DNA of 39,316 nt from Eubacteriales bacterium (lineage in GTDB: Bacteria > Bacillota > Clostridia > Oscillospirales > CAG-272): contig JAZOCY010000037.1 in assembly GCA_045596805.1 (NCBI GenBank), positions 1 to 39,316 of the forward strand, written 5' to 3'. A model generated the notes under the pieces. The model saw only the letters and a list, made by a program, of their open reading frames with translations. It was not told the DNA's origin and ran no database searches. Shown piece after piece: positions 1 through 39,316 of the stretch (the stretch's first letter is position 1; each line of letters begins with the position of its first letter). The translations under genes and the position numbers were made by a program.

Positions 1-36
1 TCACAAATTACTCATAAAAGGGGCAAAAGTTTAAAA

Positions 37-606
37 TCAGTTAACTTTTTTCGATTTGCGAAAGGTTACAAACTTTGTAAAGAAGTAGTTGAGTAATACG
101 ACGAAAACGGAGACGCAAATTTTAACCGCAAGGTCGTTTGCCGAGAACGCCATAATGAGAAGCGAGGGCGCGAGAATTTCTATCAGACCTGAAAATACGC
201 GTAAGAGATAGAACTGTAAAAGCTTACCTAACAGCTTTATTCCGCGCGTTTTATCGAAGAAAACCCACGCCTGATTGACAAAAAAGGAGAAGGCGACCGC
301 AAGAAGCCAGGCAAGCGCGTTAGAGGCAAGCGCGATAAGCGCGGTAGGCGGATATTCTCTTATAATATTTTCGCCCGTAAAAAGATTATAGACGGACAGA
401 GTGAAGCTGTCTTCAAAGATAAAATTAAAAAGAGCGCGGGAGGAAAGCAGGTATATAAGCATATTGAAAAGAGTTGTCGCGACACCGAAAAAGGCGTAGC
501 GAATAAGCTCGCCGCGCTTTTCGCAAAAGGAATAGCACTTTGAGAAAAATGGTGATTTTTCGCATAAGGCTTTGATTTTTTGTCGGTATTTTTCGATAAA
601 ACTCAT
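37..606 (-). CDS. GtrA-family small polytopic membrane protein
   Basis: Track ORF 37..624. It has about 4 hydrophobic helices and GtrA-like motifs (YAFFGVATTLFN, NQAWVFF, C-terminal NYFFTKFVTFRK). I moved the start to ATG 606 (MSFIEKY), which has a GGGGGA RBS a few nt upstream. Confidence 0.7.
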   Translation of the reverse strand: MSFIEKYRQKIKALCEKSPFFSKCYSFCEKRGELIRYAFFGVATTLFNMLIYLLSSRALFNFIFEDSFTLSVYNLFTGENIIREYPPTALIALASNALAWLLAVAFSFFVNQAWVFFDKTRGIKLLGKLLQFYLLRVFSGLIEILAPSLLIMAFSANDLAVKICVSVFVVLLNYFFTKFVTFRKSKKVN

Positions 607-778
607 ACTTTTCCCCCACAGCATTAAATTCCTTTATCATTATACACTCAAAAAAATGAAAAATCAAGTGAATTGTTTTAAAAACAAAGAAGAAAGAAAT
701 TTACAAATAGATATTGCTTTTGTAAATATAATATTGTAAAATAAATTAAATAAGTATTCTTTAAGAGGAGAAAAAGGT

Positions 779-1633
779 GTGTTCGGTTACGTAAAGCCCT
801 ATTCGCAGGAGCTGCTTGTAAAGGAATACGAGCTATATAGAGCGACTTATTGCGGCGTCTGCCGTTCAATGAAGAATAACACGGGAATTTTTTCTCCCTT
901 TACCTTGAGCTACGATATTGTTTTCCTTGCGTTCGTCCGTCTGATTATTTTGGACGAGACGCTAAAAACGGAACAGAGCAGGTGTATGCTTCATTGCGCT
1001 CATAAGCGTCTTATCGCAGAAGAAAACGAGACGCTCGTATATTGCGCCAAGGTTTCTGCGCTATTGGGGTACGGAAAGCTTAAGGACGATATCTCCGACA
1101 GTGGAATTTTTGGGAAAATACGCGATATTGCTCTATTGCCCGTTCTTTTGCGCGCGAAAAAGCTTGCCGCGTTAGACGACTTGGGCGAGCGTATTTTTAC
1201 GTTGCTCGAAGAATTAAGCAAATCGGAAAAAGAAAATCAAAACGGCGAAAAACCCGCCGATCTCTTTGGAGAAATTCTCGGAGAAGTTTTTTCTTACGGT
1301 CTTGACAGAAACAAGGACGGAAAGTATAAGTCTCTGTCCTATAAAATAGGATATCATCTGGGAAGATTTATATATTACGCCGACGCGTCTGAGGATTTTG
1401 ACAGCGACTGCAAAAAAGACGAGTACAATCCTTTTCGCGTTTTGTACGGGAATTCTCTTACAGACGAAAACAGAAGCGAAATTAAGACCTCGCTCACGTT
1501 AGAGCTTGAGCAGCTTGCGAAATATATAGAGCTGCTTCCGTACGGACAGAGAAGCGCGGAGGAAAACATAATTAAAAATACGGTTTATTTCGGTATGAAG
1601 AAGCGTATTTCATTTTTGGAAAGGAATTCGTAA
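779..1633 (+). CDS. DUF5685-like protein with CxxC and CxxxC motifs, function unknown
   Basis: GTG start preceded by an AGAGGAG RBS. The N-terminus MFGYVKPY...[12 protein letters not shown] plus CMLHC matches my memory of the clostridial DUF5685 family. The stop overlaps the start of the next gene by 1 nt. Confidence 0.6.
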
Positions 1634-2268
1634 TGAAGGACCCCTACAGTGTTCTTGGCGTGTCACGGACCGCCGATGATGAAGAAATAAAAAAGGCCTA
1701 TCATAAATTGGCGCGTAAGTATCACCCCGACAACTATTCCTCGAATCCCGATTTTGCCGAGCTTGCGAATGAGAAAATGCAGGAGATAAACGAGGCGTAC
1801 GAGGAGATAAAGCGTCAGCGCTCGTCCTCTTATTCGTCGGGAAATCGGGGAAATACCTATACGGGCAATTCTTCGGGAAATACAGCCTATATGTCCATTC
1901 GCATAATGATAAATTCGGGACAGTTCGCGCAGGCAGAGCAGGCGCTCGAGGGGATAAGAGAAGCCGAGAGAAACGCCGAGTGGCATTACTTGAAAAGCAT
2001 AGTTCTTATGCGCAGAGGCTGGACGGTTGACGCGATGCGAGAGCTTGGGATTGCCTGCGGCATGGACCCGACGAATGCCGAATACGCTCGGACAAGGGCC
2101 GAGTTTGAGCGCAGAACGGGCGCTTACGGCGGCGCTTATTCGGGAAGCGGAAGAACACCCTACGGAAGCGCGTCTTCAAGTGACAGCGCCTGTGATTGCT
2201 GCACCTCTCTTATATGCGCCGACTGCTGCTGCGAATGTATGGGCGGAGACCTTATAAGATGCTGCTGA
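1633..2268 (+). CDS. J-domain (DnaJ-like) protein with TPR-like middle region and C-terminal cysteine string
   Basis: Canonical J domain (DPYSVLGV...[17 protein letters not shown], with HPD). This is followed by a Ser/Gly/Asn-rich linker and a helical TPR-like segment. The last 25 aa, [25 protein letters not shown], contain 10 Cys. Confidence 0.85.
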
Positions 2269-2269
2269 T

Positions 2270-2791
2270 ATGAGAAAAACGAAGAAGCTTTCAATTTCCG
2301 CTATTTTGAGCGCGCTCAGCGTTGTATTGCTCTATTTAGGCTCGATGCTTGAGGTTTTGGACCTGTCCGCCGCCGCGCTTGCGAGCTTGGCTATCGTTTT
2401 CGCGCAGATAGAGCTGGAAAACCCCTACCCCTACTTGATTTATTTCACCGTTTCGCTGCTTGCCTTTCTGCTTTTACCCTCGAAGCTTTCGGCTATGGCT
2501 TACGCGTTCTTCGGCGGAATTTATCCTATGATAAAGGAATTTGCCGAGCGCCGAATGGGATTTAGCCGTATTATTATAAAGGCTGTGGGCTTCCTTGCGC
2601 TTATGCTCATAGCGGCGCTCGCTCTCGTCTATATATTTTTACTTCCCAAGGCAGAGCTTTTTTCGACCTACTACGTCGTTACGTTTTTGCTTTGCGCCGT
2701 TACCTTCGTTCTGTACGATTACGCGCTCAGCGTGCTTATAAGCTTTTATTTCAGACGCGTGCGTAAAAAAATACAGAGATATTTACGATAA
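2270..2791 (+). CDS. polytopic membrane protein, unknown function
   Basis: The ATG lies 1 nt after the preceding stop. There are about 5 hydrophobic helices and a basic C-terminal tail (RRVRKKIQRYLR). No family recognised. Confidence 0.55.
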   Translation: MRKTKKLSISAILSALSVVLLYLGSMLEVLDLSAAALASLAIVFAQIELENPYPYLIYFTVSLLAFLLLPSKLSAMAYAFFGGIYPMIKEFAERRMGFSRIIIKAVGFLALMLIAALALVYIFLLPKAELFSTYYVVTFLLCAVTFVLYDYALSVLISFYFRRVRKKIQRYLR

Positions 2792-2814
2792 AAATTACAC
2801 CTAAAGAGGTTATT

Positions 2815-4167
2815 ATGACAAAAATAGGATTTGTTTCTCTCGGTTGCTCGAAAAATCTGGTGGATACCGAGATTATGCTTCATAAGCTCGTCACGGCGGG
2901 CTACGAGATAACACCCGAGGACATTGACGCGGATATAATAATAGTCAACACCTGTGGCTTTATCGAGAGCGCGAAGCAGGAGGCTATTGATAATATTCTT
3001 GATTTGGCTTGGCTTAAGAAAAACAGAAATCTTAAGGGCATTATCGCTACAGGCTGTCTTACCGAGCGCTATCGCGAGCAGGTATTCGAAGAACTGCCCG
3101 AAATAGACGCTATTATAGGCGTCGGCAGTCTCTCTTATATCGTAGACGCCGTAAAGGCGGTGGAAAGGGGAGAAAGATACAGTCGCTTTGACGACAAGGA
3201 GAAGTCCGAATTAGGAGGCGACAGAATTTTGACGACGCCCGAATATACTGCGTATCTTAAGATAGCAGAGGGCTGTGATAATCACTGTACATATTGCGCC
3301 ATTCCGTTGATTCGCGGACGCTTCAGGAGCAGAAAAATCGAGGATATCGTAAAAGAAGCGAAAGAGCTTGACAAAATGGGAGTAAAGGAGCTTAATTTAA
3401 TAGCTCAGGATACCACAAGATACGGGCTGGATATTTACGGAGAATACAAGCTCGCCTCTCTCGTACGCGAGATATGCAAGGAGACCGATATCCCTTGGAT
3501 AAGACTGCTTTACTGCTATCCCGACAAGATAACCGACGACCTTATAAATGAGCTTAAGACGAACGACAGGCTCGTAAAATATATGGACATTCCCGTCCAG
3601 CACATATCAGACAAAATTCTCGCAAAAATGAACAGGCACGGCGATAGCGCTCTGATAAAGGAAACTATAGAAAAGCTGCGCAGAAGCGTGCCCGACATAA
3701 CCCTGCGCTCGACTGTGATAGTCGGCTTTCCTGGGGAAAGCGAGGAGGATTTTGAACAGCTTTGCGAATTTGTGAAGGAGACTCGATTTGACCGCTTTGG
3801 CGCGTTTACCTATTCGCCTGAGGAGGACACGCCCGCCGCGCTTTTTGACGGTCAGATAGACGGTCAGCTGAAGCAGGACAGATATGATATAATAATGCAG
3901 CTTCAGCTTGATATAAGCGAACAAAACAACAAAAAGAAGATAGGAAAAATAATACCCGTGCTTTGCGAGGGCTACGACCCCGTTTCTGAGACTCATTACG
4001 GAAGAAGCGAGGCAGACGCCCCCGACATTGACGGAAAAATTTATTTCAGGTCTCAGACACGCGTAGCTGCGGGCAGCTTTGTGCAGGTGAAGATAGAGGA
4101 GGCTCTCGACTACGATTTGGTAGGCAGAGCAGTAAATTACGTAAAGAACGGAGAAATAAAAAAATGA
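2815..4167 (+). CDS. rimO: ribosomal protein S12 methylthiotransferase RimO (radical SAM, MiaB-like)
   Basis: N-terminal UPF0004 Cys pattern (GCSKN...NTCGF...GCL), radical-SAM motif CDNHCTYCAIP, and a C-terminal TRAM-like domain. The length of 450 aa is typical. Confidence 0.9.
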   Translation: MTKIGFVSLGCSKNLVDTEIMLHKLVTAGYEITPEDIDADIIIVNTCGFIESAKQEAIDNILDLAWLKKNRNLKGIIATGCLTERYREQVFEELPEIDAIIGVGSLSYIVDAVKAVERGERYSRFDDKEKSELGGDRILTTPEYTAYLKIAEGCDNHCTYCAIPLIRGRFRSRKIEDIVKEAKELDKMGVKELNLIAQDTTRYGLDIYGEYKLASLVREICKETDIPWIRLLYCYPDKITDDLINELKTNDRLVKYMDIPVQHISDKILAKMNRHGDSALIKETIEKLRRSVPDITLRSTVIVGFPGESEEDFEQLCEFVKETRFDRFGAFTYSPEEDTPAALFDGQIDGQLKQDRYDIIMQLQLDISEQNNKKKIGKIIPVLCEGYDPVSETHYGRSEADAPDIDGKIYFRSQTRVAAGSFVQVKIEEALDYDLVGRAVNYVKNGEIKK

Positions 4168-4772
4168 GCAAGAAAAAGGCGTTTAATGTTCCCAACATGC
4201 TGTCGCTTTTACGCGTTTTGTTAGTGCCTCTGTTTATGGCGGCGCTTATTCTGAAGAAGGGAACGGGAGAGACACAGCTTGACTCGTTTCTCATAAGACT
4301 GCTTCCCGCGTTCCTTTTCGCGCTCACCGCCTTTACCGACTTCCTTGACGGTAAAATAGCGCGTAAATACAATCTCGTCACCAATTTCGGAAAATTTATA
4401 GATCCGTTAGCCGACAAATTTATGGTGTTCGGCGCTCTTATCGCTATCCTTGTGTCATATACCGAAATTGCGTCCGTTTTCGTGTGGGTAAGTATGATAG
4501 TAATGCTTCGCGAGCTTGCGGTCACCTCGCTCAGACTCGTGATAGCGGGAAATAGCGGAAAGGTCCTCGCGGCTTCATGGTGGGGCAAGATAAAGACCGC
4601 CACGCAGACCTTATCAATACTATTGATAATTTTAGAGCCCGCGCTCTTTACACCCGATTTTTGCCCCCATCTTCTAAGCTATATTGCTATGGCGGCTATT
4701 ACGGTAACCACAGTAGGCTCGGGAATAGATTATTTCCGTGCGTATATTCCCCTGATTGATATGAACAAATAA
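4164..4772 (+). CDS. pgsA: CDP-diacylglycerol--glycerol-3-phosphate 3-phosphatidyltransferase
   Basis: CDP-alcohol phosphatidyltransferase motif DGKIARKYNLVTNFGKFIDPLADK. It is a polytopic membrane protein with a 4-nt ATGA overlap with rimO. Confidence 0.9.
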   Translation: MSKKKAFNVPNMLSLLRVLLVPLFMAALILKKGTGETQLDSFLIRLLPAFLFALTAFTDFLDGKIARKYNLVTNFGKFIDPLADKFMVFGALIAILVSYTEIASVFVWVSMIVMLRELAVTSLRLVIAGNSGKVLAASWWGKIKTATQTLSILLIILEPALFTPDFCPHLLSYIAMAAITVTTVGSGIDYFRAYIPLIDMNK

Positions 4773-4880
4773 TAATGCAGAATGAGGCGTTTTTTTAAGG
4801 CAAACCGAGCTTTTTTGAACGCTTTATTCTTTTTTTCTCGATGTGCTTTCTTTTTTAAGAAAGAAATTTTCGCAAAACTA

Positions 4881-4909
4881 TTTACAAATAAATATTAGTG
4901 TGCTATAAT
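4881..4909 (+). promoter_or_regulatory. sigma-A type promoter upstream of rpsO (TTTACA-17-TGcTATAAT)
   Basis: -35 TTTACA at 4881-4886, a 17-nt spacer, and an extended -10 TGcTATAAT with TATAAT at 4904-4909. Confidence 0.5.
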
Positions 4910-5031
4910 CTAACGTGAAATACCTTTATCTCGGAGTATGGATAAAAGGACGCACCGTAAAAGCGGTTCACCGTCGCTTCACCCACCGTATCCTGGGGTT
5001 TTGGCAAATATATAAGAAAGGTGAAAAAGAC

Positions 5032-5295
5032 ATGGACAAGCAGATTAAGCAGCAGCTCATTGATACCTATAAGATCAATGAGACTGACACAGGTTCGCCC
5101 GAGGTACAGATTGCTATTCTCACTTACAGAATAAACACTCTTACCGAGCACCTGAAGGCTAACAAGAAGGACTTCCACTCTCAGAGAGGTTTGCTCCGTA
5201 TGGTTGGTCACAGAAAGAACCTGCTCAACTATCTTGCGAAGAAGGATATCGAGAGATATCGTGAAATCGTTAAGAAGCTGGGACTCAGAAAGTAA
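5032..5295 (+). CDS. rpsO: 30S ribosomal protein S15
   Basis: [55 protein letters not shown]...: a clear S15. I chose the internal ATG at 5032 (RBS AAAGGTGA upstream) rather than the track start at 4915. Confidence 0.95.
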
Positions 5296-5319
5296 TTTAT
5301 TGCTTTCTGTCGGACGTAA

Positions 5320-5339
5320 GGAGCGCTTCATTGCGCTCC
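5320..5339 (+). terminator. GC hairpin just after rpsO (weak or partial terminator)
   Basis: GGAGCGC-ttcatt-GCGCTCC, a 7-bp stem with no U-tract. It probably allows read-through into pnp. Confidence 0.35.
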
Positions 5340-5374
5340 CTACATTCGAAAATAAGTTATAAACGGTTGTATAT

Positions 5375-5435
5375 GAGGAGGTAGCAGTTAAATATGCATT
5401 TGAATTTCAAGTCCATATTTAAGTGCTATATCCTC
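5375..5435 (+). promoter_or_regulatory. long imperfect hairpin in the pnp 5' leader
   Basis: The arms are GAGGAGGTAGCAGTTAAATATG (5375-5396) and CATATTTAAGTGCTATATCCTC (5414-5435). They form about 22 bp with 3 mismatch or wobble positions and a 17-nt loop. Confidence 0.5.
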
Positions 5436-5473
5436 TGCGACCAAAAAATTAAAGAAAAAGAAGAGGAAAACAA

Positions 5474-7567
5474 ATGTTTGAAAACTACAAGGTATTTAAC
5501 TACACGTTCGCAGGCAGACCGCTTAAGGTCGAGGTAGGAAAGGTTGCGGGACTCGCTAACGGCTCCTGCATGATCTCATACGGCGATACCGTTATACTCG
5601 CTTGCGCGACTGCAAGCGCCGCTCCCAGAGAGGGAATTGATTTTCTGCCCCTTTCGGTTGACTATGATGAAAAGATGTATTCTGTCGGAAAAATTCCCGG
5701 CGGTTATTTGAAGAGAGAGGGCAAGCCCTCCGAAAAGGCGATACTTACCAGCCGTGTTATTGACCGTCCTATCCGTCCTCTTTTCCCGAAGGACTTGAGA
5801 AACGACGTAGCTCTTTCCCTTACCGTTATGTCCGTCGATCAGGACTGCTCTCCCGAAATTACGGCTATGATAGGCGCGTCCATTGCGCTTTCCATTTCCG
5901 ACATTCCGTGGAACGGACCTATAGGCGGAGTATTTATGGGCATGGTTGACGGCGAGCTTGTTGTCAACCCCACCTCAGCAGAGAGAGAAAAGAGCGACCT
6001 CGAGCTTACCGTTGCCGCAAGCGAAAAGAAGGTCGTAATGATAGAGGCAGGCGCGAACGAGGTAAGCGACGAGGATATGTACGCCGCTATTATGAAGGCG
6101 CACGAGGTTATTAAGGACCTTCTCGTATTTATAAACGGAATAATCGCCGAGGTAGGAAAGCCGAAGTTTGATTATCCGTCCTGCGAGCTTGACCACGATA
6201 TGTTTGATGAAATATTCAGCTATTGCGAAAGTGCCGTTATGGACGCTCTCGATACGGACGACAAGAACGTGCGAGACGCGAAGATGCAGCCCATCATTGA
6301 GGATATCGCCGCTAAATTTGAAGCGAAGTATCCCGATATAAGCGTAGTTCTCCCCGAGCTTATCTATAAAATCCAGAAGAAGATAGTTCGTCGTTGGCTC
6401 TTGAATGACAAGAAGCGCGTTGACGGACGAGCTATGGACCAGATTCGTCCTCTCGACGCTCAGGTCGGACTTCTTCCCCGTACACACGGAACAGGTCTCT
6501 TTACAAGAGGTCAGACTCAGGTTCTCACCGTGGCTACTCTCGGCGCAATGAGCGAGGTTCAGAAGCTCGACGGCATTGACGAGGAGGAGTCCAAGAGATA
6601 TATGCACCACTACAATATGCCCGGCTATTCCACAGGCGAGGCTAAGGCTCTTCGTAGCCCGGGCCGCCGCGAGATAGGTCACGGCGCATTGGCAGAGCGT
6701 TCTCTTGTTCCTGTTCTTCCTTCGGTTGAGGAATTCCCCTACGCTATACGCTTGGTAAGTGAGGTTCTTAGCTCTAACGGCTCGACCTCTCAGGCGTCTG
6801 TTTGCGGTTCTACGCTTGCACTTATGGACGCAGGCGTTCCGATAAAGGCGCCCGTTGCGGGTATTTCCTGCGGTCTTATTACCGACGAGGACGGCAAATG
6901 GATGACAATGATAGACATTCAGGGACTTGAGGACTTCTACGGAGATATGGACTTCAAGGTAGCGGGTACTCATAAGGGTATCACTTCTATCCAGATGGAC
7001 TTGAAGATTGACGGTCTTACTCCTGAAATTATCAAGAATGCCCTTGAAACAACGCACAAGGCTCGCGATTTCATCATTGACGAGTATATTCTGAAGGCGA
7101 TTCCCGCCCCCAGAGAGCAGGTTTCCGTTTACGCGCCCAAGATGATTTCAATGCAGATTAACCCCGATAAGATACGCGAGGTAATCGGTACGGGCGGTAA
7201 GGTAATTCAGAAGATAGTTGCCGACACAGGCGCGAAGATTGATATAGAGGACGACGGAAGCGTATTTATTTCCGCCGTGAACAGAGACAGCGCGGATATG
7301 GCTAAGGCTATAATCGACGCAATAGTGTTTGAGCCTGTCGTAGGCGAAACCTACGAGGGTGTTGTAACAAGAATTATTCCTATCGGCGCATTCGTTGAGT
7401 ATGCTCCCGGCAAGGAGGGAATGGTACACATTTCGAAGCTTGCTCAGACACGTACAGAAAAGGTTGAGGATGTTGTAAGCATCGGAGACAAGGTAAGAGT
7501 AAAATATCTCGGCACAGATGAAAAGGGCAGACAGAATCTTTCTATGAAGGACGCTGCCGCTGAATAA
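5474..7567 (+). CDS. pnp: polyribonucleotide nucleotidyltransferase (PNPase)
   Basis: Two RNase PH-like domains plus KH and S1 domains. It has typical motifs (GDMDFKVAGT, GGKVIQKI) and is 697 aa. Confidence 0.97.
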   Translation: MFENYKVFNYTFAGRPLKVEVGKVAGLANGSCMISYGDTVILACATASAAPREGIDFLPLSVDYDEKMYSVGKIPGGYLKREGKPSEKAILTSRVIDRPIRPLFPKDLRNDVALSLTVMSVDQDCSPEITAMIGASIALSISDIPWNGPIGGVFMGMVDGELVVNPTSAEREKSDLELTVAASEKKVVMIEAGANEVSDEDMYAAIMKAHEVIKDLLVFINGIIAEVGKPKFDYPSCELDHDMFDEIFSYCESAVMDALDTDDKNVRDAKMQPIIEDIAAKFEAKYPDISVVLPELIYKIQKKIVRRWLLNDKKRVDGRAMDQIRPLDAQVGLLPRTHGTGLFTRGQTQVLTVATLGAMSEVQKLDGIDEEESKRYMHHYNMPGYSTGEAKALRSPGRREIGHGALAERSLVPVLPSVEEFPYAIRLVSEVLSSNGSTSQASVCGSTLALMDAGVPIKAPVAGISCGLITDEDGKWMTMIDIQGLEDFYGDMDFKVAGTHKGITSIQMDLKIDGLTPEIIKNALETTHKARDFIIDEYILKAIPAPREQVSVYAPKMISMQINPDKIREVIGTGGKVIQKIVADTGAKIDIEDDGSVFISAVNRDSADMAKAIIDAIVFEPVVGETYEGVVTRIIPIGAFVEYAPGKEGMVHISKLAQTRTEKVEDVVSIGDKVRVKYLGTDEKGRQNLSMKDAAAE

Positions 7568-7579
7568 TACAATCTGAGA

Positions 7580-7668
7580 CTGCCGCATTCAGATACAAGG
7601 TATATGCTTCTGATTGCGGCAGCCTCGAAAATTAAAAAAATTGTGATTTTATTTATCACAGTTTTTTT
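7580..7668 (+). terminator. pnp terminator region (two hairpins)
   Basis: CTGCCGCATTCAGA...TCTGATTGCGGCAG (7580-7622) is followed by TGTGAT-tttattt-ATCACA plus a T7 run (7642-7668). Confidence 0.5.
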
Positions 7669-7703
7669 AAAATGTGAAACAGGACGAAAAAGGAGGGGTT
7701 TGC

Positions 7704-8771
7704 TTGTCACAAACGGAAAAGGACGGAAGGCTGAACGAGGAGACGAAATATAAGCTTTCGCTCATTTTGCTTGCCGCTTTGGTTTGCGTGGCTATTTTTG
7801 CTTTTATAAATATGGCGGGAAAGCTTTCAAATAGAGAAGCTGCTGTTACGACTGCGCCTGTTACTACCGAAGCGCCTGTAACAACCGAGCCGCCTGTTTT
7901 GAGAATGTCGAAAACTGTCTCAAACAAGATAGGCGGAAGCCTGATTGTTGTAAATAACGCGAATCTTTATCAGCCGCTTGACACTCTTGCAGAGCTGAAG
8001 AACACCGACGTTTTTCAGAGAGCTACAAACGACATGCTTATAAGAGAAGAAGCCCTCGAAAATATGAAAAACGCCTTTTCCCTTTATAAAGAGGAATTCG
8101 GCGAAGAGGAAAATTTTTATTTTCCGCACATTTCAGTCGCTTTCAGAAGTGTTGAAAAGCAAAAAGAGCGATATGACGATGCTATCGACAAGTCTATTGT
8201 TTCACTACCGGGTGGTAGTGACCTGCATACAGGATATTCATTTCGTCTTATGTTGGTCGTCGGTTCCGACAATTATTATCAGTTGAACTCTGTTCCAGGC
8301 ATTCAGGCTTGGATGAATGAAAATCTGCCCAAGTTCGGCTTTATTGACAGATATCCCGAAAACGGCAATACCGATTTTAAGGGGACAAGCATAGTGGGAT
8401 ACGGAATTTACCGTTACGTCGGACTTCCGCACTCTATTTATATTTCCCAGAACGGCATTAGTCTGGAGGATTATATAGAGACGCTGAAAAGCGACTACTG
8501 TGTAGATGAAAATCCGCTTTTTGAGCTTGAGGACTTGCTTAAAATAGAGTATGATGAACAGAAGTATTACGTACTTTACGTAAGTGAGGAAAACGATAAA
8601 GCAACGATCACCTTGCCTTCCGATACCGAAATACACAGCTTTTCGGGGGACAATATAGAGGGCTTTGTAATTGTTTTGACAGAAATTGGCTCGCAGTCAG
8701 ACGTTGATGCGCCTGCCACAGAGCCTGTCGACACGTCGGATACAAGCTCACCCGTTCAGACAACAAATTAA
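7704..8771 (+). CDS. membrane-anchored VanY/peptidase M15B-like protein, zinc ligands apparently substituted
   Basis: The preferred start is TTG 7704, 7 nt after AGGAGG (the track starts at GTG 7674). It has an N-terminal TM anchor and a Thr/Pro-rich linker (VTTAPVTTEAPVTTEPP). The VanY-like core shows AFRSVEKQKERY, PGGSDLHTGYSFRL and FGFIDRYP...GIYRYVG. Confidence 0.7.
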   Translation: MSQTEKDGRLNEETKYKLSLILLAALVCVAIFAFINMAGKLSNREAAVTTAPVTTEAPVTTEPPVLRMSKTVSNKIGGSLIVVNNANLYQPLDTLAELKNTDVFQRATNDMLIREEALENMKNAFSLYKEEFGEEENFYFPHISVAFRSVEKQKERYDDAIDKSIVSLPGGSDLHTGYSFRLMLVVGSDNYYQLNSVPGIQAWMNENLPKFGFIDRYPENGNTDFKGTSIVGYGIYRYVGLPHSIYISQNGISLEDYIETLKSDYCVDENPLFELEDLLKIEYDEQKYYVLYVSEENDKATITLPSDTEIHSFSGDNIEGFVIVLTEIGSQSDVDAPATEPVDTSDTSSPVQTTN

Positions 8772-8793
8772 TTCAGAACGAGGAAATAAGAAT

Positions 8794-9981
8794 ATGAAAA
8801 AAAGTATAATTTTATTCGCTTTAGTTATGTTAACGCTTTTTGCTGTCGCTTCCTGCGGCACTGAAAAAAAGCCTGCTGAAACTACGGAAACACCGAGCGC
8901 TTCCTTGCCTGTTATTACGCTTAGCACAACCGAAGCGCCCATAACGACAGATCCTATAACGACGGACGAGCCCGTTGTGTCGACAACCGTATTCTCGGAG
9001 ACAACCGCGCCTGTCACAACGAATCCGTTTGTGTCGGTTGAGGCTCCCGAGCTTACAATTCCCGAGTCCGTCTTGGTGCTTACTCCCCCCGAGGTAACCA
9101 GCTTTGAATATTACGCTTTGCCGCCTATCTGGGTTCAGGAGGAGGTAGTTCTCAAGGAGACTCTCACAAGAGACGACATCTACAGAGGAACGCTCTTGCT
9201 CATAAATAATGATTATCCTGTTCGTAACGAAGCAGACCTCGCTGAAAATTACTTAAAGGAAATTTACGGCAACAGAGCCAAAAAAGACGGAAATTCGGTA
9301 TATTGGCTCGTAGATAATCAGCTTAAAGCAAACGAGGCGGTAATAGATGCGCTTAATGAAATGTTTTCTGCCTACTATGATGAGGCGGGAGAGGATTTCG
9401 TGCGATTGACCGTATATACCGCTTACCGTTCATCTGCCGAGCAACAGGCAATTTACGACAAGCAGTATAAAACGTATGGCGAGGATACCTCTGAATACGT
9501 TCCTATGGCAGGACATAGTGATTATCAGGCAGGTCTCAGCGTGTTCTTCAAGCACAGCGCGAACGGTCTGACATACGAGATGAGCTCACAGGAAGCGAAA
9601 CCCGCTCTCGACTGGCTTAAAAAGAATGCGTACAAGTATGGCTTTGTATTCCGTTATCCCACCGATAAAGCGGATATTACGGGAATCTCGGACGAGAACG
9701 CTCAGTATCAGCTTCGTTACGTAGGAAAGGCGCACGCCCTCTTTATGAATGAGTTCAATCTCTGCCTTGAGGAATACATTCCGTTCTTAAAGACATTTAA
9801 ATATGGCGAAAATCATCTTCTCATGTACTTCATAGGCACTGTGTATGAGACCTTCTACGTAGAGTCTGAGGAGGACGTAACCGAAATCAGACTTGCCCTT
9901 GACGCCGTATATGAGGTTTCGGGCAATAATGCCGACGGATTTTTCGTTACTATTTACAGAGATTTGACTGTGGAAGAATAA
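8794..9981 (+). CDS. VanY/peptidase M15B-like lipoprotein, zinc ligands apparently substituted
   Basis: Start at ATG 8794 (MKKSIILFALVMLTLFAVASCG, lipobox AVASC). It has a long Thr/Pro-rich linker. The VanY-like core shows AYRSSAEQQAIY, AGHSDYQAGLSVFF and YGFVFRYP...QYQLRYVG. Confidence 0.8.
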   Translation: MKKSIILFALVMLTLFAVASCGTEKKPAETTETPSASLPVITLSTTEAPITTDPITTDEPVVSTTVFSETTAPVTTNPFVSVEAPELTIPESVLVLTPPEVTSFEYYALPPIWVQEEVVLKETLTRDDIYRGTLLLINNDYPVRNEADLAENYLKEIYGNRAKKDGNSVYWLVDNQLKANEAVIDALNEMFSAYYDEAGEDFVRLTVYTAYRSSAEQQAIYDKQYKTYGEDTSEYVPMAGHSDYQAGLSVFFKHSANGLTYEMSSQEAKPALDWLKKNAYKYGFVFRYPTDKADITGISDENAQYQLRYVGKAHALFMNEFNLCLEEYIPFLKTFKYGENHLLMYFIGTVYETFYVESEEDVTEIRLALDAVYEVSGNNADGFFVTIYRDLTVEE

Positions 9982-10010
9982 TCAAAAGGAAAGCACAGTA
10001 TATATAAATT

Positions 10011-10655
10011 ATGCGTAAATACAATAAATTTTTAATATTGCTTCTCTGTATATCTCTCTCCTTTTTGGTGTCCTGTATGAATGAGCGAAAAAGTGATACC
10101 GATACTACAGAAAAGCAGCCTGACGGTATTTTGACAGATGTTGTAAATACCGAAGCACCCGCTACGGAAGCACCGTCCGAGACATCTGACGTTACCACGC
10201 TGAATACGGAGGAAGCACCTAAAACGGATGCGCCTCAGATAACGCCTGAAGAACCCGTCGTTACGACAGCGCAGCTTACGACAATAGCCCTGCCCGTAAC
10301 TACTTCTCCTGTAACTACATCTGAACAACCCACGTCTCCGAGCGAGCCATCCATCGAATACGATGACGAAATTCTGCTTGACCTGATGTATCAGACGGAC
10401 GACGACGGAAAATGGTCGGGCTTCGGAAAATATATAGCTAATTATGAAGAGATAGACGAGGTCGATTATCTGTTAGTCTTACGTTCACAAGAAGCGTATG
10501 ATGAAGCGAATTTCATTTTGAACGGAGAAGCAGATAAAACAATAACTGACCTTTACGAGAGCTTTAAATCGGATATAAAGCTCATTTTGAGCGTCAATAG
10601 CGTCGAATTTACCGAAAAAGACGTTTTAGGATATGAGGTTATAAAGCTTCAATAA
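10011..10655 (+). CDS. lipoprotein with Thr/Pro-rich stalk, unknown C-terminal domain
   Basis: Signal peptide with lipobox (LSFLVSC), then about 90 aa of T/P/E-rich linker and a roughly 100-aa globular C-terminus. Confidence 0.6.
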   Translation: MRKYNKFLILLLCISLSFLVSCMNERKSDTDTTEKQPDGILTDVVNTEAPATEAPSETSDVTTLNTEEAPKTDAPQITPEEPVVTTAQLTTIALPVTTSPVTTSEQPTSPSEPSIEYDDEILLDLMYQTDDDGKWSGFGKYIANYEEIDEVDYLLVLRSQEAYDEANFILNGEADKTITDLYESFKSDIKLILSVNSVEFTEKDVLGYEVIKLQ

Positions 10656-10689
10656 ATCGGAAAAAATTTTTATCAAGACTTGATTTGAT

Positions 10690-10729
10690 GTACAGAGGTA
10701 CTGTGTCTTATACAGCACCTCTGTTTTTT
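10690..10729 (+). terminator. rho-independent terminator
   Basis: GTACAGAGGTACTGTG-tcttat-ACAGCACCTCTGT followed by TTTTTT. Confidence 0.7.
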
Positions 10730-10822
10730 ATTATTCGGCTATTACTGAATGTGAAGTTTTTTAGGCAAAGCTGCTGACGGCATTGCTTTGACCTCTAAAA
10801 TCGCCGATTTTGCGTCTCAGCT

Positions 10823-11152
10823 TTACTTGCAAAGGATGACCTCGCACGGTTTTCCTGTCTTCTCGGCGTACCTTATGACCGATAACGTTCCTTTTGAGTG
10901 CCCATTCCAGAAAGCAATAACCTTATCAGCATAGTCTACTATTTCTTTGTTTCTCGCTATCGGCGCAGCGCGTCCGTAAAGCTTATATTGAGGTAGAAAT
11001 ATGGTCAGCTTTATTCCGTTTGCCTCTGCATAGTCGGCGGCGTAGGAGTCTATTCCTTTAGCGCCACCCGAAACAATTTCCTCACATTCTGAAATATACC
11101 TACTTATATCAATTTCGGTAATATCTCTTGAACCAATAACTGCAAGTTTCAT
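10823..11152 (-). CDS. small SLOG-fold protein (DUF2493 / DprA-LOG-like)
   Basis: MKLAVIGSRD...SGGAKGIDSYAADYA...ARNKEIVDYADKVIAFWNGHSKGT is the Rossmann-like SLOG pattern (GSR, GGAxGxD). Start at ATG 11152 with a GGGAGG RBS (the track ORF extends to 11215). Confidence 0.6.
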   Translation of the reverse strand: MKLAVIGSRDITEIDISRYISECEEIVSGGAKGIDSYAADYAEANGIKLTIFLPQYKLYGRAAPIARNKEIVDYADKVIAFWNGHSKGTLSVIRYAEKTGKPCEVILCK

Positions 11153-11260
11153 ATAAACCTCCCAAAAAATATTTAGTATACTTAAAATGAGTATACTAAC
11201 AACATTATACCACAAAATAATCTTAGAATATACTTATATTAAGATTTTTTGGAGATTTTT

Positions 11261-11452
11261 ATGAGAAACAAAAATAATAAGCATCTTGGAATAGAAATTG
11301 ACCCCGAGCTTCATTACAAGTTGCATTATATATCAAAGTATTACGGACGCTCGGCAAATGGGGAAATACTTTATTTAATAAGGCAGGAAATAAAGGCTTT
11401 TGAGAAGCTTGAAGGAGAAATTGAAGTTCCGCAAGCGCAAAAAGAAAATTGA
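11261..11452 (+). CDS. ribbon-helix-helix (Arc/CopG-like) DNA-binding protein
   Basis: HLGIEIDPELHYKLHYISKYYGRSANGEILYLIRQEIKAFE fits a beta-strand plus two helices. Start at ATG 11261, 6 nt after GGAG. It is divergent from the SLOG gene. Confidence 0.5.
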   Translation: MRNKNNKHLGIEIDPELHYKLHYISKYYGRSANGEILYLIRQEIKAFEKLEGEIEVPQAQKEN

Positions 11453-11471
11453 GCATACTTGTCAAAGTATA

Positions 11472-11513
11472 AAAGAGGCATCTGTGTTTTTTCACAGATG
11501 CCTTTGTTTTTTT
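11472..11513. terminator. bidirectional terminator between the RHH gene and rlmH
   Basis: AAAGAGGCATCTGTG-tttttt-CACAGATGCCTTTG followed by T7, with an A-rich 5' flank that serves the minus strand. Confidence 0.7.
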
Positions 11514-11556
11514 ATTATTGTGTCAGCGCGCAAAAAGGAAGGGCTAAAACAATTTT

Positions 11557-12033
11557 CTATTTGTGATATCTTTTGTTTGCTATAATCGAAAAAGAGCGAT
11601 AAAGCGCTTCAAGCAGGATTACCCTCATAAGCTGATGGGGAAAGGTGAGGCGAGAGACGGAAAGCCTGTAATCGCATTTTTGCTTCACCTTGTCGTGCAA
11701 GCCGTGAGAGCTTCCTATTATCAGACATATTTTTCCACTTGTGTCAGAGGCTTTGCGAATAATTTCGGATAGCTTCAAGGAGTCGGGAGACTCTCCCTCA
11801 ACGCAAAGCGCGATTTTATATGAGGTGGGCGGTATTTTTGAAATTATTTTGTCGCCTTCCTCACAAAGAGCGTTTTCAATTTGCGTTTTATCGTCCTCAT
11901 TTGCAATCCTGCTTTCCTTTATGTTTACGTTGTTTATCGCGCAGAATTGCGAAAGTCGCTTTTCATATTCCGAAGCGCTATCCTTGAAAACAGAGGATAG
12001 CGCGCCTACAGTTATAAGAGTAAGCTGTACCAT
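11557..12033 (-). CDS. rlmH: 23S rRNA (pseudouridine1915-N3)-methyltransferase RlmH
   Basis: SPOUT fold. The C-terminus IGSSHGLHDKVKQKCDYRLSVSRLTFPHQLMRVILLEALYRSF is characteristic of RlmH. Confidence 0.9.
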   Translation of the reverse strand: MVQLTLITVGALSSVFKDSASEYEKRLSQFCAINNVNIKESRIANEDDKTQIENALCEEGDKIISKIPPTSYKIALCVEGESPDSLKLSEIIRKASDTSGKICLIIGSSHGLHDKVKQKCDYRLSVSRLTFPHQLMRVILLEALYRSFSIIANKRYHK

Positions 12034-13280
12034 TATTTGATTTTTCTGCTTTCTATATAATATCTCTTGTCTTTTGCGTGTCCCATAGAAAAGGTTTTTC
12101 TGGGGAGAGCGCCATCTCGGCTTACCGCAGTAAATAGGTCGGATTTTTTCATTCCGTCAAAGAGAAAGCCCACTGCGTTTTCCGCCCTTGTCACGCTTTC
12201 AAGCGAGTCTTTTCCGTGAATGTAGTCTATTCTACATTCCGTGTGCGCCTTCAAGTATTCGTCAAGGAAGATTTGCAGAGTGCCGACAGTAAGAGTATGC
12301 GCCCCACGCTCAAATTTTATTTCCTTCTCCTTGCCGTTATAAATACACAAAACACTCTGCGACGGATACTGCGAATTGTCGGGATTTTTTTCAGTCTCGG
12401 AGGCAAAGCGCTCAAGCGAGCTTATAAGGGATTCGTTGTCTGCGTCGAAGACTGCGCGATAAATAGGCTCAAAATTAAGGGAAGTGTCGTGAATGTTTAC
12501 CACCTCAGCCAAAGCGTATCTTGCGGGATGGTTCTTCGCCTCATCACCGAGTTCGAGTTTTAATGCCTCGTAGTGCGCTTTCGCCGTAGCGAGAGAATGG
12601 TTTCCGTCGCCGACGGCAAACAGAAGCGGATTTTCCTCGCCCTCTGCGAGCTTATTTAACACAAGCTGAAGGTCCGATATTGCCCTTTCGTCCATAAAGT
12701 ACGCCTTTACACTGCCGCCGCCGAGCATAAGCTCAAAGTCGTAAGCGACTGTAAAATCGTTCTTTCTCTCGGCAATTTTTTCAATGCCCGCTCTCTCTTC
12801 ATCGTCAATAAGAAGCATTACGTGAGGAAGCTCTATTTCAGCATTACGGCGCACCTCAACTCGCGGGGGAATACGCTCTAAAACAGTACCCTCTGTCGCG
12901 CGTATCAGCGAACACGAATTTTTTTGATAATCATAGCATTCAAGGTCGATTTTTCCTATAACGCCTCTTCGTATATTTCCGACGGAATCGGTTCTCTCAA
13001 GATATATCATACAGTCAGGATGAATGCAAAGCACGGTGTCTAAATATTCTTTCATTTCTGCGTTTATTTTTTCAACACGGGACTGTCGGTTGTCCTCTAA
13101 ATATATTTCGGGCAACACAAGATTTAAAGCGGAGGCGTTTTCGCCCACAAGCGATTTTACCTCGTTCCAATAGTCAGGCTCACTTGTGAATTGGTCGCAT
13201 GCAATAACTGCCCATTTCGTGCCGTCTGTCTTATTAAAGTCGGGTAAAAGAACGTCTGCTGTTTCCAAATAATGTCTCAT
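12033..13280 (-). CDS. DUF1015-like protein
   Basis: 415 aa with motifs WAVIACDQFTSEPDYW and VGDGNHSLATAKAHYE, recalled from the clostridial DUF1015 subfamily. It overlaps rlmH by 1 nt. The family assignment is from memory only. Confidence 0.5.
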   Translation of the reverse strand: MRHYLETADVLLPDFNKTDGTKWAVIACDQFTSEPDYWNEVKSLVGENASALNLVLPEIYLEDNRQSRVEKINAEMKEYLDTVLCIHPDCMIYLERTDSVGNIRRGVIGKIDLECYDYQKNSCSLIRATEGTVLERIPPRVEVRRNAEIELPHVMLLIDDEERAGIEKIAERKNDFTVAYDFELMLGGGSVKAYFMDERAISDLQLVLNKLAEGEENPLLFAVGDGNHSLATAKAHYEALKLELGDEAKNHPARYALAEVVNIHDTSLNFEPIYRAVFDADNESLISSLERFASETEKNPDNSQYPSQSVLCIYNGKEKEIKFERGAHTLTVGTLQIFLDEYLKAHTECRIDYIHGKDSLESVTRAENAVGFLFDGMKKSDLFTAVSRDGALPRKTFSMGHAKDKRYYIESRKIK

Positions 13281-13418
13281 TTTACAATCCTTTTCTTTTT
13301 ATTTTTTGTATATGCAAATACATTAAGGGTACAATAAAGTCAGGGAAGACGAAGCGAAAAAATCATTAAGGTTTTCATCGCAAGTATTTCCCATCCATTT
13401 TAAAAAAGGGGAGCTTCG

Positions 13419-13616
13419 ATGAAGAAAACCGATATGCCGCTTGGTCTTATGCACGAATTGACAAAGGACAAAAGAGCTATGCAGAATTACGCCGCTCTTA
13501 GCGAGCAAGAACGGCAGCAAATTCTCATAAGGGCTAAAAAAGCAGAATCAAAAGAAGATATGCATTTGATAGTAATGTCCCTGTCAGATAAAACCAGCGC
13601 GGTAGAATATCAGTGA
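13419..13616 (+). CDS. small hypothetical protein (65 aa)
   Basis: The ATG lies 5 nt after a GGGGAG RBS. The protein is hydrophilic and helical, and no family was recognised. Confidence 0.4.
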   Translation: MKKTDMPLGLMHELTKDKRAMQNYAALSEQERQQILIRAKKAESKEDMHLIVMSLSDKTSAVEYQ

Positions 13617-13693
13617 ATCGATTTTTCTTACGCTTTATTTACTGATAGTAAAGCGTGGTTTGTAAAAAATTAAGAACCTTTAAAAAATGGAGG

Positions 13694-13736
13694 TCGGTAC
13701 GGTATGCCTGTTGATAAGCTGCCGTGCCGATTTTTT
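13694..13736. terminator. bidirectional terminator
   Basis: TCGGTACGG-19 nt-CCGTGCCGA followed by TTTTTT on the plus strand. An A-rich 5' flank gives a U-tract on the minus strand, downstream of the desulfurase gene. Confidence 0.55.
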
Positions 13737-14910
13737 ATTTTATACGCGCAAGCTTAGAAAGCCCCGACTTAAGAGAAGCGCAGAGCGCATCAACGTCAAG
13801 CCTTGTGTTAGCGTGAGAAAAGCTTATGCGGATACTGCAGTCGGCTTCCTTTTCTGAAAGGCCGAAGGAGGTAAGCGCGTTTGAAATGTGCGAATCGTGT
13901 GATGAGCAGGCAGACCCGCTTGATACATAAATTCCCTCTGAGGAGAGGTGGTTAAGCATAACCTCACTTTTGATATTTGGCATAGTAAGGTTGAGGATAT
14001 GCGGCGCATGTCTTTCGGGCAATATGGGTTTTATTTCGCCAAGCTCTGCGTCTGACGCAATGCGCTCTAAAAGGTATGAGCGAAGCTCTTCCGTTTTTTC
14101 CATATGCTCGCCAATATTGCTCTTGCAGTACTCACAGGCAGAAGCAAAGGCGGCAATTCCGGGAACGTTTTCCGTACCCGAGCGAAAGCCGTTTTCCTGT
14201 CCACCGCCAAAAATCATAGGAGATATGCCCTTTTGCTTTACAAGCTCTCGGTCTATCCAAAGCGCGCCCAAGCCCTTTGGCCCCTCTATCTTGTGCGAGC
14301 TTACCGTAAGCATATGTATTCCGAGCGTCTTTACGCTAAAAGGAATTTTCATATAAGACTGAGTCGCGTCGCAGTGCAAGACGCAGTCCTTGCACCTGCT
14401 CTTTATAAGCTTGGAAACAGACGCAATATCATATAAAGCGCCCGTTTCATTGTTTACCATCATCATAGTGACGAGAACTGTATTTTCGGTAAGCTCGCGC
14501 TCTAATATATCCATATCGAGCTTGCCCCCGCGCGTCGGTATCTTCGCTATTTCGAAGCCCTTTTCTCTCAGCTTGTCGAGAGGAATATCGACCGATGCGT
14601 GCTCGCCCTCGGTAGTTATTATTTTAGCTTTGCTTTTTACATAACGGTCCTTTGAAAAGGCTCGTCCGAAAATGGCTAAATTATTAGCCTCGCTTCCACA
14701 GGATGTAAACACAAGTGTACCGTCAGACGCGCCTACAGAACGAAGGATAGCGTTTCGGGAGGCATTCACAATATCCTCAGCTCTCTTTCCTCTGCTATGA
14801 CGCGAGGACGGGTTGCCGTAATTGCTTTGTGAAACCTCTATATAGGTCTTGAGCGCCTGCTCGCAAATTTTAGTTGTCGCGCTGTTGTCAAGGTAAATTT
14901 CCTTTGTCAT
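13735..14910 (-). CDS. cysteine desulfurase (NifS/IscS-type, class V aminotransferase)
   Basis: PLP-lysine motif SSHKIEGPKG and catalytic-loop motif SSGSACSS. 391 aa. Confidence 0.9.
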   Translation of the reverse strand: MTKEIYLDNSATTKICEQALKTYIEVSQSNYGNPSSRHSRGKRAEDIVNASRNAILRSVGASDGTLVFTSCGSEANNLAIFGRAFSKDRYVKSKAKIITTEGEHASVDIPLDKLREKGFEIAKIPTRGGKLDMDILERELTENTVLVTMMMVNNETGALYDIASVSKLIKSRCKDCVLHCDATQSYMKIPFSVKTLGIHMLTVSSHKIEGPKGLGALWIDRELVKQKGISPMIFGGGQENGFRSGTENVPGIAAFASACEYCKSNIGEHMEKTEELRSYLLERIASDAELGEIKPILPERHAPHILNLTMPNIKSEVMLNHLSSEGIYVSSGSACSSHDSHISNALTSFGLSEKEADCSIRISFSHANTRLDVDALCASLKSGLSKLARIK

Positions 14911-14911
14911 A

Positions 14912-15460
14912 TTAGTTAAACCTGAAATTTTCTATAATTTTATACACAGCGTTTAAATTGCTGTCAAACGGAACCTTTCCAAGCTCGTTTTCCTCATTTA
15001 AAGCAGTATAGGTGAAAGTGAACAGATAGACTCCTTTTACAGCAAAGAGCTGTATAAACTGATATTCGTTTCCGTTATAGGTAGCCTTATAGGTATATCT
15101 TGCCGCGTCGGTTTCGCCCAGCTTGGTATTGACGCCGCTTTCGACAATCTCAAAATTATCAAAAATCGAGTTAAACTGTGATACTCGGTTTTCCCAATAT
15201 TCAGCAATAGAGCTTTCCTTCGGTACTTCATAGGTAACGCTTACGTTTGAACGGTCGACTGCCGAAACGTACGCGCTTGTAATTCCCGTAGTCATATCCG
15301 ATACCCAGCCTTCGGGAACGTAGAGAGAATAATATTTGTTGATTTCGGGGTCGGACACCAGCTTCATTCCAACGGGCGTGTCACTCTCGGACTGTGAGCA
15401 ACCGCAGAATATGAAGAGGCAAAGCGAAAGAGCGATAGCGAAAGATATGATTTTTTTCAT
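14912..15460 (-). CDS. lipoprotein, unknown function
   Basis: Signal peptide with lipobox (LFIFCGC). The mature domain is about 160 aa and beta-rich. Confidence 0.6.
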   Translation of the reverse strand: MKKIISFAIALSLCLFIFCGCSQSESDTPVGMKLVSDPEINKYYSLYVPEGWVSDMTTGITSAYVSAVDRSNVSVTYEVPKESSIAEYWENRVSQFNSIFDNFEIVESGVNTKLGETDAARYTYKATYNGNEYQFIQLFAVKGVYLFTFTYTALNEENELGKVPFDSNLNAVYKIIENFRFN

Positions 15461-15470
15461 TTTTTTCTCC

Positions 15471-16481
15471 TTAAAGTATTGCCGAAAAATCAGAATTTAA
15501 CAGAGCTTCGGCAAGTATTTGCGCATTTTCTATATCCTTTAAGCTCATAATCTGAGCGCAGGAGTTGGGATTTTGACAGGGAAGCGTAATTCCCGCAACC
15601 ATAGCCCCACTATGGCTTGACTGTACGGCGGCAAGCTCTGAGCTGCCAAAGGAGGAAAGCTCGTTTTGTAAACTTAAGCTTGTCTTTTTAGCAACGTCTC
15701 TTATAAAATCGGTAAGAGTCTCGTTGCATATGAGAGACTTGTCCTTTATTTTTATACCGACGCCCTCGCCGACAGCAAGAGGCATGCCCGTATTATCCTT
15801 GTGAGAGGAAAGAGAAGCGTCAAAGGAAATGGCGACGTCGGGCGATATGGCATACGATGCAGGCTTTATACCTCTGTTGCCCACGTTTTTCTGTACCGAA
15901 AACACAAAATAAATATCGTTTTCGCAGTTAGCTATTTTCTCCGAAGCCGAAATCAAAACGGCGCAGGAAGCGCGTCCGTCAAGGGCTTTCGTGGATATTT
16001 TTTCGTTATAAAGCTCTGTGAAGCTACTGTCAAAAACAAAGGTTTCGCCGAGCGAGACCGCTTTTTCGGCTTCGGCCTTGCTTTTTGCGCCTATATCTAC
16101 GTAAAAGCTGTTGAACGTGGGATTTTTAAGCTCGGCGCTCTCGGTGAGCATTAAGCCCTCTGCGCCGTTTTCAAAGCAAACCTTTCTATAAATAGCGGAA
16201 TAGACGTCAGTGTCGCCCAAAGCTGAAAATCGGATACGTCCGTTTTCCTCTATATGCGTAGTAAGAAATCCGCATTCGTCCATATGAGAGAATAGCATAA
16301 TCCTCTTGCGACAATCAGACGAGCCCTTTTTGTAGGCTATAACGTTTCCGAGACGGTCACGCTTACATTCGTCGAAAAACGGGGATATCTTTGATATTAT
16401 GAAATTTGCTATTCTTTCCTCATATCCCGATACGCCCTGTATGGCGCACAACTCTTTTATCAATTCTATATCCATTTTCAT
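15471..16481 (-). CDS. M42-family peptidase paralog, probably catalytically inactive
   Basis: M42 fold motifs are present (FSHMDECGF, ALDGR). However, the QEEVG motif reads QKNVG, and the C-terminal His motif reads CQNPNS instead of RYxHS. Confidence 0.8.
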   Translation of the reverse strand: MKMDIELIKELCAIQGVSGYEERIANFIISKISPFFDECKRDRLGNVIAYKKGSSDCRKRIMLFSHMDECGFLTTHIEENGRIRFSALGDTDVYSAIYRKVCFENGAEGLMLTESAELKNPTFNSFYVDIGAKSKAEAEKAVSLGETFVFDSSFTELYNEKISTKALDGRASCAVLISASEKIANCENDIYFVFSVQKNVGNRGIKPASYAISPDVAISFDASLSSHKDNTGMPLAVGEGVGIKIKDKSLICNETLTDFIRDVAKKTSLSLQNELSSFGSSELAAVQSSHSGAMVAGITLPCQNPNSCAQIMSLKDIENAQILAEALLNSDFSAIL

Positions 16482-17560
16482 ACCTCTCTTTTTCGCAAAA
16501 GCTCAAAATCGCGTACAATGCGATAAAGAAGCTCTTCCATAGCGTAGTAATCCCGTAGGTCAGAAACACAGGCAGGGCTGTGAAGATATCTTGTAGGGGC
16601 GCTTAAAGCAAGCACGTGACAGCCGTCCGACGCGCGATGAATATGCGAGGCGTCGTTGCCCCCCGAAACATATTCCTTGAGCTGCACAGCAACTTCATTC
16701 TTATAACGCAAACAAAAGTTTACAAAATGCCTGTCATAGACGGTGCTTCTGTCAGCGAGGGAAATTGCCCCGCCACGCCCAAGCTCAGCGACTCTCATAT
16801 GAGACGGAGTACCGTAAATATCGGATACCGCAGTCGTCTCAACTATAACGGAATATTCGGGGGAAAGTCTGGTGGCGACTGTAAGCGCGCCCGACAGTCC
16901 CGTTTCCTCTCTCGTCGTAAAGCAGAAAGTGATATTAAAATTTCTCAATACTCTTTCTTTAGAGAGCCTTTTGATAAGATTTATAAGAACGGCGCAGCCT
17001 AAACGGTCATCAAGCGCCTTGCATTTGACTTTGCTTCCGTTTTCACCGAAAACCACGAAATCCGAGTCAAACACGGCGCAGTCGCCTATATCTACCGTCG
17101 CTTCGGCTTCGGCTTTGCTTTTTGCGCCAACGTCTATATACATCTCTGAGAGTGGAGTTACAGAGTCGCGCTCGTCCTTTTCCTGTAAATGCGTGGGCTT
17201 TACGCTTATTACTCCGCTTATTTTTTTGCTATCGCGCGCAAAAATTGTCAGACGCCTGCCGGGAACTATTTTTTCATTGAGCCCACCTATTTCGTCGAAG
17301 CGCAAAAAGCCGTTTTCATCATAGCCTGTAATCATAAGCCCGACCTCGTCCATATGGGCGCAGAGCATGAGCGTGGGCGCCGTCTCTCTCTGCTTGTCCG
17401 CAGGCAGAAAAGCTACGAGATTCCCGAGCGCGTCCGATGAAATATCGGTTATAAATGGCGATATTTCCTTTTCTATAATCGAGCGAACCTCGTCTTCAAG
17501 CCCCGACGGACCGAAGGCGAGCGAGAGAGCTTTTAAAAGTTCAATTTTTTCTTGCATCAT
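16478..17560 (-). CDS. M42-family metallo-aminopeptidase (canonical motifs)
   Basis: AHMDEVGLMI, ALDDRLGCAVL, TREETGLSGA and PTRYLHSP are all present. The start is probably one of the tandem ATGs at 17560 or 17557, just after GGAGG (the track ORF begins at 17575). Confidence 0.85.
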   Translation of the reverse strand: MMQEKIELLKALSLAFGPSGLEDEVRSIIEKEISPFITDISSDALGNLVAFLPADKQRETAPTLMLCAHMDEVGLMITGYDENGFLRFDEIGGLNEKIVPGRRLTIFARDSKKISGVISVKPTHLQEKDERDSVTPLSEMYIDVGAKSKAEAEATVDIGDCAVFDSDFVVFGENGSKVKCKALDDRLGCAVLINLIKRLSKERVLRNFNITFCFTTREETGLSGALTVATRLSPEYSVIVETTAVSDIYGTPSHMRVAELGRGGAISLADRSTVYDRHFVNFCLRYKNEVAVQLKEYVSGGNDASHIHRASDGCHVLALSAPTRYLHSPACVSDLRDYYAMEELLYRIVRDFELLRKREV

Positions 17561-18602
17561 AAACCTCCGCCGCAATAGCTTCGTCGCATATCAAGACCGA
17601 AAGAAGCTGAGAAAGCGATTTGCAGTCATATAACGAAACACTTTCCGAAAAGGTATGCATTGAGCCGAGAGGAATACCCAAATCGACACAGGGAATACCA
17701 AAATTAGAAAGGCCGAGAATGTTTCCGTTCGTGCCGACGTTGTTCGGCTCTGCTACCGTCTGATACGGCAGATTGCTTCTTTTTGAAAGCTCGATTATCT
17801 TTTTTGTAAATTTACGGCTCGTCACAGCCGAGAGAGAGACCGAATATCCCTCGCCCATCTTCAAGCTCAACGTTTCGTCTATTTTTGGCGCGCGGGCAAA
17901 GTTTACGTCAAGTGAAATCGCAAGATGCGCCTTCACCCTGTCTGCGCCCGTCTGTGCGCCTACAAAGCCGCCGTATTCCTCTCGACATGAGAAGAGCAGA
18001 TAAACGTCGAAGGCGAGCTCTTCTGCCGATACGCCCGAAATTGCGTCTAACGCCGACGCGCAACAGACCTTGTTGTCGAAGCCGTGTCCGCACAGAATAT
18101 TATTCGAAAGCGAAATGCATTTTTCGCAAAAGGAAACAGGAGAGCCTACCGAAACAATATTTTCAAGCGCAGTCTTCGAATATCCCGTGTCAATATAAAG
18201 TTCTTCCGGCTTTTCAAGCTTGTTTTTTGTTTCCTTAGTGAGCAGATGAGGGGGAGTAGAGGTTATTATTCCGAAAATTTCTTGTTTGCCATAGACGGTC
18301 ACCTCGCATCCCTGTAAAACGTGCGCGTCGAGGCCTCCGACAGAGGAGAACTTCAAAAAGCCACCGTCACATAGCTCGCTTACTACGAAGCCTATTTCAT
18401 CAATGTGCGCGTCTATAAGAATTCGCGGGGCATTTTCTTTTTTTGAACGTTTAACGAACAGGTAACTGCCCACCTTGTCGGTTATTGCCTCATCGAATAT
18501 TTTTTCACCGAGTTTGAGAATTTTTTCCTTGTTTCTGTATTCGAAGCCCGATACGGTCATTATAGAGCAAAGCTCTTCAATGTAATTTTTTATATTTTCC
18601 AT
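17541..18602 (-). CDS. M42-family metallo-aminopeptidase
   Basis: AHIDEIGFVV, GFDNKV, SCREEYGGFVGA, ISLDVN and GSMHTFSE are present. Confidence 0.85.
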   Translation of the reverse strand: MENIKNYIEELCSIMTVSGFEYRNKEKILKLGEKIFDEAITDKVGSYLFVKRSKKENAPRILIDAHIDEIGFVVSELCDGGFLKFSSVGGLDAHVLQGCEVTVYGKQEIFGIITSTPPHLLTKETKNKLEKPEELYIDTGYSKTALENIVSVGSPVSFCEKCISLSNNILCGHGFDNKVCCASALDAISGVSAEELAFDVYLLFSCREEYGGFVGAQTGADRVKAHLAISLDVNFARAPKIDETLSLKMGEGYSVSLSAVTSRKFTKKIIELSKRSNLPYQTVAEPNNVGTNGNILGLSNFGIPCVDLGIPLGSMHTFSESVSLYDCKSLSQLLSVLICDEAIAAEVYDARKN

Positions 18603-20024
18603 TTATTCTTTAAATCCGTTAACAATGTTTTTATAGGTTTTTCCACGTTGTTCGAAATTTTTGAAAGAGTCAAAGCTGGTACAGGCAGGGGAGAGGAGAA
18701 CGGTGTCGCCCTCTTTTGCCGCATCTCTCGCTTTCAGAACAGCGTCCTCAAAGCTCTCGCTTTTTATAACGGCGAGGTTGCTTTCTTTGAATTTTTCATA
18801 TGCGTTAAGAGCCTTTTCGATATCCGAAGCGGTTTGCCCCGTAAGCACTACCGCCTTCGCCCTTTCGCAGAGAGTAGCGGCAAGACTGTCAAAGGGGATT
18901 CCCTTTGCGGCTCCGCCGCAGATAACGATAGGCTTTTCCTTTAACGCGGAAAGCGCCGCCGCAGTTCTCGTGGGGGAGGAATCTATAGAGCTGTTATAGT
19001 ATTTTACGCCCTTAAAATTACGGACGAATTCGAGTCTATGCTCGACTCCGTTAAAGCTTTGAGCGACTTCCTTTACAACGTCGATATTCACGTAAGGGGC
19101 AGTTAATGCGATTGCCGCCATATAATTTTCCTCGTTGTGGATGCCGGGAATTTTTATTTCGCTCGCCCTCAGAACGGGAATTTCTCTTTCCTTGTTCCAA
19201 TAGATGATATAATCGCCTTTTTTATAGAGCTTTGTCGCAAGAGGAAATTCAGAGCGCATTTTCTCTTCGGTCATTTTTGCGGAAAAAACCGTCTTGTCGG
19301 TTATACTCTTTGCTATTTGAGCGCATTCTTCGTTTTGCGCGTTTAAGACGGCGTGAGTTTCTTTTCCCAGAATACGCTTTTTTGCCGTTATATATTCATA
19401 ATAGTCCTTATGCCAATTCAGGTGATTTGGCGTTATATTCGTTATTACGGCGCGTAAGGGAGAAAACCTGATATCCTGAAGCTGAAAGCTTGACAGCTCT
19501 AATACGGCGAAATCGTTTTCGGTCATTTCGTTTACTAAAGGGAGAAGCGGCGCGCCTATATTCCCACCGACGAAAACCTTGAAATTTCCGCTTATCTCAG
19601 CTTGTCTTTTTAGGAGCTCGTATGTCAGCGTCGTCGTAGTGGTTTTTCCGTCGCTTCCCGTAACAGCTAAAATTTTAGCGGGACAGAGCGAGAAGAAAAG
19701 CTCCATTTCGCTCGTTATAAAAGCGCCTTTTTTTTTGGCGGAGACAAATTCCGCGATGTCAGGTCTTACACCTGGCGAACGGAATATTATTTTTTCGTCT
19801 AAGTCATTTAAATATTCTTCACCGCAAATGAGCGTAACACCGCATTTTTCAAGCGCGAGTATTTCGCTTGATAGCTTGCTCTTTTCCTGTCTGTCGCGCG
19901 CGCTGAGTGATACTGCGCCTGAGGATAAGAGAAATTTCAGTAGCGGTATATTTGATATTCCCAGCCCCACTACCGTAATAGGAAGTGAAAGCATTTCTTC
20001 AAAATTCATATAACCGTTTTCCAT
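18603..20024 (-). CDS. murD: UDP-N-acetylmuramoyl-L-alanine--D-glutamate ligase
   Basis: Mur ligase P-loop VTGSDGKTTTTTL and the typical MurD N-terminal Rossmann domain with GxGxS (VVGLGISN). GGAGG RBS 6 nt upstream. Confidence 0.92.
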   Translation of the reverse strand: MENGYMNFEEMLSLPITVVGLGISNIPLLKFLLSSGAVSLSARDRQEKSKLSSEILALEKCGVTLICGEEYLNDLDEKIIFRSPGVRPDIAEFVSAKKKGAFITSEMELFFSLCPAKILAVTGSDGKTTTTTLTYELLKRQAEISGNFKVFVGGNIGAPLLPLVNEMTENDFAVLELSSFQLQDIRFSPLRAVITNITPNHLNWHKDYYEYITAKKRILGKETHAVLNAQNEECAQIAKSITDKTVFSAKMTEEKMRSEFPLATKLYKKGDYIIYWNKEREIPVLRASEIKIPGIHNEENYMAAIALTAPYVNIDVVKEVAQSFNGVEHRLEFVRNFKGVKYYNSSIDSSPTRTAAALSALKEKPIVICGGAAKGIPFDSLAATLCERAKAVVLTGQTASDIEKALNAYEKFKESNLAVIKSESFEDAVLKARDAAKEGDTVLLSPACTSFDSFKNFEQRGKTYKNIVNGFKE

Positions 20025-20056
20025 TTTGCGCCTCCAAATATATTACACCTCATTAT

Positions 20057-20085
20057 ATTATAATCCAAAAGCGCTTATATTGCAA
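20057..20085 (-). promoter_or_regulatory. candidate sigma-A promoter for murD (TTGCAA-17-TATAAT)
   Basis: On the minus strand, TTGCAA lies at 20085-20080 and TATAAT at 20062-20057, separated by a 17-nt spacer. Confidence 0.45.
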
Positions 20086-20129
20086 CATAAAAATCCTATG
20101 ACGAAAAAAATTTACAATGTATAAGCCAT

Positions 20130-20163
20130 AGAAAAAAACAAAAGACCTTAAAAAAGGTCTTTT
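20130..20163 (-). terminator. terminator downstream of rnpB
   Basis: On the minus strand, AAAAGACC-ttttttaa-GGTCTTTT is followed by a T-rich run. Confidence 0.6.
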
Positions 20164-20540
20164 GGCGACGTAAGCTTATAAGCCGGGTTCTGTGAACACG
20201 TAAGTGAACCGCAATCATCTATCTTCGCTATGCGTCACCGCATAGCTTGGAGAAATCTCCTGCCACCATTCCAAAAACGGCGAGCAGCCGTGGCATAAAG
20301 CCAAAAGAAAGGTGTTGCTTCGGATAGGGTTTACATTTGCACATAGTTACCTATAATGCCGGTGGGCTCTTACCTCGCCTTTGCATCCTTACCGTAAAAA
20401 CGGCGGTTTATTTCTGTTGCACTTTCCCTGAGGTCACCCTCGGCGGACGTTATCCGTTATCCTGCTCTGCGAAGCCCGGACTTTCCTCATAATAATACCT
20501 TTCGGCAACATATTACGCGATTGCGCCGCTTAGTCGCCTG
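20164..20540 (-). ncRNA. rnpB: RNase P RNA (bacterial, probably type A)
   Basis: The reverse complement contains the universally conserved P4 strands GAGGAAAGUCCGGGC and ACAGAACCCGGCUUA. A P1 helix pairs 5' GGCGAC with 3' GUCGCC. Length is about 377 nt. Confidence 0.9.
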
Positions 20541-20543
20541 TTA

Positions 20544-20572
20544 ATTATACGCCTTTTTTTAAGTTTTGTCAA
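20544..20572 (-). promoter_or_regulatory. consensus sigma-A promoter for rnpB (TTGACA-17-TATAAT)
   Basis: On the minus strand, TTGACA lies at 20572-20567 and TATAAT at 20549-20544. The predicted TSS coincides with the P1 5' end. Confidence 0.6.
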
Positions 20573-20584
20573 GTAATTTATTTC

Positions 20585-20628
20585 TGTGTATATTTCAACT
20601 GTTTTGTGTACATTTCAACTGTTTTGTC
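20585..20628 (+). repeat. 20-bp tandem direct repeat, 2.2 copies
   Basis: TGTGTATATTTCAACTGTTT (20585-20604), TGTGTACATTTCAACTGTTT (20605-20624) and TGTC (partial). There is one mismatch. The repeat lies between two divergent consensus promoters. Confidence 0.85.
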
Positions 20629-20638
20629 CGTCTGCGCA

Positions 20639-20667
20639 TTGACAAAAATAGCGTCTTATAATATAAT
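20639..20667 (+). promoter_or_regulatory. perfect consensus sigma-A promoter (TTGACA-17-TATAAT)
   Basis: TTGACA at 20639-20644, a 17-nt spacer, and TATAAT at 20662-20667. It lies 33 nt upstream of ATG 20700, which has a GGAGG RBS. Confidence 0.6.
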
Positions 20668-20699
20668 GAAAAAAAGTGAAAAAAACGGAGGTTTTTTAT

Positions 20700-22263
20700 A
20701 TGAAAAAGATTTTGTTTTTAGCTTTGCTGTTGACACTTTCTGTTTCTTTTCGGCTGCGGTGATACCCACCCCGTAGTAACAGAGCCGTCTCAGACAGAGC
20801 CCCCTGTGACCGACGCGCCTGTAGTTACAGAGCCACCTGTGACTGACGCGCCCGTAGTTACTGAGGCAGTCGTCAAAGACGTAAAGCCTGTTGAAGAATA
20901 TCCTGATTTTGTGAACAGGGTAGAAATAGTAGGAACAACCGATAAAGACGCTCTTTCCTATAAATTGGGCGAGGAAATTACCTTAAATATTTCTCTTAAG
21001 TATGATTCCAAAGAGATTGTAGGGTGCAGACAGTTTGACTATACGGTAATGGCTGACGGCGCTGAGCCTTACGGCGAAAAGATTTCGGGCAAAGACGGAC
21101 AGTTCAGCGTCACCGTTCCCGCAGGATATATAAAGGAACCCGGTTCTGTACGCATCAGAGTAACAGCCAAGAGCCAAAAGGGCATTATGTTGGGCTCTTT
21201 TATAGGCGGCGCTATTGTAAATTTGGATGAGATTTCTTCATCTGACCCCATACCCGCCGATTTTGCAGACTTCTGGCGTGGAAATCTTCAGAAACTTTTC
21301 ACTGTAAATCCCACAGAAAAAACTACACCCAGCGGAGATAAGCATTATTCCAACTACTTCCATTATTATAAAATGGACGAGGCGTATATGCGCAACTCGT
21401 TGAACTGCGAGTCTATGGTATCAAAGCTCAGCACCCATGATTTCTACGAGGTATTTTTGGCAGCCCCCGGTAAAATGCCTGCGGTATTCTATATTTCTAT
21501 TCCGAAAAATCTCAAAAACAATTCGTACCCCATTCATATGCAGCTGAATCACTACAGTCCGAGAAATGCTTACATAGGCGCAAGCGATTCCGAGATATAC
21601 ATAGGCGTAGGCCCGTGCGGTATGCCCGGCGTCTATTATGACGAAAAAACGAATACTTATACGAAAGCTCCCTATGATAGCATAGGCGCGCTGTTTGTGG
21701 ACGGTCCCGGATATGATAAAGCTGAGGACGTATATTTTGTGGGTATGCTGCAGAAGAATATTCAGGTATTACGCTTCATTTCAAATTCCGAATATACTAA
21801 GGGAACGCCGTTTGAAGCAGTAACTGCTCTCTATAACGGAAAAGTATCCTTTGGGGGAGGAAGCATGGGCGGCTTCCAGAGCGTAGCTACTGCGGCGCTT
21901 GTGTCGCTTTCTGCCGATATGGGAACAAGCGTGGGCTCGGTTGCCAAGGTCGAGGTGAGCTGTCCCTGGATGTGTGACCCCTTGACTATTTCGGGCGCAA
22001 CCAACCGTATTAAGGGCGAGGGCGCGCGCGCAAATACTACCTCTAAGGTGTTGAATTACTTTGACACGGCGCATTTTGCAAGCATAATCGAATGTCAAGA
22101 GCTTCTTATCATAGGCGGATTTGCGGACACAACCTGTCCCTCAACAGGCCTTATTGCCACTTATAATGCAGCGAAGTGCAAAACCGTTTTAGATATGACT
22201 CAGAATAGAGACCATTCGGGCGAGAATCCTAAGACAATAATTAAGTATACTCGCTCAAAATAA
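20700..22263 (+). pseudogene. acetyl-xylan-esterase-like (AXE1/CE7-type alpha/beta hydrolase) lipoprotein gene, frameshifted in the signal peptide
   Basis: ATG 20700 encodes MKKILFLALLLTLSVSFRLR, ending at a stop at 20760. The +1 frame continues ..LFLFGCGDTHPVVTEP.. (lipobox LFGC) into the 485-aa track ORF 20806..22263. Esterase motifs are DFADFWRG, GGGSMGG (GxSxG), YFDTAHFA, GGFADTTCP and RDHS. Confidence 0.7.
20803..20868 (+). repeat. 33-bp in-frame tandem duplication (PVTDAPVVTEP x2) in the linker
   Basis: 20803-20835 and 20836-20868 are near-identical, differing by a few mostly third-position changes. Confidence 0.8.
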
Positions 22264-22296
22264 AGGGGCTTCATATTCAGACATAACCGCATACAA

Positions 22297-22329
22297 AAAG
22301 AGATGTTATATAAATAGCATCTCTTTTTT
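22297..22329 (+). terminator. rho-independent terminator
   Basis: AAAGAGATG-12 nt-CATCTCTTT followed by TTTT. Confidence 0.75.
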
Positions 22330-22512
22330 CATCGTATAAATTTATTTAGGATTTATAGTTGAAAAACTTCGTTTTTCTTCCAAAAGACTGTATTTTTGTT
22401 TGCTATCGCCGTTCGCTTCCTCTCGGAGTACGAAGTACACCTTCGGGGCGCGAGCGACGATTTCTGCCTCGAATCTGCGCGCCCCGATTCTTTTCATATG
22501 TCAATTACTTTG

Positions 22513-23139
22513 TCAGCTCAATTTAAGCTCTGAATTTTTGATATCCAAAATTTTTCTCATTTGGGAATTAGCGAGTACAAGAGCGGCGACGATGAGCGTG
22601 AGTATAAGCTCGGGAAGCAGATATCCGCCGTTATATAAAAGCGAATAAGCGTACTTGCCCATACCGTCGGGCGCCCACTGTCCCCATATAACGACACCCG
22701 TTACGAAGTGGCAGACAAAGCGCAGGAAAACCGCGAGAGACAGTCCGAGGAATATGCCGAAATGGCGTACCTCTTTAAAATCGCCGTTTTTCTTCTGACG
22801 GAAAAGACGGAAATTCTTGAAAATTCCCGCGAGTCCCAAGACGGTAAACGGAAGCAGGTAGTCGAAGAAAAGACATACAACAACCGTCACCCAGCCTTCA
22901 CAGTAGATGAACACATCACCCTCTATGATAGCCTGTAAAAGCTGGAAAAGTGAATAGACGAACGCCGTGCCGAGCCCCTTAGCCAAGCCGAATTTTACGG
23001 CTATCAAGCATATAGGTAGCATACTAACGAGCGTGACGGAGCCGCCGAGAGGCATACTCCAGAGCTTTATAAAGCTCAAGGCAACCGAGAGCGCCAGCAT
23101 AACGGCGCATTGTGTTAGTGAAATGACAAACCTTTTCAT
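22513..23139 (-). CDS. thiT: thiamine transporter ThiT (ECF S-component / YuaJ family)
   Basis: About 6 TM helices and an N-terminal pattern LSFIKLWSMPLGGSVTLVSMLPICLIAVKFG typical of ThiT. It lies directly downstream of a TPP riboswitch. Confidence 0.8.
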   Translation of the reverse strand: MKRFVISLTQCAVMLALSVALSFIKLWSMPLGGSVTLVSMLPICLIAVKFGLAKGLGTAFVYSLFQLLQAIIEGDVFIYCEGWVTVVVCLFFDYLLPFTVLGLAGIFKNFRLFRQKKNGDFKEVRHFGIFLGLSLAVFLRFVCHFVTGVVIWGQWAPDGMGKYAYSLLYNGGYLLPELILTLIVAALVLANSQMRKILDIKNSELKLS

Positions 23140-23150
23140 TTCATCCTCCT

Positions 23151-23310
23151 AAAAATAAAGATACCGCATCGGAACCAATCCGTGCGGTAATTTCATTTAG
23201 AATAGAAATGTTCTATAATAGAAATCTTCCTACGACGGCATTATCCGTATCAGGTTAAAGGGTTCGGAGAAATCCGTCTCAGCTCTGCCTAAGGCAGCGC
23301 ACCCCTGATC
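23151..23310 (-). promoter_or_regulatory. TPP (THI-box) riboswitch with terminator-type expression platform
   Basis: The minus strand reads GGGGUGC...GCUGAGA...ACCCUUUAACCUGAUACGGAUAAUGCCGUCGUAGGAAG (aptamer about 23225-23310). This is followed by the hairpin ACCGCA-N14-UGCGGU (23162-23189) plus a U-run, just before the AGGAGG RBS. Confidence 0.9.
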
Positions 23311-23335
23311 TATTGATTCTTTGCAGTTCGATTGT

Positions 23336-23364
23336 ATTTTAGCACATATAAACAGAATTGTCAA
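23336..23364 (-). promoter_or_regulatory. promoter for riboswitch-thiT (TTGACA-17-TAAAAT)
   Basis: On the minus strand, TTGACA lies at 23364-23359 and TAAAAT at 23341-23336. Confidence 0.55.
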
Positions 23365-23397
23365 TACATTTTTGTTAAAAAAGTACACAAAATTTTC

Positions 23398-23426
23398 TTG
23401 ATTTTTCCACTGTATTGTTGTATAAT
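23398..23426 (+). promoter_or_regulatory. promoter for small ORF (TTGATT-17-TATAAT)
   Basis: TTGATT at 23398-23403 and TATAAT at 23421-23426. Confidence 0.5.
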
Positions 23427-23457
23427 ATAGTAAAGGATATTTGAAAGGAGAAGCGCT

Positions 23458-23628
23458 ATGAAAAACTTTTTGGCTGCTATAGGAGTCCTTGCTATGCTTG
23501 CAGGTACAGCTCTGGCTGTTGTTATGCTTTGGGAGAAGTATAATAGCTGTAAAGAAGAGCTTGAGGCTGAGGACGAGGATGCAGAGCTTGAAGAAGTAGA
23601 GACCTCAGAGCCTGTAATCGAGGAATAA
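23458..23628 (+). CDS. 56-aa single-pass membrane protein with highly acidic tail (not in ORF track)
   Basis: My own translation gives MKNFLAAIGVLAMLAGTALAVVMLWEKYNSCKEELEAEDEDAELEEVETSEPVIEE. There is an AAAGGAG RBS 8 nt upstream, and the ORF has its own promoter and terminator. Confidence 0.5.
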   Translation: MKNFLAAIGVLAMLAGTALAVVMLWEKYNSCKEELEAEDEDAELEEVETSEPVIEE

Positions 23629-23674
23629 TTTTTTTAATTAAGTTTAGATTTTATTTTTTTTTGGAATATTTTAT

Positions 23675-23706
23675 GGGGCGCAAAATGAGCGCCCCTGATT
23701 TTTTTT
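23675..23706 (+). terminator. rho-independent terminator
   Basis: GGGGCGC-aaaatga-GCGCCCC followed by tgaTTTTTTTT. Confidence 0.75.
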
Positions 23707-23711
23707 GCTCT

Positions 23712-23757
23712 ATAAAAACAAAAAATGTGAAAGAAAGCGAACGCTTCCTTTCACATT
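23712..23757 (-). terminator. terminator of the ylxM-ffh-rpsP-KH operon
   Basis: On the minus strand, AATGTGAAAGGAAGCG-tt-CGCTTTCTTTCACATT is followed by TTTTGTTTTT. Confidence 0.7.
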
Positions 23758-23771
23758 AAATACGACGTATG

Positions 23772-24005
23772 TTATTTAATTTCTACGGTCACGTGTTTAC
23801 CGCAGTTGTTAGCCGCAGCCTTCATAACGGCGCGTATAGCCTTGGCTATCTTGCCGTGTCTGCCGATTACCATTCCGGTATCGTCTTCTGCTACCGAAAG
23901 CACCAGCGTAACGTTATCTCCGTCTACGGTTTCGACTACCGAAACCTCGTCGGGAGAATCAACAATTGCGCGCGCAATATCGGTGAGGATAAGCTTCAAA
24001 TCCAT
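23772..24005 (-). CDS. KH-domain RNA-binding protein (YlqC / UPF0109)
   Basis: GMVIGRHGKIAKAIRAVM contains the GxxG KH motif. It occupies the conserved position after rpsP. Confidence 0.85.
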   Translation of the reverse strand: MDLKLILTDIARAIVDSPDEVSVVETVDGDNVTLVLSVAEDDTGMVIGRHGKIAKAIRAVMKAAANNCGKHVTVEIK

Positions 24006-24053
24006 TATTATTCTCCTTTGTAGAAAAATTTAAGAGCGAACTACAAAGAAAAA

Positions 24054-24296
24054 TTACTTAATGATTTCGCTTTTTTTGAAGATAGCCTTAACTGTCTCGG
24101 TAGGCTGAGCGCCCTTTGCAAGCCATTCTGTAGCCTTTTCAGCGTCGATTTTGATTTCAGCGGGAGATGTAAGGGGATTGTAGTATCCAATTTCCTCAAT
24201 AAATCTGCCGTCTCTGGGGTATCTGCCGTCCGCAACGATTACGCGGTAGAAGGGAGCCTTCTTTGCGCCCATTCTTCTGAGTCTGATTTTTACCAT
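24054..24296 (-). CDS. rpsP: 30S ribosomal protein S16
   Basis: [41 protein letters not shown]: canonical S16. Confidence 0.95.
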
Positions 24297-24345
24297 TGTT
24301 TTTTCCTCCGAAAATATATAATAAATTTATTTATAAAAACCCGAA

Positions 24346-25683
24346 TTAAAACGGAATTTTCATCTTGGAATTTCCAAAGAAGCCACGCATCTTCGAGGAA
24401 GATAACTGCTTCATCATCTTCTTCATTTGTTCAAATTGCTTTAAAAGACGGTTTACGTCCTCAACTGAACAGCCACTTCCCGCCGCTATGCGTTTCCTGC
24501 GCGAGCCGTTTATTATTTCAGGCTTTGCTCGTTCCTTCTTTGTCATCGATAGCACGATAGCCTCTGTTCTGGCGAGCTGCTTTTCGTCAACGTTCATATC
24601 CTTTAACGAGCCTGCCTTTACGCCGGGAAGCATAGATATGAGCTGCTCAAAGCTGCCCATCTGCTTTATCTGCTTGAATTGAAGCAGAAAGTCATCTAAG
24701 GTAAAAGACGCGTCGCGCATTTTCTTTTCAAGCTCTTCGGCTGTTTTCTGGTCATAAGCCGCTTCCGCCTTTTCAATCAGCGAAAGCACGTCTCCCATTC
24801 CGAGAATACGGGAAGCCATTCTGTCGGGATGGAAAAGCTCTATAGTGTCTAACTTTTCGCCCGTTCCTACAAATTTAATAGGCTTGCCAGTTATATATTT
24901 TACCGAAAGCGCGGCGCCGCCTCTGGTGTCGCCGTCCATTTTACTGAGAACTACGCCCGAAATGTCGAGCAAGTCATTAAAGGACTCGGCTACGTTAACG
25001 GCGTCCTGACCCGTCATAGCGTCTACAACGAGCAGAATTTCGGCGGGCGCAGTCGCATCCTTGATATTCTTGAGCTCGTCCATAAGCTCTTCATCTATAT
25101 GAAGTCTGCCCGCGGTATCTAAAAATACCAGATCGTATCCGTTTTTACGGGCGTGCTCTATGCTCGCGCGAGCGATTTCAACGGGGGAAATGCCGTTACC
25201 CATAGAAAATACGGGAACAGAAAGCTGCTCTCCCACAATTTCAAGCTGCTTTATAGCGGCTGGACGGTAAACGTCACAGGCGACAAGCAAAGGATTTTTC
25301 CCCTTCTTCTTATACATACCCGCGATTTTCGCGCTGTGCGTGGTTTTACCCGCGCCCTGTAAGCCGACCATCATTATGACCGTAGGGGGCTTTGAAGAAA
25401 TTTCGAGCTTAGGCGTTTCTCCACCCATGAGCTTGATAAGCTCCTCGTTTACTATCTTTACTATTTGCTGAGCAGGAAGAAGGCTTTCAAGCACCTCGCT
25501 GCCTACAGCTCTTTCCGTAACCGATTTAACAAACTCACGCACGACCTTGAAGTTGACGTCAGCTTCAAGCAGCGCCAGCTTTATTTCACGCATTCCCTCG
25601 CGTACGTCGGCTTCCGAGAGCTTTCCTCTGTTCTTGAATTTTTTAAAGGCGTTAGCCAATTTATCTGCAAGGCTCTGGAACAA
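24346..25683 (-). CDS. ffh: signal recognition particle protein Ffh
   Basis: NG domain with GLQGAGKTT and DTAGR motifs, plus a Met-rich M domain. Confidence 0.97.
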   Translation of the reverse strand: MFQSLADKLANAFKKFKNRGKLSEADVREGMREIKLALLEADVNFKVVREFVKSVTERAVGSEVLESLLPAQQIVKIVNEELIKLMGGETPKLEISSKPPTVIMMVGLQGAGKTTHSAKIAGMYKKKGKNPLLVACDVYRPAAIKQLEIVGEQLSVPVFSMGNGISPVEIARASIEHARKNGYDLVFLDTAGRLHIDEELMDELKNIKDATAPAEILLVVDAMTGQDAVNVAESFNDLLDISGVVLSKMDGDTRGGAALSVKYITGKPIKFVGTGEKLDTIELFHPDRMASRILGMGDVLSLIEKAEAAYDQKTAEELEKKMRDASFTLDDFLLQFKQIKQMGSFEQLISMLPGVKAGSLKDMNVDEKQLARTEAIVLSMTKKERAKPEIINGSRRKRIAAGSGCSVEDVNRLLKQFEQMKKMMKQLSSSKMRGFFGNSKMKIPF

Positions 25684-25700
25684 CTTATGTTCCTCCTTTT

Positions 25701-26057
25701 TTAGTTTTTAGATAAAATCATTTCAGCGCATTTCAGCGCTTTACCCGCAAGATTTTTTACACTTTCGTCCGAGTGGTCGGAAAACCTCTTTGAGAGTGAA
25801 ATTAGCTCTTTTGCTACAGCTTGCATTTCTGTAAAGTCAGAGGCAAGACCTAAACGCTCTTCAAGAAAGAAAAGCTCTTCCTCGCCCTTCTTTATAATAT
25901 GGCGAACGCCCTGTCGGGAAATACCCTCGTTTTCGGCAATCTCAGCGAGGGAAAGGTCATCGTCATAATACATTTCAAGTATGCTCCGACTGCGTTCTGA
26001 TAAAACCTCTCCGTAAAAATCAAGCAAATACGGAACGTTCATATTCTTCTCAAACAT
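25701..26057 (-). CDS. ylxM: YlxM/UPF0122 putative HTH protein (SRP operon)
   Basis: LLDFYGEVLSERSRSILEMYYDDDLSLAEIAENEGISRQGV matches the YlxM family. It occupies the conserved position upstream of ffh. Confidence 0.85.
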   Translation of the reverse strand: MFEKNMNVPYLLDFYGEVLSERSRSILEMYYDDDLSLAEIAENEGISRQGVRHIIKKGEEELFFLEERLGLASDFTEMQAVAKELISLSKRFSDHSDESVKNLAGKALKCAEMILSKN

Positions 26058-26093
26058 ACTTACCTCTGAACCTGTAAAACAAATTGCTTTACA

Positions 26094-26122
26094 AGTATAT
26101 CATAATAGTTCGCGTTTGTCAA
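26094..26122 (-). promoter_or_regulatory. promoter for ylxM-ffh operon (TTGACA-17-TATACT)
   Basis: On the minus strand, TTGACA lies at 26122-26117 and TATACT at 26099-26094. Confidence 0.5.
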
Positions 26123-26145
26123 GTGTATTTTTAATATAAAAGGGC

Positions 26146-26211
26146 AAAAAAACGAAAAAAATTAAAAAAAACAAAAAAATAATAAAAAAAATTTAAAAAA
26201 AGTGAAAAAAA
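26146..26211. repeat. seven helically phased A7-A8 tracts (intrinsic bend / UP-element-like)
   Basis: A-tracts start at 26146, 26155, 26164, 26173, 26184, 26195 and 26205, giving spacings of 9, 9, 9, 11, 11 and 10 bp. They lie between the divergent ylxM and rpsT promoters. Confidence 0.8.
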
Positions 26212-26214
26212 GAC

Positions 26215-26243
26215 TTGATATTTTGATATAAATGTGTTATCAT
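26215..26243 (+). promoter_or_regulatory. promoter for rpsT (TTGATA-17-TGtTATCAT)
   Basis: TTGATA at 26215-26220 and an extended -10 TGtTATCAT ending at 26243. Confidence 0.5.
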
Positions 26244-26326
26244 TAATAACTGTATGAAACGCTGTTGAAGTTTCGCACCCTCTCAGGTGAGACTTTGATA
26301 GGATGAAAATTTTAAGGAGGAATAAA

Positions 26327-26590
26327 ATGGCTAATATCAAGTCCGCAAAGAAGCGTATTAAGGTTATTAAAGCAAAGAGCCTTCAGAACCAGATTTTCAA
26401 GACCAATATGCGTACACTTATAAAGAAGTACGACAAGGCGCTTGAGAGTGGAGACAAGACAGCGGCAGAGGCTGCATACAAGGCAGCAGTTAAGAAGATT
26501 GACCAGGCAGTTTGCCGTGGCATCATTCACAAGAACTGCGCAGCTCACAAGAAGAGCAGCTTTACTGTTAAGCTCAATAAAATGGCGTAA
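26327..26590 (+). CDS. rpsT: 30S ribosomal protein S20
   Basis: MANIKSAKKRIKVIKAKSLQNQIFKTNMRT: canonical S20. Start at ATG 26327 after AAGGAGG (the track start at 26303 is rejected). Confidence 0.95.
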   Translation: MANIKSAKKRIKVIKAKSLQNQIFKTNMRTLIKKYDKALESGDKTAAEAAYKAAVKKIDQAVCRGIIHKNCAAHKKSSFTVKLNKMA

Positions 26591-26604
26591 ATATATAAAG
26601 CTAT

Positions 26605-26641
26605 AAAGCACACGGAACGAACCCACTCTGTGTGCTTTTTC
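26605..26641 (+). terminator. rho-independent terminator of rpsT
   Basis: AAAGCACAC-16 nt-GTGTGCTTT followed by TT. Confidence 0.75.
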
Positions 26642-26785
26642 ATTTTGCCTCGCATCGAAACGAGCTGAAATGCCTTTTCTTTTTGTAGATTTTCTTTATT
26701 TCCTTGTTTGTAATTTATAAAAGACGAAAAAAGCAGCCCCAAGCACTTGCAAGGAGCCGCTTTTTATTTAATATTTCTCGTTCAA

Positions 26786-27037
26786 TCAGTTGCTAACATA
26801 GGGAAGAAGAGCAGCCTGACGCGCGCGCTTAATAGCTGTTGTAAGCTCACGCTGATGCTTTGCGCAGGTTCCGGAAACACGGCGAGGAAGAATCTTCGCG
26901 CGCTCGGAAATGAATTTCTTCAATCTCGGAACATCCTTGTAATCGATAACGTCAACTTTATCGGTGCAGAAAGCGCAAACCTTCTTTTTTCTATGCATAT
27001 TAGGACGGAATGAACGCTGTGTATCGTTTCTATCCAT
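26786..27037 (-). CDS. rpsR: 30S ribosomal protein S18
   Basis: [45 protein letters not shown]: canonical S18. Start at ATG 27037. Confidence 0.95.
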
Positions 27038-27124
27038 TTTTAATAATCCTAAACCTTTCTGACTCAAAATCTAACTTCACTTGACCTTATGAGCCCTATG
27101 TCAAGAGCGACTTGCGTCGAAAAT

Positions 27125-27577
27125 TCAGAACGGCAAACCGTCGTCTGCTGTGATTTCCTCAAAGTTTGAATCAGGAGCATTCGAATAAGCGGGAGTACCG
27201 TAATTATTTGTGGGAGTAAACTGCGAGGGGGCGCTGTCCTGCGCGCCGCTCTTGGATTCTACGAAGGAAACCTCGTCGGCAACAACCTCTACTGTAGAGC
27301 GCTTGCCTCCGTCCTTATCGGTCCAGTTTCTCGACTGAATCTGTCCGCATACAAGTATGGGACGTCCTTTTTTGAAGTATCTCGACACAAATTCCGCAGT
27401 CTGTCTCCATGCAACAACGTCAATAAAATCTGCTGTCTGCTGGTCCTCTCCTGCTTTTGCAAAACGGCGTTGAATTGCCAGTCTGATACGGCAAACGGAA
27501 ATTCCGTTGGGAGTCTGTTTCAACTCAGGATCGGCAACTAAATTGCCTATTAAAATTACTTTGTTAAAACTTACCAT
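27125..27577 (-). CDS. ssb: single-stranded DNA-binding protein
   Basis: OB fold beginning NKVILIGNLVADPEL, with an acidic C-terminal tip DDGLPF. Confidence 0.95.
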   Translation of the reverse strand: MVSFNKVILIGNLVADPELKQTPNGISVCRIRLAIQRRFAKAGEDQQTADFIDVVAWRQTAEFVSRYFKKGRPILVCGQIQSRNWTDKDGGKRSTVEVVADEVSFVESKSGAQDSAPSQFTPTNNYGTPAYSNAPDSNFEEITADDGLPF

Positions 27578-27594
27578 TTTATGCCCTCCTCAAA

Positions 27595-27954
27595 TTATTC
27601 AGCAACTTCTTCTGCTGTAGCGCTTTCTACTGCAGCCTCAGCTACAGGAGCAGCCTTCTTTTCTGAAGCAACGGTTACCATAGCACGTAAAATGATATCG
27701 GAAATACCGAATACACGCTTCAGCTCAGCAGGGAAATCAGTCGCACTCTTGAATGTAACGCATACAAAATATCCCTCGGTCAAATCGTTGATAGGATATG
27801 CAAGCTTGCGTTTTCCCCACTCGTTTACCTCTTCAACAGTACCGTTGTCGGCAATCAGAGTGGTGTACTTCTCGACAGTAGCCTTGATTTCCTCTTCGGA
27901 AAGTCTTGCGTCTACTACGAACAAAGTCTCATAAGAATTTAACTTTTTCTCCAT
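27595..27954 (-). CDS. rpsF: 30S ribosomal protein S6
   Basis: YETLFVVDARLSEEE...WGKRKLAYPI: canonical S6. Start at ATG 27954 after AAGGAGG. Confidence 0.95.
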   Translation of the reverse strand: MEKKLNSYETLFVVDARLSEEEIKATVEKYTTLIADNGTVEEVNEWGKRKLAYPINDLTEGYFVCVTFKSATDFPAELKRVFGISDIILRAMVTVASEKKAAPVAEAAVESATAEEVAE

Positions 27955-28032
27955 TTTATTACACCTCCTTATGGTCGTTTCGGTCACTTACGTGACAAGG
28001 AGCCGGACTTTTACAGTCCAAACCAATTATAG

Positions 28033-28061
28033 ATTATACCACATGACACTTGTTTTGTCAA
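28033..28061 (-). promoter_or_regulatory. consensus promoter for rpsF-ssb-rpsR (TTGACA-17-TGgTATAAT)
   Basis: On the minus strand, TTGACA lies at 28061-28056 and TATAAT at 28038-28033, with an extended -10 TG. Confidence 0.6.
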
Positions 28062-28144
28062 GTGTTTTAAAAAAATAATATTCAATTCAGGGAAAATATA
28101 GGAATTAACTGTCGCGCGCTTTTAAGTTTTCGGCGCGCAAATGC

Positions 28145-29398
28145 CTATTTCGAGCCGTCAAGCTCGCCATCTTCTTCGGGCGCAGAGTCCTTCGCGCTTT
28201 CAGCAGACGCAGCCGCAAGAAGCTCGGCTTGCAGGTCATAATCAAGATAGAGCTCCGTGTCTATAGGCAGCTTCTTTTTGGCAAGAAGCCTTGTTGATAA
28301 GGATTTAAGCTCTACCGAGACCGTCGTGTAAAGCGGTATCGATATGACGGCGCCCCATAGACCGAACAGGGTATAAAAGACAATAGACATTACTATAGCG
28401 GCGCCTACGTTAGGTCTCAGCTTTTTCTTAAGCATAGCGGGCTCTATTATAAGATTTTCAAATATCTGGGTTACAAGAATAGTTGAAAGCAAAATGAGGG
28501 TATGGTGTCTTGACGTGATGAAGATAGTCACAACCGTCAGAAGCGTGGAAATTATAGGTCCGAATACGGGAACTATATTCAAGACGAGCATTATAAGGAA
28601 TATAAGCGGATAAAACGGAATATTGAACAGTCTGCACACTAAAAACGTAATAGAGCTTATATAGAGAGAGCAGAGAATTCTCGCCGAGAGAAATTCGGTG
28701 AAGTCGGTATAAAGCCGTTTTATGAAGCGCGCTATATTCCTTTCGGCGCGCGGGCTGAAAACAGAAGCCAACGCTTTTCCGAACACCGAGCTTATATATT
28801 TTCTCGACGCAAGGAAATAGACGGACAGAATAAGACCGACAACGATTTCGACAACCTCGCCTACAATCCTTGTACCTACAGACTGGAGTCGCGATACAAG
28901 CGAGCCCTCGTTTGTAGAAAACAGGTCCTCACTTAAATATTTTGCGACGCTGTCGTAAATATTGAAGAGCAGGGGGGAGTCGGACACGAGAGTTTCTATC
29001 CAATGTCGCGTGTTGTTTATTGAAGAAATAAGAGTCGCGCGAAGCTCGGTCACGGTTGAGAGCATCGGCGGAAGTATCATCGTGACCACCAGAGCGACAA
29101 CGAGGAAAAATACGACGTAAATAGTAACGAGAGAAAGCACCTTCACCAATTTAGGTCTTTCTTTTTTTCGGCAGAAGAGCTTTGTAAAAAGCTTTTCGTT
29201 CGTATGCATAAACGGGAAGAAAAACAGAGCGAAGACGGTGCCGTATATTATCGCGCGGATTTCGTGAATAATACCCTTTATAAACTCAATAACCGTGAAA
29301 ATATTAGACGTGAATAGCAAGAACAGCAAGGAAAACAGTATTACGCCCAAAACGTACGCGGATATAGTCAGATACTTCTGATTTAACTTGTTTTTCAT
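28145..29398 (-). CDS. AI-2E family transporter (PerM/UPF0118)
   Basis: About 8 TM helices with an AI-2E-like pattern (NIVPVFGPIISTL...). The C-terminal tail is acidic. It has a 4-nt overlap with the upstream paralog. Confidence 0.8.
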   Translation of the reverse strand: MKNKLNQKYLTISAYVLGVILFSLLFLLFTSNIFTVIEFIKGIIHEIRAIIYGTVFALFFFPFMHTNEKLFTKLFCRKKERPKLVKVLSLVTIYVVFFLVVALVVTMILPPMLSTVTELRATLISSINNTRHWIETLVSDSPLLFNIYDSVAKYLSEDLFSTNEGSLVSRLQSVGTRIVGEVVEIVVGLILSVYFLASRKYISSVFGKALASVFSPRAERNIARFIKRLYTDFTEFLSARILCSLYISSITFLVCRLFNIPFYPLIFLIMLVLNIVPVFGPIISTLLTVVTIFITSRHHTLILLSTILVTQIFENLIIEPAMLKKKLRPNVGAAIVMSIVFYTLFGLWGAVISIPLYTTVSVELKSLSTRLLAKKKLPIDTELYLDYDLQAELLAAASAESAKDSAPEEDGELDGSK

Positions 29399-30612
29399 TT
29401 ATAATCCTCCTCGTCTTCGTTTTTCGAGTGTTGAGGAACGGCGCGAACTGCATCCGTGAAGGAAAAAACGTCAGAATACGCCGAAAGCTCTGTCGGCATA
29501 TTTTTCTTTTCGAGCCGCGCGTTTATAAGATCCTTAATAAGCACGTAGATGGTTGAGAAAAGCGGAATTCCGAGCACCATACCGAGAAGGCCGAACAGAC
29601 CGCCCATAACCGTGACCGCTATAATTACCCATAAAGCGCTCAGACCAACCGCGTTTCCGAGAATTCTGGGCGCGACAATATTTCCGTCTATCTGCTGAAG
29701 CACTAAAATTATTACTGCGAACCAGATGGCCTTCATCGGTGAAAAGATAAATATGATCATAAAGCTGGGGATTGCGCCGAGGAATGGTCCGAAATAGGGA
29801 ATTACGTTTGTAATGCATACAATAACGCTTACAACCGAATAATACGGAATTTTCAATATCCAGCATATGATGAAGGTTGCTATTCCGAGCAGCACCGAAT
29901 CAAAAATACTGCCGATAAAGTATTTGCCAAAGGTGTTGTTGGCAACGTTCAAGACCCTGCAGATGAAGAAAAGCGCTTTTCTCGGAATAAAGGCTGACGC
30001 GTATTTTTTAGAGCTTGCAATGACCTTTTCCTTTTTTAAGAGTATATAAAACGAAAGAACACAGCCGATGAAGATTTTAGCTATAACGGTAAGCGCCCTT
30101 GCGCCCCAATCGGCAATTTGCGTTCCTATATATTCCGTCAGAGAGTCCGCATATTCATAGAATTTTTTCTCTATATCCTCGACATTGAAGGATTCGAACA
30201 GACTCTCCAGCTTTTCAAGCGTTTTTACTATAAAGTCGGTTATCTGTTGAATGAGAATCTCATAGTTTTCTATAATTTTCGGTATCGTCAAAGAGATTAT
30301 GAGCGCTATGACGGCAAGAAGCGAAATATATGCGAGAGCAATTGAAAGAATTCGCTTTAATTTTGCGCTTACGTGCTTCTCGGTTTTGAAATTAAACAGC
30401 TTCTTTTCGTAAAAGCTCATAATGGGATTGCAGATATAAGAAATAACAAGACCGATGATAATAGGAGAGACAATCGTTGAAATTTTATTGAATATGCTTC
30501 TTACCGTAGGGAAATTTACTCCTATCAGAACAATAGCTATGGTTATGGCAAGAATTGCCGCCGCATACATAGATATGGTCAAGTATTTTTTGTTTTTATC
30601 AATTTTAAGCAT
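29395..30612 (-). CDS. AI-2E family transporter (PerM/UPF0118), paralog
   Basis: NVIPYFGPFLGAIP and QQIDGNIVAPRILG motifs. Start at ATG 30612 after GGGAG (the track ORF extends to 30684). Confidence 0.8.
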   Translation of the reverse strand: MLKIDKNKKYLTISMYAAAILAITIAIVLIGVNFPTVRSIFNKISTIVSPIIIGLVISYICNPIMSFYEKKLFNFKTEKHVSAKLKRILSIALAYISLLAVIALIISLTIPKIIENYEILIQQITDFIVKTLEKLESLFESFNVEDIEKKFYEYADSLTEYIGTQIADWGARALTVIAKIFIGCVLSFYILLKKEKVIASSKKYASAFIPRKALFFICRVLNVANNTFGKYFIGSIFDSVLLGIATFIICWILKIPYYSVVSVIVCITNVIPYFGPFLGAIPSFMIIFIFSPMKAIWFAVIILVLQQIDGNIVAPRILGNAVGLSALWVIIAVTVMGGLFGLLGMVLGIPLFSTIYVLIKDLINARLEKKNMPTELSAYSDVFSFTDAVRAVPQHSKNEDEEDYK

Positions 30613-30844
30613 AGCGTCTCCCTTTTTTTCGTATATGTAAAAAAATCCCCGATAACGTACGGAAAATACAACTCCTCTTTCCAATTATAATACATTGTTG
30701 AAAAGATTTCAATATGATTTTATTAACAATAATAGGAAAAACAAAAAATATTGAGAAAATAATTGCAAGAAAAGGGAAAAAGGTGTATAATAATGAAAAA
30801 AACGCATCGGTTCGACTGCTTAATGGATTATTACGGAGAAATAA

Positions 30845-31717
30845 ATGAAAACATATGAGAAGGCAAATGCAAAAATAAACCTTTTCCTTGACGTAGTGGG
30901 AAAAATGGAAAACGGCTTTCACGAAATTCGCTCGGTTATGCATTCGGTTAATTTAAGCGACGGTATTTCAATCGAGCGCCTTTCTTCGGGCGGGGGCAGA
31001 ATAAGTATATTCGTAAGGGGTAAATATTTTTTACCCTGTAATAATAAAAATCTCGCTTATCGCGCCGCAGAGCTTTTTTTTCGCGAGCTGCGCGAGGGGC
31101 ATTCTTTGCGTATAGGAATACACAAAAAAATTCCCGTGTCGGCGGGACTTGCGGGCGGAAGCAGTGACGCAGCGGCTGTCTTAAGGGCGCTTAACAGAAT
31201 AAATTCCTACCCTTTTACAAGGGAAGCGCTTTGCCATATGGGCGAAGAGCTCGGCTCGGACGTTCCCTATTGCATTTTGGGAAAAACTCAGCTCTGCGAG
31301 GGCAGGGGTGAAAAAATGCAGAAGCTTCCCTTAAAGAAGAAAATGAATTTCGTCGTCGCCGTAGGAGACGAACGCGTCTCAACTGCCGCCGCATACGCGA
31401 AATTAGACGAGCTTTACGGAGATTTCAGAGAGCGAAGCTCGGAATCGAAGCAAAAATACGACAATCTTATCAAGGCGATAAACGAGCAGGACGAGAGAGG
31501 CGTAGCTTCAAATATGTATAATATTTTTGAAAGCGCCGTGTTGCCCATGTGCCCGCAGGCGCAGGCAATCAAGGAAAAAATGCTTGAAAACGGAGCGCTT
31601 GGCGCTATGATGAGCGGAAGCGGACCGTCGGTTTTCGGAATCTTTGAAAGCAAGGAGGCGGCAAAGCGCGCCTCTGCCCTCATAGGCGATAACGCTTTCG
31701 TCGCTACGTCTGTATAA
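30845..31717 (+). CDS. ispE: 4-diphosphocytidyl-2-C-methyl-D-erythritol kinase
   Basis: GHMP kinase motifs KINLFLDV and KKIPVSAGLAGGSSDAAA. Confidence 0.92.
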   Translation: MKTYEKANAKINLFLDVVGKMENGFHEIRSVMHSVNLSDGISIERLSSGGGRISIFVRGKYFLPCNNKNLAYRAAELFFRELREGHSLRIGIHKKIPVSAGLAGGSSDAAAVLRALNRINSYPFTREALCHMGEELGSDVPYCILGKTQLCEGRGEKMQKLPLKKKMNFVVAVGDERVSTAAAYAKLDELYGDFRERSSESKQKYDNLIKAINEQDERGVASNMYNIFESAVLPMCPQAQAIKEKMLENGALGAMMSGSGPSVFGIFESKEAAKRASALIGDNAFVATSV

Positions 31718-31753
31718 TCGCCGCAGCTTCCTTTCTTAATCGGTATAATAAGA

Positions 31754-31782
31754 TTGACAAGCAAGAAGAAATATGATATAAT
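31754..31782 (+). promoter_or_regulatory. perfect consensus extended -10 promoter (TTGACA-17-TGaTATAAT) for the TerB/ATPase/helicase cassette
   Basis: TTGACA at 31754-31759 and TGaTATAAT ending at 31782. An AGGAGG RBS lies about 9 nt before ATG 31814. Confidence 0.6.
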
Positions 31783-31813
31783 TTTATGATACGGAAAAAG
31801 GAGGGGCTTATAT

Positions 31814-33487
31814 ATGGGATTTTTTATCTCTGACGAAGATAAGGACGCTTTTTGGGATTTGTCCGAGCTTGTTCCCAAAAGAAGAAAGCCCGTCTCTTCC
31901 TTTTCAAAAAGAATAGACCTTGCCGAGATAAGCGTTTCTTTCGAAGACTCAATGGAAGAGATGCGAGAAGACGGTGAGAAAAGCCGAGAGCGTGAGCTTT
32001 CGTTTAAACCGATAGAGAAGAAAGAAAATATTCAGAACGTGTGCTTAAGCTATACTCCGTCGGATAACAAATTTATAAGAAAAATAGTAATTTCCGAAGA
32101 AAAAGAGGGATATAATTTTTACGGAAGCTTTAAAAAGGACGCCGAAAAATATTACGCCTCGACGGGAGAGAAAAGTGAATTCGTTCCCTATTTTTCAAAC
32201 GTTCCTCAATACAGTCAATTGACAGATGAGCAGAAGAATTATTATTTCTTCTGGCGCGAGCGTGTAAGAGAGGGCGAATATATAAAGTGCGACTACAGCT
32301 ATTTCTGGCTTTACGTTTACGAGGTTGTAAGCTTAAGCTCGCAAATTGCGCCCGAAGACGGAATAAAATTACTCTGCTCGGTCTGGCGCGCGTATCGGAA
32401 GCAGCTTCCCAACATAGATAAAAATATGACGGCTTGGGTTTGCGATTACTGCCTTATTCACGCCCTGCCCTGTCCTACAGAGGAAATTTCGTCTTTTATC
32501 TGCGAGATAATAGAATTTATGCCCCTAAAGGAATTTTATCTCGCCTCGACAAGCTCGTTTGACGAGATAGACGTCGATTATATTATGGGAGTTGCTTCGG
32601 ATTATAACTGGCATATGAGCAGGATTTTAAATTCGGGCAAAGATTCAGAGCTTTTCCTTTCGCATATGAACGCGTCTTTAAAAGAGCCGTTCAAGCTTTT
32701 ATTCAAAAACGGGGAAGTGTCGCTTTCGACGGATGAAATAAGGAGTATGCGCTATTCGGCGTTTAACCGTTCGCTTTGCGGATATTTCACACGTAAAAGC
32801 ATCTACGTCGAATACCATTCTCTTTCTCACTCGGAAAAAATAAGGAACACGGTAACGCAAACGGTAAAGTATGCGGAAAACAGATTGAGAGCCTTTCTAT
32901 CCGTTAAGAGCAGGCTTTCCGTTCCCACCTTGCAAGGGGAATACAGAGCGGCGATAGACGCGTATTACGACGCTCTGACACGAAAGCGGGACAAAGAAAA
33001 GGAAATAAGCTCGCGCCCCTCTTATGAAAGGCTCTACGACGCGCAGGAAAACAGCCTCTCATTTTCGTATGCTGAAAAAATAGAGGAAAGCTCGTGGGAG
33101 CTTGCCAGACGCCTTGCGCCCGAAGAGGAGGCGTGCGAGGTCTTTTCATTCCAAACGCAAGAGCCTAAGAAAGTCGAAAGCGCCCCTGTATGCAAACAAG
33201 AGCTTACAGAATTAGAGGGCGAAGATGGAGAAAGGACTTCAAAAGAAGGCCCTTACGGACTTTCTCCCTTCCATATGGAATTTATTGGCGCGCTTTTGGA
33301 GAAAAGCTTTGCGCGCGCAAAGCAGGTGGCGAGCGCGGCGCGCAGCACGCCCGAGAGTCTTTCTGAAAAAATTAACGAGAGCTTCTCTGATTTTTTCGGA
33401 GACGTGATTATAGAAATAGGCGAAAACGGATGCGCTATAATTTCAGATTATGAAACAGAGGTTGCAGAATGGCTGAAAGAGAATTGA
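31814..33487 (+). CDS. sngA: TerB-N / TerB-C domain protein (Shango SngA-like)
   Basis: The TerB-N signature is PYFSNVPQYSQLTDEQKNYYFFWRERVREGEYIKCDYSYFWLYVYEV...VWRAYRKQLPNIDKNMTAWVCDY. The C-terminal TerB-C-like segment is LSPFHMEFIGALL...KINESFSDFFGDVIIEIGENGCAIISDY. No TM helix was seen. Confidence 0.75.
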   Translation: MGFFISDEDKDAFWDLSELVPKRRKPVSSFSKRIDLAEISVSFEDSMEEMREDGEKSRERELSFKPIEKKENIQNVCLSYTPSDNKFIRKIVISEEKEGYNFYGSFKKDAEKYYASTGEKSEFVPYFSNVPQYSQLTDEQKNYYFFWRERVREGEYIKCDYSYFWLYVYEVVSLSSQIAPEDGIKLLCSVWRAYRKQLPNIDKNMTAWVCDYCLIHALPCPTEEISSFICEIIEFMPLKEFYLASTSSFDEIDVDYIMGVASDYNWHMSRILNSGKDSELFLSHMNASLKEPFKLLFKNGEVSLSTDEIRSMRYSAFNRSLCGYFTRKSIYVEYHSLSHSEKIRNTVTQTVKYAENRLRAFLSVKSRLSVPTLQGEYRAAIDAYYDALTRKRDKEKEISSRPSYERLYDAQENSLSFSYAEKIEESSWELARRLAPEEEACEVFSFQTQEPKKVESAPVCKQELTELEGEDGERTSKEGPYGLSPFHMEFIGALLEKSFARAKQVASAARSTPESLSEKINESFSDFFGDVIIEIGENGCAIISDYETEVAEWLKEN

Positions 33488-34884
33488 ATTCAAATGAAAT
33501 AAATATCCCGAAAAGAGTATTGAACACTCTTCTCACGTCGCTTTCATCGGGCGTAGTTCCTCGCATAGGGGCGCCCTATATCGCTATAGGCAGGAAAGAG
33601 GAGGTAAACGCGCTTCTCGACAGTCTTGACGCAGTAAAGGACGGAGGCGCCTTTGTCAGATTTCTCATAGGACGCTACGGAAGCGGAAAGAGCTTCCTCA
33701 TTCAGCTTATCAGGGGTTATGCGCTTGATCGAGGCTTTTTGTGCGCCGACGCCGACCTCTCTCCCGAAAGACGTCTTGCGGGAGGAAACAACTGTGGACT
33801 TGCGACCTACAGAGAGCTTATGCGAAATCTTTCCTCTAAGGCGTCTCCTGAGGGAAGCGCGCTTCCCGTAGTTCTTTCGAGGCACTATTCGAGGCTCTGC
33901 GCCTCTCTTGCCGAGAGGGGAATAATGCCCGATAGCGCCGAATTTGAAATTGAGCTTAAGAAAAAAATATACTCGCTTGCAAACAACTTTGAAAGCAGTG
34001 TCGGAGGCTTTGATTTTTCACGCGTTTTAAGTGAATACTATATTGCCTGCTTATATGACGACGCCGAGAAAAAGAGCGCCTGTCTTCGTTGGATGCGAGG
34101 AGAATATTCGACAAAGACCGAAGCCAAAAGCGCGCTCGGCTTTTCTGTCGGTGGAATTATAGACGACGGAAGCTGGTACGATTATATTAAGCTCTGGGCC
34201 CTCTTTGCGTCAGAGCTTGGCTACAGCGGACTTGTAATTTATATCGACGAGTGCGTCAATCTCTTTAAAATTCCTAACCGTATATCGAGGGAAAGCAATT
34301 ATGAAAAAATACTCTCCATTTTCAACGACACTCTTCAGGGCGGGGCGAAAAATCTCGGGGTCATCTTTGGCGGTACGCCTCAATTTTTGGAGGACTCACG
34401 CAGAGGACTGTTCAGCTACGAGGCGTTAAGAAGCCGTCTCTGCGACAGTCGCTTCACTTCAAGCGGATACGTAAATATGAGCGCCCCCGTAATAAGACTG
34501 CGCCGTTTTTCAAACAATGAGTTTTTAGCTCTTATCGCGCGCTTAACAAAGCTGAAGGCAATGCAGGACGGCTCGAAAGAGCTGCTTAGTAGCGATGAAA
34601 TGATAGAATTCCTCAATTTTGTTTTGGATAAAGCAGGCTCAAACGAGCTCGCAACTCCGCGAGAAATTATAAGAGACTATCTCTCGCTTTTGAATATTAT
34701 GCGTGAAAATCCGAGTGTCAGCTTTAAAAGCATACTCGAAAAGGGAGATTTCGGCGAAGCAGCCCTCAAAGACACAGAGGCAGAATTTTATAAGTCGGAG
34801 AGCGAAGCCGATACGCAAAAAAGCATTAAGGTCGGAAGCGACACGCAGAACAGAAAAATAACGTTAGACGATATAGAAATATAA
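33469..34884 (+). CDS. DUF2791 / BrxD-like P-loop ATPase (Shango ATPase component)
   Basis: SSGVVPRIGAPYIAIGRKEEVNALL...FLIGRYGSGKSF (Walker A), DADLSPERRL..TYRELMRNLS, and Walker B LVIYIDEC. It overlaps the upstream gene by 19 nt. Confidence 0.75.
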   Translation: MAERELNSNEINIPKRVLNTLLTSLSSGVVPRIGAPYIAIGRKEEVNALLDSLDAVKDGGAFVRFLIGRYGSGKSFLIQLIRGYALDRGFLCADADLSPERRLAGGNNCGLATYRELMRNLSSKASPEGSALPVVLSRHYSRLCASLAERGIMPDSAEFEIELKKKIYSLANNFESSVGGFDFSRVLSEYYIACLYDDAEKKSACLRWMRGEYSTKTEAKSALGFSVGGIIDDGSWYDYIKLWALFASELGYSGLVIYIDECVNLFKIPNRISRESNYEKILSIFNDTLQGGAKNLGVIFGGTPQFLEDSRRGLFSYEALRSRLCDSRFTSSGYVNMSAPVIRLRRFSNNEFLALIARLTKLKAMQDGSKELLSSDEMIEFLNFVLDKAGSNELATPREIIRDYLSLLNIMRENPSVSFKSILEKGDFGEAALKDTEAEFYKSESEADTQKSIKVGSDTQNRKITLDDIEI

Positions 34885-34925
34885 ACTAAAGTTTACTTTA
34901 TTGCCATTTTTGAAGGGGTGAGGAT

Positions 34926-37154
34926 ATGACTGAGGCAGACAGGATTTTTGAAAAATTTCCGCCTTTTATCCGCGAATACGTCTATAGCCACGCCTGGCGC
35001 TCCTTGCGCGAGGTTCAGATGCAGGCGGCTGAGGTCATATTTGAAAGCGAGGACAATCTCCTGCTTTCTTCTTCAACCGCGTCGGGCAAAACCGAAGCGG
35101 CGCTCTTTCCCATACTTTCCCGCCTTTATGAAAAGCAGGACGGCAAAGACGGAGTATCGGTTCTCTATATCGCCCCTCTTAAGAGCCTTATAAACGACCA
35201 GTTTTACAGAATAGAGGATATACTTGAACATAGTGGCGTGAGCGTTTTTCACTGGCACGGCGACGTAAGCGCACACCATAAAAACAAGTTTTTGAAGAAT
35301 CCGAGCGGAATTCTTCAAATCACGCCCGAATCGCTTGAAAGTATGCTTATGAATCGCTCGAACGATATCCCTCGCCTGTTCGGCGCGCTCGAATATATAA
35401 TAATCGACGAAATTCATACTATGGTAGGCACAGACAGAGGAAATCAGATAATGTGTCTTATAAGCCGTCTCTCACGCTTGACAGGCTACAGTCCGAGAAG
35501 AATAGGCCTGTCGGCTACAGTCGGCGATTTGGAAAAGGCTTGCGAGTGGCTCGGCGCTGGAAGCGAGAGACGAACCGTCGCCCCGAAAACCCCCGTAAGC
35601 AAATTGACCTGGAAGCTCGGCATGGAGCATTTTTACATTCAGGACCCGCGTCTTAACCAGACGGGCAGAGCGCTGCTCGACGAAAACGCCGCAAGTGTAA
35701 ACAAAGGCGCGCAAATTGATGCAGGCTTTGAGTTTTTGTACGATAGCGTCAAGGATAAAAAGGCGCTCGTCTTCTCAAATTCGAGAGAGGAAACAGAAAA
35801 CGTAACTGCAACTCTGCGCCAGATAGCGAAGAACAGAAAAGAGAAGGATATATTCTTAATACATCACGGAAATCTGTCGGCTTCTATTAGAGAGGACGCC
35901 GAGATGAAAATGAAGGACGACGACGTCTCTGCCGTGACCTGCGCGACTGTAACGATGGAGCTTGGCATAGATATAGGAAAGCTCGACAGAGTGGCGCAGC
36001 TTAATTCTCCCTACAGAGTTTCGAGCCTCTTGCAAAGACTCGGACGCTCGGGCAGACGCGAGTCTCCCCCTGAAATGATTATGGTGTTCAGAGAGGAAAA
36101 GCCTTTGCCGAACGCCCCTCTTCCCAATCTCATTCCTTGGGAGCTTTTGCGAGGCATTGCTCTGGTAGAGCTTTACCGAGACGAGAGATTTATAGAGCCG
36201 CCCTCTGAAAAGAAAAAGCCCTTTAGTCTGCTTTTTCATCAGACACTCAGCATTTTAGCTTCGTCGGGCGAGCTCAGCGCGAAGGAATTAGGGGCGAGAG
36301 CTTTATCTCTTCCGCCATTTTCGCATATTGATAAAAACGACTATAAGCAGCTTCTCGTTCATATGATAAATGAGGATTACCTTGAAATCAGCGAGGAGGG
36401 CACAATTATAATAGGACTTGCGGGCGAAAGGCTCATAAACAGCTTTAAGTTTTACGCGGTCTTTCTTGATAGCGAGGATTTTACCGTGCGATGTGAGTCG
36501 GACGAGATAGGCACGATAACCACCCCGCCCCCCGTCGGCGAGCGAGTAGCTCTCGCGGGCAGAGTATGGGAGGTCATAGAGATAGACGTTTCTCACAGGC
36601 TCGTTTTCGTTAAATCTGTCGAAGGAAAGAAGGAAATATCCTGGCCTGGTGACAGCGGAGAGGTGCATACGAGAGTTCTCGAAAAAATGAGAGATGTCCT
36701 TTTCTCCGACAAGGAGTATCCGTATCTTATGCAAAACGCATCGCAAAGGTTAGCGCTCGCGCGCCATACGGCAAGAGCGACGGCTATGGATAAAAGTATG
36801 CTTCTCAGTATAGGCGGAAGCAGCTACTGCCTTTTCCCCTGGCTCGGAACAAGAGCTTTCCGTACTCTTCGAAGATTTTTGAGCTTCAATGCGGCGAAGC
36901 TTGGAATTTTCGACGTAAGAAGCGAAGGCTGCGTCTATATAACCTTTAAGTCAACAAACAAAAGCGCCGACGAGCTTCTGTTTTTTATAAGAACGCTTAT
37001 TGCAAACGAGGGAATAAAAGCAGAGTCTCTTGTAGGTGACTCCGAATATCCCGTTTTTGATAAATACGACGAGCATATCCCCCCCGAGCTTCTTCGGCGC
37101 GCGTACGCCTGTGACAAGCTATGCGCAGAGGAAGTAATTTATCGCTTTGAATAA
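34926..37154 (+). CDS. Lhr/BrxHI-like DExH-box helicase (Shango helicase component)
   Basis: Motif I SSTASGKTEA, motif II IIIDEIHT, motif III LSATVG and motif VI QRLGRSGRR. The C-terminal Lhr-type associated region contains FPWLGTRAFRTL. Confidence 0.85.
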   Translation: MTEADRIFEKFPPFIREYVYSHAWRSLREVQMQAAEVIFESEDNLLLSSSTASGKTEAALFPILSRLYEKQDGKDGVSVLYIAPLKSLINDQFYRIEDILEHSGVSVFHWHGDVSAHHKNKFLKNPSGILQITPESLESMLMNRSNDIPRLFGALEYIIIDEIHTMVGTDRGNQIMCLISRLSRLTGYSPRRIGLSATVGDLEKACEWLGAGSERRTVAPKTPVSKLTWKLGMEHFYIQDPRLNQTGRALLDENAASVNKGAQIDAGFEFLYDSVKDKKALVFSNSREETENVTATLRQIAKNRKEKDIFLIHHGNLSASIREDAEMKMKDDDVSAVTCATVTMELGIDIGKLDRVAQLNSPYRVSSLLQRLGRSGRRESPPEMIMVFREEKPLPNAPLPNLIPWELLRGIALVELYRDERFIEPPSEKKKPFSLLFHQTLSILASSGELSAKELGARALSLPPFSHIDKNDYKQLLVHMINEDYLEISEEGTIIIGLAGERLINSFKFYAVFLDSEDFTVRCESDEIGTITTPPPVGERVALAGRVWEVIEIDVSHRLVFVKSVEGKKEISWPGDSGEVHTRVLEKMRDVLFSDKEYPYLMQNASQRLALARHTARATAMDKSMLLSIGGSSYCLFPWLGTRAFRTLRRFLSFNAAKLGIFDVRSEGCVYITFKSTNKSADELLFFIRTLIANEGIKAESLVGDSEYPVFDKYDEHIPPELLRRAYACDKLCAEEVIYRFE

Positions 37155-37165
37155 AGAGGTGCTTT

Positions 37166-37447
37166 ATGGAAAACAAAACAAAAGAAGTCGAAATGCTTAT
37201 AAAAGCGTTTTCCTCGCTTGAGGGCGAGGAGGAGTGCGAGAATTTTTTGTACGACCTCTGCACCTCACTTGAAATCGAGGAAATGTCACGCAGATTAGTG
37301 GCAGCCGAAATGCTCAGGCGCGGCTGCCCGTACGCCGAGGTCGTTTTAAGGACAGGGCTTTCTACAGCGACCATCAGCCGAGTAAGCAGAAGCCTTAAAA
37401 ACGGAAAGGGCTACGAGAAAATATTATCGAAGTTAGGTGAATTATGA
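37166..37447 (+). CDS. YerC/YecD-family TrpR-like protein
   Basis: FLYDLCTSLEIEEMSRRLVAAEML..G.PYAEVVLRTGLSTATISRVSRSLKNG matches the TrpR-related YerC/YecD family. Confidence 0.8.
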   Translation: MENKTKEVEMLIKAFSSLEGEEECENFLYDLCTSLEIEEMSRRLVAAEMLRRGCPYAEVVLRTGLSTATISRVSRSLKNGKGYEKILSKLGEL

Positions 37448-38202
37448 GTATTTATAGCGCGTTAGCGCCATTTTATGACCATTTTCAGAGCGAGGTAGAC
37501 TACGAAAAATGGGCAGATTTCTTCTGCGATAGCTTTTCCCGTTATTTTGACGGCAGAGTGGAGAGCGTTCTCGATTTAGGCTGCGGCACGGGAAGCATGA
37601 CGCTTTCACTTGCGAAGCGAGGCTTCGATATGATAGGCGTAGATAATTCGGAGGAAATGCTTTCCTTCGCCTGTGAGAACGCGAGAGACGAGGGCTATGC
37701 CGAGAAAATTCTGTATCTCTGTCAGGATATGCGCGAGTTTGAGCTTTACGGAACGGTAGAGGCTGTCGTCTCCTGCCTTGATTGCGTAAATCATCTGAAA
37801 AGCACGGCTGATATAAGAAAATGCTTCTCGCTCGCGCATAACTATCTCGTGCCGAACGGACTTTTCATCTTCGACGTAAATAGTAAATATAAGTTTACAA
37901 ATGTGTATGCTGATAATTCCTTCGTCTTTGAAAACGAGGGCGTTATGTGCGTATGGCAGAATGAATATAACCCGAAAACTCATTTCTGCGATTTCTACAT
38001 CTCGCTTTTTGAAGAAAACGAGGACGGAACATATTCAAGAACAGACGAGTATCAGAGGGAAAGAATGTATCCCGAAAGCACAATAAAAAGACTTCTTGCC
38101 GAATGCTCTTTTGATCTGATAGGCATTTTTGGCGGCCTTGACTTTAAAGCGGCGAGTGATACCGACGAGCGTCTTTATATTGTCGCAAGGGCGAAAAAAT
38201 AA
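37444..38202 (+). CDS. class I SAM-dependent methyltransferase
   Basis: Motif I VLDLGCGTGSMT and post-I IGVDNSEEML. It has a 4-nt overlap with the upstream gene. Confidence 0.8.
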   Translation: MSIYSALAPFYDHFQSEVDYEKWADFFCDSFSRYFDGRVESVLDLGCGTGSMTLSLAKRGFDMIGVDNSEEMLSFACENARDEGYAEKILYLCQDMREFELYGTVEAVVSCLDCVNHLKSTADIRKCFSLAHNYLVPNGLFIFDVNSKYKFTNVYADNSFVFENEGVMCVWQNEYNPKTHFCDFYISLFEENEDGTYSRTDEYQRERMYPESTIKRLLAECSFDLIGIFGGLDFKAASDTDERLYIVARAKK

Positions 38203-38231
38203 GGTTTTGAAATAAAAAAAGGAAAAAAGAA

Positions 38232-39125
38232 ATGGAACAGTCAAAAATTTTCAGAGCAATGACGAGAGACGGAAGCGCGAGAGTCATTGTCATCAATTCG
38301 AGAGATATAGTAAACGAGGCAATCAAGGTTCATAAGACCTCGCCGACAGCCTCGGCGGCGCTCGGCAGACTCCTTTCCGCCGCTTCGATGATAGGAAGCC
38401 TTATGGGAGAGAAGAATAATACCGTGACGTTAGGTATAAATGCAAACGGAGAGCTTGGAAAGCTGATAGCCGTCGCCGACTATTACGGAAACGTAAAGGG
38501 CTACGTAGAAAATCCGTTAGCAAATCCCCCGAAAAAGCCGAACGGAAAGCTCGACGTGGGCAAAGCCGTCGGAGAGGGATACCTGTACGTAATAAGAGAG
38601 GACGGCGTAGGCGCGCCGCATACGGGAACCGTCGAAATTCAAAGCGGAGAGATTGCTGAGGACATCACGAGATATTTTGCTGAAAGCGAGCAAATTCCCA
38701 CCGTCTGCTCACTCGGAGTGTTGGTTGACGTCGACTATACCTGCCTCGCCGCAGGCGGCGTCCTCATTCAGCTACTCCCATTTGCCGACGAAAGCGTAAT
38801 ATCGCTTTTGGAGAGAAATGCGTCAGACCTTGTAAATATATCACGCTATTTCAGAGACGGACTTAGTTGTGAAGAAATAGCGCAGATAGCCCTGCGCGAC
38901 ATACCTTATGACCCCTTTGATGAAATAGAGGTCGACTACCTTTGCGACTGTAAGCGCGAGAGATTTCTTTCTTCAATCCATAAGCTCGGCGAAAAGGAAA
39001 TACGCACAATGCTCGACGAGCAGGAGTCGGAGGGCAAGGTGCGCGAGCTCGAGGTCAAATGCCGCTTCTGCAACAAAAATTACGTCTTCGACGAAAAAAC
39101 GTTACTTTCAAAATTCAAAAAATAA
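38232..39125 (+). CDS. hslO: redox-regulated chaperone Hsp33
   Basis: Hsp33 N-terminal pattern FRAMTRDGSARVIVINSRDIVNEA, plus the C-terminal zinc centre CDCKRE...CRFCNKNY. Confidence 0.92.
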   Translation: MEQSKIFRAMTRDGSARVIVINSRDIVNEAIKVHKTSPTASAALGRLLSAASMIGSLMGEKNNTVTLGINANGELGKLIAVADYYGNVKGYVENPLANPPKKPNGKLDVGKAVGEGYLYVIREDGVGAPHTGTVEIQSGEIAEDITRYFAESEQIPTVCSLGVLVDVDYTCLAAGGVLIQLLPFADESVISLLERNASDLVNISRYFRDGLSCEEIAQIALRDIPYDPFDEIEVDYLCDCKRERFLSSIHKLGEKEIRTMLDEQESEGKVRELEVKCRFCNKNYVFDEKTLLSKFKK

Positions 39126-39168
39126 GAGAAAAAGCCCTGCGCCAGCAGAGCGAAAAATGCATAACAAT

Positions 39169-39209
39169 AAAAAATCCAAGGCTATCAAAGTAATAACCTT
39201 GGATTTTTT
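39169..39209. terminator. bidirectional terminator between convergent genes
   Basis: AAAAAATCCAAGG-15 nt-CCTTGGATTTTTT. Confidence 0.8.
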
Positions 39210-39226
39210 GTATTAATTGAATTAAA

Positions 39227-39316
39227 TTAAGGCGTCGTTTTTATGTTTTTCCAGCCCGATACGTTGCATTGACCTTCGTCGTTATTTCCGACAACTACCA
39301 CCGTACCATCTGCTTT
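39227..39316 (-). CDS. 3' end of a gene encoding an RCC1-like repeat protein (partial, runs off window)
   Basis: The reverse-strand translation is KADGTVVVVGNNDEGQCNVSGWKNIKTTP*. It resembles the DGTVxxxGxNxxGQCxVxxW blade motif. Only 29 codons are visible. Confidence 0.4.
   Translation of the reverse strand, partial: KADGTVVVVGNNDEGQCNVSGWKNIKTTP

Follow-up and report, generated by a model that had tools for sequence, protein, structure and literature searches.

A probable Shango anti-phage cassette inherited with a housekeeping operon in Oscillospiraceae-type Clostridia

The window analyzed here, a stretch of 39,316 nucleotides, contains three genes which the original prediction proposed to be a Shango-type defence cassette within housekeeping DNA. 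This raises the question of whether these genes represent the known system and, if so, how it came to lie among core genes. Shango was described by Millman et al. (2022) and Johnson et al. (2023), with anti-phage activity demonstrated for homologs in E. coli and P. aeruginosa, the reported protection being modest (10–100-fold). The literature on which the prediction drew was found to be correctly represented, with no mechanism for Shango published as of 2025.

Organization and identity of the cassette

The locus comprises the following features.

31754–31782, + strand: sigma-A consensus promoter of the cassette (12/12 matches, with TG)
31800–31804, + strand: Shine-Dalgarno sequence GGAGG, 9 nt before the sngA ATG (read from the sequence)
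31814–33487, + strand: sngA, 557 aa (Pfam TerB_N and TerB_C; PADLOC SngA)
32114–32464, + strand: TerB_N match in sngA, aa 101–217 (Pfam; aromatic and acidic residues invariant in the alignment)
33248–33484, + strand: TerB_C domain of sngA, aa 479–557 (Pfam and model)
33469–34884, + strand: sngB, 471 aa, BrxD-like (DUF2791, ORC/Cdc6-type) AAA+ ATPase (Pfam, PADLOC)
33670–33693, + strand: SngB Walker A GRYGSGKS, aa 68–75, catalytic K74 (31 SngB sequences)
34243–34251, + strand: SngB Walker B I259-D260-E261 (31 SngB sequences)
34926–37154, + strand: sngC, 742 aa, Lhr-core-type SF2 DExH helicase (Pfam DEAD and Helicase_C, PADLOC, fold)
35076–35093, + strand: SngC motif I TASGKT, aa 51–56 (37 sequences; T51, A52, S53, K55 and T56 invariant, G54 in at least 90%)
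35406–35417, + strand: SngC motif II DEIH, aa 161–164 (37 sequences; D161, E162 and H164 invariant, I163 in at least 90%)
36033–36059, + strand: SngC motif VI QRLGRSGRR, aa 370–378 (invariant in 37 sequences)
37166–37447, + strand: YerC/YecD-type TrpR-like gene (Pfam Trp_repressor 7.6e-21; NCBIfam yecD_yerC)
37444–38202, + strand: class-I SAM methyltransferase, conserved downstream operon neighbour
38232–39125, + strand: hslO/Hsp33, conserved downstream operon neighbour

The ORF listing of the window confirmed the predicted arrangement of three co-oriented ORFs, with a 19-nt overlap between sngA and sngB and a 41-nt gap between sngB and sngC. The perfect extended −10 promoter was also borne out, consisting of −35 TTGACA (31754–31759), a 17-nt spacer, TG (31774–31775) and TATAAT (31777–31782; extended −10 TGaTATAAT), and is the sole 12/12 site within 31000–38300. 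In all 13 syntenic relatives sngA is preceded by the same consensus promoter (11–12 of 12 matches, spacer 17, TG nearly always), and most Clostridia-type loci with other flanks also have a consensus promoter 5′ of sngA; of 270-nt stretches drawn at random from these loci, just 1.4% contain such a site. As the promoter is missing from locus L098, where the site of the cassette is empty, it belongs to the cassette, and it is presumably constitutive. From sngA to hslO no intrinsic terminator was predicted on the + strand except two weak in-gene candidates, inside sngB (33852–33867) and inside the methyltransferase gene (37513–37527).

For each protein the top-scoring PADLOC family was its own Sng model, with coverage almost end to end (SngA 3e-43, profile positions 63–527 of 528; SngB 9e-158; SngC 4.6e-240), in line with the predicted Shango assignment. 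Pfam matches, all exceeding the curated cut-offs, were obtained for TerB_N (3.8e-13), TerB_C (7.6e-9), BrxC_BrxD (3.4e-139), DEAD (2.9e-31) and Helicase_C (2.3e-16); DEAD_assoc, also listed for checking in the original prediction, had no match in the cassette proteins. Together with the gene order A-B-C, the A/B overlap and the conservation of all ATPase and helicase catalytic motifs, these sequence matches indicate that the three genes very probably constitute a complete and intact Shango (SngABC), a known anti-phage system rather than a new one. Fold searches and Pfam, the latter also applied to sub-fragments at E ≤ 1, detected no nuclease or toxin domain, and the claim that the triad has no nuclease, toxin or methylase holds. 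A TerB domain proper was not detected by Pfam, only the accessory TerB_N and TerB_C domains being found. None of the three proteins has a predicted transmembrane helix, which leaves the description of the system as membrane-linked unsupported here.

SngA, whose translation contains the predicted motifs NYYFFWRERVREGEY...SYFWLYVYEV, begins with a conserved N-terminal peptide (aa 1–32; conserved residues F13, W14, D15, L19, P21 and F30), followed by a disordered acidic linker (33–73), a mostly helical folded core containing TerB_N (74–437), a second disordered linker (438–478) and an acidic winged-helix-like TerB_C (479–557; pI 4.4). TerB_C was modelled as three helices, a beta-hairpin and a last helix, a fold only weakly similar to that of LysR-type winged-helix domains (E 0.7–1). 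The AF2 model of SngA (pLDDT 74) gave no significant fold match in the PDB. It is the fastest-evolving of the three (dN/dS 0.12–0.22), with the changes concentrated in the linkers.

SngB (dN/dS 0.08) carries the predicted motifs GRYGSGKSF and VIYIDEC and covers positions 1–412 of the 414 in the BrxC_BrxD profile, with no relative found by sequence search of the PDB. In its Walker A region G68, Y70, G71-S72-G73-K74-S75 and F76-L77 are kept in at least 90% of the 31 sequences and R69 in 60–90%; GGTPQ (301–305), R321/R323 and TPREIIRD (396–403) are also conserved.

SngC (dN/dS 0.06) has two RecA domains (aa 1–400), a winged helix (~433–505), a small beta-barrel (~519–565) and an alpha+beta C-terminal domain (~580–742). 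The predicted motifs ASGKT, DEIH, SAT and QRLGRSGRR are present, with motifs I, II, III and VI invariant or nearly so among the 37 sequences. The assignment to the Lhr type was upheld by PDB sequence matches to 5v9x and 7lhl, and the AF2 model (pTM 0.80) had as top Foldseek match the M. smegmatis Lhr 5v9x (E 2.8e-27), followed by MrfA and Hel308. The model superposes on this ssDNA-bound Lhr core with TMq 0.70 over 817 columns.

Proposed mode of action

Most likely, the three proteins form a motor complex that is expressed constitutively and contains no nuclease, with an AAA+ loader that would drive a 3′-5′ helicase against foreign DNA. SngB, a BrxD-type AAA+ protein resembling ORC/Cdc6, could be an ATP-dependent switch or loader for SngC, which by analogy would be a Lhr-core-type 3′-to-5′ single-strand translocase/helicase. 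SngA, translationally coupled to SngB, may be the sensor or scaffold licensing this loading; its two flexible linkers, conserved N-terminal peptide, possibly used for docking, and acidic TerB_C would be adaptor features. The trigger for loading might be invading DNA or the intermediates (3′ tails, RNA:DNA hybrids) that arise when it is replicated or transcribed. In a system with neither nuclease nor toxin, the motor itself would bring about interference; it may strip proteins, unwind the replication intermediates of the invader or pass the substrate to host nucleases. Polarity and substrate of the helicase, as well as loading by SngB, are extrapolated from Lhr and from what bioinformatics suggested for BrxD. 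The sensor role is a guess, as a fold search of the PDB returned no relative for the SngA core. Worded in this way, with SngA as sensor or scaffold, SngB as loader and SngC as motor, the mechanism is put forward tentatively.

Inheritance, genomic context and alternatives

The string promoter-sngABC-SAM methyltransferase-hslO-pfk is common to diverged Oscillospiraceae/Clostridia genomes of four subclades, and the survey of co-conservation suggested in the original prediction found the triad syntenic wherever a homologous locus extended far enough to reveal gene order. The window and L001 are collinear with 95% nucleotide identity across both cassette borders, synonymous divergence (dS) is the same in the sng genes as in their flanks, and the identity matrices of the Sng proteins correlate with the Hsp33 and methyltransferase matrices (Mantel r 0.87–0.92, p ≤ 0.0005), the relatives being a small sample of MAG or metagenome contigs, with four loci picked through Hsp33, three of them of one lineage. 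There was no sign of diversifying selection on the sng genes by dN/dS, and no defence island, integrase, tRNA or flanking repeat was seen in the surroundings of the cassette. The cassette is an old chromosomal resident of gut and rumen Oscillospiraceae-type Clostridia, vertically inherited with the methyltransferase-hslO-pfk operon, under strong purifying selection and lost now and then. The shared synteny, the co-divergence with the flanks and the equal dS reject the view of the locus as a recently inserted conflict or mobile island.

The methyltransferase and hslO genes adjoin sngC in the window and in 13 related loci of four subclades; L098 keeps both but lacks the triad, and in other Clostridia-type loci they are not adjacent to the triad. 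They are operon neighbours, not components of the system, and one transcript probably covers the cassette and housekeeping genes including hslO. The TrpR-like gene, beginning 11 nt past the sngC stop and overlapping the methyltransferase start by 4 nt, is found only in the window, L001 and L002, and no other syntenic locus has it. It is not part of Shango, though its transcription is probably shared with the cassette.

This context bears on the alternative that survives best, namely that the triad is primarily for housekeeping genome maintenance in this clade and not an immune system. The helicase, AAA+ loader and adaptor would then process RNA:DNA hybrids, gaps or stalled forks, possibly in oxidative stress, sharing expression with Hsp33, a redox chaperone, and in many relatives also with a superoxide dismutase encoded in the downstream operon. 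The vertical inheritance and co-divergence speak for it, as do the conserved promoter heading an operon that runs into methyltransferase-hslO-(sod)-pfk, the flanks free of defence genes, the recG-mgsA neighbours upstream in one subclade, the repair functions of Lhr and MrfA, the nearest solved relatives, and the conservation of SngB and SngC, which is at least that of Hsp33 (62–69% identity between subclades vs. 57–67%). However, homologous triads confer phage resistance, the wider family is carried on conjugative plasmids and genomic islands, other Clostridia-type triads are located at unrelated sites and the methyltransferase-hslO pair occurs alone. The cassette is also cleanly absent from L098 and present in its genus-level relative L014, and is therefore dispensable. 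A primarily housekeeping role is considered unlikely.

Even less probable is an abortive-infection Shango, in which sensing of infection would release the SngB/SngC motor onto host DNA or set it to burn ATP, so that the infected cell is arrested and the phage not cleared. The lack of a dedicated nuclease for selective destruction of phage DNA is consistent with this, as is the strong constitutive promoter, which implies proteins kept inactive until triggered, but there is no toxin-like domain and the sequence offers nothing to tell this alternative apart from direct interference. Derivation from type-2 BREX (Pgl), as a remnant or satellite, is effectively refuted: among other defence families SngB and SngC come closest to BrxD and BrxHI (PADLOC 3.8e-36 and 3e-132) and the Pfam domain of SngB is named BrxC_BrxD, but the Sng models score far above (524 vs. 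123 bits for SngB, 797 vs. 440 bits for SngC), NCBIfam BrxD gives SngB 124 bits against a cut-off of 350, a TerB_N/TerB_C protein is the partner in every locus, and no PglZ, PglX, PglW or BrxC was found among the window ORFs of at least 150 aa or the ORFs flanking the triads of the sampled relatives.

Direct interference by a Shango motor complex is the preferred reading, and the explanation as a whole, joining Shango identity, vertical history and motor mechanism, is rated as fairly probable. Counting against it is a context atypical for a defence system, with no island, no diversifying selection and probable co-transcription with hslO.

Comparison with known systems

In type-2 BREX, BrxD and BrxHI form a tightly linked dyad, with loading or activation of the helicase as the role proposed for BrxD, and the domain order of SngC is that described for BrxHI (PMC12839542). 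The cassette shares with this dyad a stand-alone ORC/Cdc6-type ATPase and a helicase with a winged helix, a small beta-barrel and a Lhr-CTD-like alpha+beta domain. It differs in having a TerB_N/C partner instead of the PglX methyltransferase, PglZ, PglW and BrxC.

The best whole-length structural matches of SngC are the mycobacterial Lhr core (5v9x) and B. subtilis MrfA (TMq 0.70 and 0.53), with which it has the DExH motifs, winged helix and domain 4 in common, although sequence identity is only ~20% and the long C-terminal extension of Lhr is missing. Lhr translocates 3′-5′ on single-stranded DNA and prefers RNA:DNA hybrids, and the resemblance implies that SngC may do likewise. Neither a BrxD-like ATPase nor a TerB_N protein takes part in the DNA repair carried out by Lhr and MrfA. 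The "TerB" label is shared with BnzA of Bunzi and DinB of Dionysus, surveillance having been proposed for TerB-type proteins; in those systems TerB is paired with transmembrane or pore-forming proteins, whereas the present cassette has no transmembrane helix, no TerB core and a putative helicase effector.

The Shango of E. coli and P. aeruginosa PA14 agrees with the cassette in its three components and their order, and likewise has no nuclease. Identity to proteobacterial plasmid Shango is ~30% for SngC and ~40% for SngB, against 46% to a Clostridium plasmid copy, and SngA has 557 aa here compared to 769 aa on an E. coli IncY plasmid. Proteobacterial Shango lies in defence hotspots, tRNA islands or on plasmids beside IS elements and integrases. 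In contrast, the present cassette sits among core genes as a chromosomal operon passed on vertically, headed by a conserved consensus promoter and reading into hslO, and its unusual point is that a known Shango has been inherited long-term among housekeeping genes and not on a mobile island.

Organisation of the cassette and its assignment to Shango

The three co-oriented ORFs of the cassette were recovered at exactly the positions of the original prediction, together with the overlap and gap described there, and every peptide motif that it quoted was found in the translated ORFs.

Features of the sngABC cassette and its surroundings (window coordinates, unless another locus is named)
20162-20536, minus strand: RNase P RNA, class A (231 bits)
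23210-23316, minus strand: TPP riboswitch, 5' of the thiamine transporter gene at 22513-23139
31754-31782, plus strand: promoter, with TTGACA (31754-31759), 17-nt spacer, TG (31774-31775) and TATAAT (31777-31782)
9 nt 5' of the sngA ATG, plus strand: ribosome-binding site GGAGG
31814-33487, plus strand: sngA, 557 aa
33469-34884, plus strand: sngB, 471 aa, overlapping sngA by 19 nt
34926-37154, plus strand: sngC, 742 aa, after a 41-nt gap
37166-37447, plus strand: YerC/YecD-type TrpR-like gene, beginning 11 nt past the stop codon of sngC, with a 4-nt overlap into the methyltransferase start
37444-39125, plus strand: class-I SAM methyltransferase gene and hslO (Hsp33), tightly coupled
7165-7217 of relative L098, against 31717-37444 of the window: empty site, with no trace of promoter, sngABC or TrpR-like gene

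The perfect extended −10 consensus promoter was borne out as the sole 12/12 site within 31000-38300. It is kept before sngA in 13/13 syntenic loci, i.e., relatives carrying the triad before the methyltransferase gene and hslO, and also occurs in most Clostridia-type loci with different flanks, against a background of 1.4% in random 270-nt stretches of the same loci. Since it is missing from the empty site of L098, the promoter is considered part of the cassette. The cassette is driven by this strong conserved promoter, and translation of sngA is coupled to that of the ATPase gene sngB. The adjacent, co-oriented, single-operon arrangement of Shango is therefore seen here in the 19-nt overlap, the 41-nt gap and the one promoter.

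The best PADLOC match of each protein was its own Shango model at nearly full length (SngA, 3e-43, profile 63-527 of 528; SngB, 9e-158; SngC, 4.6e-240, profile 5-713 of 720). In Pfam, SngA matched TerB_N (3.8e-13, 50.1 bits against a cut-off of 25) and TerB_C (7.6e-9, 36.4 bits against 26.3), SngB matched BrxC_BrxD across the whole profile (3.4e-139) and SngC matched DEAD and Helicase_C. The proposed TerB_N/TerB_C protein, DUF2791/BrxD-type ATPase and Lhr-type helicase were thus confirmed by both resources, and the helicase also by its fold. A system of the triad type was reportedly predicted in 2012 by Anantharaman, Iyer and Aravind, as later citing papers have it. Two groups described Shango independently, Millman et al. 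and, in P. aeruginosa PA14, Johnson et al.; its protection against phage is modest, and phage resistance has been shown only for the E. coli and P. aeruginosa homologues. Its mechanism was described as unclear still in late 2025, in agreement with the earlier statement that Shango is anti-phage with no established mechanism. Because of the PADLOC and Pfam matches and this literature, the Shango interpretation is supported, and the cassette is very probably a member of that family, as a further copy of an already known system. It is a complete Shango with its catalytic motifs under purifying selection.

For SngB, at least 90% of 31 sequences from diverse loci share residues G71-S72-G73-K74-S75 of the Walker A motif (GRYGSGKS, aa 68-75), the Walker B residues D260-E261, GGTPQ (301-305), R323 and most of TPREIIRD, while R321 is shared by 60-90%. 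A look-up of the exact SngB sequence gave no identical entry on record, and SngB homologues were absent from 50,697 phage records. In SngC, motifs I (TASGKT), II (DEIH), III (SAT) and VI (QRLGRSGRR) vary little or not at all across 37 sequences. The PDB held no structure of any Sng protein, and neither SngA nor SngB had a PDB relative by sequence.

The SngA family comprises 2128 representatives at 50% clustering with E<=1e-3 and 382 with E<=1e-30. An AlphaFold2 model (pLDDT 74) predicts a conserved N-terminal peptide followed by a disordered acidic linker (33-73), a largely helical core containing TerB_N (74-437), a second disordered linker (438-478) and a small C-terminal TerB_C domain of three helices and a hairpin. 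Foldseek returned no significant match for this model, with TerB_C weakly resembling LysR-type winged helices. As TerB_C is acidic (pI 4.4), protein binding is more likely than DNA binding for this domain.

Genomic setting and descent

The rest of the window is all housekeeping, as originally claimed, and includes genes for PNPase, a MiaB-like protein, PgsA, RlmH, three M42 peptidases, a Mur ligase, Ffh, SSB, two AI-2E transporters, IspE and Hsp33. The M42 aminopeptidase paralogues lie in tandem at 15471-18602 (minus strand), as do the AI-2E-family transporter paralogues at 28145-30684 (minus strand), the latter pair being kept in the relatives L001, L002, L014 and L098. A co-oriented trio at 779-2791 (plus strand) encodes a DUF5685 protein, a DnaJ-domain protein (211 aa) and a 173-aa protein without a family match. 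Other PADLOC matches among the 28 ORFs of the window were generic only, namely a cysteine desulfurase (DndA/SspA) and one mad2. The desulfurase, a class-V aminotransferase family enzyme at 13735-14910 (minus strand), matched DndA and SspA at about 1e-103 to 1e-105; since no further Dnd or Ssp genes lie nearby, it is almost certainly a housekeeping enzyme, which automated defence finders could report in error. The usual though not defining setting of Shango, in a defence island, a hotspot or a mobile element, was not found in the window. No tRNA or integrase gene was present in the window to border the cassette as an island, the search for direct or inverted repeats on either side of it gave none of note, and GC content shows no step at its borders.

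The cassette occupies the same place in the two closest genomes, L001 (about 95% nucleotide identity, collinear over both cassette borders) and L002 (IspE 80% identical). Far more distant homologues, with SngA 33-47% identical, share the neighbours of the window. The upstream gene is ispE in six of these, recG-mgsA in two and hisIE in three, and the class-I SAM methyltransferase gene, hslO, in many cases sod, and pfk follow immediately downstream in every distant locus long enough. The methyltransferase-hslO string, in most relatives continued by sod and pfk, is kept across four subclades (the window, L011, L013, L019 and L091-L098). The TrpR-like gene was found only in the window, L001 and L002, while in the other syntenic loci sngC leads directly into the methyltransferase gene. 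The survey of homologue neighbourhoods proposed earlier found the triad kept together in all homologous loci long enough. The comparison loci are all MAG or metagenome contigs with coarse taxonomy.

Four loci picked only by SngC similarity and length of sequence all show the string (4/4). Among four picked via Hsp33, independently of Shango, three (one lineage) carry the triad before methyltransferase-hslO, in a sample that is small and partly redundant. In the fourth, L098, about 36 nt separate ispE from methyltransferase-hslO, giving a clean empty site. The triad does follow ispE in L014, a genus-level relative of L098 (ffh-ssb 82-87% identical at the nucleotide level). The simplest reading of L098 is loss of the cassette, and the Shango cassette is therefore dispensable. 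This empty site and the conserved consensus promoter mark the borders of the cassette. A further candidate empty site, L003 (ispE 62% identical), was uninformative since its entire downstream region is rearranged.

Over 13 loci, the pairwise identity matrices of SngA, SngB and SngC were correlated with the Hsp33 and methyltransferase matrices (Pearson 0.87-0.92, Mantel p<=0.0005), and all of them recovered the same four subclades, between which SngC is 62-69% and Hsp33 57-67% identical. At synonymous sites the sng genes have diverged as far as the genes that flank them: in the comparison with L001, dS was 0.20-0.22 for sng, 0.14-0.25 for flanking housekeeping genes and 0.09 for the short yerC-like gene, and in that with L002 the sng genes gave about 1.0-1.7 and their flanks 0.7-1.8. 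For sngC and sngB dN/dS was 0.06-0.08, similar to IspE and Hsp33, and for sngA it was 0.12-0.22, with the excess located in the two linkers. These results are evidence for a long vertical residency of the cassette within a housekeeping operon. It should also be noted that 32877-33300 (sngA codons about 355-495), spanning the second disordered linker, is the most divergent stretch against L001, at 83-88% nucleotide identity. Codons about 91-270 of sngA have an unusually low dS against L001 (about 0.03) and may represent a recombination tract.

The wider Shango family is clearly mobile. SngB and SngC homologues were detected on about 700 plasmids, mainly conjugative ones of Klebsiella and Salmonella. 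On a plasmid of Clostridium estertheticum (L090) the copy is bordered by a relaxase gene and IS110, that of an E. coli IncY plasmid sits amid IS elements and an integrase, and E. coli chromosomal copies lie within tRNA-inserted islands. Location on a mobile element or island is thus a feature of these copies, and not of the copy in the window. Other Clostridia-type triads (SngB 52-59% identical to that of the window) occupy other sites, which are also housekeeping (dacB/ribF, ychF, adhE and a sugar isomerase, as assigned by reading the sequences and not by family search). The 113 ORFs flanking the triads of relatives gave only about 15 PADLOC family matches, mostly generic. In L090, an 848-aa ATP-binding-cassette-domain protein is encoded 17 nt after sngC (12614-15160) and could be an extra component of that plasmid variant. 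The distant, Shango-like metagenome locus L063 has two sngA-sngB pairs in inverted orientation (10001-16100), with no sngC found within the 20-kb stretch. In the distant metagenome loci L066 and L077, genes for PBP-like and WG-repeat proteins lie between sngB and sngC; as candidate components, the extra genes at this position in such loci (PBP-like, WG-repeat protein, xylanase) were set aside as ordinary. A TatD-family DNase gene is convergent with and just 3' of sngC in L066, L070 and L076.

Possible mechanism and role

The cassette encodes a helicase of Lhr-core fold, a BrxD-family AAA+ ATPase and a soluble, linker-rich third protein, with no effector enzyme. As had been noted from the sequence, no nuclease, toxin or methylase was found in SngA, SngB or SngC by Pfam, sub-fragment or fold search. 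A search for hidden effector domains at Pfam E<=1 in the N-terminus and middle of SngA and the C-terminus of SngC returned only TerB_C and a sub-threshold WH_Lhr. The downstream SAM methyltransferase was rejected as a fourth component with a modification role: the enzyme is of a generic class-I type with no DNA-methylase family match and no NCBIfam equivalog match, it is missing beside the triad in other Clostridia-type loci and it is kept with hslO where the triad is missing (L098).

Lhr is a 3'-5' ssDNA translocase with a preference for RNA:DNA hybrids and, by analogy, SngC may be a 3'-5' ssDNA translocase, perhaps preferring such hybrids. BrxD has been proposed to load or activate BrxHI in the BrxD-BrxHI dyad (PMC12839542), and SngB could correspondingly load or switch on SngC. 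SngA would serve as sensor or scaffold, and the motor itself might disturb replication or transcription intermediates of the invader, or pass them to host nucleases. Taken as a whole, this mechanism is put forward as a tentative possibility.

The vertical, core-like behaviour of the triad, and the operon it shares with hslO/sod, would also suit a housekeeping genome-maintenance module in this clade; this is unlikely, however, given that the triad is dispensable and that homologues have a proven anti-phage role. It is rather unlikely, too, that clostridial sngABC, as opposed to being accessory immunity, serves genome maintenance or 'core innate immunity' as a fixed module under constitutive expression, at the head of the methyltransferase-hslO-pfk operon since before several Oscillospirales genera diverged. 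On this view, the mobile anti-phage Shango of Proteobacteria, carried on plasmids and islands, would be an offshoot recruited from a housekeeping Lhr-loader machine of this kind or, in reverse, a defence system would have been domesticated into a core function. An abortive-infection mode of Shango is judged improbable. The locus bears on whether helicase/AAA+ defence modules (Shango, BrxD-BrxHI) derive from, or double as, DNA-repair machines.

Comparison with known systems

A remnant of type-2 BREX is effectively refuted, as the Sng models outscore BrxD and BrxHI by far in PADLOC (3.8e-36 for BrxD against SngB) and the NCBIfam BrxD model is below its cut-off for SngB. In BREX type 2, PglZ, the PglX methyltransferase, BrxC and PglW accompany BrxD and BrxHI, whereas these four were absent among window ORFs of at least 150 aa and among the ORFs flanking the triads of sampled relatives. 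BrxHI has the same domain order as the SngC model (PMC12839542), and SngC, BrxHI, DruE and DpdJ form one defence-associated helicase clade. The triad had also been described as predicted to be membrane-linked, which is not supported here: no transmembrane helix was predicted in SngA, SngB or SngC. The idea derives from E. coli TerB and does not transfer automatically to SngABC. The TerB core domain of the Ter stress system was not detected, with SngA matching only TerB_N and TerB_C at E<=0.01, and no ter genes (terZ/A/C/D/E neighbours as in the Ter system) were found in the window.

By sequence, SngC is closest among solved structures to mycobacterial Lhr (5v9x and 7lhl; phmmer about 1e-26). 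Its AlphaFold2 model (pTM 0.80, the structure alignments being shallow) superposes over its full length on the M. smegmatis Lhr core with ssDNA, 5v9x (Foldseek E 2.8e-27, TMq 0.70), followed by MrfA, Hel308/Hjm and Brr2. After the two RecA domains the model places a winged helix, a five-stranded small barrel and an alpha+beta C-terminal domain, and SngC thus shares with the Lhr core the DExH core, the winged helix and a domain 4 with the Lhr fold. However, SngC ends at residue 742 and the long C-terminal domain of Lhr is missing; no nuclease gene adjoins sngC, in contrast to the MPE nuclease partner of Lhr-type helicases. NCBIfam has no equivalog for SngA, SngB or SngC, and its BrxD and Lhr-type models fall well under their cut-offs: SngC is neither the ligase-associated equivalog (DEXH_lig_assoc, 207 bits against a cut-off of 850) nor Lhr proper (PRK09751, 118 against 1496).

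Shango has been catalogued since 2022 and the locus in the window leaves its definition unchanged. It represents a compact, soluble, effector-less Shango with clear catalytic and adaptor elements, and the natural comparison set shows that a 'defence' system can be passed on vertically within a housekeeping operon over a long period while purifying selection maintains it. To the known Shango systems it adds this vertical residency, the conserved promoter, the empty site and a predicted structural picture of an Lhr-core/BrxD/TerB_N-C complex.
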